Source of the DNA: Lepidodermella squamata
Lineage: Eukaryota > Animalia > Gastrotricha
NCBI GenBank assembly: GCA_047495785.1
Contig: JBLDXI010000034.1
Coordinates: 496,001 to 560,000 of the forward strand
Length of the DNA: 64,000 nucleotides
Direction of reading: 5' to 3'
The notes beneath the pieces were generated by a model. The model was not told where the DNA came from. It worked only from the letters and a program-made list of their open reading frames with translations, and ran no database searches. The translations under genes and the position numbers were made by a program. How positions within the stretch are numbered: the stretch's first letter is position 1; each line of letters opens with the position of its first letter. Below, in pieces: positions 1-64,000 of this stretch.

Positions 1-2087
1 ACCATTTTGAGCCTGATTTTCGTAAAATTACTTCAAGTATTTATGTGGAAGTATTTATATGAATAAATTCCTTTTATTATTGAGACGTCCCATTCGTTGA
101 ATGGATGGGCCGAAGCCGTGGGTCCCGAATGAGCGCTTTATATGAATAAATGAAGTAGTTTCGATAGTATCTTCATGAGCATTTTGTTGAGTCCTCGCTG
201 CGCTCGGGAACACAGGAAATTCGCTTCGCTCAATCAATAATGATATGGAATACTCGCTACGCTCGAAGGGACTCGCTATGCTCGTATAGCCTCGCTTTGC
301 TCGGCCAAAAACCTTGCCCCGTGATGCTCGCTGCGCTCGCGTTTCACGGCGGGGCAAGGTTTTCGGCGCCCTAATTTCAAAAATTAAAAAATGCACTTTA
401 AATTTTCGAATTATGTGAATTATGTGAATTATGCTAGCTTCCCCTAGGGCTCTACAGGGTGTTTCATAAAAAACCGAACTCCTATAAAAATGTACTGCTG
501 CTGCGCGTTATCGATTATTTTCGCGAGCGCATTTTATTCTCCAAAAATGCACCAAAACCGCACGGTCACCGCAAATTATACGCATTTCTCCGAGAGAAAG
601 CCATGCGGTAGCAGCAACAAAATTCGCGGTGTTTCAGGCACATTTTCAGTTACAGTATGAGTTTTACACGGTGAAAACAAAATTCCTCCGGTGAATTCGC
701 ATATTTTATTACGATCTACATTTTCACCTAAAGTTTATACGAAAATTCGTTAGTGACAAGTTGTTTGCGGCTTCTCTATTACCAAAAATTCTATTTTTGC
801 ATCAAAATCAGCAAATAAACCGCCATTTTTATTGAACGGATGGCCCCTTTCAAACGCAGCGCGACGAAGTCCTGACCGTTCGCGCTCCGGTATCGAGCCC
901 GACTGGGAAGCGGGTCTGCCCGGATCCCAGATTTTGCTTAATGGAATGAATTCAAACAAATACCGCAATAGTGGACAGAGGGGACACAGGCAAGGGCATA
1001 TGTCAATCCGAGTGCGGCGGAGTGAACAATAGGTAGGTAAAAGTGTATTTATGTGCACTTCTAGCTCCGCCGAGCTCGGGCATCGGCATGATACTCAAGC
1101 GAAAAGAGCGATGATCAGTTCCACACTATGGCCAGATTCGGGGGTTCCACACTAGGACAGCCCAAGTACGGCGAGAACCCAACGTTTTCCGCCGCACTCG
1201 AGCCGACACCTCGGCTGGCACGTGGGCAGTCTAACGAGAATTGGTAAAATTCGTTGAATTTACAGTGTCGCATACAGGCATGTTCTAGGGAAACCCGAGC
1301 GCGGAGTGGCAAAGCGCCGTTATCCAACCGCACACAGGCCGGCTAAAACGCGAACTGGCCGAAATCGGGCTTTGGATAGGGCCCCAACACCAAACAGCGC
1401 TAAGAGCTTTTCCATCACAGAAAATTGAAGTTGTTCCAATCCAATCCATTCTTTTGGACGGACAAGCCGCCATTCATGTATAACATGCTGGGAGTGGAAG
1501 CTATGACGCGATTGTTATCCGACGACGCTGAATCTAAGATATTATATTTCGAAACTAGGGATTATCAGAAGTATTAACCACCAATGTAGTGCTAAAACAT
1601 GCCAACCAAAGACCAAACAATATGAGGCATAAGGCATATTTGGTTATAAAACAATGGTCAGAGTTTTTGTCGGAACGGTTCGGTCAGAACGCGCACGAGT
1701 CTACTGTGAGAAATGCGGACGCGCACTTCTTATGCATGAAAAGCAATGGGCGAATGCACCAAAGCAATTTATTTCGTTGAGAAAAAGACGAAAGAGCATT
1801 TTCTTTAAGCATAAGCACAATAGCAGCACATCGCGTTGTTGTCGGTCAGTAGTAACAAATTTTCGGCCGATCACTCGTGTCTCAGCGGCGAATTATTACG
1901 CCGCATATGCCCAGTGCACGCGAATCCGCATGGATCCACATTGCTCTCTTTGTGGTATACGATATAGTTTTGGCAGATGTCCGTACTCACGATGTAAAAT
2001 GAAATTGTCCGCAGAGTTTTGTCAAGTTTTTGCTGACAGTTTTTTGTTTGAGCGGAGGGTTTACTATAAGTAGGGCCTTCCCCAGGT

Positions 2088-4089
2088 GGTAGTGCCGCCT
2101 TTCCTCAACATGCTATTTCCTCAACGTATTGTTTACACAACATCTACGCCACTCAACCGCGTGCGCGAGAGAGGCTCGGCCGCGGGCGCGCGACGTGTGC
2201 GCGACGTGTGTCAAGAGGTTGTAAAACAGGTGACATTTACTACCACGTCCGTGACCAAATCACCTTACTTAAGAGTCATTCAGCTACTTAGAACTATTTA
2301 CGGTTGTTGAGATTGTTGAGAGCTAAAATTTCGCGGCAAAACGCCCAAGTCGAAATTATTAACCTAAAACGAGCCCGCGCGCTGATGTCAAAGGAATACT
2401 TTCGATTATCATGACGACTTTTTGACATATATCATATATTGACAAATATAGAATTATCCTCAGAAATATAGGTCGAGTAGAAATATGGCCAATTCGATAT
2501 TTTACGGTATAACATTCGTAAATCGTTTATATGTGAATTTTTGCGATTGCGAATTTTTGCACCTTGATAACTTTTCAACTGTGAGGAATTTAAAGAATAC
2601 ATTTGATACCGTGTACATAATAATAAATAATAATAATGTTTTTATTTATCCTCTTCGGGACTGAGCGTCGTGTACCGTTTCCGGTTTTGAAGAGGGCGAA
2701 GGCAGGCGAAGAATGATCCTCACCCACCCCCACAGTCGAGGATTCTGCTTTTTGTATAGAATTCGTAATTTTCAATCGAGTTAACAACCATGCGCCATTC
2801 ATCTTTTTCAAAAGAAACCGATTCCGCTAGTTGGACATCGGGAATAATTTTGATCTCAAAATCCTTTTCGCCGGGATTTTTTCTATTTTCTCGTTTCTTG
2901 GTGGCTTTATTTTTCTTATCCTTGACCTTATTGTTCTTATTGGTTTTCTGATACCGTACAGCCGAAACTAATGTCAGCCTCAAATAAATTTCAGGGTAAT
3001 AAGGGTGTTTCAAGGGGTATTTAGGACCCTTTTTTCTACGTGAGCCCGTAAACTTTGGTCGTTGGGTCGAGCACTCTAAAGTAATATATTTCATGATTTG
3101 TTATTCGGGCAGTGCGGTATTCGGCTTCAACGAGGAAAGTTTAGCAAATTAGCAGATATGCGCGGTTTTCTGGTTAAAAATGGGGAAGAAATTAATAATA
3201 ATAGGGAAATAAATCTAAATTTTTTTGTGCGCGTGTGATTGTGTGCTGGTTGTGTAACGCGCGCGCCCAACCTCATGCTTTCATTCGACTAATTCGAGTA
3301 GCAGAGCGTAGAGTGTGTGTCTGCGGCAACATTTTGGGGAAGAAGATAGCGAGACCAACAAGGCTGTTGGCAAGGCTAAGGAACACTAGTTAACCACATT
3401 TTCCGCGTAATTGGCGAAAAATCGACTTTATGTCCTTATACGCGTTAATCGCACTCAACGTCCTATCGAATTCATTTACTCGCGTTGTCCCTATTTCAAG
3501 CTAATTTGTATTGACGATAGACGTTAATCCTACTTAATCCCACTTAATCCCACAAAGATGTTGAGCAAAGTACAGGTTGAGTAAATGCGTGTTGTGGAGC
3601 AAATACCGTATTTACTTGAATAAAGGCCGCGGCGATTATTTTCCTAATTTTTCAGAAAAGGTAAAAAAACGCGGCGATTAATCGAGTGCGGTCTTTATTC
3701 GCGTGCGGCCTTTATTTTCCTCTCTTAGCCAAAAAACGATTTTTTTCAAATGTAACTTGTCTATTTCATTATTGTCACTCAATTTCGATTTCATCTTCTT
3801 CGTTTGGATCGGTTTCGGCGTCATTTTTCGCATTTTCTTCGGCGTCGACAAAAAGTATTTGAAAATCGAAAAAAATAATTAAACATTTTCACCTCTCGCG
3901 ATGATGCTGTGCCGCGCGTGTTAGAGCTGCGCTGATTAATCGCATGCGGCCTTTATTTCGATTGTTTTTTTTAAATAACACAATTTTGCGGCGATTATTC
4001 GCGTGCGGCCTTTATTCGGAATGCGGCCTTTATTCAAGTAAATACGGTATATGGTTGAGGAAAGGCGGTTGAGGAAAGGATGGCGAACC
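2088..4089. mobile_element. Non-autonomous DNA transposon with GG..CC ends and 8-bp TSD (MULE/Merlin-like)
   Basis: Direct repeat CCCCAGGT at 2080-2087 and 4090-4097; subterminal inverted CCTTTCCTCAAC repeats. Confidence 0.65.
3606..4047. mobile_element. Tc1/mariner (pogo/Tigger-like) MITE nested in the previous element
   Basis: TIR CCGTATTTACTTGAATAAAGGCCGC, TA flanks, internal GCGGCCTTTATT repeats. Confidence 0.8.
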
Positions 4090-5264
4090 CCCCAGGTCAT
4101 ACGTTGATTATATATTTACCACAGGTAACTGAAGTAGAACTCATTGACCGCTAATAACACGGCGTCCATGCGTGACATCCGTCACTCTGAGCGAATACTT
4201 GACACTGAGTCATGGAAGAATGCCAGTCGAGCTATGCTGATTTCTGTCATATCTACCATAGCCTTTACCAAGCACTGCAGCGTATCGGCAGCGGCATTGT
4301 GTTCTTCTCCCCTTCCGGTTTCTCGATAGAGTGTGTGCCGGCCATGATGCCTCAAAGGCTGTAGCCGAGCCTTCTCAGAGAGATATCCTGGGTTCGATCC
4401 CACGATTTTTGATCAGCCCGACTGGGTAAGGCACTTTAAACACGAGATATGGATGCATTGCCGCAATAGCACGTTCAAGTTAGTGATTGTGCGCGTTCAA
4501 GTTCCTCGGTGACTTTTGCACGGCGCATGCGCATAGCGAGATAAGTACGATCTCAGTTGACAATAATTAAAGAGCGAAGCAGGTTTGGACGGAGTTTACA
4601 AGTTAATTCAAAAGAGAGAATCAGAGACAATCAATATTCGGCCGTAACCCTTATTTCTTCCTTAGTCGAATATTTCACTGTCGTTTTGCCGTTGATCCAC
4701 TTTCAGTTTGCCTGAAAAGTCCTGAAAACCTAAGAAACCACACACTATGAGGTTAAACGCCACGAGGAAACTGCAGATAACGTTATTTTTCCACGGTGAA
4801 ACTTGTTCAATTTTCTATGGGAACATTTGCTCAAATTTTCAAAACTTTTCACCGTCGTTTCACCGTTGATGTACTCGCAGTTTACCTTAAAACTGCTAAA
4901 AATATAGGAAATCGCACACTTAAACCCACTCCAAAGCTAAATGGAAGAATGCACGGCAATAGTTTTGACGGCAATGTTAGTCTTTATCATCGAGGATAAT
5001 TTAGGTTAAATTTCACAGAAATTGACCGCAGGTTAACCGTGAATTCACCGTGAACACACCGTAAAATGCCACGTTTTCACCGTAGAAATGCCGCATTCCT
5101 GCCGCTTTTTTCTCCCTGCGACACAGCAAAAAATAACATGGCGCATGGAAAATCGATAACGGCAGTACTTTTCCTATATTATCTATGCATGCTAATATAA
5201 GGCTCATCTCGTACGGTTTTTTATGAAACACCCTGTATGTAGCTAGCAAATTTTCAAATCGCAG

Positions 5265-6982
5265 GATTCGCTAATGGTCAATATCAGCCATGCAAACATA
5301 ATCAAGGTCCTCGGCGTTTTCGAAGGTATGCTACCCAATTGCTGGATCCAACATACTTAATTGTCTGAATAAAGAGGAATATCAAGGTTCTCGCATGAGC
5401 TATTTGGTGATGGAGGTATGCGAGGGTGGAAGTTTCGAAATACTGATCACGAAGGAGACTAGACCCATCCCGGAAATCATGCTTCAAATATGGTCGCGTC
5501 AACTCGTATCAGCTTTGGTTTATCTTCACGGCCGGAGTATCGTTCATCGCAACATAACGACAAGCAACATACTACTTACAGAAGACCGCGGCACAGCGAA
5601 ACTAGCTGATTTGGGAATCATTGAGAAATTAGACATGTAAGATTGAAAAGTAGCGTTCACTCGGTGTCAAGCTTGATTGTCTAATCAGTTGTTCGAAAAT
5701 GACTGCTCTAGCTGAATGGAGGACTTCCCCTCCGGAGGTATGGAACGGTCAACCGAAATCATCTGCAAGTGATGTCTGGTCGCTGGGATTTGCGCTCTTC
5801 AAATTAGCCAACTTCTATGAACCAGTATGAGAATTATTAACCTAAGTTTAGTTTTTTAAAACTCAAATGATTTCCCAGATCGAATCGACATTAGATATCA
5901 CGAGGTAAAGCCGACGAGTTGAATCCAGTGTTCAGTGGTCGCAAGCTAAAATTTTTGATATTTTAGTAACAAACTGAGACAATTTGCCGAGAACCGCGGC
6001 TATTCCATTTCATTCAGCAACTTTGTCATGAAAATGCTCGCCGAGAATCCTAACGATCGACCAAAGTCAGACCATCTTCGCGGCACAATTTATCTGCGGA
6101 TGTCAGCGCCAATGTGGTATAAAAAGGTTCGATTATTTTCCAATTGATCTGAATTTACTCTAATGCATCGTTGCTTCTATTCTCAAGCCAAACCCGCCAA
6201 ACCAGCCAAGCCAGCCAGTCGTTGGAGCCAACCAACAGGATGTTAATAAGGTAGCTGAGAATTATTCCACTATTTATTCAGGCTTTAGTCATTTATGTTG
6301 CTAGGAGCAGCTGTTAGACTGCGTACGCAAGCAGAAAGACCTGTTGAAATTAGCGCAGCTACTGTCGAACACGGATCTCGGTCTTAGCCCAGACTGCAAA
6401 GATGCAGATGAGTGCCCTCTGTTGTATCTTGCTGCTAAGAAAGGCTACAGTGACATTGTGGAAACTCTGGTCAGGCAATTCAAGGCAGATGTTGAAGTTG
6501 TAAACAGAAATGGCGCGACTCCACTGTGGGCCGCCGCCAAGAATGGCCACGTCGAGGTGGTGAAGATGTTGGCTGGCGAGTTCAAGGCCGAAGTTAATTC
6601 TGCCAACAGTGCCCTTGAGACGCCACTGTATGTCGCAGCCAAGAATAACAAACTCGAGGTGGTGACGATGTTGGTTGGCACGTTCAAGGCCGTCGTGAAT
6701 AAGGCCGCAAATGATGGTCGTACGCCACTTTTTATAGCCGCCCAGGAGGGCCACGTCAAGGTGGTAGAAGCACTTGCTGGCCACATAGCCGCCCAGCAGG
6801 GCCACGTCAAGGTGGAAGAGGCACTTGCCTCGGTTAATGATGCAAAGAAAGCATTGACTGAGGCCGCTGATAAGAAACATTTCGATGTTGTCGATATCTT
6901 GTTAACGAAATTTGGAGACAAAATCGATGCCACTGCCAGACACAATGCAATCGAAAAATACTTTTCGGCGATTAATACTTAA
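5265..6982 (+). CDS. Pseudokinase-ankyrin repeat protein, copy 1 (exon 1 lies upstream of the window; about 4 intact ankyrin repeats plus degenerate ones)
   Basis: Exons encode YLVMEVCEGG, VHRNITTSNILL, KLADLG, SPPE, SDVWSLG; ankyrin ORF 6344-6982; GT-AG introns at positions shared with paralogs. Confidence 0.8.
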
Positions 6983-8996
6983 TACTCAGCCATCGGAATA
7001 AATTTGGCGACACTTGCCGGGGTAACGCATAAAATCACGTGCCATCAGAATAAACGCTGGAAATGTTGACAAATGCATACTTCTTTATTATATCCATTAT
7101 TAGTTATGTGAAATGTTTACTCTTAAACATATATTTGTTTGATTTACATTACAAGAAACCATAGATAAAAAATACTGAAGTTATGACACTCGCGCGTGCT
7201 TCCTCTTATGCTTTTTTGCAGTCAAATGCACAATATTGCAATTATTTCACAAATTGATTAAAAATAAAAATCATCCTCTAAAAATTATAGCTCACTACTG
7301 GATTATTTTGACACCCGCTAATATAATTAGCAGGCAGCGATTCCATATGTAATCTAGGGCTATAATTTGGATTTTGTTACTATTTTAGCTCTGTTGCCGC
7401 GAAAAAGCTTGGAAAACCGGCGTGCGACTTGTGTTTTTTTTGCTGAATTTAATTTTTTTCTGATCAATTTTTCGCCCTGGAACTAATGAAAATGCATTGT
7501 TCTCTGTTATTTCTTGCTACAATTTTTGTCCGAACTGAAATGAATTCATACTATTTAGCCTTTACGAGCAATCAATATTGCTCAGCGTTTTACTCTTTTT
7601 TCTTTGTATCATTTCAGCCCATATTTTTGAAGTTGAATGCTGCTATTATGACTGATACCGGGAACATATTATACAAGTATCGGGATGAGTAAATAATCAA
7701 AGAAATCACTTCCTACGATCAGTGATTAGATCCGCGATGAAATTCAGGTTCATGAGTTGATGGGCATGTCTTGAACTTCGGCAAAAAAAACCATGGCCCG
7801 TGCAATGATTTTCGAATTGCCACGGGACAAGCAGGGGTCTGGGAACCCCCGACAAATTTTCGGTTGCAAAACGCTTGTAGAGCAATTAAGTCGAAGTTAT
7901 CCTTCCAGAACCAGGCGACTAAAGATGTGTTCACGCCAAGTGAAACAAATTTGGATAAATATTAGCGAGATCGCAATACTTGGCACGTGAAATCACGCAA
8001 AAAAACCGTAGTGTTGAGACAATTTTGAATGAAAAATATCAACATTTCAGTTTTTCGACGACTAATAACATTCAATTTTCGGAAGCGCGCGCTTAAACTT
8101 TGCCATAAAAGCATACGAAATACGAAATACGAAAAATAAAGGATTATTTTAAAGCTAGCCATAGATTGTTGATTTATTGAGTTGATCAAAAGCCCTGCAA
8201 AAGCGGTTTTAGTGATAAAATAAATTATCTCCTTGCTGAAATTCTCCTAACGAAATTCCGAGCCAATATCAACGCCGTTGATCACAGTAATAAGACAGCT
8301 TTTCATTGGGCCACGAACTGCGATGCGGGTGTTTCCGCTGATGACAAGAACAAAACAATCGTAATACTCGAGCGGGAAAAGTCAAAATAGCCTGCCGTCG
8401 AACATCAATCTAGTGTCTAGTCAGATTTACTCTAAACTTCTCTGGAAACCAAGACTACAACACTTTTCATGTCCTAAATGTGATCCTGTCCTGCAAGTAT
8501 TTGTTGTTTTCCTTATACTTTCGGTTTTTTCTCGGTTTTTTCTCTGCGGAAGTGCGAGACGAATAAACTGTAAACACGTCGCTTAATGTATAACATGCGA
8601 CCTTTAACCAAGACGGCACACGTTACATAGAGATAGAATATCACTTTCAGATACTAGCGAATATTGGCTGGTATGCATAGAGAATAAAATGACCAGAGTA
8701 AGCACTCGAGCTAAAATTTTGATCACCATTATTATAGAAGTGCGTTCTCAAAACGGATATCTCCGTTTTTCACCAAATTTTTCATGCCTATGGAACGCGA
8801 GCTGCTCTTTCACGTGGTATACGATTTGAGGTTGGCAATTGCCGCTCAGTCTTGATCTCCTCAAAATAAATGAAACCATGGCGAACAACGGTTGGGTTGC
8901 CCACCTCAAATCTTATACCACGTGAAAGTAAACTTTTCCATGTCGTTTGAATTGCTGCTTGAAGATTGATTCATCGTACCTTTTACCTATTCTTCA

Positions 8997-9440
8997 GCCA
9001 GACCAAACAGTTGTCGAACCCAACCAAGAGGCTGTTAAGGTAGCTTCAAACTATTTTTACATCTGATTCAGAGGTTAGTTATTCGAATTGCCAGGAGATA
9101 GTTGACTGCATATGCCGGAGAAAAAACGTCTTGAAATTGGCGCAGCTACTGTCGAACAGGGATCTCGGTCCTCTGTTGTATCTTGCGGCTGAGAAAGGCT
9201 ACAGTGACATTGTTGAAACTTTGGTCAGGCAATTTGATGCAGACGTTGATGATCGTAGTGCAATGGAAAAACGCCACTGTCGATCGCCGCTTTCAATCGC
9301 GATGTTGGGATGGTGAGGGTGTTGGCTGGCGAGTTCAGCGCCGATGTAATTCCGCCACCAATGATTGCGTTACGCCGCTGTGGACTGCTGCCGAGATGGC
9401 GCGGATTTTAGCTGGCGAGTTAAAGGCCGATGTTATATAG
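8997..9440 (+). pseudogene. Ankyrin-half remnant of the pseudokinase-ankyrin family
   Basis: Linker exon plus LKLAQLLSNRDLG..LLYLAAEKGYSDIVETL, followed by frameshifts and deletions. Confidence 0.8.
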
Positions 9441-10565
9441 ATATTAGAATATCTAGAATATATAGAAATTAGAAGAAGGCTCACCACCACAGCGTAACAG
9501 AAATAACCAAAGTGCAACACAAAATTTAATATTTTGCAGCACACATTTTTGCAACACACGACCTTGTTTTTGGCATTAGTGAAACAAGTAAAATTCAGGC
9601 ATACCAATAGATGTTATCGGGGGCGCGGAATACGACCGTGGTAATTGTTTGAATGTCAGGGATGTTGGTACCGGGTAAACCGGGTAAAAATTGAAAATTG
9701 AGAAGAAATCGGAATTTATGAGCAGAAAATTTAAGAAATTTGAATTTTTCTAAAGTTCAATACAATTTTTAAATTTGAAGAAATAAATTTTGTTCCTATT
9801 GTAACAGACGGAAAATTTCAACATTTTTCGGCGATCTCTCAAATCTGCTCACTGCTTCGTTAGCCTGGTGAGCCGATATCGATTTTCGTTATCAATTTTA
9901 CGAAAATCAGTGATTTTTCAGCAGTTCAGGAAGCCAGCATCGAAGACCTTTCAAAACAACTCCAGTTGCCAGGTAGTTAAAATAAATAATACAAAATCTT
10001 ACAGGAAAAAAGGGAGAATCGTTATCGATCTAAATGGGAAAAATCGAATTTGAAAAACCGAAAAAATGGAACACCAATTTAGCGGCGGAAATATTAATGG
10101 CGTTTTAAAATTGTTCGTTTTTTTCCATTTTTTTTTACCATAGAATGCATTATAATCCAGAGTCAAACTTAGCAGTAGTCACCAGGACGGTTATGATATT
10201 GAGAGGAGTGTGATCGTACATAAAAAAAATTTATAAAAACATTATAAAGTTGTTATAAATGCAGTCAGAAAAAAATAAGCGATGCATCTATTTATTACAA
10301 TGAACATACATGACTATGCATATAGGCAATAAATAGAGTCCGGTCTAGGGTAGAATGACCAAGTATTCGGAATGTTAAATAAATGCATAGAATTTTCGCC
10401 CCTTACAATCAGATACAGCTACTTTCATTTTACTCACCTCAAAATTCCCTTTGGCAATTTGGAAAACTTGTAAATTGTATTGGCAATAATTGCTAAAAAC
10501 AATTTATCGAATAGCACATCTCTCATTTTATTTCTCAGGCTAGACAATCTTTTCACTGTTAAAGC

Positions 10566-11372
10566 TCAAATGTGTGGCCATGTTTTGACGATACCCACTG
10601 CAGCCTCATAGTCTTTATCGGCCATCGCAATAATTTTCGTTGCGATTTGATTAACCGAATCGTAAGAACGATTTAGGCACTGAGGAAAATCAGGCCATAG
10701 TTCTTTTTTGAACAGGAGTATGTTGCTCAGACTTGGGGATCTCTTGGCAGTTTCGTCGCCGACGAGAAAGAATATATACTTGAGGATCATAAGAAGTTCG
10801 CTTCGGCGGTACCAGTTCCTTTTGATCGGAAAAGCCGCCATGACGCGCTTGATCTCTTCGAATGAGGGTCCTTCGTCATTAAATTTAACCATCTTCTTTC
10901 CCTTATCGCTATTCTTGTCATTCTTGCCCTGGCACGCATTCTTCTTCTTATTTTTCTTCTTCTTCTTGCTCTGAGCATCTTTATCTGCAGCCGCGGCTTT
11001 TCCTTTCAGCTCATCGCGATCGTCAATTTCCTTCTTCTTAGTCTCTTCGGTTTCGGTCTTTTTCGCTGCGTCTTTGTCCACCTCTTCCTCCACGCTATCA
11101 TTCTCTTCTTCCTCTTCTTCGTCTTCGCCATCTTCTTCTTCCTCCTCGCCTTCTTCATCTTCATCTTCATATTCTTCATCGCCATCTTCATATTCTTCAT
11201 TATCATCTTCCTACTGCTGAGCAAAATTTTTTATCTTCGAATTTCCGTTCGCGGCACATGCGGAAGCTCCAACCGAATTATTCGCCCTAGTCACCCTCTT
11301 AGCTTTCTTATCTTCTGTTTCAGACCTGCTTCCCTCATCCGCTTTTCTCTTAGCGCCGCTACCACCGGCCAT
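10566..11372 (-). pseudogene. Acidic/lysine-rich third ORF of the PIF element, with one in-frame TAG
   Basis: ATG at 11372 (MAGGSGAKRK...) is in frame with ORF 10566..11093; TAG at 11213-11211 sits at the start of a poly-Glu tract. Confidence 0.55.
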
Positions 11373-11593
11373 TTGATGAAATTGTTTAAAATCGTCGAAT
11401 GTAAATGCCTAAAAACAAAACCTGTGCATTAGTAACGCGTAATACGATAGAGGAGATCACTGGAATAGCAAAAACAGCGGAAACAGCAATAACAACAATT
11501 ACCCAAATGACAGGAATGACTAGGATGACTAGGATGGCTGGGTGATGACCAGCATAATTTTATTCATCGAAAAATATTCTTCACACTATTTAT

Positions 11594-12679
11594 TCATTTT
11601 TTTTCAAATAAAGAAATCAATTTTTTGCGCAGCGCAAATCCAGCATTGTCTCCGCTATCGCTAGTCGTTTGCTGCAAGTTTCCCGCTCTCGATTCGCTAA
11701 CTCCAATTTTATATGAACGAATGTTTATTTCGCCTTTATCGATCGCTATATTGTGTAGAATGCAGCAAGCGACGAAAACGTTAGCGGCATTTCTTATACG
11801 AAGCTGCAGTTTGTGATCGTCGTCGCGGATAATTGCATAGCGCATTTTCAAAATACCAATGATACACTCAATTATTCGACGAAGTCCAAGGAAGCCTTTG
11901 AGAAATCGTTTTTCAGCAGCTGTCTTTGGTTCTTCGATTGGAGTTATCAGGGGTTTCAAGCATGGATAGCCTCCATCCGCTATCATGAACATACCTGGAT
12001 AGTTTTCCTCAACACGCGCAATCAAATCTGTTCCTCGTAACACAGCCGAGTCGTGAACCGAGCCTATGTAAACTTCAATGCGAAAATAATAAACAGATAA
12101 TTCAGAATTAAAAACCTGCAAAACTAGCGCAAACATAGCGAATTTTGTAGTTGATATCGCCAAACACAAGACAATTAATGCTGTACATATCTGGACAACA
12201 TTCAAATGTCTCAATTCAAAAGAAAGTTCGAACCTACTGTATCTACTGCACCAAAATGATCCCGGGTCAGGGACGCATTTTCCAGGACGCCTTATTTTTA
12301 AGTGTGTTCCATCAACGATACCTATTATTCCAGGTATCGAAATCCTGTTGAAAGCTTCATCCGCCAAAAAGCTAGCTTCTGACAGACTAGGCAGCTTGAT
12401 GTTATCCTTCAATTGGCGAACGATTGCATCAACAACCACATTCACAACTTTACAGACAGTGGTGCGATGGAGGCCCAACTTGTCCCCATGGCATCTTTGA
12501 GATGGCGCGCACGTCAAGTATCCCAAACCAGCCAAAAAGACTTGCATGCTGCTCAGGGCGTGATTGCGGCGGGTTTTCCGTGGCTCGATAAATGGGCGCA
12601 ATTTTTCTTCCAATTCGACAACAGTTTGTTTGGAAAACTTATACCTTGCGAAGAATTCATCATTGTCCCATTTTGACAA
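11594..12679 (-). CDS. PIF/Harbinger DDE transposase (HARBI1-like), with introns
   Basis: F-R-Y-K-FSK, GIVDGTH, GSVHDS, ADGGYP, RRIIECIIGILKMR, ACCILHN motifs. Confidence 0.9.
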   Translation of the reverse strand: MSKWDNDEFFARYKFSKQTVVELEEKLRPFIEPRKTRRNHALSSMQVFLAGLGYLTCAPSQRCHGDKLGLHRTTVCKVVNVVVDAIVRQLKDNIKLPSLSEASFLADEAFNRISIPGIIGIVDGTHLKIRRPGKCVPDPGSFWCSRYSRFELSFELRHLNVVQICTALIVLCLAISTTKFAMFALVLQVFNSELSVYYFRIEVYIGSVHDSAVLRGTDLIARVEENYPGMFMIADGGYPCLKPLITPIEEPKTAAEKRFLKGFLGLRRIIECIIGILKMRYAIIRDDDHKLQLRIRNAANVFVACCILHNIAIDKGEINIRSYKIGVSESRAGNLQQTTSDSGDNAGFALRKKLISLFEKK

Positions 12680-12803
12680 TTCATCTGAGCGTAGGCGAAA
12701 AACTCTTTCCTTTTAAAGACATCTATCAACCGCGAGAAAATCATAATAACTTCGAATCATCTAATGAGAAAAAATGAAATGTAGAAAAAAGTAGTCAGCT
12801 TTA

Positions 12804-13502
12804 TTAATTCAGATTGGCCCGTGACTCGCACATTTGTTTGGCAGCTTCAGCTACGGTAATAGCTGCATTTTTGACTGCCTCCCACGCTTCTTTTTCCATC
12901 TTCAAAACCTCTAGTCGTAGCTCGTGCAAGACATCAATGTTGCTCTTTTTACGCATCAAAGGAATGGGCTCGACTTGAACATTTAGCGCATTGCTATCAT
13001 GAACTCCTGAAATAGGCATGGCTGTTGACGGTTCATGCTCCAACACCATTGACGCAAATGGAGACAATGTGCCGACATCAACATTCCCGGACACAGCTCG
13101 TTTCGCGTTGTAGCGGGCTATCTCTGCTTTAGCTGACATTCTTACACTGACATTCTTACACTGATTAAACTTACTCGAAATTTGTTTTATAGATCGCTGA
13201 TCGACAGCTTCTAGGTTGAAAATGTCCTTCAACTGTTCCATGGCTAGGCCACGATCGCGGATGGCAGATGGATCCTTTGAACAAAGCACTGCCATGAAGC
13301 TATCACCGATCTGATCGCTGTAGGGCAGTTTTAATACGCTGACAAGGGTGGACACGTCGGTGGGTGACCAATTTTTGCCTCGTGATCTTTTCGAGGATTG
13401 CGATTTCGAATCGGCAGCTGAGGACGATGAAGAGGAAGAAGAGCTTGATGAGCTCGAAGGACTCCGGCGGCTCCTCTTTTTGCCTTTCTTACCTTTACTC
13501 AT
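12804..13502 (-). CDS. PIF accessory Myb/SANT-like DNA-binding protein
   Basis: RGKNWSPTDVSTLV...RSIKQISSKFN plus a C-terminal coiled coil; located inside the PIF TIRs. Confidence 0.75.
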   Translation of the reverse strand: MSKGKKGKKRSRRSPSSSSSSSSSSSSSAADSKSQSSKRSRGKNWSPTDVSTLVSVLKLPYSDQIGDSFMAVLCSKDPSAIRDRGLAMEQLKDIFNLEAVDQRSIKQISSKFNQCKNVSVRMSAKAEIARYNAKRAVSGNVDVGTLSPFASMVLEHEPSTAMPISGVHDSNALNVQVEPIPLMRKKSNIDVLHELRLEVLKMEKEAWEAVKNAAITVAEAAKQMCESRANLN

Positions 13503-14751
13503 TTTCTAATATATTTGGATTATATATTTGGATTATATATTTATATATATATTTGGAAGGTATAAGAAAATCGCGAGCATTAGCGCGCTATTTGCCAAAA
13601 TATTACCACTGAATACCACAGCTCATATCAATACCTTTCTAGTGTCGAAGAAATTTGACTTTCAAGGAAGAAGAGAACATAATATAATATAAATCAAACC
13701 AAGGATAACACTTCTTTACTAGGTTCAATGTTTTATTACTGTCGATGCTCACGTAAAACAGGAAAAAAAAATTATAATGCTGCTATAACGTTGATATAAA
13801 TTACAAACAATATATAACTTTTTCGATCACACTCCTCTGAAAATTTCGGAAGCGATAGCATCGCGATACATATACAATAGTAGGGGAGATAACTCATACC
13901 TCTTATCTCGAATTATCTCGAATCAAAACGTCCTTCTTACCGCAGAAGGACAGATAGTTCCGCTATCTCCTATCTCCCATGATTTTATCAAGCTCAGGAC
14001 TCAGCTACTCGACCTATATTTTTGAGGACAATTCTATCTTTGTATGATATATGATATAGTACGAGAAAAGAGTTCATATCTGAACGGAGCCGGCCGGGAT
14101 TTACGAAACGAGTCGCAGACGAGTGGAGATGAGTAAATCGAGTGCGGCGATTGCAGAATAGTCCTTTGTTCAGGAGACGCCACATCATCGCAATAAATCG
14201 CAATGAAATAAGACAGGTCTACCTTGCGAGAGTAAAGCTAAGACCAAGATCCCGTCAAATCCCATCATTCAAACTTAGGTCATTATGTGTATTTTGAGCG
14301 CAGCTAATTTTGATTGAGAAGTAAGTTAACCAATGAATAGACAAATTCGAATTTATTTTTGCAAATACCGACCGCTGAGTTTGCTCGTTCACGGTCGTGA
14401 TGCGATTCTTTATCTTTATCTTGCAAAGAATTATTCATCTTCTACGCAAACCAAATTTTTCTTGTTTTTTCTCTGGAAGTGCAACTTGCAAGTTGAATGA
14501 ACTTCAGCCAATTCTTGGAAAAGATAAAACATGACCCGGACGCCTCCACCAGCACGCCTCCTCAGAGATAGAAACACATTACTTACTCCGCATCCATGGG
14601 TATTTGATATGATAAGACAAGCTGCTTATCGCCGCAACTTGATAGCAATTGCTTGTTCTTACTGTCGCTTATTTCAACGTTTTATCCACAGTTGCCTATT
14701 TTGCGTGGTCTATTTGTCTTCTCAGCAGTCAAATTCAGCCCCGGATTGAAC

Positions 14752-16982
14752 ATGGATTCAAGAACGTATCAATCAATGTCGCAGTTCAATGTTATTGGCA
14801 AACCCTTGTGCTATAGTCGCTTACGAACGTCTCTGTTGTGCGAACGTAAAGGGAGCCCCGAAGAACGTGTGGTTGTCAAAGAAACAAACTTGACACAACT
14901 TGCAAAGGACTTCAAGGGAATGGGCGAACTTCTCTGCGAAAGAGTGAGTTTTTGAATTTCTGTCCAAAATTATGAGGAGTTAGAACGGGGATGATAGCGA
15001 GCTTGCTTCAAGAAAAAAGGTGGCATCAGTGCGCGAATTTCAGGGAGGGAAAAAGGGAAAGATGGGGGGAAGGGGGATCCTACTTCGCAAATAACTGGGT
15101 GGGATCATCCTGTAGGGAACAGCCTGCAATAAACTCTTAGAATTCATATAACATGCGTATTTTCAAATCGCAGGACTCGCTAATGGTCAATATCAGCCAT
15201 GCAAACTTGGCGAAGGTTTTCGGCGTCTTCGAAGGTAACTTCTTCATTCTACATTATTTCTTAGTAATAATATTCCAACTATAGAGACATATTCCGGGGA
15301 AGATTTTTCTTCTCTTAACTGCACGATGAGATATTTGGTAATGGAGTTTTGCGAGGGAGGAAGTTTCGAAAGCCTGATCGCGACTGAGACCAGACCCATC
15401 CCGGAAATTATGCTTCAAATATGGTCGCGCCAACTCGTATCAGCTTTGGCTTTTCTTCACGGCCGAAGTATCGTTCATCGCAACATAACGACAAGCAATG
15501 TACTGCTAACAGAAGACCGAGGCACAGCGAAACTAGCTGACTTGGGAATCATCGAGAAATTAGACATAAACAGTGGCTCACAACTTTTTGCTCTAGTGAA
15601 GTGGAAAACTTCGCCTCCTGAGGTATTAAATCCTGAAGAATTAAAGCGCAAACCGAAATCAGCTGCAAGTGATGTTTGGTCGTTTGGATTCACGCTCTTC
15701 AAATTAGCCAACTTTTATGAACCAGTATGAGAATGATCTTGAGTGATTGACTACTGAGTGTTACTTATTAATATTCCAGTTCCTCAATATGGCGACTATT
15801 TCGAGGTAAATCTATGAGTTTGACGCACTTATGAGTTGACTCCGACTGAAATTTATAATAACTTTAGTAATGACTTGAAACCTTTTGACGAGTCACTTGG
15901 CTATTCCAATGAATTCCGGGATTTTGTCATGTCAATGCTTGCCGTCAATCCTGGCGATCGACCTACCTCAACTCAGCTTCAAGAAAACAGTTTTCTGTTG
16001 AAATCAACACCCATGCGGTATACGAAGGTATGATGAATTTTCCGTATCTTACATCTGAATTGTTACAACCCATGCATATTCTTCAGCCGGACCAATCAGT
16101 CGCCGAACCCAACAAAGATGCTGTTAGGGTATATTCGGAATATTTTACCTTTCTCGCTTGATCCATTCTGGAAATAACTAGGAGCTGCTTGACTGCGTGC
16201 GTCGGCGGAAAGACTTGCTGAAATTGGTGCAACTACTGTCGAACAGTGACCTAAATCTTAGCCCTGACTGCATGGACGAAGAGGGTTACCCTCTGCTGTA
16301 CCTTGCGGCTTATAATGGCTACAGTGACATTGTGGAAACTCTAGTCAAGCAATTTGATGCTGACATTGAGGTCCGTAATAGTCATGGCATGTCGCCACTA
16401 TTTGCAGCCGCATTCGAGGGCCACGTCGAGGTGGTGAGGATGTTGGCTGGTGGGTTCAACGCCGACGTGAATAGGGCCGATAAAGATTGCTGGACGCCAC
16501 TGTGGACCGCCGCCTACAAGGGCCACGTCGAGGTGGTGAAGATGCTGGTTGGCGAGTTCAACGCCGACGTGAATAGGGCCACAACCGATGGTCGAACGCC
16601 ACTGTACGCCGCCGCTGATATCGGCCACGTCGAGGTGGTGAGGCTATTGGCTGGCGAGTTCAATGCCGACGTGAATAAGTCCTCAAATATTTGCTGGACA
16701 CCACTGTGGACCGCCGCCTACAATGGTCACGTCGAGGTGGTGCGGACGTTGGCTCATGAGTTCAAAGCCGACGTTAATAAGGCCGCGATTGATGGCTGGA
16801 CGCCGCTTTACGCCGCCGCATGTCAAGGCCACGTCGAGGTGGTGAGGACGTTGGCAGGCGAGTTCAAAGCCGACGTGAATAAGGCCACAAATTTAGGCTC
16901 GACGCCACTGGAGGTCGCCACCCGGCATGGCCATGTCGAGGTGATTGAGGCGCTAGGTGGCCGATATAACGCTAAAGTATAA
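14752..16982 (+). CDS. Pseudokinase-ankyrin protein, copy 2 (7 exons, 7 ankyrin repeats)
   Basis: Exons 14752-14943, 15174-15234, 15285-15724, 15780-15805, 15868-16027, 16087-16128 and 16182-16982 splice in frame with GT-AG boundaries. Confidence 0.85.
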
Positions 16983-19900
16983 GCTGCGCGGAACGAGGGT
17001 GCGACGCAGCATTTATGGCAGTCGCATATCACGGTGTTGGTGATATTCTCCTCATCATAGTCACTTTCGACTGCGTAGATCGCCGTTATTAGACAGCCTT
17101 GCATAGGGCTGAGAACTGTTATGCCAGCATTGCTGCCGATGACAAGCGCAAGACTAGCGTTAACCGCAAGCGGCAAAAGTCAATCTGCTCATCATCATCT
17201 GGAAAAATCCTATCGAATGACAATCGAAATACTCGTGGTCGTGATGTTGTAATTGCGTGATTTGTAACTGTTAACAGAAAACTCGACCGAATTACTTCAT
17301 GTCTTAAACTACTCTGAATTAGTCATTTTCACGTCCCGATCGATAGCAGGTGTAATCTTGAGCATAAGCAAAACTATAAATTAATGCGCCGTGGCTTAAT
17401 GAGCCATTCGGGCGGAAGCTTACTTACGGCTCTGAAAATACGGTATAACGAGATGGAAAAGCTCATTTGTTGAACTGCCATTTTTTCCATGCGGTGAATT
17501 GATCGCGCAATTGTTCTCATGTGACGCGATTTCGCCAGTAATATTTTGAGCCTCAGATAATATCAATGCATTCACATTAGCAAACTTTGAGCCAAGATGA
17601 GAGAAGCAATAATAATAAATCGGATATTTGTTATTACAGCGGCTTTCCTTGATAAAAATTGGCATACTTTACTTAAAGTTGGATCGTATGTGTCAACATA
17701 GTTTGTTTCTATTTCCGGCACACTATTATGGCACGCAAGTTGCGACATTCGCCTCGAATCTATTTTTAAAGGATGAACTTTTGAACTACTCATGGCGGCT
17801 ATTTGCTGTTTCTGATATCAGCAACAGCATCATCATCACTGGAAACTCAGCACTAAGAGAAAAACCTGCTAAAAGTTGCGAAAATTCGAAAATTTACAAA
17901 AAATCAGTGGAATGGTTGCCGCCTGTAATATTTATATCAGCTTGTAAGGGAGATGTTTATATGTAAGTGGGCAAAAATTTAGCCAAATCGGCTATGAAGC
18001 TATTTGAGCCTAACATATTAATTTATCTGTGCTAGCTTCTTAACACCAGTTCGGCGTTCCGATCTGAAGAGGAAGGTTCACGGTGGTCTGTGATCTGATT
18101 ACTTGGGGGTTTGACGTTGTTCGAATGAAAATGAAATTACCGGTATGAACTAGCGAGATGAAGCTAGGATGAAGATTCCGTCAGATCCCATCGTAATATT
18201 TTGAGCATAAAAAATTAATTGATCAGAGTGCACACTCACGCTTTCTTCTTGAAACAAAAACTTTTTTTTGCGTGCGCGCATCTTTTTTGAAAACATGCAT
18301 GTTTACTCCTTGTAAATTGTCATACCCATTTAAAATTTCTGATAAGGTGGATAGCTCATTTTCACTGTGCCACTAGTCTCTATTGCAATTGCTATTATAA
18401 GTAGGATACTTCATGAAACAAAAATGTCGGCATGCCGACCAATTGGCTGAAAAGATAAAATCCTGACCAAGCTGATTCTACTGGCACACCACTGATATGT
18501 AGTATGATACACGAGCTTCTTATCGCCGAAGCTTGACAAAAATTGTGTTTATTTCACGCTTTTATCCTGTGTCATATTTCGAAAGGACTATTTTTCGTCT
18601 CAGCCGTAAGCATCAGCTTGTTTAGATTGAATATGAATTCAGGGACGTATCGGTCTATTTCGGAGTTCTCTGTTATTGAAACCTTGCGTCATGCCACCTT
18701 ACGAACATCTATGTTGTGCGAACGTAATAGGAGTCCTGCAGAACGCGTGGTTATAAAAAAAACCAACTTGACAGACCTTGAAAAAACCTTCAAAGGAATT
18801 GCTGAACTTCTCCGCAAAAGAGTGAGTTTGAAGTGCTACCACTTAAGATTCAACATTATAATGAGGATAGTGAAGTTCTTGAATGATAAAGGTGCGATTA
18901 GCCTGGGGAAACGGCCGGAAAACTCCCAGAATTTATAATTGAAGTATATTTTAAAATGGTCGCAGGATTCGCAAATGATCAATATCAGCCATGACAACAT
19001 AGCCAGGATTTCCGGCTGTTTCGAAGGTTTGCAATCCATTTTTTGATACCAACATTAGCTAAAGGTTTTATATCACAGAGGAATTGCAAGGTTCTAACAT
19101 GAGGTATTTGGTGATCGAGTTTTGCGAGGGTGGAAGTTTCGAAAGCCTGATCACGACGGAGACTGCACCAATCCCTGAAATCATGCTTCAAATATGGTCG
19201 CGCCAACTCGTATCAGCTTTGGCTTACCTTCACGGCCGAAGAATTGTTCATCGCAACATAACGACAAGCAATGTACTTCTAACAGGAGACCGCGGCACAG
19301 CGAAACTAGCTGATTTGGGAATCGTCCAGAAATTAGACGCGTAAGATTGACAAGGGGCATATTTTCATCGATAAATTCGATATCCAATATTCAAACTAGT
19401 GGGTCACGAATGACCGCTCTAGCTGCGTGGTACCCTTCCGCTCCTGAGGTATTGAAAAGCGAACCGAAATCCCCTGCAAGTGATGTTTGGTCGTTGGGAT
19501 TTTCGCTCTTCAAACTAGCCAACTTCCACGAACCAGTATGAGAATGATAAATGATCTCAAATAATTGGTTGCTAAGTTTTTTTTTATCTTTTCCAGTTTG
19601 TCTCTACGCCAAGTATACTGATGTGCCGGGGGAACCCCCGTACTGTCGCCATTCGTGTCGTGGAAATCTTTGTTTCTTTGTTTGTATGTATGCACCCATG
19701 TGCACTGCTTGACTACACGCCTACGTACACGCCTACATAAACGCACACCTTATGTGCACACCATGACTACACGATTTGAATTTGAATTTGAATTTGATAT
19801 TTTGATATTGTATGGGATTTGTCTCCCCTGTTTATGTGATCTCAATGAACAATAAATATTTGAATTTAGAATTTAGTATGCACCCATGCGCAATGTGTGT

Positions 19901-22577
19901 GTAAGGCTTGACTACACGCTTACATAACGCAATCTGCAAAACATGACTACCCGCCTACATCACTCCACAGCCCACAGCCAAAAAGGAAGTCATTCCAACC
20001 ACTAGCCACTCGAACCTTAAATTGCCGGGTAAACCTTTGCGCACGGACGGAAAGTAATTGCTTCTTGCATCGCGATTTTTAGTTCACACTTCACACAGCG
20101 CTCATATCATACAAGAACATCATACAAGGCCACTTGATACGAACCAAACCGTAAACCTTAGCCCAAGTTCATGCCGTCGTGAACGTTTGAATTTCGAATA
20201 GTGTAAGCAATGAAGTGGTGCAGGACAGCTTGTTCAGAACCCATGTGTTTTTCCGCAGCTTTTCTTGCCGCTTGCCGAATTTTTACGAAGTCTTACGAAA
20301 GTTTGCCGTGAAAGCCTCGTAAAACTGCGGCAAAATGTGCATTACATTACATATATGCGGGGCAGTAGCTCGTTCGAAACTGTGTGCTTCGATGCTCCGG
20401 AGTCAACGGCAAAATTTCGTAAAAGACTTCATAAAAACGTCTCCGTCTCTAATGGACGATCAGCATGTGTCCGAATCGATGGCAGATTCAGTGTCTTGTG
20501 TCTTCTTAGTCTTGCAAATCAAGAAAGAATTCGACTGCTTCTTCATACAGTTCATCGCCTAGTTCCTGAGCACGGGGGTCATCATTTGCATTGCAGATGA
20601 TGACCCTCGTGCTCTCTCCATACTGATATCCGGACTCTCACTCGCCAACTCTTGCTCTTCGATCGCTGTTTTTCGGCGAAACTCCTCAGCCGCGTCCTAA
20701 CCCAAATAGGTAATATTCCTGGTGGCGATCTAGTTTCCGCCGAACTGACTCTAATGAAGGGCAATTTTCCAATAGACGAAGAGCAGGAATAGCTGAATCC
20801 TGTTTGTCAAGAAACTCCTCCGGGTCTCTGAAACTATTATTGAGCAACAAAGCAAGCCGCGAATAGAGCTCTAGTTTATCAGCGTCTGAATCAAATGAAC
20901 GATAATCTCGAAGTCGAGGGCCGTAAATCTTAGCGACATGTACTTCTCGCCGCAAATATTTCTCAAATCGTATTTCTCAAATCAAATACGTCCTTGTTGG
21001 TGTAACGCTCCTGGAACTCAATGACATTTTGTGATTCGCTCAACTCGACAAACGAATTCGGTCCAAGAGTGGAGTGTGTGGAGAAACACGAAAGTGTATC
21101 GTTGACTCCGGAGCATTGAAGCACACGGTTTCTGAACGAGCTGCGAGCTGCCCCGCACAACTTCATTGCCTACGATCTCTTGCCTACGAGTTTGTTGCGG
21201 CAACTTTTGCTCTTTTTCATCGTATACTGCCGGCTATTATCGAGCATTTCCCGTGCTCTCATATAAAAACCAAATCTGCCGTGATTTTAATTTGTCGCGA
21301 GTTTACGAGTTTGCTAAAACAAAATTACTAGGTGATCGGAAGCAGCTGATACATTATGTGACCACCCGCAAGTAGGGTTTCGACAAACGGTTTTGATTGG
21401 TGGGCGATCTAAACCGCGGCAAATTCAAACAATGATTTTTTAATTTTTAAAATAATGAATTTTTTTTTTATTTCAACTAATAAAACATAATCTTTATATG
21501 TAACTGTGAAAATTTTGCGGCAACTGGTGATTTTGAAATAGCTGGCGCCACCTGGACTTGCCAAACAGTAAGGGATTGAAAGTTAAACCCGCCATTGTGA
21601 AATCTGACAATCGTTGTCGATCACATCAATTTTTACTTGCATGACTTTGGTACCTTTTGCAACTTTTACAACTACAATCATGAAATCAAACGTTCAATAA
21701 ACAGTTTGAGATTGTTACTATTCTCAGTTTAATGTTTCTTTTTTTTTGGCCGCCCAATATTTTTGAAGGCGCATGACATAAACCTGCATCACTTGACGTG
21801 GTAGTGATTCAGGAAGTGCCGCGCACGTCATCCTCACTATTCTCTTTAGAAGCTTTTGTCGCAATTCCATTGAGTCTGCCGACAGCGCATGGATGTTGAT
21901 ACCCTTCATCAACAAGGGGAGAACATGTGTTGATGTGACTAGACGAATGAATTTATAGTTACGAATCATTGACTTTCGCATTTTAAACTGTTACCATGTG
22001 CATAAGTGGTTAAGTGCCCCACAACTGCCACAAATTTTCGCTCAAAGACCTCGAAATCTGCTTCTGGGTCGCCAGCTAGATCGTTCTTCTCGATGCGCTC
22101 AAAAATTCGCCCCGTACTTAGCAACAGCTCGTCACAATTGTTCAAAAATGCTCGCAAGTCAGTCCGTCTCTTCAAAGATATATGACCATTCTCTAGCTAT
22201 TATCGTTAGAGCAAATTAGCATACTTTTTCCTCAAACCCTCTCTCCAGCGCCTTACGTCGAACCTCATCCAGCGTCCAATCTTTTCGTACAACAACATTA
22301 TGCTTTTGCAGCCATCTTTCAAATACTGCGATGTCCCGGCCATACAAGCCTTTAACCATCTCGACCTCCCAGTCTTCACCCAGGTATTGCATGAGGGATC
22401 CATTCTTTGCAAGGGTCTTCAAAGCCTGCGAATTGTAAGTTCTCACTCATGCTCACTTATAATTACTTGAAAATTACCTCAGTTGTTGCGTGGTGGTTCG
22501 CTCGCTTTATCGCGATTTTCTGATTCGCTTCTTTTGGCGTCGAGACAGTTAGCTTTTTACTGCTGCGCTTAATAACA

Positions 22578-23115
22578 CATTATGCTTCCGTATTGCAGGA
22601 TCAAAGTCCACGTTGTCACGTGGTATGAATAGCTAGTTCTGAGGCGTTATTTTTTTCGTTGCTTCGTCGTTTCGTCGTTTCGTCACTTCGTCATCTTTTA
22701 CAAAAAAACTGACGAAAGAAAAAAAAACGGGGAAAAAAGGAGGATTCGAACCCGGAACCTTAAGGATCAGAACCATGGATTTAAGCCACTATACAATAGG
22801 AGGCTTTCTATCTACAACCGGCAAAAAACGCTTTAGTGTAGCGTTCGTTTAGTATATAAACATGCCGAACGAAGATGACTACCATGACCCAGCACTATTG
22901 CTCAGTGGTTTCGCCTTGTGCGTCATAACCCAATGGTCCCGGGTTCGAATCCTCCTTTTTCCCCGTTTTTTTTTCTTTCGTCAGTTTTTTTGTAAAAGAT
23001 GACGAAGTGACGAAACGACGAAACGACGAAGCAACGAAAAAAATAACGCCTCAGAACTAGCTATTCATACCACGTGACAACGTGGACTTTGATCCTGCAA
23101 TACGGAAGCATAATG
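22578..23115. mobile_element. Foldback MITE related to RAG1-like element 2, with tRNA-like units
   Basis: About 180-bp near-perfect inverted arms starting CATTATGCTTCCGTATTGCAGGATCAAAGTCCAC; 2-bp TSD CA; excision restores the host transposase frame. Confidence 0.9.
22891..22960 (+). other. tRNA-derived (tRNA-iMet-like) Pol III unit inside the MITE
   Basis: A-box-like TTGCTCAGTGG, CATAACCCA anticodon region, B-box GGTTCGAATCC, followed by a T-run; acceptor stem not intact. Confidence 0.55.
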
Positions 23116-25039
23116 CAGCGACAACGTTTTCATAGGCTGTAGTTAAATGCACCTCGCGTAACTTCGTCAGGATCTAAAGTTATGATGATTATATTGTTTT
23201 GTTTCAAATGTCTTATCATACCGCTATAAGTTCACACTCAGTTATGTTGAGTTTGAGGTGCAAGTCACAGGGCACGATCTCAAATAGGTGCGGTGGTAAC
23301 TGAATTAAGGGCAAAAATGTGGCGTGCCAGCCTAGTTCGCATCGTTCGCGTTCATTCAAGTTTGCTAACAAATCTTCCACCAAATCGTAGCGCCTGAGTT
23401 CGCCTTCTGTACCTGTTACAAAGTTTTTCGTGCAGAACAAGCAGCCGAAATTAGCACTATGATGCCCGCATGCTAATAGCCAAACCATCATTGGATAATC
23501 GCAGCAAAGTATCAATTTAAAGTTGTATTTTTTCCCGTCATGTTCCACGCCGTTCAACACCCATTCCACAACCTCGTCGACTACTGGGCGAATATATTCG
23601 CGCGCAGTCTCGTAGCTTTCCTTGCCCTCATAAATGAGCATCTGGAATTCTTCTTCCAGGCCAATTTTATCTTTTTTATCAGCGAAGCACATAGTAGCTT
23701 GTACCCAACCGTCACTGACGTCTGTGCGTCCGGGTGTGCCATCAACTTGGAAGCGTATTTCATTGATTTGTTCTGTGCTCAAATAACCGATTTCCACCCA
23801 TTTCGGCAGATATTCGCGCAAGCTAATGCGAACGCCTTTTTCAGTTTCAGCATCTACTCAAAGGACATTTTTATCTGGAATGTGTATAATTCATAATATT
23901 TACCGCTTGGGACCTTCAGTATATCTAGCATAGTTGCCAATGATCGCCGCGCTTTACGCAGCGTTCGTCGCGAGATATTCTCATTTCCGACCGTTTTTGC
24001 AATTGGCAATGCCGCTCTCGAAGAAACAATTTTATCTGCCATCTCTTCCGCGACCCTGTTTGCGATACTTTTTTTAAATATTATTTATGCTAACTCATAC
24101 TCACCTGTTGCACAAATCATTTTTGGTGATTTCCACGTTTTCACCTGGTGGGACGCTAACTGATACTTCTCCAACGTCTTTGAGCCGCATCGTCATTGTC
24201 ATGCTTTCCACTTCCTGATCTCCCAAATAATGGCGAAAAGCCGCGCTGCTTTTAACACCGTCCAGTATCACTTTAATTGCTTCCTTGGCTCTTGTCACCT
24301 TCTGCCAGCGGCACAGCGTGGAATACGGCTTGCGTCCCACAAACTTCAGCTTCGGCCTGATAACCCGCGTGTAGCGCAAAATTGCTGGTTGTCCATTTAC
24401 ATCTTGTCCGATAGGAATATTATTATTCGGTACATCCATATTTTACCTGATACCTAAACGCAAAATCGATTTTAGTAATTTTATTGCTATTGATAATGAC
24501 ACAAGACGTCGACATTATAAGCCACATCCGAATTGCCCTCTGTAGGTTTCTGTCTAGCCGTAGAAAGCTTCGACGATTTCGCGTGGACAACTCTCGCGCT
24601 GCTAGCATTGAAGTTATCTCATCGCGTCGTAGTTTTATGAGACATTTTTCTCGGTAGTTTCTTACTCATCTATCAATTTTTCACAAAATCTCGCATTAGA
24701 TTTGGATCTATCCGCCGTCGAATGGTTATAAGCTACGAAGAAATGTGCGATGTTTGCGGCGACTTGTCAGGCCTAAACCGACAGTTTTTAGTTAGCGATT
24801 ATCCTTTTTTTCTCAGATGGTATCGCACGTGAGTTCTTTCAACGTACCTGAGCATTTGTTAGTTGATAGATCAAAAAATTAGGGACGAATCTAAATCAAT
24901 TGGAGCTGTTCGTATTCGCTTCCGCTACCGCCAAATTTAACTTACCTCTTCAACTTACTTCATCATCTCTAAATCCATCTTTAAATTAGTTTGCATTGCA
25001 ATTCTTTAAATATTCGCCGTTTTTTAGAAATTTCGCCTT

Positions 25040-25841
25040 ATTTTATCAAAATATGGTCAAGCTAAAAGTTTTTTGCGGCTCCGTCGCAAAAATTATTATA
25101 TTTCCGGCGGCCGAACTTGATTCGCTGGTTTCTCTTCGCGGAAAAATCGGCGCCAGTTTTCGCCTCACCAGCGATTTTTCACTGTCGTACCGGGACGGCG
25201 ATGACGACTTTCTCCTCACAGAGGAGTCTGAGCTGGTCGACGCCATCAACGGCCAGGCGGAGCTGCGGATATCTGTTGGCCCGCCCGTCCCGGCAGCAAT
25301 CGACATGACGATCGACTTCAACTCGACCAGGACCTGCAAATCCCCAGTCAAGTCGGTGTTGAAGTCACCTGGGCGTGTGTCGTTTGCGCCGCCACTTGGA
25401 TCTGCCCCGACACCCGGCTCCGCGCCTACTTCAACTTCGCCCCCGAACCAGCCTGTATTGCCCCGGGAATACCAGGCCTTCTTGAGCGCCCTCCTGGCCA
25501 GCAGCCAACGTCAGCCGGCCCCTCCGGCCAGTCGCCATTTCCCTGACGAACAGCACGCCGCAACGCCACGCCGTTCGAAGCGGCCCGAAAAAGGGGCATC
25601 CGGGCTTCCCGCACCTGGAACACGTTACAGCGACGCAGAATACACGGCGTTCGATCGCTACCTCGACTGGCTCGGCGAGCATGATGCCATCTCGTTCGAG
25701 TCGATCGACGACTTCGCCCTTGAAGACGATTTTGATTTTTGGCGGTGCTTCGGAACCCGTTCGCATTCCGCGGTACTAACGAAGCTGACGGCCTACCGCC
25801 GCGAACGTCGCGTACCTGACGCCACCCGCCGCAGGCGCTGA
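25040..25841 (+). CDS. PB1-like domain, Pro-rich linker and C-terminal Myb/SANT-like domain; second gene of RAG1-like element 1
   Basis: VKLKVF...FSLSYRDGDDDFLLTEESEL (PB1 Lys and acidic OPCA-like motif); RYSDAEYTAF...FGTRSHSAVLTKL; intact GC-rich ORF (start approximate). Confidence 0.65.
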
Positions 25842-28528
25842 TTTATTCGGTCAAAAGACAATTTAATTGTAATTATTTCCACCTAATTTGAGACGTTCTG
25901 CCGGAGAACAGCCAAAATATTCATTTTTATTTGAGACATTATTTTAGAAACAGCTATATAAACGATAGTTAGAAACGATATGAATTTTTGAAATATAAAA
26001 TTGAGGAATTTTTTCCGAATATAGTAATTACGGTATTAGAGTATCTATTAGAAGAGAAGTAAAAAATCAAAAACAATGAATACTCTGGCTGTTTTCTGGC
26101 GGAGCGTCTGAAATGATTAGAGGATTATCTAAATGCGCAGAGATCTGCATTTTATATCAAATCTCACTTGATGATTAATTTATCTCTCAGGTCCATTATT
26201 TCGTAGTGCACCGACTTACTGACTGGCGTCTAGCTTTCAATGTTCAGTTTTTGTAGTGACACAGTGTCAGTTTGCTCATCAAAAATTCAGATTATGACAT
26301 TTACCTCGACTTGAATGATAATCGGCCGTAAGCCTGATGACTTGGCAATAAAATGATATAAAATGATATAAAATTTGAGGGATTTCAACTAACAGTTCCG
26401 TGAAAATTTCTGCTACTTCTGAAAATTATGTGTGGTTGAGTTTCTTTGTTGTTTTTATACTAGAATGCCTGGATATAACCTGTGATATCGGTTTTCTCGC
26501 GTTGTGCCTCCGTTATTGTTAAACTTACTTGATAATGCGCTTCACATGGTGCGTATCACTCAAGTAGATAATATCTTTGTCTTTCATGTGTTGCTTCCAT
26601 CGATTTTTCCAATCCTTACGATTTTTTATTGATTATTACGCACGTGCATCTCGAGGCAAAAAACAGCTCTTATTTTGAATAAAAAAATACAGTTTGAATC
26701 ACCCGCGTTTATTTGAATGAACCAATAGGAGAAAGGCTTTTTTCCCGCCTTTAAAGTGGTCACATAATGTACTTTCCGTTTGGTATGACAATGGGGCGAA
26801 ATCTTTATGCGTGGCACTAGTCTCTAACAACGTCGCCGCTGTTGGCTTGAAATGATGATGCAAGTTTCGGGCTGACTTCCACGCATCAATTGCGTCGACG
26901 AAGTCTCATTTTTTGACCTGGGACCGAAACACGGACCCTTCTCCTTTCGGCGACGGCGTAATAGTTGTCGACTCGTCAAGCTGATTGTCGACTACAACTT
27001 ACTGATAATGAAGTAACACGTAACATGTGACCTCTTCGACATAGGTATCGATAGCTCGTGCTTTGTTTTTTATTGTTACTTCTACTCATAAATAACAATC
27101 TTATCCACGTGTAAACATTAAACTGCTTGATGTTACGGAATTTAGTAGGAATTTACGAAAATGTGAACAATGGGTTCCCCCGGCGCTACTGTAGCAGCTA
27201 CGCTGCTGCTGTTGCCAATAAACTTATGAGTTTGACACAGCAGCCTCCGACTGAAATCTATAACATTTTTAGTAATAACATGAAACCATTTGACGAGTCC
27301 CGCGGTTATTCCGATGAATTTCGGGAATTTGTTATGTCTATGCTCGCTGAGCTTCCTAGGATTCGCCCGACGTCTAGTCAGCTTCGATTCAGTGCATTTT
27401 TGCTGAATTCGGCACCTATGCGGTATACAAAGGTATGATCGATTTTCCCCACCTGACATCTGCATTCTTGCAATCATGCATGTTCCTTTTATTCTTCAGC
27501 CAGACCAAACATCCGTCGAACCCAAGCCAGAGATTGTTAAGGTAGCTACGAATTATTTTACACTTGATTCAGGTGTTAGTAATTGAAATTACCAGGAGTT
27601 ATTTGACTGTGTATGGCCGAAGAAAGATGTTTTGAAATTGGTGCAGCTACTGTCGAATAGGAACCTCGGTCTTAGCCCTGATTGCAAAGACGAAGAGGGA
27701 TTTCCACTGTTATACCATGCTGCTCGAACCGGCTACACCGAAGTTGTGGAAACTCTTGTCAGGCGATTCAAGGCTGACGTTGAAGTTCGTACTGCAATTG
27801 GCCAGACACCACTGTATGCCGCCGTCCAGTTTGGCCACCTCGAGGTAGCGAGGATGTTGGCTCGCGAGTTAAACGCCAATGTTAATTCGGCCGATAATAG
27901 GGGATGGACGCCACTGCACTTCCCCACCTACATTGGCCAAGCCGACATTGTGAGGCTATTGGCTGGCGAGTTCAAGGCCGACGTGAATATTGCCGAAGAA
28001 CATGGCTTTACACCACTGTACGTCGCCGCCTTCACTGGCAATGCCGAGTTGGTGCGGATTTTGGCTGGCGAGTTCAACGCCGACGTGAATTCTGCAGATA
28101 AAGATGGCGTGACGCCATTGTACATGGCTGCCCATAACGGCCACGTCGACGTGGTAGAGACGCTAGCTGGCCAATTTAAAGCCAACGTGAACGCTGCATG
28201 TAATAATGGCAAGACGCCGTTGATGGCAGCCGCATATGAGGGCCATCACCATGTTGTTGAAGTTCTTCTTACAAAATTCCGAGCTAATATCGACGCCGTA
28301 GATCGCCGAAATAAGACAGCCATAGATTGGGCCACGAACTGCAAAGCTGGTGATAACAAGAACAAGACTATCGAAATACTCGAGCGGACGAAGTCAAAAT
28401 AGCCTGCCGTAGTACACCAATCTAGCCTCTAGTCAGATTTACTCTTAACTTCACTGGAAACCAAGATGAAAAGTCATGATCATCGTTTTTGGCAAAATGA
28501 TTGAAACACTCGCGCTGGTGTCGTAATC

Positions 28529-29715
28529 GGATCATGCCCACTTGCGCATTCCCCTTTCCGCACGAAATTTCCCAGTTGCGCATTCCCCTTTCCGCACGTG
28601 TAAATAATAATAAATAACAATAACAGCACGAGCGAATTAGCGAATTTTTTTAATCGCGCGCACGCTTCTACGAAAAGTCACCACATGTTTTCTGTTCGTA
28701 TATGTGACACCTGCTTAATCTGTTAGATCAACAGCATTAGCAGCACTCAAGTATCAGAATACCTATAAAACGACGTAGAGCTACAGCTAAGGTAAAATTA
28801 GCAAGAAAAAGGGCAATAAACGCCGACACCATCATTACTACTGACTAATGAGCGCTGTTCTTTAATCGAAATCGGTCTATTGTTAATAGCTAATAGTGTC
28901 TAGTCCTTCGACACTTCGTGCTCTTCTCACCGTGATATCAGCTAATTGGCCGCCTCAAAATCCGTTCGACTTAAATTTTTCGTCACCCAACAGCCGGGTA
29001 ACTCACCTGTGGCAGCTGCTAGAGAGGGAAAATACGGAATAAGCGCGGCTCAGCAGTCTGGTCCTAGTCAACCGTGGATACTTTGGTCATACCTAGTAGC
29101 GAAATTCTCAAAATTTCGAAATTCATTCATTTTTCAAATGACTTTTGACGGATTTGTTACCTGCTCATCTCGACCTGAAACAATTTGAAAACGGCTAATT
29201 GAAACTGGTCGCCTAAATTTGAAAACCCGGTTTCACAATTCCTCAGGGATCAATAGGGATCAATAGAGATGCCAAATAGGGTCGCCGGTTTCCGAGCTTA
29301 CCGTTCGGTCAAGCTAAGTCCACACAGCGAAATGACGCAAAATGCTATGTCCATCGTGTATCCTACGCTGAAATGGATATCGCCATTGGAAAGAGCGGGG
29401 TCGATTACCTCGCAGGTGACGGTTTTAACTGGTAATTTCGATGTGGAGCGGTTCTCGTAGACCTCGTGGATGTAAAATACGACAACAAAACTTAGCAAAA
29501 TTAGTAACTGATGAGGCGTAATTTATTAGATGGATGGCCTTGCTCTTGATCTAGCCTCTTTTAACAGGATTTGTCAAATAACCCTTAAGGTGGCATATTA
29601 TATTATAATTAATTTGGCCGTGCGGAAAGGGGAATGCGCAACTGCGACTATTTATTCTATCAGCTCGTGCGCAAAGGGGAATGCGCAAGTGGTAATGCGC
29701 AAGTGGGAATACACC
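28529..29715. mobile_element. Non-autonomous DNA transposon with GG..CC ends and 8-bp TSD
   Basis: TSD TCGTAATC (28521-28528 and 29716-29723); inverted CCCACTTGCGCATTCCCCTTTCCGCACG repeats. Confidence 0.75.
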
Positions 29716-30100
29716 TCGTAATCATAGCGGTAAATTGATAAAAACCTCATAAAATGAACGAGGCCAGGATGGTTAGCTAGCTTCTTAGCAATTTTTCCAT
29801 CGGTTTGACGTTGATTTTTGTTTCAGAATTTTAGAGCTAATCGATGGCGAAGGAGAAAATTGTTCGAGTTCTATCTATACATTTTTGTTATCATTTGTCC
29901 ATGTCCTATTCAGAGAGAGAGATACCGATTTATTGGTGGTCTGCGTTACATAATTCTTAGTAACATTGCCTTTAAGACACAGAGATATGTGCAGCGCTCT
30001 CCTGCGCTCTGTCAGGAGTAAGCGAGAGAGGCTGTGCGCGCGCGTCAGCAAACACAAAAGCGAAGCATTTACGGGTTGTTAAGATGCTATTTCCGAACAG

Positions 30101-32034
30101 TGGCTCACAAATGAAAGCTCTAGCGAGGCGGAGGACTTCTCCGCCTGAGGTATGGCACGGTGAACCGAAATCACCTGCAAGTGATGTCTGGTCGTCGGGA
30201 TTTGCGCTCAACAAATTAGCCAACTTCTATAAACCAGTGTGAGAATGTTCTTGAGTGATTACTTACTAAGTTTTATCAATTTCCAGTTTGTCTCGACGCC
30301 GTTAAATTTAGGTAATGTTACGAGTTTGCCACAGTTGTCACAAGCAGGAATTTGACGGGGAACTCCGGTTGTCGTGGGGCGTCATCCGTTCGGTCGGTCG
30401 TCCGGTCGTCGAAAAGCATATACCCCTGGGCCAAGTATATGTTAGGGCTATATGTAATTATATGTTCACATAATTTTACATAATGGACAGTTGATTTTCA
30501 CATATTGGACACTTGATTTTTTAAGTAGGAGCACATATTGGACAGTTGTCTATTGTTCAGACCCGTGAAACTCATGAAACCCAAGAAACCTGAGAAACCC
30601 AAAATAGCTTTATTATTCAAAATCAAACAATCTATTGGAAAAGCTGGGGCGGCTCGAAAATCTGGCAGCATTCACCCCTGATACCGAGAAAATCGAGCAG
30701 CATTCGGCCCCAATTTCGAGAAAATCGAGCAGCATTCGGCCCCAATTTCGAGAAAATCGAGCAGCATTCGGCCCCAATTCCGACAAAATCGAGCAACATT
30801 CGGCCACAATTCAGTGAAAATCGAGCAGCAGTCAGCTCCGATGTCGATAAAACCCTGAACTCCACCGGGACAATTGCGAAATCCGAGCAGCAGTCGCCCT
30901 CAATCTTGAGAAAATCGCGCAGCATTCCTCTTGGATCCTGGAAATTGTCAAAACGGAGCCGTATTCGTCTTGCATTTCGTACCATTCCATCACCTTCGTT
31001 CCTGGCTCGAACTGGTTCGACGACACGCTTCCTCGTACGGGATCGAAACCTTGATTGAGCTTGAGATCGACAATAACCAGATCGGCGAACTAGCTGCCAT
31101 GAGCCGAATTCACTCGCCTGGTTGATTTGATGAGCCGACGGTTCAAATAGCTCGAGCCATTGTGCGATTCTTCATCGTAGCAGCGTGCCAGTTTGACGCG
31201 AAGATCCGGCGGCAAAAAAGCGAGTGAAAATCAAAACGAAAATCGACCGAATGAGCGTTTGATTTAAAAATGGCGAAAAGCTCAGTTTTTGATGAAAAAT
31301 TAAGTTGGATGTTTTATTTTCCCATTTTCCATGATTTTTTAACCTTCGCAACGTGGGGCTAGGTATTTCAACGGAGCCCTGACACTCTGTAGATGCTACT
31401 ATGCCTCGGGGTATATGCAAATATTGGACTTAGAGTCGTAAATATGTTGAAAAACCTCACATAAAACGTCCTCGCCTGCGGCTCGGCCATTATATGTTCG
31501 GTTTTTCAACATATTTCCTCCTCTATGTCCAATATATACACATAAGTAGTGAGTGTTAAAAAAATGAATCCCATCGCCTGGAGGGTAGGATGTGCTAGTA
31601 AGAAATTTCTAGCAAGGCACGAAAGCAAGGTATACATTTATTTAATTGAATCGTTAGGCTTCAATTAAAGATTTTAATATTGCGATTTTGTAAATATCTT
31701 TTTCGGCCGATCCAATCGCGCTGACCTGAGCTTTCCGAATATGTATTTGGATTTAAAATAAATTGAGTCTAACAAGGTGAAAATCGCTGCAGTTTACCTG
31801 CGACCGGTCATTTTCTAGTGCGTAATGGTGTGTGGCTGAAAAATGGTGATTTAATTTGTGTGGGCGACCATTTTTTGCACATTTTTTGCCTCGATGATAA
31901 ATTATCGATTTTCGTGTTTGCGTTAACAGCATTTTCCTTGACTGGAGTCTCCATAACGTTATTCCTCTCAAGGATGTTTCGGCTGATGACAAGCGCAAGA
32001 CTATCGAAATACTCGAGCGGGCAAAATTAAATAG
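30101..32034 (+). pseudogene. Fragmented pseudokinase-ankyrin copy 4
   Basis: TSPPEVWHGEPKSPASDVWS exon at 30101-30237 and terminal ..TIEILERAK fragment near 31975-32034, separated by insertions. Confidence 0.65.
30416..31418. mobile_element. Non-autonomous element with short TIR GCATATACCCC and an internal 30-bp tandem repeat
   Basis: Inverted termini; (GAGAAAATCGAGCAGCATTCGGCCCCAATTTC-like)n at about 30655-30830. Confidence 0.55.
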
Positions 32035-32098
32035 TTTGCCGTCGAACATGAATATTCTAGTAACAGCAATGCAACAAATCTGTCAGGATCTATTTTAA

Positions 32099-32970
32099 CA
32101 CTCTATCGTCCAAATACTCATATGTGAGTATTCTCGGATTTGCAGAAATTCGCTATATACTCACATTTGAGTAGCCTCCAATTTGCAGAAATTCGCCATA
32201 TACTCATATATGAGTACATAGAAGTGTTGCTTTTTTGCGATTTTTTTACGCGAGACCTGTGCATCTGAAAATACCCATGATGCACCCCAAGACACAAGTC
32301 ACACCCGTAGATATCAAATCTGATGTCAAAATCACCCTATACTCTTTCTTGAATAAGAAATCACTGAGTATCGATTATCGATTATCGATTATAGATAGAT
32401 TATCGAATTACAGAATTAGCTAATTTTTTCATTTCACCTACATGAGATGCGCCATGTTTCAAAGTATTTTTCGTTTTAGAAGGCACGCTATCCAAGAAAA
32501 AAATTCCAAAAAATCGCTGGTAGTGTCTTTTCAACAACCAAACCCTAAAACCACATGATAGCTGCATAATTTGGTCTTGCAATGTTTCCAAGCTAGCGCT
32601 AAATACTCATAGGCGAGTATAGCAATTTTGAGCTTTAAGGCCGTATACTCATATGAGAGTAAACCTGGGTAAGACCTGATGCCGTATACTCATAGGTGAG
32701 TAAATGAGATTCGCTAGAAAACGCCGTATACTCATAGGTGAGTAAGCAGTTTGCACGATGGCGCCGTATACTCAAATATGAGTAAGTGTTTTTTTGTTAT
32801 TACGTAATAAGGATGAGCCGGAAAAATCCGGGACATCGACCAATGATCTTAGATTTCCGTGACCTTCAAGAAAATATAATAACCTGGGGGTCGAATTTTT
32901 TGGTAGGTACATCGAAAAAACCCCGGCGCTACAGGAAAGGTACACGCGAAAACTTTCGGCCGATAGAGTG
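32099..32970. mobile_element. piggyBac-like MITE
   Basis: TTAA flanks, TIR CACTCTATCG, internal palindromic TACTCATATGTGAGTA-type repeats. Confidence 0.75.
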
Positions 32971-33130
32971 TTAACAGAGTTATCCCATCATTTGGGAAAA
33001 CTATCGAAATGCTCGCGCTGATGAATCGGCTATCTAAGACGTAATAGCTTAACCAAGATAATTAGATTACCAAACCAATGCTCGTCAATAATCGAACCCG
33101 GTGTTCTTGCCGATTTTTTTATCATCTTAA

Positions 33131-33971
33131 TGTTACGACCGAAGTCCGAAAGCGACCACATCGCGATCTGGTCGACCAGACCCCGACGTGGCTATAGCCG
33201 ATTTCCACGTCGCGCTGTGGTCGACCAGGATGCGACGGGCCTGCAATCTCTCTTATCAAACACCTTTGTCGGGCTTCGGCTCATAGGTGTCAACCCAGGT
33301 ACGGTGGGCTCCAAATAGAGAACAATGGACGCGCGCGCGCATTGTCCCGCCGCGCTCTGGCTCACACTTCTTGCGCGCGAGCCAGAGCCCGACCGCGCTT
33401 ATTGACTAAGTTGATTGGCCGAACATTTTTTTAATTAATATAAATTTACCAAAAAATGGTGAAGTCACAAGCTGTATGTCTCACGCACTGTAGTCAAACG
33501 ATCTACATTCAGGGCCCATTAACTGACTCGCGATTTTTGTTTCCGCTTGTTTTGTATTAATAATCGAGCCATTTTTCAAATATTCTGTTATTTTTGTGAC
33601 TCAAGCTGTGGCCGCTCAGGGGCTAATATACACTAAAATACACCATTTCTACTTCGTTTCCAGGGAGATAAAAAATAGAATGACTAGTAAAAAGTTGAAA
33701 TCAAACGTAGTCGGGCTCTGGCTCGTGCGCGCACGTGTGAGCCAGAGCGCGGCGGGACAATGCGCGCGCGCGTCCATTGTTCTCTATTTGGAGCCCACCG
33801 TACCTGGGTTGACACCTATGAGCCGAAGCCCGACAAAGGTGTTTGATAAGAGAGATTGCAGGCCCGTCGCATCCTGGTCGACCAGAGCGCGACGTGGAAC
33901 ACGAGGAATGCCCCGTCGGGGTCTGGTCGACCAGACCGCGATGTGGTCGCTTTCGGACTTGGGTCGTAACA
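33131..33971. mobile_element. Foldback MITE with ~265-bp arms, TGT..ACA ends and TTAA flanks (Ginger-like)
   Basis: 33131-33395 is the reverse complement of about 33710-33971. Confidence 0.75.
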
Positions 33972-35252
33972 TTAATACATACTGCAGAGCCGGGGAAACT
34001 TGGGAGCATGAATAAACTACCGTAGTTACCGAAATACAAGCCTGGGCGGCACTACAAAGAACATCGAAGTGCCGACAAAGGGTTGCCGCCTGGGCTTCTA
34101 TTTCGGTAACTACGGTAAGCATGCAAGAAGTAGATCTCCTGATATCAACGTATAGACATCGATTTTGTACATCAAGCCTGTGGTACTGCCAAAATGATAC
34201 ACCAGAAAAAATATCACCCTAATTCATATACTAAAAGCATGAATTTAGTTTCGGTATCTGAATCATGGGGAAAAAAGTTGCAAAAATTGATGGGCACTAA
34301 TTTATATTCAGATAATCGTGAAGTGCTCAATTCCTGCCCCCAATTTATAATAAAATTGGAAACTGTAACAATTCAAAACTCCGAAATTACGAAATAACGA
34401 GAAACCCTAGAAACTCAGAACGCCGCGTTGATTGCGCAACAACTCTCATGTTGAAACAATTTTGGAATAAAATTTAGTTTTATGCAAACTGAAATTTTTC
34501 GAGGCGAAGTTATAGCGTTTTAGCACAGTTCCATCATCCATATTCTTCTGATATGGCATACTTTGCTGTTGATGCGACGGTAGCAGACTGTCCGGAGCTG
34601 GAGCCCGACGATAAACAGTCGTTGATAAGCCGCATGAAAGGTTTTATTGGTAATTTTTCCAGTTTTTTCCGACTAAATCCACAATTCCAGAGCTAAACAT
34701 TCGATCAACCTACTGAAGCGAGCCGATTACAGATGTATCATGAACGCATGGCGATTCCATTGCAAGGAAATTTAAAAAAAATTTAAATGATTTAAAATTA
34801 AACTTTTTTTTTTAAATGATTGCCGGTAGAGTAAGGTAAAATTAATTATATCATTTAAAATGATTTTTCTCTCTCATCAAATTGTCGAATATTATCACAA
34901 ATAATTTAAGGCTACTCTGATAATTAAATTGGGGCAGTTGATCGAAGGTCATTTACTGTTATCTCCTCATTTTTTAATTATCTTACACCGCCAAATATTT
35001 ATCATAAGTTTTCACAGAAATATGATAAAAAACACCATTTATCGTAATTTTTAGCATAATGTACACACCTTTATTACGAAAAAGCTATATATTATTGCAC
35101 ATATTATATGTTACGACTGATTGTTGAGTTGATATCCCATGGCGTAACACGTTTTTAGTACCGAGAAGAAGGGTATATATACCTACGCCGTGAATTGATT
35201 TTCATCCACTTCATCATCATTATTTGAATAACTATCCGATTTTCATCAATCA

Positions 35253-36079
35253 ATGGCGAGAACATTGGCTTTGGCCCGAAAAGCTGCTGGGCGGCGTCGA
35301 ACAACAAAGCGCGCTCGAAAACCACGGGCGAGTTTCTCCTTTGCCGACAAGGAGCGGCTGGTAAGCCTGGCGAAAAAATACTTCGATACTCTTGAAGATA
35401 AGAACTCCTCTAACGAGACTGCAGTGGCAAAGCAAGGTGTTTGGAAGACAATTGCTCGCGAATATGCGAAGAAGCGCGGCAACCGCCAGCCGCCGCACAC
35501 TCTCGAGGAACTGAAAAATTTATGGAACCGAATCGTGCTGAAGATTCGCGAGAAGATCCGCGAGGAATCGCTGGATGATGCGTTGCCGCACGCTTACGAA
35601 ACATACGAGTATCTGATTTTGAACGATGTGAAGCGAATTTCACCGACTGGACTCCGAGGCCTGCGAGGTTAAGTGCTGATAATATAAGCATTTTTTTAAC
35701 TAACTATTCTTGTTTCTCAGGTATTCGCGATTCCGATGCCCTGAGCGATGAAGAAGATGATGGCGGCGAGTTCGACCTCTCGGAGGAAGATGCTGACGAA
35801 TTCGATGGTTCAGATCCCGATGGCGATGACGACGACAATGGGTCCGATGTTGCCGGCACCAGCGGCCATGCCTCATCGACTAAGAATCGCCGCGAAACTG
35901 TTGCTGAGAAGAAAGCTAAGCTCCAGTCGCTCGCCGTCGAAAAAGCTGAACTCGAAAATGCGATTCTCCGAGAACAACTGGAGGAGCTCAAGCACAAGAA
36001 GGCGACTGGATCAACCTCCACCCTGCTTACTTCTTCACTCAACTCTTCCGAACAGAACCCGTTCGAAAAGTACGATTGA
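35253..36079 (+). CDS. PIF accessory Myb/SANT-like protein (2 exons)
   Basis: RASFSFADKERLVSL...KQGVWKTIAREY...EELKNLWNRI; intron at about 35668-35721; acidic and coiled-coil tail. Confidence 0.85.
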
Positions 36080-36276
36080 ACATGGCTGAATCCATTGATT
36101 GACATTCAACGAACAATGACTTTCTTATTTTTCACTTTTCATGATACATTTAGTTGTGATAGAACTAGAAGGTCGACCATTATTAGTTTAGTAGCTAGGC
36201 AAGCCGAATTTGAAATAAACCATTATCAATTCTTGCAAGCTTATTTTCGATTCAAAAAAGCATTAATAGGTTATAG

Positions 36277-37412
36277 TCACGTGAAGTATCGATCAATAAT
36301 ACTGCGGCGAATTCGTTCTCCCAGTGTCATAGCCAGGTATTCGTCTTGATCATGAGCTTCCGGCGCCTCGACTTCATCTTCAATTTCATTATCGCCCAGG
36401 ATCGGCGGTTCGCGCAGATTGATTGCAATGTTGTGTAAGACAGCGCATGCGAGGATGACATTAGCACAGCGATCGGCTCGAAATCTGAGGCGATTGTCTA
36501 CGCTTTGTAGACAGCGAAAACGGCTCTTCAAAATGCCGAAAAGACGTTCAATAACAGCACGACAACGACTTAGCGACCGGTTGTAGTCCAACTCTGCGTC
36601 GGTTGTAGGATTTCTGAGAGGGGTCAGCAGCTCGGGAGCGACTTGGTAACCCTTGTCGGCTATAAGGTGGTATCCATTGAAGCGTGGCGCACATTGCAGT
36701 TTCTTTTTCACCTGCGAAGACTTGTAAATCGTCGAGTCATGAACACTGCCCGGCCAACGGACAACTATGTCCCTAATCCGGCCCTCGAAATCGCAGACTA
36801 CTTGGACATTGAGAGCGTAATATTCTGAAACAAAACTCCTTAGAAACTTCTCGATTTCACTAATCAAAGAAATACTTTTTCTACACCAAAAAACATCGGG
36901 GTCAGGGAGATGCGACTGTTTTTGAATTTTGATCAAGGAGCAATCAACTGCGCCCAGACAATTCGGAAAGCCACCATATTCGTAGAAACTCGCAGCTATT
37001 TCACGCACTTCTTGATTGTTTCGAGGCATAACTACGAATTTGTCCAGCTTCCTGGCGAGTGCCTCAGCCACGAGATGAACAATTTTGCAGACACTAGTAT
37101 GATCAACACCGTGAATATCTCCTATATTCATCAGAGGAAATGAAAAATTTTGCCGAATAGGGACGTCATACCTATCACACGTTGGAAACCACCAGTAGCG
37201 AAATATCGCAGTGTGATCAGTACCTGAAGCATTGTCGAAATTGATTTATTCCGGTTAGTCCGGCGGCGTACCAAATCCCGTTTAATGAGCCTGTGAATCT
37301 TCTTAACTGACTTCTTTGTAAAACGATAGCGTAGAAAAAACTGATTTTCGCTGAAAGCCGTGAAAGGATTGGAACGGTCACGGATGACGCGTTCCTGATT
37401 GAAAACAGGCAT
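36277..37412 (-). CDS. PIF/Harbinger DDE transposase (HARBI1-like), with introns
   Basis: FFLRYRFTK, TLRYFATG, GAVDCS, WPGSVHDS, ADKGY, RAVIERLFGILKSRF, ACAVLHN. Confidence 0.92.
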
Positions 37413-39296
37413 TTCGACTGTCTGATAATGAGAAAATCAGCAATTTCGAACTTTGAAAAATTCGAACAATGACGTCCCGGCTTGCGATTGTGACGTAATT
37501 TACATAGCGATTTGCGTAATCGCCTACTGATAAATTGCAGACATCGATAAAAAATTAAAATTAAACTTAAATTATCTGAAAATTAGCCCAACGTTATAAT
37601 AATTTTCGCTACCTTAGTGACAATTATAGTAAATAAAATATAATTAGGATAACAAACGTTATAATAAAGAACGTACGATCAATTGCCCCATTGGCAGTAG
37701 CCTTCTGGAAATTATATTCACAATTTTATTGACATTTTATCCTCCTTAAAGAATACAGTACAGAAATTTGAACCATAATTTTCAGAAAAATTGAAAAAAT
37801 TACATTAATAGTTATCAAGTACCTATGTCACTTGTTAATGGGATTAAAAAAGTCTGGAGAAATTTGGTCCAACCGAGTAAAATAGCGAAAATAACCGAAC
37901 CAGTTACCACCGGGGTAATCCCTGGTAGAGATTTTTGTTTTTTTTTTTCGGAGAAATGAAAAATTTACCGGAGAAAACCCGGAAAATCCTTATGGTAACT
38001 GGTTGGGTAATATTCGGTATTTTACCCAGTTAGACAAAATTTCTCCGGACTTTTTTAATTCTTTTAACAACTGGCATACTTGATTATCATTTTCGTATTT
38101 TTTTGAATTTTTCTAAATATTTTCTGGCCGTTAGATGTGAAGTGGTCTCTCATTTTAGAGTTTCTGAGCCCTTTTCTGTGTATCTATCAGCCTATGACTA
38201 TCACTATCAGCCGCGGCAATGCAACGCCTGCGATGTAAACTTCTTCTCATTTAAAATGTTTACAATTTTGAGATGAGTAAATCGAGTACGGCGAGTTCAG
38301 ATATGAACGATTTACGAATGATATACCGTAAAATATCGAATTGTCAAAGCTACTCGACCTATATTTTTGACGACAATTCTATATTTCAAGTTAACGACAC
38401 AGCACTTGTGTGTTCTTTGAATTGAAGACCAAGGCTTTGTGATAAAATAAAAGATTAACTTATAGGGACTAAAACTAATTTTATGACAATTGAGCAACGG
38501 AAATCCGGCAGTAGAATAGTCGTTTGTTCAGGAGACGCCACATCATTTAAATGGATTCGAAATCGCAATAAAATAAGGCAGGCCGTCACAGCCACAAATA
38601 CCCTAAGGAGATAACGCGACAAAACAGCAATTTTTCAAATTGCGACATAACAGCAGATGCATCTTTCAAATAGAAAGTTTCCGTAGTTTTGTCGCGAAAT
38701 AACCAATTTCGCTGTTTTGTCGCACTCGCTGTTCTGCGGAGTTGCTGTATTGTAGCCGTAAAATGGTCTACCTTGCGAGAGTAACGCTAAGACCAAGATC
38801 CCGTCAGATCCCATCATTCAAACTTGGGTCATTATGTGTATTTTTGAGCGCAGCTAATTTTGATTGAGAGGTAAGTTAACCAATGAATTGACAAATTCGA
38901 ATGTATTTTGCAAATACCGACCACTGAGTTTGCTCGTTCACGGTCGTGATGCGATTCTTGCATCTTTATCTTGCAAAGAATTATTCTACTCAAACCAAAT
39001 TTTTCGCGTTTTTTCTCTGGAAGTGTAAGGTTGCAAGTTAAATGAACTTCAGCCAATTCTTGGAAAAGATAAAACATTACCCGGACGCCTCCACCAGCAC
39101 GCCTCCTCAGAGATAGAAACACATTACTTACTCCGCATCCATGGGTATTTGATGATGATAAGGCAAGCTGCTTATCGCCGCAACCTGATAGCAATTGCTT
39201 CTACTTACTGTCGCTTATTTAAAGGTTTATCCATAGTTGCCTATTTTGCGTGGTCTATTTGTATTCTCAGCAGTCAAATTCAGCCCCGGATTGAAC

Positions 39297-41699
39297 ATGG
39301 ATTCAAGAACGTATCAATCAATGTCGCAGTTCAATGTTATTGGCAAACCCTTGTGTTATAGTCGCTTACGGACGTCTTTGTTGTGCGAACGTAAAGGGAG
39401 CCCTGAAGAACGTGTGGTTGTCAAAGAAACAAACTTGACACAACTTGCAAAGGACTTCAAAGGAATGAGCGAACTTCTCTGCGAAAGAGTGAGTTTTTGA
39501 ATTTCTGTCCAAAATTATGAGGAGTTGGAACGGGGATGACAGCGAGCTTGCTTCAAGAAAAAAGGTGGCATCAGTGCGCGAAGTTTGGGGAGGGAAAAGG
39601 GGGGATCCTACTTCGCAAACTGGGTGGATCATCCCGAGGGAGCAGCCTGCAAACTCTTAGAATTCATATAACATGCGTATTTTCAAATCGCAGGACTCGC
39701 TAATGGTCAATATCAGCCATGCAAACTTGGCGAAGGTTTTCGGTGTCTTCGAAGGTAACTTCTCCATTCTACATTATTTCTTAGTAATAATATTCCAACT
39801 ATAGAGACATATTCCGGGGAAGATTTTTCTTCTCTTAACTGTACGATGAGATATTTGGTGATGGAGTTTTGCTGCGGAGGAAGTTTCGAAAGCCTGATCG
39901 CGACTGAGACCAGACCCATCCCGGAAATTATGCTTCAAATATGGTCGCGACAACTCGTATCAGCTTTGGCTTTTCTTCACGGCCGAAGTATCGTTCATCG
40001 CAACATTACGGCAAGCAATGTGCTGTTAACAGAAGACCGAGGCACAGCGAAACTAGCTGACTTGGGAATCATCGAGAAATTAGACATAAACAGTGGCTCA
40101 CAACTTTTTGCTCTAGTGAAGTGGAAAACTTCGCCTCCTGAGGTATTAAATCCTGAAGAATTAGAGCGCAAACCGAAATCAGCTGCAAGTGATGTTTGGT
40201 CGTTTGGATTCACGCTCTTCAAATTAGCCAACTTTTATGAACCAGTATGAGAATGATCTTGCGTGATTGACTACTGAGTGTTACTTATTAATTTTTCAGT
40301 TCCTCAATATGGCGACTATTTCGAGGTAAACCTATGAGTTTGACGCACTTGCCTCTGACTGAAATCTATTATAACTTTAGTAATGACTTGAAACCTTTTG
40401 ACGAGTCACTCGGCTATTCCAATGAATTCCGGGATTTTGTCATTTCAATGCTTGCCGTCAATCCTGACGATCGACCGACCTCAAGTCAGCTTCGAGAACA
40501 CAGTTTTCTGTTGAAATCAGCACCTATGCGGTATACAAAGGTATGATGAATTTTCCGTATCTTACATCTGAATCTTTAAAACCCATGCATATTCTTCAGC
40601 CGGACCAATCAGTCGCCGAACCCAAGAAAGATGCTGTTAAGGTAGATTCGGGAAATTTTACCTTTCATGCTTAATCCATTCTTAAAATTTCTAGGAGCTG
40701 CTTGACTGCGTGCGTCGGCGGAAAGACTTGCTGAAATTGGTGCAGTTACTGTCGAAAAGTGACCTAAATCTTAGCCCAGACTGCATGGACGAAGAGGGTT
40801 GCCCTCTGTTGTACCTTGCTGCTCAAAAGGGCTACAGCGACATTGTTGAAATTCTGGCCAGGCAATTTGATGCAGTTATTGAGGTTCATAATGCAAATCG
40901 CAGGACACCACTGTGGACCGCCGCCTCCAATGGCCACGTCGAGGTGGTGAGGACCTTGGCTGGTGAGTTCAACGCCGACGTGAATAGGGCCGAGGAAAAT
41001 GGCTGGACGCCACTTAACGCCGCCGCAAATATAGGCCACGTCGAGGTGGTGAGGACGTTGGCTGGCGAGTTCAACGCCGACGTGAATAAGACCAAAAATT
41101 CTGGCTCGACGCCACTGTGGACCGCCGCCTTCAATGGCCACGTCGAGGTGGTGAGGGTGTTGGCTGGTGAGTTCAACGCCGACGTGAATAAGGCCGATGA
41201 AGATGGCTGGACGCCACTGTGGACCGCCGCCTTCAATGGCCACGTCGAGCTGGTGAGGGCGTTGGCTGGTGAGTTCAACGCCGACGTGAATAAGGCCGAC
41301 GAAGATGGCTCGACGCCACTGTGGACCGCCGCAAATAAGGGCCACGTCGAGGTGGCGAGGACGTTGGTGGGTGAGTTCAACGCCGACGTGAATAAGACCA
41401 CAAATTCTGGCTCGACGCCACTGTGGACCGCCGCCTTCAATGGCCACGTCGAGGTGGTGAAGATGTTAGCTGGCGAGTTCAACGCCGACGTGAATAAGGC
41501 CGCGAATAATAGTTGGACGCCACTGTTCGCCGCCGCATGTAATGGCCACTCCAAGGTGGTGAGGATTTTGGCTGTCGAGTTCAACGCCGACGTGAATAAG
41601 ACCGCAGATTATGGCTCGACGCCACTGGACGTCGCCACCCGGCGGGGCCATGTCGAGGTGGTAGAGGCGCTAGGTGGCCGATATAACGCCAAAGTGTAA
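39297..41699 (+). CDS. Pseudokinase-ankyrin protein, copy 5 (9 ankyrin repeats); recent duplicate of copy 2
   Basis: Exon structure and sequence nearly identical to copy 2 in the kinase half; ankyrin ORF 40710-41699. Confidence 0.85.
40890..41670 (+). repeat. Coding 102-bp tandem repeats (34-aa ankyrin units)
   Basis: Recurrent GGCCACGTCGAGGTGGTGAGG..GAGTTCAACGCCGACGTGAATA at 102-bp period. Confidence 0.9.
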
Positions 41700-42239
41700 G
41701 CTGCGCGGAACGATGGTGCAGCGCTGCATTTATGGCAGCCGCATATCGCGGCCATCACGGCGTTGGTGATATTCTCCTCCCGAAGTTCCTAGTCACCTTC
41801 GCCATAATAACGCAGCCTTGCATAGGGCTGAGAACTGTTATGCCAGCATTTCTGCCGATGTCAAGCGCAAGACTAGCGAAAAACTCAAGCGGGAAAAGTC
41901 AATCTGCCCATCATCTGGAAAAATCCCATCGAACATCTTAGTCTGGATTTGCAGTGTCAAAGTCCACTTTTTTTGCTGTTCAATGCGTCATGGTGGTGGC
42001 GGTGGTCGGAGCGGTCGGAGCGGTCGGAGCGGTCGGTGACCGTGGTCATTATTAGCATGAAAAAAATTGTTTTTCTCATCTTCCGTCATTTATTGGATTT
42101 TCTAAATAAATAAAAAGAGCCTTTTTTGGGGTAATAAATTACTATCATACAAATATGAATTAAAATCTTTGAATCAATCTGAACATTTGCAGAAGTAATT
42201 ATTATTGATTCTATAGGTTTCCAGAATTTCTTTCATCAC

Positions 42240-44175
42240 ATGCCGGCGACTTACTCTGAGCCGACCATAGTTGATCAAGATGCAGCTAGGCGCAGCTTGT
42301 CTCGAATGAAAGGCCCCGTTTCATCAATTTCCAACCGATCAGCTGTACATCGAGCTGAGGTGGTGCAGAATCTTTTCTTGCAGTCGTTACCTGTGGCGTG
42401 GCCTTTCAATGCAGCTATGGACGGGGCTGTTATTAAAAAAGCCCAATTAGTTGTAGAATACGAAAACATAGGCGTGGTTGCGTCGGAATGGCCATTGAAA
42501 AACGAGTCTAAACAGGAACAGGCTGGAGAAAAAACGCAGAGGTTAAGGTTGAATTGTCAACTGGTAATATTACAGCTTGATTATTATGTTTAGTTTGGTT
42601 CGCCTCGGCTTGAAACACGGCATTAATGCTTCCACCCTCATGACCATTAAAAATGAAATTGGCTACCAAAGTGTAACAAAAGAAAACTTCTATGGAGTTC
42701 GAAAGCGCCTTGCTATGCTTCACCCAATAACATCAACTCACCGCGGATTAGGCGCATATCGCTCGGTAGATTCAATCGTTAAAAAAATGATTGTTCGAGG
42801 CGACTTGGAAAAAGACGTTGTTAATGATCTACGGCTTCAGGTAAATCAAAATTACATATGGTCCTTGCTAGGGCAAAGTCAAATTGAACAGGTGGATGGC
42901 ATGGCAGCTAGGACGAGCATGGCAGATGCAACAGTCAGTTCATACATTTGTGCTGCTAAGACAAAGGCCAAAGTGGGCTGCGCTGGTGAATATCAGCTGT
43001 CAATGTACCAGGGAAGCGAATCTTCCGAGATGTTCAGGAAGTTTTTACAGCCAACCATCGGCGAGCTCTCGAATATCGTTCGAGATGGCTTGAAGATCGG
43101 GGATGATTCTTACGATTTTCGATTATTGGTTTGCTGTGACTACCCAGCTACTGTCAAGCTCTTTGGCTGTGGTCACCAGGGCGCCGATTTTCGTTGCGTA
43201 ATCTGTGAAAGGAATATTAAAAAGCTCAATGTCCTTTCGCGGAAACGCCGATTCGACTCATACGAAAATTCATTTAAAGGAAAGCTTGGTTGGTCGAAAG
43301 ATTTTGCCCCGATGATTCGTTTGGGTCCTGACAAACTTCTGATTTTACCTGATTTCTTCCACATGAAGGTCAATATTGCTCGTCAACTTATTGCTAAAGT
43401 AGGTATTCCTTCCAACAACTTGAAAGTTCAATATTCTATTTAACAATAGATCATACGTGTTCTGAAAAGCCATGGGTTCCGCGATGCTATGAACGATCTT
43501 GTTTCTTTCTTGAAAACCAACTCGAAAAAGCCAAAATTTTCTATCGAGACCAAAGCCACAAAACGAGGTGTCATTAGTGTGCTTATCAAAAATTCCAATC
43601 ACTACGGCATTTCCAAGGTATGAACCTAATTTTGTGTTATATGAAATAAATTAGTTCCTAACTGAAATTTAAACTAGGCATTTGCTGAATTAGCCAAGAG
43701 AATGATTGGAAAGCCTCTATCCGAGTCATTTTTCCTACCGGCTAACTTCCTCAACTCAGTCAAAACTTCAGGTCGTAACACTCGCAGGGGATCTATTCAG
43801 TCTCAAAGCAGCCGTCAGAAGCTACTGCTGTCTTCATTAAAGGATTTGCGAACCTTGTGTCTATCCACCTTGATGGTATTTCGGGACATCGAGCTGAACC
43901 ATGTGACGTCAACAGCTAAAATTATGGCTAGCTGCTACGAAAAGATATGGCATCGAACTATTGGACCAGTTACTTCTTACGCTCATTTGCTCGGGTGCCA
44001 TGTTTACGAGCTTCTGGAGAAAGGGGTCGATTTGGCAAAACTCTGCACTGAGAGCATTGAGTTGAGCAACAAGAAAAGACGCAGAACGATGGACTGTTCA
44101 ATTTCAAACAAATACTCCAAACCGTGCCAGATTTTGAAAATCGAAAACATGAAGGAAAATTTGAAGCTGATTTGA
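42240..44175 (+). CDS. RAG1-core/Transib-like DDE transposase, ~573 aa, 5 exons
   Basis: Exons 42240-42541, 42594-42840, 42892-43398, 43450-43617 and 43678-44175 join in frame; LQVDG, CCDY, CVIC, DFFHMKVNI, YAHLLGCH, TESIELSNK. Confidence 0.85.
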
Positions 44176-44342
44176 AAATATTTGAAGTACCTAGAAACTG
44201 TGTTTCATTTGATAAATAAAAAGTTTGAACTATGTCATCATGTCATCATTTTATTTCCGCATTAATCTTTGTCGACGTAGCTTTATTTCTTCCTCAACTT
44301 TGATTTATCATAGGCAGGAGGCAAAAGATCACAGCGTAACCT

Positions 44343-45412
44343 TTACTTGTCAACCTCATAACCATCACGATCAGCATTATAGAACAAACGGAACTTGTCC
44401 TTAGCGTCCCACTGAAAACGAAACACGCCCGCTCTTATAAGGCGGTGGATCACAGGTATTTGACGGGCAATGGCGCCAGTTGTTCTACCCAACTCTTTAT
44501 CGAGGTCACGATCTGTTGGTGTCTTTGCCATCCAAAATTCGATCATTTTAGCTGTAACACTTTCAAATTTTATCCCAGACCTGACAACATAGGCGAAACA
44601 ATGCCGAATACGATTTCTTTCATCGGGACTCCACTCGGTTCTGCTCTTCGTTGATTTAGCTGTGAGATTAAACACTATTTTACACAATTTGCACAGCAAA
44701 ACAAAGGCTTACAATTTGAATAGCTGCTCGCCACATTTTGTATATGGTTCCATGACATTTTGAAAGCATAACTTGAATCTAGATCGACTCGGTCGCTGTC
44801 AGGGACGCTGAAGAACAACGGTCCTGGAGCAAACGAATTGCCTGATTTACCGCTCTTCTTGCGCATATCACGTGAAACCGCTCGATTGGATTTAGTCGAT
44901 TGGGTCGGCTCGATTGGTTCACGTTCATCGGGCTCATGTTGCTCATCAGCATCGTCCTCGCCATCATCCTCGCTATCGTCCTCGCCATCACCCCCGTCGT
45001 CATCCTCGTCATCGCTCTCATCTTCATCCTCCTCATTGTCCTCGTCATCTTCCGATGCATCTTCCTCGCCATCAACAACAGCATCACCCACGGCACCATC
45101 CTGGCCATCATCATGACCATCGACCTCGTGATCATCTCTGCCTTCAACTCCATTACGCTCCACCTCCATTTCTTGGCCGCTAACACCTTCCGCTTCGCCA
45201 GTTTTTCGCTGTTTGGCTACCCGCGGCAACTTCAACGCGACCTCTTCAGCAACAGGAGCGGCCTTTCTTCGTGTGCTTGTCTCGTTTTCTCGCGCACTCT
45301 TTCGCCGCGCATCGCTCTGCTTGCGATTGCGATCTTTCTCCTCAAGAATTGCCGCATCTTTTGTGGCTTGAATTGCCGCTTCCTTTGCTGCGATTTTCCG
45401 CGTTTTGGTCAT
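44343..45412 (-). CDS. Second gene of RAG1-like element 2: basic N-terminus, acidic tract, C-terminal Myb/SANT-like domain (~338 aa, 2 exons)
   Basis: Exons 45412-44713 and 44659-44343 join in frame; RTEWSPDERNRIRHCF...ELGRTTGAIARQI. Confidence 0.7.
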
Positions 45413-45904
45413 GAAAAAAAGAATATTTAAATAAGTAAATAATGGGGAAATAATGCTCCCGAGAAATTATTAGATGATAAAAAATTCCCGACCTAATCGA
45501 CCACCCCACCGCCCCGACCACACATCATGAAGCAAAAAATGTGTGGACTTTGACACTGCAAATCCAGACTAAGATGAATGACAATCGAAATACTCGTGCT
45601 CGTGATGTTGTAATTGCGTGATTTGTAACTGTTTACAGAAAATTCGACCGAATTACTTCATGTCTTAAACTACTCTGAATTAGTCATTTTCACGTCCCGA
45701 TCGATAGCAGGTGTAATCTTGAGCATAAGCAATACTATAAATTACTGCATCGCGGCACAATGAGCCATTCGGGCGGAAGCTTACTTACAGCTCTGAAAAT
45801 ACGGTATAATGAGATGGAAAAGCTCATTTTTTGAACTGCCATTTTTTCAATGCGGTGAATCGATCACGCAATTGTTCCCATGTGACGCGATTACGCCAAT
45901 ATTA

Positions 45905-47236
45905 GGCTTTTTCACACTACGGTAAAGTGAAGTAAAAAAAGCGTTAACCGGTCGCGTGCTCGTTGAAGTGCGTTGAAGTGATGTTAAAATTTCGTAGTGT
46001 GAACGCTTCTGTTGAAGCTAAATAGGCTTTTTGATAGCATAAAGCTGTGCTAAATATTGGTGGTCAGACTTTTCAGCGCTGTGACTTTCTAGCAAATGAC
46101 GGTCGAATCAGTAGTGACCTTTTTATCAGTGAGACTGTCAGGAAAAATTTTAAAAATTGTTTAGAGTTTTGACAATTGTTGACAAATTTGTGGCAACAAT
46201 TCATCGGGCCCGAAAGTTCAGTGAGAATTAAGCCGCGGCAAATGAGCAAGGGACGATCAAACTTTATTGAAAATTTCAAGTTGTAAAAATGTAGATGCAA
46301 TTGAACTCAACTTTTAGTTAATTCCACTGTTCTCTATCCGAGTACGGCTGAAATTCTAGGAAATTTTTCTTGCCGTGAAATTGCCGTGAATGCTTATGTC
46401 ACAGCGTAAATGCTACCGAGATGAAACAGCAAAAATCCGAAAAGACTGGGATCGGGTTAAATATAAGAGAACCATTGTTGATTCGTACATGAAAAGTAAT
46501 CACTGCGCAAATGTCGCCGCTGAAACGTCTCAGCATATTCGTGAATGATCAATCGACCGCATTGCTCAAAAGTCTCTGCTCATTTGTGTCGTACAGCCCC
46601 ATCTCATAAATGGATAATTGATATCATAAATTCAAGAATGTCCGTTGCAAAACAGACCTCTTTTGAGCCTAGGTATTTAATCCTATCGATAGCTAGTGGT
46701 TTTTCGGTTTTCGGCACATCTATAAGCACGCATAAAACTGTTGTCTGGCCTTATTCTTACTTGCAAATATTCAGGCTCCATGGTTATACTAATTTTCTTT
46801 TAATTTTTAGAGCATAGAAGGCATTTACCCATTACCCACTCATCGCTAAGTTAACTTCTGGCGTTCACACTGCTGTTTAAGTGAAAAAAGATCACCAGCT
46901 TCAATCAGCTCGTGCTGGGATATAAGTGCGGTAAAGAATTTGCATTGATTTGATGCACGCGCTTTACCGAGCTCGGAAAAAAAATTAAAAAAAAACACTT
47001 CAACTTAGATATGTTCACACTTGGTTATTAGGAAAAAATGCTTTTTAACCAGATCGCGTGGATTTGCGGTGATGAATTTTTTTTCATTTAAATGGCGATT
47101 TGCAATCTCAGATAATAACTTCAACGTAGTGGTGAATTTTTTGTGATCACCAGAGCACGTGTTCACACTACAGGGAATTTTTTTTCTCAAAAAAAATGCT
47201 TCAATTTTCTTCACTTCACCGTAGTGTGAAAAAGCC
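45905..47236. mobile_element. PIF/Harbinger (Tourist-like) MITE
   Basis: TIR GGCTTTTTCACACTACGGT, TTA/TAA flanks, absent from the paralogous site at about 17540. Confidence 0.8.
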
Positions 47237-48674
47237 TAATATGTTGAGCCTCAGATAATATCAGTTAGATAATTCGTGGGCAGCCGTTTATATTTTTGGC
47301 ACGGAAAGCAGAATCTTCAAATTTACTGCGTTATTCGACGAATCAACGCTATGCGGTGCTGAAAATATCTTTAAAAGGTGGGGAAGAAGCTAGACTGTTG
47401 TCTATTTAGTACCGTTTTTATTAATACACTCCTGCAACGTTAGCATTTGGCTGAAAAAGATAGATAAAATGGCAAGAGGTCATGTCATCAGCGTACTATT
47501 TGCATTTTATTTTATTTTATTCAAATCAATCAGGAAAGCCGTGCTTAGAGCCATGTTGGAACCTTTAACTTATTTCAACCGCACATTTTTTAATACAAGC
47601 GCGACCACAAGGCACCGAATGCTGATGTAGCTCGTAGCTGCTAAAGGCTCAGCATTTTTTTGAATAATAATTTCTTTTGCGGCGCTAGCTTCTGATAAAC
47701 GTGATTTTACGAAATGTCGTTGGAATCTCGCGTCTTTGCTTCAAAACCCTGAGCGAATTCTCATGCTGTTCTGGTCAAGGTTGTGGCGAATCAGGAATCT
47801 TTCACATAAAAGCACTTGGCATAGCAAGTGAGCGTATCTAACTTCATTGCTATTCTTACAACAGGAAATGATTTAGGCTTCGCTTCCTCACGTTTTTGGC
47901 GGGAGAAGCGGTGTCTTTTAATGGATTCTGCCACAAATAGGTCAATTCTTCGCTATGAGTAACGTATATTGGGAAGGCACCCTGACTAACGCCGGCCTAA
48001 ACGATCCCAAATTTTAGAGCTTTGAATCTGCCGGCTAATTACTTCCTCCCTTTTGAAATATTGTACTGGCAGACCGAATACCGTTTTTCGCATAAAATTT
48101 CAACTGCGACCCGGGTATAGTACTGGCTCATTCAGCTTCCAATGGGACGAAACGGATTCTTTAATTAGTCATATGTGCTTTAGCGGACATTCAATTCGTC
48201 TAGATATCAGAGGTGAAATCAATCCGCCACTCAAATTTCAACCTCATTCCGCACCGCCTTCCAACCTAGAACCAACCAAGAGTTGTAGTGACACACAGTT
48301 TTAGTAGGAGCAAAATTATAGCTAACGCAAAAATAACTTTTCCTACCATTTCAATCGCACTAAGTGAAGATACCAAAGACCAAAGAGCACATGCTAACTG
48401 CTAACTCAATACTATTGGAATCATAGGACCCACATCAGAATGACATCGGAGGGGTTGTCGACCTGACCAAATGGTGGCAAAATTCGACTCAAATCAAGAC
48501 AAACAAACTTTCAACACGACCCTATCTCAATTCTCTCTTCATTTATTATGATTTGAAGCTGATTTGAACTGTCAACAGATTCAACAAAAAGCTTTCCTTT
48601 GCTTTCTGAAGCCTGGAAATCAGAGCTTGAGAGCAATACAGTTTTACGATACAATTTAAGTAAGAAGATGCATA

Positions 48675-48872
48675 CCGTATTACCGCGCTTTGAGTGTCAT
48701 GCCACTATAAAGTGAAACATGGTTTTTGACAGGTTTTCATTTACCTCGATTATAGTGGCACCTAATGTTTTGCATTGAAATTTAATCTGGCATGTCACTA
48801 TAAACGGGGCATAGTGACATGTCACTATAAAACGAGCTATAGTGGCATGACACTCGAAGCGCGGTAATACGG
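48675..48872. mobile_element. Tc1/mariner MITE (second copy at about 54516-54652)
   Basis: TIR CCGTATTACCGCGCTT.GAGTGTCATGCCACTATA with TA flanks. Confidence 0.8.
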
Positions 48873-49729
48873 TAATAACAAGGCTCGGAGGAGAAAAAAT
48901 TGCTATTGAAACGATAACGGTTAGCGCATCAAAAAATGCGAAAAAAATGTGCAGCGATTGCGAAACCATTTAAAAAGATAGTGATAGCATGGGCCAGACA
49001 AAAATCATGAGACGTATTTCATATAGGCGCTGCGGCTTCGAAGCCCGCAATCCCTCAAAGATGATGATGATGAAAGCTCAAGATCGCAAAAATTATAAAA
49101 AAATCCCTGTTCTTCTGCTTCTCTCCAAGCTACGGCATCTCATAGTACGTCTCATGAAAACACTGCTCAATAATGAATGGAAGAATAAATTTGTTATAGG
49201 CATGCTAGGAGTATATGCAGCATCTAGGGATCCGAGATGGTAACGTCAGCGCGGAAAGGATTTATGGACAGGGATTTCTAAAATAAACGATATTCATGAA
49301 ATTTGGATAGAATGGGTTGGATATCGCACTGTTTCACAGCAGGTAAAAACCGCGTGTATTTCAAAACGGAAGGAATATTGGCAAAATTCAAATAATGCGC
49401 TATACATAATGCACAAATACTTTTTCAACGGCTGTTATTCCCTGCTCTGCGAATAGCGAGTTGCCGTAACCTGCTAATTATGCCGTAACTGGCTACCTAT
49501 GCCGTAACCGACGATTACTGCGCGCCTTTGTTCGTAACAAAATACGCGCGCCTAGATTGGAAAAAAGCGCTAAACAGCGTAAACATCTTACTTGTACTTA
49601 TTTATTTCCTATGACAATGTATGTACATGTAAGCGATACGCATTAGATAAGTAATTTTCTTGCGTAATTATATGTCATCTGCGCGCGCTACTGTCTTGCC
49701 GCGGTGTGTAAGCGGTAGTTAAGGCAGAT

Positions 49730-49818
49730 GGTGCCGAAGGGTGCCGAAGGGTGCCGAAGGGTGCCGACGGGTGCCGAATGGTGCCGAATGGTGCCGAAAG
49801 GTGCCGAAAGGTGCCGAA
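49730..49818. repeat. 10-bp tandem repeat (GGTGCCGAAN)n
   Basis: About 9 units seen directly. Confidence 0.9.
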
Positions 49819-50478
49819 TAAGAATCTCATATATTATCAATGCATTCACATTGGCACATTTTGAGCCAAAGATGAGAGAAGCGATAATAATAAATCGGAT
49901 ATACTTGTTATTACAGCGGCATTCCTTGATAAAAATTGGCATACTTTAATTAAAGTTGGATCGTATGTGTCAAAATAGTTTGTTTCTATTTTCGGCACAC
50001 AATCATGGCGCGCAAGTTGCAACATTCGACTCAAATCTATAATTAAAGGATGATCCTTTGAAACAGGGCGCGAAGTACGGTAGAATGGAGAATGAGGGGT
50101 ATCGTGCCCCCCAGTCCCCAGTTCGGCAGGCCAAAGTGGAAAAACCACAGAAAAACAGGGCCTCTTTGGTCATAAAATTGGGGCCACAAAATACCCCTTA
50201 GTTCTACTGCGCGCAATGTTCTGAAATACGCATGGCGGCTATTTGCTGTTTCTGATATCAGCAACAGCATCGTCACTGGAGGATTCATCACTGGAAACTC
50301 AGCACAAATAGAAAAAACTTGCTAAAAGTTTAGAAAATTCGAAAATTTACAGAAAAACAGGGGAATGGTTGCCACCTTTAATATTTATATCAGCTCGTAA
50401 GGGACAGGTTTCGCTGTAAGTGGGCGCAAATTCAGTCAGATCGGCTATGACGCTACTTGAGCCTAACATATTAATTTA

Positions 50479-51125
50479 CAGTATATTTTCAATATAGTGA
50501 ACGCTGTTCGTGCCATCAAGTTCGTTCAATATAACGAAATTCCACTATAGTGATAGCTGAAAGAAACGTTTGTATAGCTCCAAAACTCCCAATATTACTG
50601 CTAAATGCATCGCCGGCGTACTTGCATATAACCGAAAAACCTGATTGTTAGGCGAAAAGTAATCAGTATTAGTCATTTGAACAGTTCTGATAGTCGCCAA
50701 CAGCTCGGGGCCCGCTTCTTGAAGCTTCTTCAAGGGGTGCGCCTGGAGCCGTGACAACTGCTGGCCAATTTGAGCCGTGTGAAATTGCGCTTAAGACCCT
50801 TAATCTACCCTCGAGATTCACCAATTTTGGAAGCTTGAGAACGATTTTCATGTCTTTTTATGGTTCATCATGTTTTTGAAATCGTTTTTGAAGAATTTAT
50901 TTTGCAAAATTTAGCCTCGTTCACTATATCGCTCGCTAAACACTTGTTGGCTCATGCGGCGCAAAAAGCGTTTACAATGACGAGTGTACACTCTATATAT
51001 GTGTCATTCACCATACCGATAGCTATTAAGAGGTAAATAAGTCACCTTGAGTCGCGTGCCAGCAAAATCGTTCTCTGCAGCGATAGTTCACTATAAACGG
51101 CTATCAATATAACGATAATATACTG
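50479..51125. mobile_element. Tc1/mariner MITE
   Basis: CAGTATATT..AATATACTG ends; TA duplication relative to the empty site at about 18024. Confidence 0.75.
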
Positions 51126-51275
51126 TATCTGTGCTAGCTTCCTAACACCAGTTTGGCGTTAGGAGGAAACCCTCACGAGCAAACTTGTCTGAGCTCCGAT
51201 CTGAAGAAGAAGGTTCACGGTGGTCTGTGATCTGATTACTTGAGTTTTCACGTTGTTCGAATGAAAATGGAATTA

Positions 51276-51799
51276 CAGTACGACCTCCATAAATGCAAAG
51301 GGTCGGGAGACACGCGTTTGCATTTACGGAGGGTTGCATTTATAGAGGGCTGTTAAAGAGCTAGCGATGAATCATAAGTGCGTCGCCAGGTTTTTTTCTT
51401 AGTTGCTAAGGCGACGATGATTTTACTGGTTTGCCATGTTTTAAGATAAGCCGGAACGAATTCAGTAAACTACATTTATTTTAATAGGTTGTAGTATTTG
51501 TAAAAGCAAAAACTCGAAAAATCGCGTGCGCACGATTTTTTTGATTCGCAATCTCATTTATCTATACAAAAAACAACGGTCCGTAAAGATCAGTGGGTGA
51601 TGTGTGAGATACCACGACGTGGCCGCAAAATTAAAAAGCTGGAAATCCGCCCACAGGGCTGGAATTTTGTTGCTAACGACGTTTTTTCACCGTTTGATGA
51701 AAAATAATTTTTCAACAAATAAAATTAACGGGAGACAAAATTGCTTGCAAATACGGAGGTTTTCTTTTTATGGAGGTTGCATTTATGGAGGTAGCACTG
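51276..51799. mobile_element. Tigger-like MITE
   Basis: TIR CAGT(AC/GC)..CCTCCATAAATGCAA with TA flanks. Confidence 0.75.
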
Positions 51800-52159
51800 T
51801 ATCACGAGCGACTACGTCTGATGAAAAAAGTCGCAGGCGTAAATATGCCTTATTTTTCAAGCTCAACCCCAAAAAATCCTCCGCGATGATCGATAATGAA
51901 GCCAGTTGAAATGACATTGCCCATATTGGAAATATCGACCTTTGCCCTCTCCGTGAAAAATGAGTGGAGCTAGCTTCACTATCATCTCAGCATAACTGAT
52001 AGCACTTTTTATAATAGCATATGAATTTCATGGTATTAATTTTTCAAAAGATAATTCACCGTTGAGAGTGGGCGAAAAAACAGAGATAACTTACAATATT
52101 TAAACTCATCATCTTTTGAACCACACTACGTCAAAACATTGGGATTGAAACCGGAAAAA

Positions 52160-52702
52160 ATGGGCGACTATCACCATCATCACGACCACGACGATCATCA
52201 TCACCATCACCACCACCACGATGACCATCATTACGAGCATCACCACGACAGCTTTGGCATAGCCCATGCGTCACGTCATTGCTTGAAGCGAGTTTTCGGA
52301 TGTATAGCCGTCTTAGCTGTTATAGCAGCTATTGTAGCTTTGGTCGTAGTTTTCGGAGTTGATGGCGGTTCGTCTAATACCAACTCGACTACAACAACAA
52401 CTAGGAGGACCACTTCAATTTTGACTTCGACCCCGGTCACCACGAAAACAACGACGAAGCAGGGCAGTTCGACCAGCACTACGGCAGCTGCAACTACATC
52501 TAAGGCAACGACTACAACGACCAAGACAGCGACTACTACTACAACCACGAAAGCAGCTACTACGACAACGACAAAGCCAACGACTACGACAACGGAGGCA
52601 ACGACCACCACGACGAAGCAAGTTACAACTACGACGAAAGCGGCTTCAACTAGTTCAAGGACAACTAGCAGATTAATGAATTTATTTAGACAATTGGCTT
52701 AG
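52160..52702 (+). CDS. His-rich N-terminus, single TM helix and Thr-rich mucin-like stalk (probably 3'-truncated or spliced)
   Basis: MGDYHHHHDHDDHHHHHHH..., VFGCIAVLAVIAAIVALVVVFGV, poly-Thr/K repeats. Confidence 0.7.
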   Translation: MGDYHHHHDHDDHHHHHHHHDDHHYEHHHDSFGIAHASRHCLKRVFGCIAVLAVIAAIVALVVVFGVDGGSSNTNSTTTTTRRTTSILTSTPVTTKTTTKQGSSTSTTAAATTSKATTTTTKTATTTTTTKAATTTTTKPTTTTTEATTTTTKQVTTTTKAASTSSRTTSRLMNLFRQLA

Positions 52703-53477
52703 ATTTATAAATTAGGTAACGACGTGGTGTTGGAAATAAAACAAGAGTGCAGAAACGCTATAACCCGGCTTTTGTTTTTTCAAAATGGAAATAAGGGAAT
52801 TTACTCTATAGCTAGCCACGGAGAGATAAAAGAGATCGCAAATGCGCCGCCGATCGGCGAGGATGGTCCTCATGACAGGGTCAATAGGTGGTTGAAGAAA
52901 GAAACCCGAAAAAAACATCCAAGGTACCTAGCCGATAGCAAACACCTCTACCACGTGTTACCACGTGCTGGTAGCTAAAGGGTTAAAAATAAAAAAATCA
53001 TTGCAATTGGAATGTTCAAGGTCCTTCCGCGTCGGGATGGGGTCTTCAAGCGTCGAGCTCCATTCACGTTTCAGGTCGGCGATCGGAAACCAGCATGGTA
53101 ATTAGTGCAAGTTGGAATTTATTTCTGTAATTACCAAATACTGAATTCGCTCATCGCAATATCATGCGATTAGACAAGAGCGCTGATACCTTTATCTTTC
53201 AAAGAATTATTCATCTTTGAGTCAGCAACTGTTTCGCTATTTCTCTAGAATCGCAAGATAAATAAACTTCAATGAAGATGTCGTGGAAAAGATAAAATCT
53301 GACCAAGACCGTTCTACCGTCACACGGCACCCCCTAGAAAAAGAACCAGTATTTTTTATGATAAGACGAATTTCTTATCGCCGCAACTTGACAGAAATTG
53401 CGATTATTTCAAGCTTTTCTCCTGTTCTCTATTTCGCAAGGCCTATTTTTCGTTTCAGCCATCAAATTCAGGAAAGA

Positions 53478-55808
53478 ATGGATTCAAGGCCGCATCGATC
53501 TATCTCGGAGTTCACCTTTGTTCAAGACTTGTGTTATGGCCGCCTACGAAAATCTGTTTTGCGCAAACGTAACGGGACCAATCAGCAGCGAGTGGTCAAA
53601 GAAACCAACTTTACAACCCTTCGCAAGGAATTTGAAAAAGACTTTAACAGAATAGCTGAACTTCTGAACGAAAGAGTGAGTTTCAAGTTTTACGACTTAT
53701 TTTCGATTCAAAAGTATAATGAGGATAGTGAGGTTACTTCAAAAAGGTGGGATTAACTGGGGAATTTCCGGCTAACTTCCGGAATTTATGTAACAAGTAT
53801 GTTTCAAAAATCGCAGGATTCGTTAATGGTCAGTATCAGCCATGCAAACATAGTCAGGATTTACAGCACTTTCGAAGGTTTGCGATCCATTCTCCGATAC
53901 CAACATTGGCTAATGGTTGCATATCATAGAGGAATTTCAAGATTCTAGCATGAAGTATTTGGTGATGGAGTTCTGCAAAGGTGGAAGTTTCGAAAGCCTG
54001 ATCGCGACTGAGACTGAGCCAATCCCGGAAATAATGCTCCAAATATGGTCGCGCCAACTGGTATCAGCTTTGGTTTATCTTCACAGTCGAAGTATCGTTC
54101 ATCGCAACATAACGACTAGCAATGTACTGCTAACAGAATGCCGCAGCACAGCGAAACTAGCCGACTTGGGGATTATCGAGAAATTAGACACGTTAGATTG
54201 AAAAGAAGCAATTACCAGTTATTAAGATGTTATTACCAATCAGTGACTCACAACTGACTGCTCTAGCGAGGTGGAGGACTTCCCCTGCCGAGGTATGGAA
54301 CGGTGAACCGAAATCACCTGCAAGTGATGTCTGGTCGTTGGGATTCGCGCTCTACAAATTAGCCAACTTCAAAGAACCAGTATGAGAATTAACCTACGTG
54401 ATTAGTTACATATTTCGAAGCCAAATCATTTTCCAGTTCATTTCGGCGCCTGATATTACGAGGTAAACCGATGAGGTTGAATTCAGTGTTCATTGGTCGC
54501 AAGCTGGAATTTGTATCGTAATACCGCGCTTTGAGTGTCATGCCACTATAAAGTGAAACATGGTTTTTGACCACTTTTCAATTACGTCGATTATAGTGGC
54601 ATGTTTTGCATTAAAATTTGATCTGGCATGTCCTCAAAGCGCGGTAATAAGGTAATACTTATCAGTAATAACCTGAAACCATTTGACGAATCACGCGGCT
54701 ATTCCAATGAATTCCGCGATTTTGTCATGTCAATGCTCGCTGTGAATCCGGGTGATCGGCCGACCTCAATTCAGCTTCAAGCCGGTAGTTTTCTGAAGAA
54801 ATCAGCACCCATGTAGTATACAAAGGTATGATTAGTTCCCATTCCATCTGAAATGTTGCTGCAACCTTGATGCCTCAATTCTTTCATTCTTCAGCCAGAC
54901 CAGTCAGTCGTTCAACCCAACCAAGAAGCGGTTAAGGTAGCTGCAGATTATTTTTCGATTGATCTACGCTCTATAGAAATTAAAATAAACAGGAGCTGTT
55001 TGACTGCATATTGCGGCGAAAAGACTTGTTTAAATTGGTGCAACTGCTGTTGAACAGGAATCTCGGCCTTAGCCCAGACTGCGCAGACGAAGAGGGGTGT
55101 CCTCTGTTGTACCTTGCTGCTCAGAATGGCTACAGCGACATTGTGGAAACTCTGGCCAGGCAATTCAAGGCAGACGTTGAAGTTTGCAACAAAAATGGCG
55201 CGACGCCACTTTGGATCGCCGCCTTCAATGGCCACGCCGAGGTAGTGATTATGTTGGCTAAAGAGTACAAGGCCGATGTTAATTCTGCTGACAATGATGG
55301 AGCAACGCCACTGTTCGTCGCCGCCTTCACTGACCACGTCGAGGTTGTGTGGGTGTTGGCTAAAGAGTTACATGCCGACTTGAATATTGCCACAAATGAT
55401 GGCCGTACGCCACTGCGGGCCGCCGCCTTCAATGGCAATGCCACACTGGTGTGGATGTTGGCTAGTCTGTGGAACGCCGACGTGAATATTGCCACAAATG
55501 ATGGTGCGACGCCATTGTACATCGCCGCCCGGCAGGGCCATGTCGAGGTGGTGGAGGCACTAGCTGGGCGATGTTACGCAAACGCAGATGCTGCGAAGAA
55601 AAATGGTTGGACGCCGCTAATAACAGCCGCATATTATGGCCATCACATTGTAGTTGAAATTCTCCTCAATATATTCCGAGCCAATATCGACGCCGTGGAT
55701 AACGATAATAGGAAAGCCTTGTATTGGGCTGTGAACTGCAATGCAGGTGTTTCTGCCGACAAACAGCGGCAGACTATCGAAATACTCGAACGGGCAATGT
55801 CAAAATAG
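53478..55808 (+). pseudogene. Pseudokinase-ankyrin copy 6 with a premature TAG before the linker exon
   Basis: Full exon set; ATG-TAG-TAT-ACA-AAG at 54811-54825 where paralogs have CGG/TGG; ankyrin ORF 55011-55808 open. Confidence 0.75.
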
Positions 55809-56059
55809 CTTGCCGTCGAGCTCATGAGACGCACCAGGGCGCCAGGGCTCTTATCTCCCCACACAAAAATGTTCGCGTCGCGTGATAATGCAAAAAATCA
55901 CGTGTCATCGGAATATAATATTTAAACGCTTAAAATGTAGGCAAATGAAAAATTCATATTTTCATCCATTATTAGTTATTTATTTTTTTTAAACGTTAAA
56001 ATCTTGCAAAGGATAAGGACACTTAACGATGATATGGACGTATTTCTGCTTAACATTTT

Positions 56060-56310
56060 ATCAGTTAGATCATAATCGAGTCGGAGATGTAGGACTGCCT
56101 GGATAAGCTGGACGTTCAGGCCGATCCGGATTCCGAGAAGCCTTTGACAGCAAAAGAAGCGCGATCTATTCTTCGGGATCTTGCTTTCGAGAGTTAGTGC
56201 GAATTGCCTGAAAAAGGGCAAGGTGTAAGTCAGTTTGCTGACTTTTCGGCTGGAAACGACTGGATGTCAAACAATACTGGATTATCGACTTCGGAATGGA
56301 CAACGGTGTC
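56060..56310 (+). mobile_element. Short fragment of a second RLE-type non-LTR retrotransposon
   Basis: KGQGVSQF...NDW...EWT matches KGRGVSQF...NNW...EWT in ORF 57863..58792. Confidence 0.55.
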
Positions 56311-57147
56311 TTATTTGTGCAGGTTAGAACGTCGAATTTCCCAGCAAGACGGGGAAAGGGCCGGCGCGCATAGCACGGTTTCGCGGATAGCGAGCATTTC
56401 AACGTTTAGGCCAATAATTTCGACCACCTTGCCGGCAAGCGCCGGCCATGCAGGTGCTTTGGTGCAACATTCAACATGCAGAGTGCGTGAAAAGACCTCG
56501 GAACAGGACAGTTCGACTGGGTTGCCGAATTGATTTTCCGGATCCGTGCTGGCAGCGGCCCCACGACGGCAACAACTGGACACCAATCATTGAGGATTGG
56601 GGAGGGGAATTTCAAGGGGTAGTGATTTGAACCGTATTTGAACCTATTTGCTCAGCGCAAAGCTGCCAAAATAAACCAAATTAACGTCCTAGCATGGTTT
56701 TTTTACTGGATTGTTGATAGGAATATCGTAAAAAACTAATTTTCCAAAGGAATCGGCAAAACCGCGTCTTTTGACGTCAAAATCCCCCTTAGAAACCTCG
56801 GAGGGGTAAAGTTTGCACGGGGAACTCATTCCCGTTTCCAGTTTTCATAGCTATCACAGATCTGGAGATAATTAACTCTTTTTTTAACTTTTATTGCTTT
56901 ATTGCATTCAATCTAATTTTCATGAAAATAGCCGTCTAACACATCTAACTATGCAGTTTTTTGCGTAGATTAACGTGGCGCACTCGAAAATTCAATGGAA
57001 GCTAAGGTATTTGAGTTGTTCGACTCTCCGTTGGTCAGATCCTTTAATTATTGAAATTCATTAAAAACCGGTGTTTATTACCGGTATAAATCGGTTTAAA
57101 CTGGTAGGCGGTTTTTTTAGAATAAAAACCGGTCGGTGTAATACCCT

Positions 57148-57772
57148 GTGTTTGACTGTGTAATGGAGCGAAGAGACGTGTTGAAATTAGTTCAACTGCT
57201 GTTGAACAGGGACCTAAGTCTAAGCCCAGACTGCAAAGACAAAGAGGGGTGTCCTCTGTTGTACCTTGCTGCTCAGAATGGCTACTACAGTGACATTTTG
57301 GAAACTCTGGCTAGGCAATTCAGGGCAGACGTTGAATTGTGTAACAAAAATGGCGTGACGCCAATTTGGATCGCCGCCTTCAATGGCCACATCGAGGTGG
57401 TGAAGATACTGGCTGATAAGTTCAAGGCAAATGTTAATTCTGCCAACATAGAGGGCGCGACGCCACTCATCGTCGCCGCCCAGAATAGCCACGTCGATGT
57501 TTTGACGATGTTGGCTAGCAAGGCCGACGTGAATATTGCCGAAAAAGATGGCCGAACGCCACTGTACGTCGCCGCCGAGTAGGGCCACGTCAAGGTGGTA
57601 AATGCACTAACTGGCCAAGTTAACACCAACGCGAATGCTGCAAGGAAAGATGGTCGGACGCCGTTGATGGCAGCCGCTTATGAAGGCCATTACAATGTAG
57701 TTGAAACTCTTCTCCATTCAAGGATATTGTCAATGGATAATGCCAATATCGACGCCGTGGATGAAGATAATG
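57148..57772 (+). pseudogene. Ankyrin-half remnant, copy 7
   Basis: LKLVQLLLNRDLSLSPDCKD..., in-frame TAG at 57580-57582, truncated by the retrotransposon. Confidence 0.8.
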
Positions 57773-59665
57773 AGCTTACCATCTTGAGAAGAGTCGCGTC
57801 GTCAGAGATGGTACTTTTTGAATCCTCGCGCAGGTCGCGCAAGTCGAAAGAGAGAAAACCTTTTATTGGTATACTGTTTGAGTAATTTTTGAGTAAAGAT
57901 GATTATTCAGGATCCTAATGCTATCCTTAAGGATTTGATGGGCCATATCAACAGCTGTACTGCTGCTGATTCCGTAATCTTGAAGTAATTGGATCGCTTC
58001 TTTGGTTAGCGAGCCCCGTGTGCCGATATAAAGGCCGTGTACTTCTATCGAGTCCAAATCAAAGGCTTCGCAGATGAACTTGCTACACGGCTCGTAGATC
58101 GAACGCTTCTCAATGTCGACATCTCCGAATTGACCTTCTGATGATTCAAATCTAATTGTGGGGTCGATGATTGCTCCATGTCTGCTTCCTCTTCGAAATG
58201 CCAATATATCAAAACGCCGAGAGGATCCGTTTTCGGCTATACAGTGTCCCTCTTCAGTGACGTTGTATCCTTGGCGTCGTAGTTCCAAAGCAATCTTCTG
58301 GCGGATTTTGTTGTGCCTCGACGTTATCAGCAGCGAGTTAAAGGGGCAGGCGCCCAGAACGTGTGCTAGGGATTCAATCTCAGCGCCGCATCGGCGGCAC
58401 TGGCGTCCGTCCTGGCTGACACCCGGTACACCTCTAACTGGAGCCGTGTTAGTCGACATTTTCAAAGCCATCGTCCATTCCGCAACACTTCCATTTCTTC
58501 GCAGTACCCAGTTGTTTGTTTTCGGTACGCATTTAAACTGTGAAACTCCTCTTCCTTTTTGATCAAGGTTACACCATGATTGGAATTCCTTCATTCGTAG
58601 GCCGTTTCGAATCATTTTTACATCGGGCGGTAGAATCCTTTCAGTGTCTTCTGTGTAATTTCCTTCCGAGTCACCATCCGAGCCTTCATTCAAATCAGTT
58701 TCTGTTAAGTCAACTCCGATTCTAGCGAGACAGTCTGCCATTTCCGATTCAAGGTCCCTACATGCAAGTACAAGTGGCTCGCCGTTGATCAACAGCTTTC
58801 TGCAGATATTGTAAATTTGTAAATATGCTTCCCAGGACGCTTTTGGTTAACCGAGACCGCGGTGTTTCCGGGCAGAATAAAAGAAACTTGAAGGCGTGCC
58901 GGTTGGAAGTCCAATGAATTCTTTAACCACACTTCGCAAAATTGTATCGACAGAATCAAGGAACGTTTTCCTTATAGCTTTTGCAGGAGCGGTTTGAAAA
59001 GGATATATTAGTTTAGGCCATATAAATTGGGTCAATATAGTCAGCTTCTGGTCGGCGTGAAGAAGATTTGACTTTGCCAACAGTTCGAGCTGGTCTTTGA
59101 GTTCTGAGATAACAGCCCCCTCGTCAAAAACTATTTCATCTTTGAACGTGACACCCAAATATTTTATAGTTTCTTCTTCATCGATGGCAGGTATCAAGTC
59201 TCCATTGCTCAATACCAACGGCTCTGAATTGAGAACGCCATCTTCAACAATTATGGCGACACACTTTTTGACATTGACCTCCAAACCAATCTGCGAAAAC
59301 AAATTTCTTGCCATGTCAACGAGGTATGCAGCCGATTCGCGGCTGTTTCCGATAGGGGTTGTGTCATCGGCAAATCCAAGAACCGATACATTCGGTAGAT
59401 CAGACGACAATTTGAAGCCATAAGCGTCAGCAACTTCACGTTCGGATAATTCACGAAGGACATAATGAATGCAGAGATTAAATAGGTGATATCGGCGACC
59501 CTTGCATCACTCCGCGTTCAAACGTTATTTTAGATGTCCTGAGTCCGTTTGCTTCGATTTGAGTAGAATTATTACTCACAAGTTCCATAAGCATAGATCT
59601 CAAATCGTCCGGGATAGCTAGTGTTTCCAGTGTCCTACGAATATGCTCAAAACCGATGTGCCACA
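57773..59665 (-). mobile_element. 5'-truncated non-LTR retrotransposon with restriction-like endonuclease (R2/NeSL-like group)
   Basis: RGVMQGSPISP, GFADD, IKYLG (RT); CRRC..ESLAHVLGAC zinc knuckle; RHN, RFDI..IIDPT..EK (RLE); contains stops. Confidence 0.88.
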
Positions 59666-59797
59666 CTGTTAACAAGAAAAATCGATCTAACCGCACTGCT
59701 CGTCAAAAACGAACCTTCGCTGATTTTTGTGTTGTATCACTTGCATGGTAAAAAAATGACTAAATAATGCAAGAGGTACAGCCTATGATATGACTAT

Positions 59798-59799
<2 letters not shown>

Positions 59800-59828
<29 letters not shown>
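59800..59828. repeat. (TA)n microsatellite
   Basis: Seen directly. Confidence 0.95.
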
Positions 59829-59831
<3 letters not shown>

Positions 59832-62800
59832 GTTCATACATCTGAAGCCTTGAGAGGAGCAATGAATAATAAATCGGATGCTTCTTACAGTAACTCTTGT
59901 TCCAAGCTAATCGGCTCAAACCTGTGGTACTGCGAAAATGATATATGAACCATGGGACAGTGCCGGGTCAAGGCACCAGAAATCGACCATGGGCTTCTGG
60001 GCCTCTGACCGCGACCCAGCGAAGCTCTTAATCGTAAGTGACCCTTTTTGTATTGGTCCCGCTTTGGTATCTAAACTACTAAAACGACAAGTGACGGTGA
60101 ACTGGCAACCAGAAATACAAAGGAAACTAATAATCAAAATTTCAGAAATTAAGACTTTTGATGTTCACATTTGGTTAAAAATAAAAAAATTGATTTGACC
60201 TTCAAAACATTTTGCGCGGCGCGCGTCGTTCGTCGGCAGCCAGGTAGGCGACGGGAGCGCAAAACCTGCGAAACGTTGGCCGAACGAATGGTAAAATCGT
60301 TTTTAATACCGCTTTTATTCTTAGTTTAAATTCTTATACAGATTTAAAAAGAATTGCCCTAAAAGACATTGACCGCGTAAGAACCGCGCAAATTTCAAGC
60401 CAGAAAGACCCATCCCGAGTCCTGAGAGATCACCAATAACCTTGATCACATCTCGACCTTGCGTTACCTGTTGTCTGAACATTCGTCCAAGCATTGGTTT
60501 TAATTCTATTACTCCGCCAATCTTTATCATATCTCATTATCTCTTATTCAACTTATTATAGATAGTAGATGAGTGAGATGTTCTTATCACTGAGTATAAG
60601 CGTATAGCAAGGGATACGTTCCATGTTGCATGCTATGATGAAGTGAGTACTGCTTCCAACAAGGTTGCGTAACATTCGCAGATCTTATGATTAACTATGA
60701 GCTATGAGTTAGAGTGGCATATTGTGCAACTAGAACGTAGACCTTTTGGCTACCTTCCATTCCGCTATTCTGTTATCCATTCATGATCCTTCATTCTCAA
60801 TAAGCCTTCGGTAGAGAAACAAACTTTCAACCTGCACTGCTATTCTCATTTCTCACAAATAAGCTCTGCTACTTGGTTGAATAATACCAATCTCTGAGTT
60901 GAGAAATCATTCGTACATTTAAAAGAAAAGTATATAGATGAAATATGCGAGTTGGCGGTACGAGATCCAGGACAAGTATTCGTCCCTGGTCAAGTATAAT
61001 TAACTCATGCATTGTATCTTAACCGGTTCGTAATTTTATATTATTTGTTGTTTAATTAATTCTGACGGCTTAAGATCATTTTTATGAATTCCCTTTGATA
61101 TCAAAACTCCCTCAGTTACGTGATGTGGAGATGAGAAAGAGTTGAGTATGGCTAAACTGTTACTCAATTAACTTGATTTGTAGCCGTGTTACGTATTCAC
61201 ATGGAGGTAAGATCACCGATTCTTAGCTAGGCTGCACTCTATGTTGTGATAATAACAGGTCTTAGCAAGCTTTGCTGTTGGTGCCATCTTTCTGAACTCA
61301 ATGCTGGAATGCGACTGACTGCTGACTGGCATCGCGATGTCTAAATTCAAACGCTTAGCATATATATAACGCTGAAACCAAGAGTTTGACAGTGCTGTTT
61401 TGAAAAATTGAATAATGTTGTTTAAGTTGATAATATCGTAAGAAGTATTAAGAAATAAACTTTGTAAGCAATTTGTGCATTTTTATCATACAGTTGCGCG
61501 ACTTCTGTCTGTAGCCTTTAGGTCATGCCAGATAAAAAGTTGCTCTTCGATGAACTTATGCTTGAATAAAGTGAATGCAGGAAGATGTAACGGGAATAAT
61601 GAAAGACGTTTATTTCTTTCGAAACAACATCCAGGGCGCCCGCTTGCGGGCGGCCTGTATAGTCTAGTTTCATCTTAATTGCAAACGTTTTCCTAGGGCC
61701 CCAAGGCAATTGCCTTCTTGCTTAATGGATTATGGATGGATGATTAGATTGTCTGAATAGTTGGTTTAACATTCGAATATATGTTAAACTCACCGTTTGT
61801 TGGTGGCATTACTTGGGCTTGGTCGTAGTTCGTAGTAACTTGAAATAACTCAATATATTGGAAATATCTACGACCTTTGCCCTTTCCGTGGCGGATGAGG
61901 TGAACTAGCTTCGCTATCTCAGTTTAACTGATATCATTTTTGATGATAGCGTGAATTTCACGCTATAAATTTTTCAAAAGATAACCAACTGTTGAGAGGG
62001 CGAAAAAGCAGAGATATCTTACAATATTTAAACCCATCTTTTCAAACCACACGTCAAAACAGTGGGCACTGGTAAAAATAGCCTCCTCGCGCTTCCTCCT
62101 TAAATGATCACAATGCACAATAAAAGAGTGTTGCGCGTCTCATCCGTATTGTGCGCACCACTGTCCCTTTTCAGCACGGTGCGCTTATTATTCTATCAAG
62201 GCGAACGTGCACCTAATGAGCACGCCGTCCTATTATTAAGTAGGCTATTAGATGGTACACGCGCGCGCGCACGAGCGCGTCGTGAGCGCAAATTGAGTGC
62301 GCTTACTCGCGCGCGCTAAGTTCAAGTTTTATCATTTTCTGTAGCGCGTCCATACCTGAGCGCGACCACTTCTTAAAAATTAACTAGATGACCGATGACC
62401 AGAACGACAAAAATAATTTCGATTATTAATTTTGATGATGTGTATTTCATTTTATTTCTATTTGAATTTTTTTTTTAAATTCGCTGTATTGTTACTCCGA
62501 CCTATCCATAATGTGTGACTAGCAACAACTGAAAATTTTTGAATATTTACAGTGCGATTGGAATTTTCATAATTTTAGCGATAATTTCCAGTGAGCTCGT
62601 TCATATAAATAATAGTGGACAATGATAGGCTACAATTATACGATCCGAAGTAAACGAAAAACTCTTAAGGCAGCAAAATTAATTTTCTAAATTTTATTTC
62701 TAAATTTGTTTTCATTTTCGACATTTTTCCCTGTAATATTTATTTTGTCGCAAGTTTGCACAATTTCCATCGAAATATCGAGTCCATTTGATCGAGAACA

Positions 62801-63354
62801 AAATTTAAAAGTTTAATAGCGCTTTATTATTAGCGAGCGTAATTATTACCGATTATTACCGATATTAATTATAAAAATGCTCGCGGTGCAACCGCGGTGC
62901 TCACGGCACGCTGCAATTTAGGCCACTCACAAAAAAGGCGCCAACAGCCAGATAGTGCGTGCACATGCAAAGAATTTTCGCGTATTCGCGCATAAAAATG
63001 TTTGACGAATATAATGATACCAAACACGACTACTGAGCCGTCGCCGTCAAAATAAGTGCATGATAAAATATTTTTTCATTAGTTCTATCGTTTAGATCAT
63101 AGACCGCCAGTCATTTTGAGCCCAAGCTCGTCTCTCTAGCACTGACACTTTTTGCGTTGTTAATCGCGCGGTAAAACTGGCCTGGTTATTTGGAGCGGCC
63201 ACACGCGCAAATTTTGACATTCTCACTTTAATTTGTGATCACCTTCCGCTTGTTGTGCGCAAATTATTATGCATGCAGAATGTGCAGTAAATTACGAGGA
63301 GTCCAACGAGACCAAGCACGACTTGCTAGCTATCACGATTGCGGAGTTGAAGCG

Positions 63355-63385
<31 letters not shown>
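63355..63385. repeat. (ATT)n microsatellite
   Basis: Seen directly. Confidence 0.95.
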
Positions 63386-63386
<1 letters not shown>

Positions 63387-64000
63387 GAATTATTATCTTA
63401 ATTCGAAGTTTTGTGGTATAATAATAACGAGATCAAAGGCGCGCGCGAGAAATAAAAATAATTACTGTGTTGGCGTGGCTATTTTGCGCGCGCGCGGCTT
63501 GTTTGCTTAATTTTAGATAAAAGGTCGAACCATAATATGAATAGAGAACGGCGTTTTCTCATGATAAAATTTGATTTTTTTTATATTGTTAATTTTTTAC
63601 TGCTACCTGCTTAGTCGTATACCGCTGCAATTCCGAGTGGCCTCTTATAGCGCGTGGTATGTTAATAAAAGCGCGGCGGCGGCGCATGTTATGATATCAG
63701 CAGCTAGTAACGCACCGGATGGGGAGATTATTGTGACCGGATGTCACGCGCGCAGCAGCAGTGATGCAGCTAAATTTATTAATTTACTATCAGCCCAATA
63801 TTGTGGATCACAATTGGCTTTTAATTTAATTTGCCTCATCTCATCGCCTTTCATGTAAATCACGCTGGTGCTGTTTATGAAATTATTGATACTTCCGCCG
63901 CGAGGCTATAATTTCGGCGGTGTTACTGTTGCTCGCTATTATCCGCTAGCCTCGTTGTTTGTTGTATCCTGCTGCGTGTTTTATCGCTTGTATACGTTGG

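Follow-up and report, generated by a model that had tools for sequence, protein, structure and literature searches.

The CACTA/Mirage/Chapaev/Transib group of transposons also gave rise to RAG1. In En/Spm, which belongs to this group, the ends of the element are brought together by TNPA, an accessory protein that binds to subterminal DNA. As currently defined, the group (CMCT clade) comprises EnSpm/CACTA, Mirage, Chapaev, Transib and Plavaka, together with ESTA and Lanisha, and is recognized by C(2)C and H(3-4)H motifs, CA..TG ends and target-site duplications (TSDs) of 2-5 bp (PMC12730594). Among published mobile elements, we found a PB1 domain only in the PB1-MULEs of plants and the MUSTANG-B genes derived from them (PMC4948706).

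The present analysis concerns a stretch of 64,000 nucleotides from the gastrotrich Lepidodermella squamata (assembly GCA_047495785.1, contig JBLDXI010000034.1, positions 496,001 to 560,000 of the forward strand), hereafter the window, to whose numbering all coordinates refer. We assign a probability of about 0.8 to the reading that a young cut-and-paste DNA transposon with two genes, a CMCT-clade transposase and a divergent orphan partner, is present as one copy at positions 21352-26769.

Boundaries of the element

The element is delimited by perfect terminal inverted repeats (TIRs) of 14 bp found in the inverted-repeat listing, the left one being CATTATGTGACCAC (21352-21365, plus strand) and the right one reading GTGGTCACATAATG on the plus strand (26756-26769, minus strand), so that its ends are CATTATG...CATAATG. 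Directly outside lie two copies of the dinucleotide TA (21350-21351 and 26770-26771), which together with the TIRs form a perfect inverted pair of 16 nt and represent a 2-bp TSD, as read from one insertion of the element. Further copies, which an earlier note on this DNA had recommended for fixing the TIR and the TSD, were sought among contigs of the same organism, and these gave both an empty site and the exact left end. The empty-site contig contains a single TA, its joint running from 21325 to 26770, while a 3206-nt contig of sequencing run X1 starts precisely at 21352; contigs of the same run match 25142-26663 with zero differences. The element is about 5.4 kb long as found, and 4878 bp long once a nested MITE is subtracted. 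Its termini (5'-CA..TG-3') and the length of its TSD (within 2-5 bp) are both those of the CMCT clade. A search for subterminal repeats, as sites for a DNA-binding cofactor, returned short two-copy matches that were not above chance, and no repeat array stood out in the element.

The element is nested in an older, unrelated repeat, which itself splits a host protein-kinase gene. Homology to kinase paralogues ends near 19610-19623 and picks up again at 27219, and the outer repeat accounts for the sequence on either side of the element (19624-21349 on the left, 26772-27218 on the right). It is marked by high contig depth and by empty-site copies elsewhere, and its palindromic core, CCGGGGGAACCC, is at the same time a direct repeat and an inverted one.

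The earlier note had instead described a 7.6-kb element at 19618-27191. It gave this element separate TIRs, regarded the transposase as decayed, and saw in the Myb-like partner, kept in two lineages, a two-component system. The homology to the host kinase is indeed broken over roughly that span, and an inverted pair of 22 nt (82%) does exist at 19616-19637 and 27172-27193. However, this pair does not surpass the chance pairs of the inverted-repeat list, host paralogues align with its outer half, and its two members (19616 and 27193) fall inside the outer repeat, one in each part. The perfect TIR, the TA duplication, the empty site and the contig start at 21352 set the true ends at 21352 and 26769. 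Considering also that the transposase frame is open and that the C-termini of the two partners are unrelated in every test (see below), the 7.6-kb element is almost certainly an incorrect reconstruction. Another candidate left terminus, CATTCGTG at 19650, paired with CAATG at 27172, was dropped in view of the empty-site contig and of the CATTATG pair, which is perfect.

The transposase gene

The transposase gene lies at 21724-24439 on the minus strand and was assembled by hand splicing; it is further supported by homology to another transposon of the window (element 2, 41934-45576) and by fold. It consists of seven exons: 24439-24105, 24055-23904 and 23853-23222 (exons 1-3), 23173-23116 plus 22575-22478 (exon 4, in two pieces), and 22425-22225, 22169-21995 and 21938-21724 (exons 5-7). 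Once a nested MITE is removed together with one TG, the spliced frame is open over 621 aa. In this 621-aa model the catalytic and zinc motifs of the CMCT clade are found as D200, D281, C300xxC303, H550(4)H555 and E575, and all of the motifs that the earlier note had listed (FQVDG, CCDYP, CGH..C..C, H.K.NI, NHH and YAH..HV) were located.

Exon 4 is split by a related palindromic MITE of 538 bp (22578-23115), recognized by its inverted-repeat arms, by its sequence and by comparison with a contig of run X1. The MITE has ends CATTATG...CATAATG, perfect arms of 160 nt and a TG duplication as its TSD, and is the sole break in the gene; the contig used for comparison skips exactly 540 nt (22576-23115) and shows 1 mismatch in 3.2 kb. 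The MITE in exon 4 inactivates the transposase gene in the copy at 21352-26769. The transposon family, on the other hand, is probably still active, because near-identical copies free of the MITE exist in the same organism.

The earlier contrast of an intact partner with a decayed transposase is wrong: the partner ORF is intact at 25053-25841, and the transposase frame, the MITE aside, is uninterrupted. Two features that could be taken for decay, the separation of YAH from THV and the stop codon that follows exon 2, each turned out to be a short GT-AG intron.

Relationships of the transposase

The transposase is colinear with that of element 2, as had been claimed: their cores are 36% identical across 177 aa (E 3e-37), and another block, of 58 aa, is 29% identical (E 1.7e-4). 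Both genes also have an intron on either side of the ILTKL...NHH exon, at the same positions and in phase 0, in agreement with the earlier observation. These alignments and introns support placing the element as a second, divergent member of the transposase lineage of element 2.

Beyond the window, sequence similarity is scarce. The search with the transposase family returned 47 of 1.84 billion representatives at E <= 1e-3, none above about 37% identity, and hence no family-level match; a word-index search for homologues of the 201-aa transposase exon gave no match, and neither did Pfam, Transposase_21 and RAG1 included. Element 2 matches Transposase_21 with an E of 0.005, below the cut-off, and the distant relatives P0012 and P0039 score 25-27 bits against the same family (cut-off 28.6); sub-threshold matches to DUF4218 were also seen for the distant sequence relatives. 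The closest protein relatives come from metagenome contigs shorter than 2 kb and devoid of neighbour genes. The longer relatives P0012 and P0033 are very remote, single-gene CACTA-like loci, at which no PB1-like neighbour gene was found.

The transposase core was modelled with a pLDDT of 90.7, and all 48 matches of the PDB fold search at E <= 1e-3 were RAG1, BbRAGL or HzTransib. It should be noted that these RAG1-type structures fit worse (TM about 0.5 at 6-10 A) than the closest structural neighbours in the Atlas, which belong to the Transposase_21, DUF4218, Plavaka and DUF1258 clusters (TM 0.70-0.78, rmsd 3-4 A). The RAG1-type catalytic core fold is thus present, as a feature common to the whole CMCT clade, but CACTA-type models fit it better. 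The transposase, with its C(2)C and H(4)H zinc motifs and this core fold, is a DDE enzyme of the CMCT clade and not a special relative of RAG1. The label 'RAG1-like' used earlier holds at the level of the clade, but not for the nearest structural neighbours, which are of CACTA/Plavaka type.

It could be argued that the element is a true member of the Transib/RAG lineage, directly related to the ancestor of RAG1, and that its PB1 gene takes the place of RAG2. All the significant fold matches in the PDB point in this direction, as do the weak PDB sequence matches of the family profile, which are RAG1 (the second D and the CxxC align with RAG1 D708 and C727/C730, E 0.07), and the end CATTATG agrees with the Transib-type heptamer CACAATG at 5 of 7 positions. 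However, the PDB cannot discriminate between CACTA-type enzymes and RAG1 because, to our knowledge, no CACTA-type structure has been solved, and the Transposase_21/Plavaka neighbours from the Atlas fit much more closely, with a TM of about 0.75 at 3 A. In addition, the TSD is 2 bp and not 5, Pfam gave no RAG1 match while element 2 weakly matches Transposase_21, and the partner is not Kelch/RAG2-like, neither a Kelch nor a PHD match having been found in it. Direct descent from the Transib/RAG line is therefore very improbable, and assignment to the CMCT clade at large is preferred.

The partner gene

The partner is encoded on the plus strand by a single ORF of 262 codons plus stop (25053-25841), identified from the ORF list and used for homologue searches. 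According to the gene models, it stands head to head with the transposase gene across an intergenic region of 613 bp (24440-25052), which is presumed to contain a bidirectional promoter.

The protein probably begins with a PB1 self-association domain (about aa 1-90; 25053-25322, plus strand), as the earlier note had proposed, and this assignment is moderately supported by three weak but concordant searches. Pfam PB1 (PF00564) matches with an E of 0.0011 and 19.3 bits, the gathering cut-off of 23.6 not being reached; the sole PDB sequence match is the PB1 domain of AtNBR1 (E 0.0054), in an alignment spanning the OPCA stretch; and the top 11 Foldseek matches of the model are all PB1 (best E 0.057). 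Every one of these scores lies below a formal threshold. The predicted N-terminal topology, beta-beta-alpha-beta-beta-alpha-beta, has the element order of PB1, and the sequence shows both VKLKV, with a lysine in beta-1, and the acidic, OPCA-like YRDGDDD..EESEL. The fold was predicted from the single sequence (pLDDT 42), no alignment being available because there are no homologues: a word-index search of 5.8 billion clusters found none for the partner. Language-model searches with the whole partner, with its C-terminus and with the partner of element 2 gave only leads below 0.8.

The summed contig depth over 25010-25385 is 288-313, compared with 171-182 elsewhere in the element. This is compatible with PB1-coding DNA being common to other repeats.

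Could the ORF be a chance open frame and not a gene? The element was seen in no RNA run, and the partner has no homologue and a low 'recognition' value in the Atlas. On the other hand, the six reading frames of 5.4 kb are estimated to yield about 0.04 such ORFs by chance, PB1 was ranked first by three independent libraries, and the predicted secondary structure follows the order of a PB1 domain, all of which make a chance frame highly improbable.

A captured passenger deserves more consideration, i.e. a host PB1 gene fragment acquired by transduplication and without any role in transposition. PB1 is a host signalling domain, and for the PB1 of plant MULEs, sporadically distributed, transduplication has been discussed as a possibility (PMC4948706). 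No relatives of the partner were found at the loci of other elements, and the partner of element 2 is unrelated. Nevertheless, the ORF is complete, is arranged head to head with the transposase over the 613 bp, and lies within the repeated unit with zero differences; moreover, none of the 5.8 billion clusters holds a host gene that resembles it, and any capture would for this reason not be recent. We consider mere cargo unlikely, and favour the ORF as a genuine second gene of the transposon.

The rest of the protein does not bear out the Myb-like C-terminus that had been ascribed to it. The C-terminal region is predicted to be helical and ends in an Arg-rich tail (25620-25838, plus strand), with helices at residues 194-209, 218-224, 229-233 and 238-252 (pLDDT about 58-66), but Pfam (E up to 10), PDB sequence and language-model searches gave no match to Myb, SANT or MADF. 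For the partner of element 2, too, Pfam showed no Myb/SANT match with E up to 10, and a word-index search found no homologue of its C-terminus. When the C-termini of the two partners were aligned, the Smith-Waterman score of 25 did not exceed the mean for shuffled sequences, 26.6 (p 0.62), and BLASTP gave an E of 12. The notion of two lineages that conserve a homologous Myb-like partner is thus not supported, the two proteins showing neither similarity to each other nor a match to Myb/SANT.

Possible role of the partner and significance

If the N-terminal domain is what it appears to be, a PB1-type beta-grasp module with basic and acidic surfaces would allow head-to-tail self-association, the helical, Arg-tailed C-terminus might contact DNA or the transposase, and the partner could act as an oligomerising architectural cofactor of transposition. 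Comparable cofactor roles are those of TNPA in En/Spm and of the Myb-like ORF1 in PIF/Harbinger. A broader proposal would be that in this animal the PB1 head-to-tail polymerisation module serves mobile elements as an independent accessory, recruited as a separate gene by a CMCT transposon, and that it polymerises on or between the ends and nucleates the transposition complex. We put this forward as a speculation, and a quite unlikely one. If true, a CMCT transposase aided by a polymerising cofactor would represent a new way of assembling the transposition complex, and would offer a testable reason for the frequent presence of a second gene in the clade (TNPA, RAG2, the partners of both elements).

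The annotation of the locus is corrected from a 7.6-kb element to a 5.4-kb element inside an older repeat. The transposase represents a rare RAG1-fold lineage that is placed nearer to CACTA/Plavaka than to Transib, which tempers claims about the origin of RAG. The one unusual feature is the accessory gene with its PB1-like domain; as regards mobile elements, PB1 has been published only for Mutator-like elements of plants. Because intact copies free of the MITE exist, a natural copy is directly testable.

Comparison with known systems

The closest relative in terms of transposase is element 2, which shares the two introns, the CAT start and a TSD of 2 bp (AA in its case), but differs in its TIRs of 34 bp, in the tail-to-tail layout of its genes, and in its unrelated acidic partner, which has no PB1. 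With the CMCT clade as a whole (PMC12730594), the element has in common the CA..TG ends, a TSD within 2-5 bp and the RAG1-type core fold; it departs from it in the separate PB1-like gene and in the lack of a family-level sequence match. Among the members of the clade, Mirage and ESTA have a TSD of 2 bp, and that of ESTA is specifically TA; the duplication read here from one insertion is TA, whereas the related MITE duplicated TG and element 2 duplicated AA.

Like En/Spm, with its TNPD and TNPA, the element combines a CMC transposase with a second element-encoded protein. However, both En/Spm proteins come from a single, alternatively spliced transcript, whereas the present element has two divergent genes; the TSD of En/Spm is 3 bp and not 2, and neither a TNPA-type Pfam match nor a subterminal repeat array was seen here. 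PIF/Harbinger elements have a similar two-gene, cut-and-paste layout, and their small accessory protein is needed by the transposase, but they belong to an unrelated transposase superfamily and their ORF1 is Myb/SANT-like, a signal that the partner described here does not give.

The likeness to ProtoRAG and to RAG1-RAG2 lies in the two genes and in a DDE enzyme whose core fold and zinc motifs are those of RAG1. The 5-bp TSD, the CAC-heptamer ends, the Kelch-type RAG2-like partner and the convergent layout of ProtoRAG are all absent from the element. Transib and RAG1 likewise have a TSD of 5 bp and CACNNTG termini, while the element has a TSD of 2 bp and the terminus CATTATG, in which the third base is T and not C.

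Finally, the plant PB1-MULEs and the derived MUSTANG-B genes (PMC4948706) resemble the element in that a PB1 domain is carried by a mobile element. They belong to the Mutator superfamily, occur in plants and have the PB1 tied to the transposase gene, whereas here, in a CMCT element of an animal, the PB1-like domain heads a separate gene.

Boundaries of the element and its host locus

The CATTATG motif occurs on the plus strand at 21352 and on the minus strand at 26769, at both ends within a perfect 16-nt inverted pair (TA followed by CATTATGTGACCAC). X1, a DNA run, is the only public run found to hold this DNA, and its contigs provided the boundary and copy evidence: in one, 21325 and the 13 letters of 21337-21349 run straight into 26770, so that it represents an empty site with only one TA; another, 3206 nt in length, starts exactly at 21352. 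The element therefore spans 21352-26769 (5418 bp) and is flanked by a 2-bp duplication of TA. These contigs contradict the extent of 19618-27191 proposed in an earlier note from sequence alone. The terminal repeats which that note had placed at 19616-19637 and 27172-27193 pair at 82% over 22 nt, which does not stand out from several chance pairs listed with them, and their outer half aligns with host kinase paralogues. The core of the pair, CCGGGGGAACCC, is a near-palindrome and hence reads as both a direct and an inverted repeat.

The surrounding eukaryotic DNA contains kinase-ankyrin genes in tandem, and its GT-AG introns are short, at about 50 nt. A host protein-kinase gene (19084-19537, plus strand) loses its similarity to four paralogues in the window near 19610-19623 and regains it at 27219, which shows that about 7.6 kb of foreign DNA interrupts it, roughly the span previously treated as a single transposon. 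The kinase, split by nested insertions into 19084-19623 and 27219-27438 just after a short exon, belongs to a tandem set of five or more kinase(-ankyrin) paralogues (near 5.4, 15.3, 30.1, 39.8 and 53.9 kb), and in this haplotype is probably a pseudogene or mis-spliced.

The DNA at 19624-21349 and 26772-27218 lies outside the element. It is an older repeat that is also present elsewhere and shows high contig depth. About 2.2 kb long, this high-copy repeat surrounds the element and itself interrupts the kinase; it carries an inverted 13-bp pair, GCCGGGGGAACCC (19625-19637 and 27172-27184), and a foldback at 20203-21173. Its similar flanks, TACTGATG and TACTGTAG, may represent an 8-bp duplication that has decayed.

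The transposase gene

The transposase gene (21724-24439) was read from the minus strand and spliced by script, which gave seven exons forming one open frame of 621 codons. An apparent stop after exon 2 and an apparent frameshift between 'YAH' and 'THV' were considered as signs of decay, and both turned out to be short GT-AG introns. The only lesion of the gene in this copy is a 538-bp palindromic MITE in exon 4 (22578-23115), with CATTATG...CATAATG ends and a TG duplication, so that the transposase cannot be regarded as decayed. The 3206-nt X1 contig omits exactly 540 nt at the MITE, and over its 3.2 kb shows a single mismatch to the window. Nearly identical copies that lack the insertion thus exist, which makes the family young; subtracting the MITE leaves an element of 4878 bp.

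The MITE arms are perfect over 160 nt. The first 7 nt of the MITE (CATTATG) are identical to the terminus of the element, its positions 16-34 (TTGCAGGATCAAAGTCCAC) match the TIR of element 2, the related transposon at 41934-45576, at 17 of 19 positions, and a tRNA T-arm-like sequence, GGTTCGAATCC, lies at the centre in both arms. The very high contig depth of the MITE (1300-2600, figures that are not copy numbers) indicates that it is abundant.

All the transposase motifs listed in the earlier note were found, and homology with element 2 is colinear: identity is 36% over 177 aa in the core exon (E 3e-37) and 29% over 58 aa in a later block (E 1.7e-4). The two introns flanking the ILTKL...NHH exon share position and phase (0) in both elements, each of which has, in addition, one private intron. 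Both elements start with CAT and are flanked by a 2-bp duplication (AA for element 2), but element 2 has 34-bp TIRs and tail-to-tail genes, whereas our element has 14-bp TIRs and head-to-head genes.

Clade assignment

A Pfam search with the element gave no match, while element 2 gave a weak match to Transposase_21 (CACTA tnp2; E 0.005). Searched exhaustively with a profile, 1.84 billion representatives yielded only 47 proteins at E <= 1e-3, the close relatives among them being exon-sized fragments from short metagenome contigs and the distant full-length ones showing sub-threshold Transposase_21 and DUF4218 matches. One distant single-ORF relative (P0033, 627 aa; locus L005, GCA_008802855.1, VVIM01001485.1, 6001-7884) adjoins a pogo/Tc5-type transposase gene, and no PB1-like neighbour was seen at that locus.

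The 210-aa core exon was modelled with 42 relatives (pLDDT 90.7). In the PDB, all 48 structural matches at E <= 1e-3 were RAG1, amphioxus RAG1-like or Helicoverpa Transib proteins (TM 0.45-0.57, rmsd 6-10 A), whereas ESM Atlas models matched much more tightly (TM 0.70-0.78, rmsd 3-4 A) and belonged to Transposase_21/DUF4218, Plavaka and DUF1258 clusters. The family profile places the second D and the CxxC on RAG1 D708 and C727/C730, albeit with an E of only 0.07. The 621-codon model contains D200, D281, CxxC, H(4)H and E575; such catalytic and zinc residues, along with CA..TG termini and duplications of 2-5 bp, define the clade of CACTA/EnSpm, Mirage, Chapaev and Transib (CMCT; PMC12730594). 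Judged by these traits, the element can be assigned to the CMCT clade, and the designation 'RAG1-like' is correct at clade level. Within the clade, the element appears to be nearer the CACTA/Plavaka side.

The partner gene

The partner ORF (25053-25841, plus strand) is, as previously described, an intact frame of 262 codons, separated by 613 bp from the transposase start. X1 contigs span 25142-26663 with zero differences, which makes the ORF a part of the repeated unit rather than a piece of local host DNA. No homologue was found by word-index search.

Several searches point to a PB1-like N-terminus. PB1 was the sole Pfam match, below the cut-off (E 0.0011; 19.3 bits against 23.6); the sole PDB sequence match at E <= 10 was the PB1 domain of Arabidopsis NBR1 (E 0.0054), over the acidic OPCA stretch; and the single-sequence model, although poor (pLDDT 42), has its elements in PB1 order and gave PB1 domains as its best 11 Foldseek matches (best E 0.057). 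In the sequence, VKLKV supplies a beta-1 lysine and YRDGDDD..EESEL an acidic run, the two surfaces through which PB1 domains contact each other head-to-tail. We therefore consider a PB1-like N-terminus probable, at roughly four chances in five, rather than proven.

Summed X1 contig depth, which is not a copy number, is 288-313 over the PB1-coding 25010-25385 and 171-182 in the rest of the element, and in a variant contig 24941-25163 is replaced. The rise may reflect diverged subfamilies, or a PB1 segment common to other repeats.

The Myb-like C-terminus proposed for the partner found no support. The C-terminus has four helices predicted by the same poor model and an Arg-rich tail; Myb/SANT/MADF profiles matched neither this partner nor that of element 2 up to E 10, and PDB sequence and language-model searches with the C-terminus yielded no match and no lead, respectively. 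Aligned with each other, the two C-termini score no higher than shuffled sequences do (25 against a mean of 26.6 after shuffling, p 0.62; BLASTP E 12), and the eye-catching 'I.FES' common to both partners is not significant. The idea that two lineages keep a homologous Myb-like partner is consequently unsupported: the partners are unrelated in sequence, and what the elements have in common is merely some second gene. Once spliced, the partner of element 2 is about 338 aa long; its N-terminal half is basic at first and then extremely acidic, and its C-terminus is helical. The word-index search gave no homologue for it, and Pfam no match.

Discussion

The data establish a CMCT element of the cut-and-paste type that carries two divergently oriented genes, is flanked by a 2-bp duplication and has intact relatives. 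Its partner could be an architectural cofactor of transposition, which would self-associate via PB1 and contact DNA or the transposase through its helical basic end, in a role comparable to those of TNPA of En/Spm and of the Myb-like protein of Harbinger. No subterminal repeat array for partner binding is evident in the element, which counts against this mechanism. The main alternative takes the partner ORF for cargo captured long ago, a possibility raised for the PB1-MULEs of plants (PMC4948706).

Transib and RAG are characterized by a 5-bp target site duplication, a CAC heptamer and a RAG2-like partner, and the element differs from them in each of these features. The only PB1 domains in mobile elements found in the literature are those of plant Mutator-like elements (PMC4948706); a separate accessory gene headed by a probable PB1-like domain in an animal CMCT element would be a novel variation on a known type of transposon.

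Follow-up and report, generated by a model that had tools for sequence, protein, structure and literature searches.

The ends of RSS and Transib elements consist of a heptamer led by CAC, a variable spacer of 12 or 23 bp and an A-rich nonamer; they show 12/23 asymmetry and go with a 5-bp duplication (PMC1131882). Heptamer positions 1-3, CAC, are essential (PMC1131882). Transib and ProtoRAG ends are built from a conserved element, a variable spacer and a further conserved element (PMC1131882, PMC8289069), and the ProtoRAG ends are asymmetric, with a TR1/TRsp/TR5 organization (PMC8289069). More broadly, transposon ends are generally laid out as a cleavage tip with a binding part farther inside (PMC6382973). 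Within the CACTA-Mirage-Chapaev-Transib (CMCT) clade, 5'-CA..TG-3' termini and duplications of 2-5 bp are the norm, and the PlavakaB elements have CATCA..TGATG termini and a duplication of 2-3 bp (PMC12730594).

Here, we analyzed a 64-kb stretch of the Lepidodermella squamata genome (64,000 nucleotides, referred to below as the window), which contains a non-coding MITE, an autonomous transposon (element 2) and a divergent relative of the latter into which the MITE has inserted (element 1). A first-pass annotation of this DNA had read the 34-bp ends of the MITE and of element 2 as an RSS-like signal, made up of a conserved tip, a largely divergent 12-nt spacer of fixed length and a conserved internal block. 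The coordinates of the features on which our analysis is based are collected in Table 1. Most likely, the ends of the MITE and element 2 represent two branches of one known kind of transposon and not a new recombination signal in the style of the antibody genes.

Table 1. Mobile elements of the window and the parts of their ends, numbered from the first letter of the window.
Feature	Position	Strand	Remarks
MITE	22578-23115	.	538 bp, non-coding, hairpin-like; sits inside the element 1 transposase exon
MITE left 34-bp terminal repeat	22578-22611		CAT-TATGCTTCCGTA-TTGCAG-GA-TCAAAGTCCAC
MITE right 34-bp terminal repeat	23082-23115	-	exact reverse complement of the left one
MITE tip CAT	22578-22580	+	common to element 2; fits the clade-wide CA..TG terminus (PMC12730594)
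MITE 12 nt separating tip from block	22581-22592	+	3/12 match with element 2
MITE inner 19-bp block	22593-22611	+	TTGCAG-GA-TCAAAGTCCAC; putative binding site
MITE subterminal tandem array	22654-22692	+	(TTTCGTCG) x4.9, 77-115 nt from tip; mirrored at 23001-23039
Left target-site duplication copy	22576-22577	.	CA; flank reading and 22575-to-23116 joint
Right target-site duplication copy	23116-23117	.	CA; flank reading and empty-site contig
Element 1	19618-27191	-	divergent relative hosting the MITE; putative ends TA/C + 6 nt + GCCGGGGGAACCC
Element 2	41934-45576	+	3643 bp, autonomous two-gene transposon; transposase on + strand, partner gene on - strand
Element 2 left 34-bp terminal repeat	41934-41967	+	CAT-CTTAGTCTGGAT-TTGCAG-TG-TCAAAGTCCAC
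Element 2 right 34-bp terminal repeat	45543-45576	-	34/34 identical to left
Element 2 left subterminal array	42004-42036	+	(GGTCGGAGC) x3.7, 71-103 nt from tip; 4 GGTCG motifs at 71-98 nt
Element 2 right subterminal motifs	45489-45519	-	GGTCG x3, mirrored orientation, 58-84 nt from tip

The MITE is short and non-coding (longest ORF, ≤47 aa), carries terminal inverted repeats, is flanked by a target duplication and is present in many copies, as is characteristic of such elements. Its two 160-nt arms (22578-22737 and 22956-23115) show 100% complementarity and are accompanied by a second arm pair of 40 nt with 90% complementarity; a single long hairpin is the predicted fold (z = -45 versus shuffles). 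Ends of the MITE type begin CATTATGCTTCCGTA. When Logan contigs from four public runs were aligned to positions 22200-23500, 119 contigs of run X3 aligned to the MITE with identities of 85-100%, and diverged MITE pieces were also found in organism B (runs X4 and X5) and in a biofilm metagenome (X1). Loose contig ends accumulated at 22579/22580 and at 23115-23117, which indicates that other copies terminate at identical tips. The MITE family is mobile and multi-copy. The core of the MITE contains two diverged, outward-facing segments (22737-22800 on the minus strand and 22890-22957 on the plus strand) with a tRNA T-arm-like GGTTCGAATCC followed by T runs. A tRNA reading of these GGTTCGAATCC-like segments was discarded: ARAGORN detected none, and Rfam returned no tRNA match at E values of up to 1.

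The insertion of the MITE could be followed at base resolution. A 3206-bp contig from run X3 (organism A) joins position 22575 straight to position 23116, skipping 540 bp, with two ambiguous letters at the joint and zero other differences across 761 flanking bases. This contig therefore represents the exact empty site, and the MITE insertion comprises 538 bp plus a 2-bp duplication. As had been proposed from the letters of this stretch, taking out the MITE together with one CA reopens the minus-strand reading frame (..YENVVAVIKRSSKK..) inside the transposase gene of element 1. In X3, this site of element 1 was assembled solely in its MITE-free form, with 100% identity over 761 bp; the insertion is therefore either polymorphic or specific to one among several copies of element 1. 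The MITE copy at 22578-23115 is a very recent insertion.

Run X3 also contains 0.92 of the sampled words of element 2. The reading of its transposase ORFs identified the motifs QVDG, CCDY, C(2)C (RCVIC) and H(4)H (HLLGCH), followed by an E (SIE) 20 residues past the second H; the D, D and C(2)C residues are kept in element 1 and in seven metagenomic fragments. Using an AlphaFold model of a 288-aa piece of the transposase (of moderate quality: pLDDT, 66.7; TM, ~0.4), Foldseek returned RAG1, BbRAG1L or HzTransib for all of the best 46 PDB matches, at E values from 1e-5 to 4e-3. A search of the PDB with the sequence of the element 2 transposase yielded nothing relevant, and its Pfam match to Transposase_21 (E = 0.005, 16.5 bits) lies below the cut-off of 28.6. 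The matching catalytic motifs and the RAG1/Transib-type fold uphold the description of element 2 as RAG1-like, and together they place it in the CMCT clade. Other properties expected of this clade are present as well. The termini of the MITE and element 2 are CAT..ATG, conforming to CA..TG, and the duplication is 2 bp, within the range of 2-5 bp. For this duplication, which the first-pass annotation had assigned to both elements, the empty site provides proof at the MITE, while at element 2 it rests solely on the AA/AA flanks, a match that would arise by chance in 1 of 16 cases.

The gene that accompanies the transposase of element 2 lies at 44343-45412 on the minus strand. A long, acidic stretch of low complexity makes up the N-terminal ORF of this partner gene. 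The partner gene is conserved: over 90 aa, its C-terminal ORF shares 29% identity (E = 4e-11) with the neighboring gene on metagenome contig L032. The first-pass annotation had called the partner Myb-like. Pfam showed no Myb/SANT domain in either part of it: the 118-aa C-terminal ORF had no Pfam match at E values of up to 10, and the 245-aa N-terminal ORF produced low-complexity matches only at E values of up to 1. BLASTP detected no similarity between the partner of element 2 and the partner ORF of element 1. The transposase cores of the two elements are 36% identical.

To judge from database searches, the element 2 transposase family is rare in public data. An exhaustive HMMER search with the 288-aa transposase ORF recovered 7 fragmentary relatives among 1.84 billion representatives, and a protein word search with the same ORF gave 1 match. 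The contigs of these relatives (L001 and L029-L037) contained neither a complete element nor a block-like motif with up to 4 mismatches. On L032, an ENA metagenome contig of 7132 bp, the region 4070-7131 harbors a relative of element 2 whose transposase is 44-56% identical in pieces and which has the same convergent partner gene (29% identical, E = 4e-11). L032 and L035 break off at the same base within the partner gene; a search with the cut partner-gene fragment returned nothing. Viral contigs contained no relatives of the transposase. They gave 14 hits to the block in 5 distinct phage sequences, which were dismissed as chance matches, none of them having CAT upstream. Scans for the block followed by N8-16 and ATG gave 13 single hits in JGI metagenome contigs and 12 in bacterial/archaeal genomes, which is the chance level; the spacer lengths of these hits were spread over 8-16, they had no inverted partners, and the genome hits fell in records with bacterial or archaeal titles. 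No family member was thus found in the JGI and prokaryotic collections; the genome of Lepidodermella squamata is not part of them, and the result does not extend to it.

The two types of ends agree at 23 of 34 positions. CAT is common to both at positions 1-3, as are 17 of the 19 positions in the block (positions 16-34), while 9 of the 11 mismatches fall within positions 4-15 and the other 2 at positions 22-23. This clustering of mismatches has a P value of ~0.003 (200,000 permutations; a post hoc figure). The two 12-mers at positions 4-15 match at 3/12 positions and are unalignable even with gaps, and past position 34 the MITE and element 2 have nothing in common. With ≤3 mismatches, the block TTGCAGNNTCAAAGTCCAC occurs 4 times in the window, precisely at the four element ends, against 0.23 in shuffles; its 11-nt core with one mismatch again identifies these four sites. 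The anatomy that had been described, with 34-bp ends, a conserved tip, a divergent 12-nt stretch, a conserved block and equal spacing, is thus accurate in both sequence and coordinates, and the ends are symmetric, left being equal to right in the MITE and in element 2. Farther inside, both elements carry subterminal arrays at similar distances from the tip but with different sequences; for comparison, the background rate of the GGTCG motif of element 2 is ~0.9 per kb per strand.

The features that define RSS and Transib ends are absent from the MITE and element 2. All of the ends (4/4) start with CAT in place of the CAC cleavage tip. There is no conserved 7-nt heptamer, as positions 1-3 alone are common and positions 4-7 read TATG versus CTTA. 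The inner block, TTGCAGNNTCAAAGTCCAC, is not an A-rich nonamer, left and right ends are the same in both elements with no 12/23 asymmetry, and the duplication seen with the MITE empty-site contig is 2 bp, not 5 bp. The ends of the MITE and element 2 are not members of the RSS/Transib signal class. What holds of the RSS-like reading is the layout of tip, 12 nt and block, the symmetry of the ends and the RAG1/Transib-type fold of the enzyme. Since a tip with an internal binding part is a common layout of transposon ends, the only distinctive point of that reading is the neutrality of the 12-nt stretch.

A poorly conserved spacer of fixed length is what the pairwise comparison of the two end types (n = 2) appears to offer, with 12 unrelated nucleotides of equal length; within a lineage, these nucleotides are invariant. 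The left and right ends of element 2 are identical at 34/34 positions, including the 12 nt, and directly after position 34 the identity falls to ~60% with indels. Were the 12 nt of element 2 drifting like the adjoining DNA, 12/12 identity would have a probability of ~0.002. In the copies of the MITE (contigs 85-100% identical), the variants listed are dense at 22695-22996 and sparse in the terminal ~120 nt, where those of the right arm are just 23044 and 23079. Among the variants listed, which are the best-supported ones (34 variants and 46 loose ends exist besides, and alignment clipping near contig ends conceals variation at the tips), the stretches 22578-22609 and 23082-23115 contain none, and organism B has one at 22610. 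The claim of the first-pass annotation that the 12 nt form a sequence-tolerant spacer was drawn from one pairwise comparison; the identical ends of element 2 and the MITE copies with no listed variant speak against it. The putative ends of element 1 (19616-19637 and 27172-27193) read TA/C-TGATGT-GCCGGGGGAACCC and TA/C-AGTAGC-GCCGGGGGAACCC with 4 differences in the 6 nt that separate tip from block, a hint that this stretch may drift in a relative. The element 1 block GCCGGGGGAACCC has two sites only in the window (0.02 expected by chance), and its distance from the tip is 7 nt, as measured from putative tips, versus 15 nt in element 2. Two end types are too few to tell lineage-specific constraint cleanly from a tolerance of any 12 nt.

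Collectively, these findings are best accommodated, at slightly better than even confidence, if one CMCT cut-and-paste family includes the MITE and element 2 as two sister lineages, with 34-bp ends that keep a catalytic tip and an ancestral 19-bp block and with 12 nt that are constant within each lineage. Such a family would be marked by its CAT..ATG termini and 2-bp target duplication, and its functional end would span all 34 bp of the terminal repeat and consist of three parts. The CA(T) tip would be contacted for cleavage and strand transfer, as in the whole clade. The 19-bp block (positions 16-34) would be an ancestral high-affinity binding site kept in both lineages and bound by a DNA-binding part of the transposase or of the partner protein. 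The 12 nt, being constant within a lineage and different between lineages, look like a lineage-specific recognition part and not a neutral spacer. Since the MITE is gene-less and recently inserted, we infer that it was moved in trans by an enzyme of the family, which could be that of element 2 or that of an unseen, closer autonomous relative. The ends of the MITE and element 2 are identical at just these 23/34 positions, their subterminal arrays are different, and no autonomous element with MITE-type ends was seen in the data examined. As the subterminal arrays differ too, we lean to the closer relative, which by this sequence comparison seems slightly more likely than the enzyme of element 2.

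An RSS/Transib-style signal, in which a cleavage tip, a fixed 12-bp spacer of nearly irrelevant sequence and a binding block are read by the element 2 transposase, which thus moves the MITE, would account for the equal 12-nt spacing, for spacers with the 3/12 identity of random sequence and for an enzyme with a RAG1/Transib fold. Transib and ProtoRAG ends offer a precedent in their succession of conserved element, variable spacer and conserved element (PMC1131882, PMC8289069), the two putative ends of element 1 likewise differ between tip and block, and the MITE has inserted recently, with an intact element 2 sharing both genome and run with it. We nevertheless consider this explanation unlikely. 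Element 2 has the same 12 nt at its left and right ends, whereas the adjoining internal DNA has diverged, the MITE copies have no listed variation in the 12 nt, and the ends lack CAC, an A-rich nonamer and asymmetry and go with a 2-bp instead of a 5-bp duplication; in addition, the subterminal arrays of the MITE and element 2 differ, and the pattern comes from n = 2 end types. Similarly improbable, in our estimation, is a RAG1-fold lineage outside Transib/RAGL with a true tripartite signal composed of a 3-nt tip, a strict 12-bp spacer of free sequence and a 19-bp binding block. If it did exist, one enzyme could move elements with unrelated spacers, and the heptamer-spacer-nonamer logic would be older and wider in the CMCT clade than the RAG/Transib branch, in a symmetric form with no 12/23 rule.

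The restriction of the similarity to a block with sharp borders, and its absence from the 12 nt and past position 34, could also reflect a chimeric end, in which the outer 15 nt or the inner block was gained by recombination or repair between unrelated elements, so that the similarity would be uninformative on recognition. The exactly equal distance from tip to block, the common tip and the 2-bp duplications made by both elements speak against such an origin, which we rate as very unlikely, and a chimera able to transpose, as the recent insertion and many copies imply, would need recognition anyway. A chance match of the two ends has nothing but the small sample in its favor. It is negligible given the agreement of 17/19 positions at an equal offset from four independently defined tips and the 4 observed block occurrences, all at ends, versus 0.23 expected.

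Several other repeats were noted in the window. An additional CAT..ATG inverted-repeat element of 1165 bp at 28533-29697 has TTGCGCATTCCCCTTTCCGCACG twice near each end; its flanks, AT versus CG, show no matching 2-bp duplication, and part of its outer motif recurs in the right flank. Hairpin-like inverted repeats at 33127-33975 (241-nt arms, 95%), 37824-38078 (86 nt, 84%) and 31412-31544 (65 nt, 78%) are probably other MITEs or foldback elements. TA-flanked inverted repeats in the style of Tc1/mariner were seen at 48673-48874 and 54514-54550, at 34018-34117 and at 453-5237; they include TACCGTA.. ends and also TACAGGGTG.. ends that are 4.7 kb apart.

The evidence is chiefly a record of how the ends of a rare and sparsely sampled CMCT lineage are built: a tip, 12 nt, a 19-bp block and arrays in subterminal position. 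The 2-bp duplication and recent activity of the lineage are proven as well, results that are helpful for annotation and unsurprising in kind. Should the enzyme read the tip and block alone, the system, which is small, young and apparently active and comprises a two-gene element of 3.6 kb and an abundant MITE of 538 bp, would constitute a simple model. It could then reveal how RAG1-fold transposases gauge the distance from binding to cleavage, and whether RSS-style spacing predates the Transib/RAG branch.

Set against known systems, the ends described here resemble RSS and the terminal inverted repeats of Transib and ProtoRAG in having conserved elements on the cleavage side and farther in, separated by what appears, from two end types, to be a less conserved stretch of constant length, and in the fold class of the enzyme. 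They depart from them in having CAT and not CAC, 3 common tip bases and not 7, a block that is not A-rich, no 12/23 or 27/31 asymmetry, a 2-bp and not a 5-bp duplication, and no RAG2-like partner; moreover, the Transib pattern was drawn from 21 families, whereas that of the MITE and element 2 comes from two. The likeness to the CMCT clade extends to the CA..TG termini and to a duplication in the 2-5-bp range, and the CATCA..TGATG termini of PlavakaB are close to the CATCT..AGATG of element 2. Unlike other CMCT members, element 2 has a transposase that is very isolated in sequence, and the 19-bp inner block is specific to the family of the MITE and element 2.

Bipartite inverted repeats are also found in insertion sequences and in Tc1/mariner elements, where the terminal 2-3 bp are there for the chemistry and an internal part for the binding of the transposase; their layout is like that of element 2, but their enzymes belong to a different superfamily. 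En/Spm (CACTA) elements combine a short terminal inverted repeat with clusters of subterminal repeats bound by an accessory protein and make a 3-bp duplication. Like En/Spm, element 2 has two genes and mirrored clusters of short motifs located 58-115 nt inside each end. Unlike in En/Spm, the MITE and element 2 have different motifs, the duplication measures 2 bp versus 3 bp, and binding by the partner protein is putative here. These differing arrays, viewed in the light of En/Spm, cast further doubt on element 2 as the natural partner of the MITE. MITEs and autonomous elements may form pairs that are alike in little beyond their ends, an example being Stowaway with the Osmar mariner-like elements. 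In the same manner, the MITE described here is a non-coding, multi-copy element that resembles a coding element in the terminal repeat only and would obtain its transposase from trans. It differs from the Stowaway/Osmar case in that the terminal repeat itself is just 23/34 identical, with one contiguous unrelated stretch.

Follow-up and report, generated by a model that had tools for sequence, protein, structure and literature searches.

The window, a 64,000-nucleotide stretch of DNA from the gastrotrich Lepidodermella squamata, contains a transposon that is most probably an autonomous cut-and-paste element of the CACTA/EnSpm-Mirage-Chapaev-Transib (CMCT) clade and that matches no named subgroup tested. 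It carries two convergent genes, one for a transposase whose core is predicted to have the RAG1/Transib fold and one for a partner protein. The observed traits fit the known clade rather than a special ancestor of RAG1, and the family may lie inside or beside the CMC group. The features of the element are as follows.

17216..17217, no strand: paralogous target site elsewhere in the window, empty, with a single AA
41932..41933, no strand: left copy of the target-site duplication (TSD), AA, present as a single AA at empty paralogous sites
41934-45576: transposon, 3.64 kb, cut-and-paste type, apparently intact
41934..41967, plus strand: 5' terminal inverted repeat (TIR), CATCTTAGTCTGGATTTGCAGTGTCAAAGTCCAC, 34 nt, perfect
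42004..42039, plus strand: subterminal tandem 9-bp repeats, GCGGTCGGA, with four GGTCGG cores
42240..42547, plus strand: transposase exon 1, N-terminal region, with a boundary kept in paralogues
42594..42840, plus strand: transposase exon 2, pre-RNase-H region
42841..42891, plus strand: in-frame 51-nt intron, GT..AG, whose 17 codons are absent from all paralogues and metagenome relatives
42892..43398, plus strand: transposase exon 3, encoding the RNase-H core (D187, D268 and H342, with C287/C290 as zinc ligands)
43450..43617, plus strand: transposase exon 4
43678..44175, plus strand: transposase exon 5, with the invariant GPVTSYAHLxxHxYE containing H513/H518, then E535/E538, then the stop
44343..44659, minus strand: partner exon 2, conserved domain of ~104 aa, helical and containing a beta-hairpin, a candidate HTH for DNA binding
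44660..44712, minus strand: partner intron, 53 nt, spliced out in a cDNA-like contig
44713..45412, minus strand: partner exon 1, with a basic N-terminus, a long acidic D/E stretch and a Ser-rich linker, not kept between families
45488..45520, minus strand: GGTCGG/GGTCGA motifs of the 3' subterminal region, oriented opposite to those near the 5' end
45543..45576, minus strand: 3' TIR, 34 nt, a perfect match to the 5' TIR
45577..45578, no strand: right TSD copy, AA, present as a single AA at empty paralogous sites

A first-pass annotation had described a 3.64-kb element with perfect 34-bp TIRs and an AA duplication demonstrated by an empty paralogous site. Both descriptions hold. The TIR pair can be extended to 41 nt at 93%, and two empty paralogous sites (~17216-17217 of the window and G000:C34:~399305-399310) read ATCG-AA-TGAC with a single AA. 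The termini of the element are CAT..ATG (CATCT..AGATG). Its 5' TIR is bipartite: the terminal block is CAT(T/C)(A/T)T(A/G) and the inner block TTGCAGnnTCAAAGTCCA, also written TTGCAGTGTCAAAGTCCA, and both are kept across the sister families. Either the partner protein or the transposase may bind the tandem 9-bp repeats inside the 5' end. A joint between 41930 and 45576 in the cDNA-like run was considered as a sign of a polymorphic insertion and rejected, as it belongs to a ~92%-identical contig that represents a paralogue.

Four full copies of the element are present in the genome, and they differ from one another by only 0.25-0.41%. The genome-wide tally that the first-pass annotation had proposed as a check shows a 2-bp TSD in all four (TC, AA and AT in the copies other than the one in the window), where a matching 2-bp duplication is expected by chance at 1 in 16 sites. 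Both genes are open in three of the four copies; the 575-aa transposase is intact in three and the 338-aa partner in every one. Between the window copy and the copy on C11 there are five substitutions in transposase exons, one of which changes an amino acid. The family is very young and has moved very recently. It also mobilizes a miniature derivative of ~222 bp, which has matching 2-bp duplications in six of eight copies and GTCGG-containing stretches (GGGTCGGTCG, CTGGTCGGG) near its 5' end. At least six diverged sister families have in common with the element the end design, with its inner TIR block and subterminal short repeats, as well as the 2-bp duplication and the two-gene layout. Matching duplications are found in five of six of these families and CAT..ATG termini in seven of seven families, and one sister family (L042) has a motif of the same kind as the GGTCGG repeats near its ends. 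Target choice follows no strict sequence, with AA, TC, AT, GA, AC, TA, TG and GT all observed. Judged from copy identity, the lineage is probably active at present.

The five spliced exons of the transposase form a stop-free reading frame of 575 aa, close to the ~573 aa first proposed for a five-exon gene. A four-exon model of 592 aa was ruled out by the paralogue alignment, which reveals the additional in-frame 51-nt intron, and a TAA in the C11 copy falls within this intron. The transposase introns are defined by GT-AG ends, restored frame and paralogue comparison rather than by RNA, and the single cDNA-like run examined yielded no transcript of this gene. All residues of the motif order D..D..CxxC..H..HxxxxH..E that had been read from the window are located (D187, D268, C287-x2-C290, H342, H513-x4-H518 and E535/E538), and the paralogues keep them with little or no variation. 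The last catalytic acid, assigned from motif and spacing, is probably E535 or E538. The distances from D268 to C287 (19 residues) and from H518 to E538 (20 residues) equal those from D708 to C727 and from H942 to E962 in mouse RAG1.

Structure prediction agrees with these motifs. In a model of exons 2-3 that includes the 17 unspliced codons (pLDDT 74.8), the transposase core is predicted to have the RAG1/Transib fold across its pre-RNase-H, RNase-H and ZnC2 region. The top 49 Foldseek matches in the PDB are all RAG1, amphioxus RAG1-like (BbRAGL) or Transib (HzTransib) chains (E = 1e-6 to 5.5e-3, 47 of them at E <= 1e-3). Alignment with VIA-align gives Z scores of 12.2 for RAG1 (218 residues aligned), 9.7 for BbRAGL and 6.7-7.8 for HzTransib, and the next unrelated chain reaches 4.8. 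Any clade member would be expected to match these three proteins best, because no others from the clade are among the solved structures found. In the ESM Atlas, the shape neighbors of the transposase are a mixture of RAG1, DUF1280 (Chapaev), Transposase_21 (CACTA) and unnamed eukaryotic clusters (TM 0.59-0.68). The same mixture is recovered with language-model features, the top matches of which are RAG1 clusters at 0.96.

Sequence profiles lean weakly toward CACTA and Chapaev. When every exon piece of the window copy, including the two partner exons, is compared with Pfam, the only match is to Transposase_21 (PF02992), at 16.6 bits (E = 0.0045) against a gathering score of 28.6 bits. Nine of 16 family members match this model weakly (best E = 6.9e-5), three match DUF1280 (PF06918) at E = 0.037 or worse, and every Pfam match of the family falls under the curated cut-off. 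A genome scan with Transposase_21 gives the family of the element 21-22 bits, and bona fide Transposase_21 loci exist in the same genome (C42:58506 and C42:1366028). None of the 16 members matches the Mirage model DUF1258 (PF06869) at E = 1. The RAG1 model PF12940 matches nothing in this genome at E = 1, a result of little weight alone since the search controls are equally unmatched, and a profile of the family recovers no RAG1 or Transib chain from the PDB even at E = 10.

It is quite improbable that the element belongs to the Transib/RAG1-like lineage or is sister to it, as a ProtoRAG-type element with a different partner replacing RAG2, a placement that would bear directly on the origin of V(D)J recombination. 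In favor of it are RAG1 as the best solved-structure match, above HzTransib, the RAG1 clusters that head the feature matches, the motif spacings shared with RAG1, and a resemblance to ProtoRAG, in which the two genes are also convergent. Against these stand Chapaev-type and CACTA-type clusters among the shape neighbors at equal TM and sequence-level matches that are limited to Transposase_21 and DUF1280. In addition, the element begins with CAT rather than a CAC heptamer, its TSD is 2 bp rather than the 5 bp of Transib and RAG, and its partner is a small helical domain protein with neither the kelch nor the PHD domain of the ProtoRAG partner. Of the sequence match, the 5-bp TSD and the CAC heptamer, all absent here, only the first carries weight because published Transib lineages vary in TSD length, and some have 3-bp or TA duplications (10.64898/2026.08.26.747230). 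To describe the partner as standing in place of RAG2, as the first-pass annotation did, is a framing and not a finding.

Placement in the CMCT clade at large accommodates these observations. According to the literature, the D..D..CxxC..H(4)H..E motif, CA..TG ends and TSDs of 2-5 bp are common to the EnSpm/Mirage/Chapaev/Transib/RAG1 clade (PMC12730594), and the element has the catalytic and zinc motif, CA..TG termini with a 2-bp TSD, and a core of predicted RAG1/Transib type. Because such motifs and such a fold are common to the whole clade, they cannot on their own identify a RAG ancestor. The element also resembles the CMC group in its subterminal short repeats, its transposase accompanied by a second ORF, which is the standard CACTA layout (PMC4158355), and a TSD within the 2-4 bp range of CMC duplications (10.64898/2026.08.26.747230). 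The original, cautious proposal of a branch of the RAG1/Transib/Chapaev group fits an element that is recently active and assignable to no named subgroup. The further suggestion of an undescribed and possibly still active element fared unevenly: copy identity speaks for recent activity, but the motifs, ends and two ORFs are not special, having been published for CMCT or CACTA elements.

The named subgroups each differ from the element in some respect. For EnSpm/CACTA, the PF02992 score is below the gathering score, the termini (CATC/CATT in the family) are not CACTA..TAGTG, and the TSD is not 3 bp. Mirage elements have a 2-bp TSD, as here, and Chapaev elements a 4-bp TSD. The domains that correspond to these two groups are DUF1258 and DUF1280, respectively (PMC3985635), of which the family yields no match to the first and weak matches to the second in three of 16 members. 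Among lineages compared by published description, Plavaka B of the CMCT clade comes close, with reported termini CATCA..TGATG and TSDs of 2-3 bp compared with CATCT..AGATG and 2 bp here; its hosts are fungi rather than animals, and the available text of its description mentions no partner gene of this kind (PMC12730594).

We also consider it possible, though not favored, that the element belongs to a family already catalogued in Repbase or Dfam as EnSpm/CACTA or Mirage, one from L. squamata or a related animal that shares both ORFs and the 2-bp TSD, in which case there would be nothing new in it. Mirage is a CMC group with exactly this TSD length, and many unnamed eukaryotic clusters in the ESM Atlas resemble exon 5. 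Repbase places both Mirage and Chapaev under EnSpm (PMC4455052), animal CMC elements with 2-bp TSDs such as ENS1_Cis and related miniature elements have been published (PMC6004678), and a two-ORF layout is standard for CACTA (PMC4158355). On the other side are the missing DUF1258 match in any member and the small number of relatives: a HMMER search with the core exon finds seven fragmentary relatives among 1.84 billion representative proteins, and a profile search finds one among 5.8 billion, both collections being poor in eukaryotes and so saying little about rarity. The partner argues in the same direction, as its domain has no relative in Pfam, the PDB or the Atlas and the gene is not described in the papers searched. 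A tblastn search with the partner against the contigs of metagenome relatives (L044-L047, 1.2-2.6 kb) finds no match, and these contigs are too short to show a partner.

The convergent, stop-free partner gene of two exons and 338 aa (45412-44713 joined to 44659-44343) is as first annotated. Its splice joint, 44659|44713, is matched by a 340-nt cDNA-like contig with no mismatches and has CT..AC ends on the plus strand, evidence that this gene is transcribed and its intron removed in the cDNA-like run. The first-pass annotation would have been undermined by absence of this ORF from other copies; it is present in all four and in the diverged families. Across families whose transposases are ~25-65% identical, the C-terminal domain remains convergent and downstream of the transposase. 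This domain is modeled as a confident small helical fold (pLDDT 88.4). Its best structural matches are Myb-type proteins (TEBP-2 MCD3, CDC5L, GT-1, TRF1 and Zeste) and homeodomains, with Z scores of only 3.2-4.4, so that the resemblance to these DNA binders is weak. Nothing significant is found with Foldseek in the PDB or the Atlas, and nothing exceeds 0.88 in Atlas features. Eight diverged members give no Pfam match at E = 5, including the Myb/SANT and trihelix models, and the family profile matches no PDB sequence. The earlier description of a Myb/SANT-like partner finds slight support in the fold matches and none in Pfam.

The partner could instead be a self-regulator, acting as a repressor or in copy-number control, or a passenger rather than a transposition cofactor, which we regard as unlikely. 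Coverage of the partner and not the transposase in the cDNA-like run is what would be expected of a constitutively made regulator. A passenger is difficult to reconcile with the same place, orientation and open frame being kept across families whose transposases are only ~25-30% identical, and conservation of the C-terminal domain alone is as expected of a functional module. Acting as a repressor would also fit the accessory role that we prefer and is inseparable from it here, since the TnpA protein of CACTA elements is both. A complex prediction for transposase exons 2-3, exon 5 and the partner C-terminal domain gives a score of 0.00, which is no answer and speaks neither for nor against an interaction.

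As an accessory factor specific to this lineage, the partner may parallel CACTA TnpA/ORF2 or the Myb-like protein of Harbinger. In the Spm element of the CACTA group the second protein arises through alternative splicing, whereas the partner here is convergent and separately transcribed, and it shows no recognizable resemblance to any named protein. PIF/Harbinger elements likewise have two genes, a transposase and a small helical protein that in the present case probably binds DNA, and the basic N-terminus of the partner is compatible with a role in nuclear import. However, their transposase is unrelated (PHIS/IS5-like rather than RAG1-fold), their TSD is a 3-bp TWA, and the partner matches no Myb/SANT model in Pfam.

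We propose that the 575-aa transposase, with a RAG1-type pre-RNase-H and RNase-H core and a putative DDE triad of D187, D268 and E538 or E535, would recognize the two-part 34-bp ends and cut at the CAT..ATG termini. On reinsertion, a 2-bp stagger between the strand transfers would then produce the 2-bp duplication. The C-terminal helical domain of the 338-aa partner most likely binds DNA, perhaps at the subterminal GGTCGG repeats, and its basic N-terminus could aid nuclear import while its acidic stretch could serve protein contacts.

For annotation, the element is a caution that RAG1-like motifs and fold are insufficient to call a RAG ancestor. Transposases with a RAG1 fold are few, and the solved structures found are limited to RAG1, amphioxus RAG1L and one Transib. 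A compact 3.6-kb element that is near-identical in four copies, keeps both genes open and has a miniature substrate to match should lend itself to biochemical work. It is a tentative prospect that the family is a distinct, unnamed CMCT lineage defined by two-part CAT..ATG ends, a 2-bp TSD and an obligatory, lineage-specific partner, a small DNA-binding protein encoded tail-to-tail with the transposase, and that it is still active in L. squamata. If so, it would add an independent example of a dedicated partner serving a RAG1-type enzyme, and it might be turned into a new transposon tool. The element could show how the RAG1 fold sets the strand-transfer stagger, 2 bp here compared with 5 bp in Transib and RAG, and how enzymes with this fold use partner proteins.

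The two-gene element at window 41934-45576 has perfect 34-nt terminal inverted repeats (TIRs; CATCTTAGTCTGGATTTGCAGTGTCAAAGTCCAC), and at 93% the match between them extends to 41 nt. AA lies immediately outside both ends, and two uninterrupted paralogous copies of the flank (ATCG-AA-TGAC) carry a single AA. Insertion of the element therefore duplicated 2 bp of its target, in agreement with the first-pass annotation.

Element features and empty sites (window coordinates unless a contig, C, of genome assembly G000 is named)
~17216-17217, empty paralogous site 1, single AA
G000:C34 ~399305-399310 (locus L020), empty paralogous site 2, single AA
42004-42039, 5' subterminal repeats, four GCGGTCGGA units
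42240-42547, 42594-..., 43450-43617 and 43678-44175, plus strand, predicted transposase exons with GT-AG introns and restored frame
42841-42891, plus strand, putative in-frame transposase intron of 51 nt (17 codons), GT..AG
45412-44713 and 44659-44343, minus strand, partner exons, 338 aa
45488-45520, 3' subterminal repeats, two or three inverted GGTCG(G/A) units

The flanks are part of a kinase and ankyrin-repeat gene family that is tandemly duplicated on C34, where the unit is repeated more than 10 times. This stretch covers window 39846-41941 and has paralogues at window ~16900-17500 and C34:399016-399609; its protein-kinase exon (39846-40250) precedes the ankyrin-repeat ORF (40710-41699; Ank_2 E 2.5e-102) that is the upstream neighbour of the element. 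A 6-bp deletion (caatcg) at the empty site L020 (G000:C34:~399290-399305) was rejected as an excision footprint because it begins 6 bp beyond the target AA on the right-hand side, away from the insertion point.

The 121-Mb genome (151 contigs) contains four full-length copies, which differ pairwise by 0.25-0.41%. It also holds a ~222-bp miniature inverted-repeat element with the same 34-bp end (two mismatches in the 5' TIR, with the 3' TIR more diverged) at no fewer than 26 sites within three mismatches, and this miniature has GTCGG-containing subterminal stretches.

Full-length copies and example miniature sites
Window 41934-45576, full-length copy 1
C26:560596-564239, full-length copy 2
C11:1820045-1823691, full-length copy 3
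C31:388517-392949, full-length copy 4
C1:1140767-1140800, C2:2560116-2560149 and C15:2037113-2037146, miniature sites (among loci L021-L028)

In the C31 copy the last transposase exon is interrupted by 792 bp inserted after window position 43916. The left end of this copy, together with its flank (aggcatacccat|AATCTTAG), is present twice, 15 kb apart (C31:388517-392949 and C31:403702-...), and a partner-gene copy occurs at C31:404622-404933, which together suggest a segmental duplication on C31 taking in the element.

Six sister families from the Lepidodermella squamata genome (3.2-3.5 kb) likewise have two convergent genes, and their ends read CAT(T/C)(A/T)T(A/G)-(8-9 nt)-TTGCAGnnTCAAAG(T/G)(C/T)CA. 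A tally of target duplications, proposed earlier as a check, gives 2 bp for all four full copies (AA, AA, TC, AT), 6 of 8 miniature copies examined (GA, AT, AA, AC, AA, TA) and 5 of 6 sister families (TG, TA, AC, GT, AA). The sole exception among the latter, L036:3867-7156 (G000:C4:~1166580-1169869), is flanked beyond its CAT..ATG ends by GG / CC, which lengthens the inverted repeat by two bases and leaves this copy with no matching direct 2-bp duplication. Most sister families have their own short repeats just inside the ends, and family L042 has a similar GGTCGG run; the 64-kb window as a whole has only 22 occurrences of the subterminal hexamer of the element. These repeats have the classic arrangement of sites bound by an accessory protein of the CACTA type, and are candidates for that role.

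The transposase introns are predicted from GT-AG ends, reading frame and paralogue comparison, and diverged paralogues share the protein positions of the exon boundaries. Because the 17 codons of 42841-42891 are missing from all paralogues and metagenome relatives in the large-exon alignment, we take this segment as an intron that gives a fifth-exon boundary. The spliced product would be 575 aa, close to the ~573 aa first proposed. The only stop of the C11 copy (42886) falls inside this intron, leaving the transposase intact in three of the four copies, which differ by one residue (L483M). The convergent 338-aa partner is intact in all four, consistent with the earlier description of two stop-free genes.

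The order of catalytic and zinc-binding motifs given in the first-pass annotation is also present (D187 in QVDG, D268 in CCDY, C287/C290 in CVIC, H342, H513/H518 in HLLGCH, and E535/E538), and these residues are kept across paralogues. Exons 2-3 (268 aa, 16-sequence alignment, pLDDT 74.8) were modelled with AlphaFold, and the model adopts the RAG1/Transib fold that had been set beforehand as a test. Among solved structures it matches only RAG1, amphioxus RAG1L and HzTransib (Foldseek, top 49 matches, E 1e-6 to 5.5e-3, with E <= 1e-3 for 47). VIA-align gives Z 12.2 against RAG1 residues 501-807 (218 aligned, rmsd 4.6), 9.7 for BbRAGL and 6.7-7.8 for HzTransib; the next fold is P-element transposase (Z 4.8).

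This fold and these motifs do not single out RAG1, because they are features of the whole CMCT clade (CACTA/EnSpm, Mirage, Chapaev and Transib/RAG1), the structural neighbours are mixed, and the sequence matches lean weakly elsewhere. According to PMC12730594, termini in the clade are mostly CA..TG and duplications are 2-5 bp long. A shape search of the ESM-Atlas finds RAG1, DUF1280, Transposase_21 and unnamed clusters all at TM 0.59-0.68, and the feature search returns the same mix. Sequence-level matches are limited to Transposase_21 (9 of 16 family members in Pfam; best E 6.9e-5, none reaching the cut-off) and DUF1280 (3 of 16); Transposase_21 corresponds to CACTA, DUF1258 to Mirage and DUF1280 to Chapaev (PMC3985635). 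The RAG1 model PF12940 has no match in the genome at E 1, in a search whose output warns that a blank is not absence, and a PDB search with the family profile at E 10 gives neither a RAG1 nor a Transib chain. Since the fold is found and group-specific matches are sub-cut-off or absent, the tests run place the family in the CMCT clade and assign it to no named group there.

A second, distant transposase fragment of the same superfamily lies 18 kb upstream of the element at window 23222-23749 (minus strand), with an open frame and 36-38% identity over the catalytic exon, and is near-identical in type to one at locus L033 (C32:29281-29808). Loci G000:C42:58506-58910 and C42:1366028-1366432 (open frames of 578 and 495 aa) match Transposase_21 above cut-off (36.8 bits); judged by sequence they are bona fide CACTA-type transposases, useful as in-genome tree references.

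Only the last ~104 residues of the partner are conserved. The preceding 233 are basic, then strongly acidic, as the first-pass annotation noted, then Ser-rich, and are not conserved between families. At least eight diverged families of the genome encode the C-terminal domain in an open frame that lies downstream of the transposase and converges on it; its identity falls from 63% to 26%, and the corresponding transposases are about 25-65% identical. Invariant residues include W9, N15, R18, H19, I63, I67, G77, F79 and F81, and the model (pLDDT 88.4) has five helices followed by a beta-hairpin. Eight members find no match in Pfam at E 5, the domain finds none among PDB sequences, and its model finds nothing significant with Foldseek in PDB and Atlas. 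The best matches of a wide structural search (Z 3.2-4.4) are mostly DNA-binding three-helix domains: the TEBP-2 Myb-containing domain, homeodomains, CDC5L Myb, GT-1 trihelix, ARR1, TRF1, TBF1, Zeste and TetR N-domains. We read the domain as a probable helix-turn-helix DNA binder. The proposed Myb/SANT-like identity is possible, with Myb and homeodomain-type folds in this list set against the Pfam blank.

A loose end bearing SMART-type adaptor letters suggests that one public run is cDNA. A 340-nt contig from it joins 44659 to 44713 with no mismatches, removing exactly the predicted 53-nt GT..AG partner intron and bearing out the two-exon model. Its contigs span 44373-45411, with nearly no transposase coverage. 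Upstream of the transposase ATG, one contig of this run (X2) covers 41980-42110, and from 42129 a loose end continues into A-rich sequence and SMART adaptor letters; this marks either the end of some transcript or a library chimera within the 5' non-coding part of the element (window ~42110-42129). A third run, with a differently labelled organism, gives contigs 90-97% identical over both genes.

In the mechanism that we propose, the transposase would bind the inner TIR block and cut at the CAT terminus with its DDE site; its C2H2 zinc module, like that of RAG1, would steady the active-site insertion. The strands would then be transferred to target DNA with a 2-bp stagger and without a strict target sequence. 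The partner may bind the subterminal repeats, the transposase or both, and could aid assembly or regulation of the complex; prediction of a transposase-partner complex gave no answer.

The two-ORF design is normal in CACTA (PMC4158355), and 2-bp duplications occur in CMC elements of animals (PMC6004678). Even among Transib elements the length of the duplication varies (10.64898/2026.08.26.747230). In the papers searched, we found no description of the partner domain or of this combination of ends, duplication and convergent layout. The original observation of the element stands, and the interpretation given with it is supported in part. We interpret the element as representing an unplaced lineage, probably active, within the already known CMCT clade.
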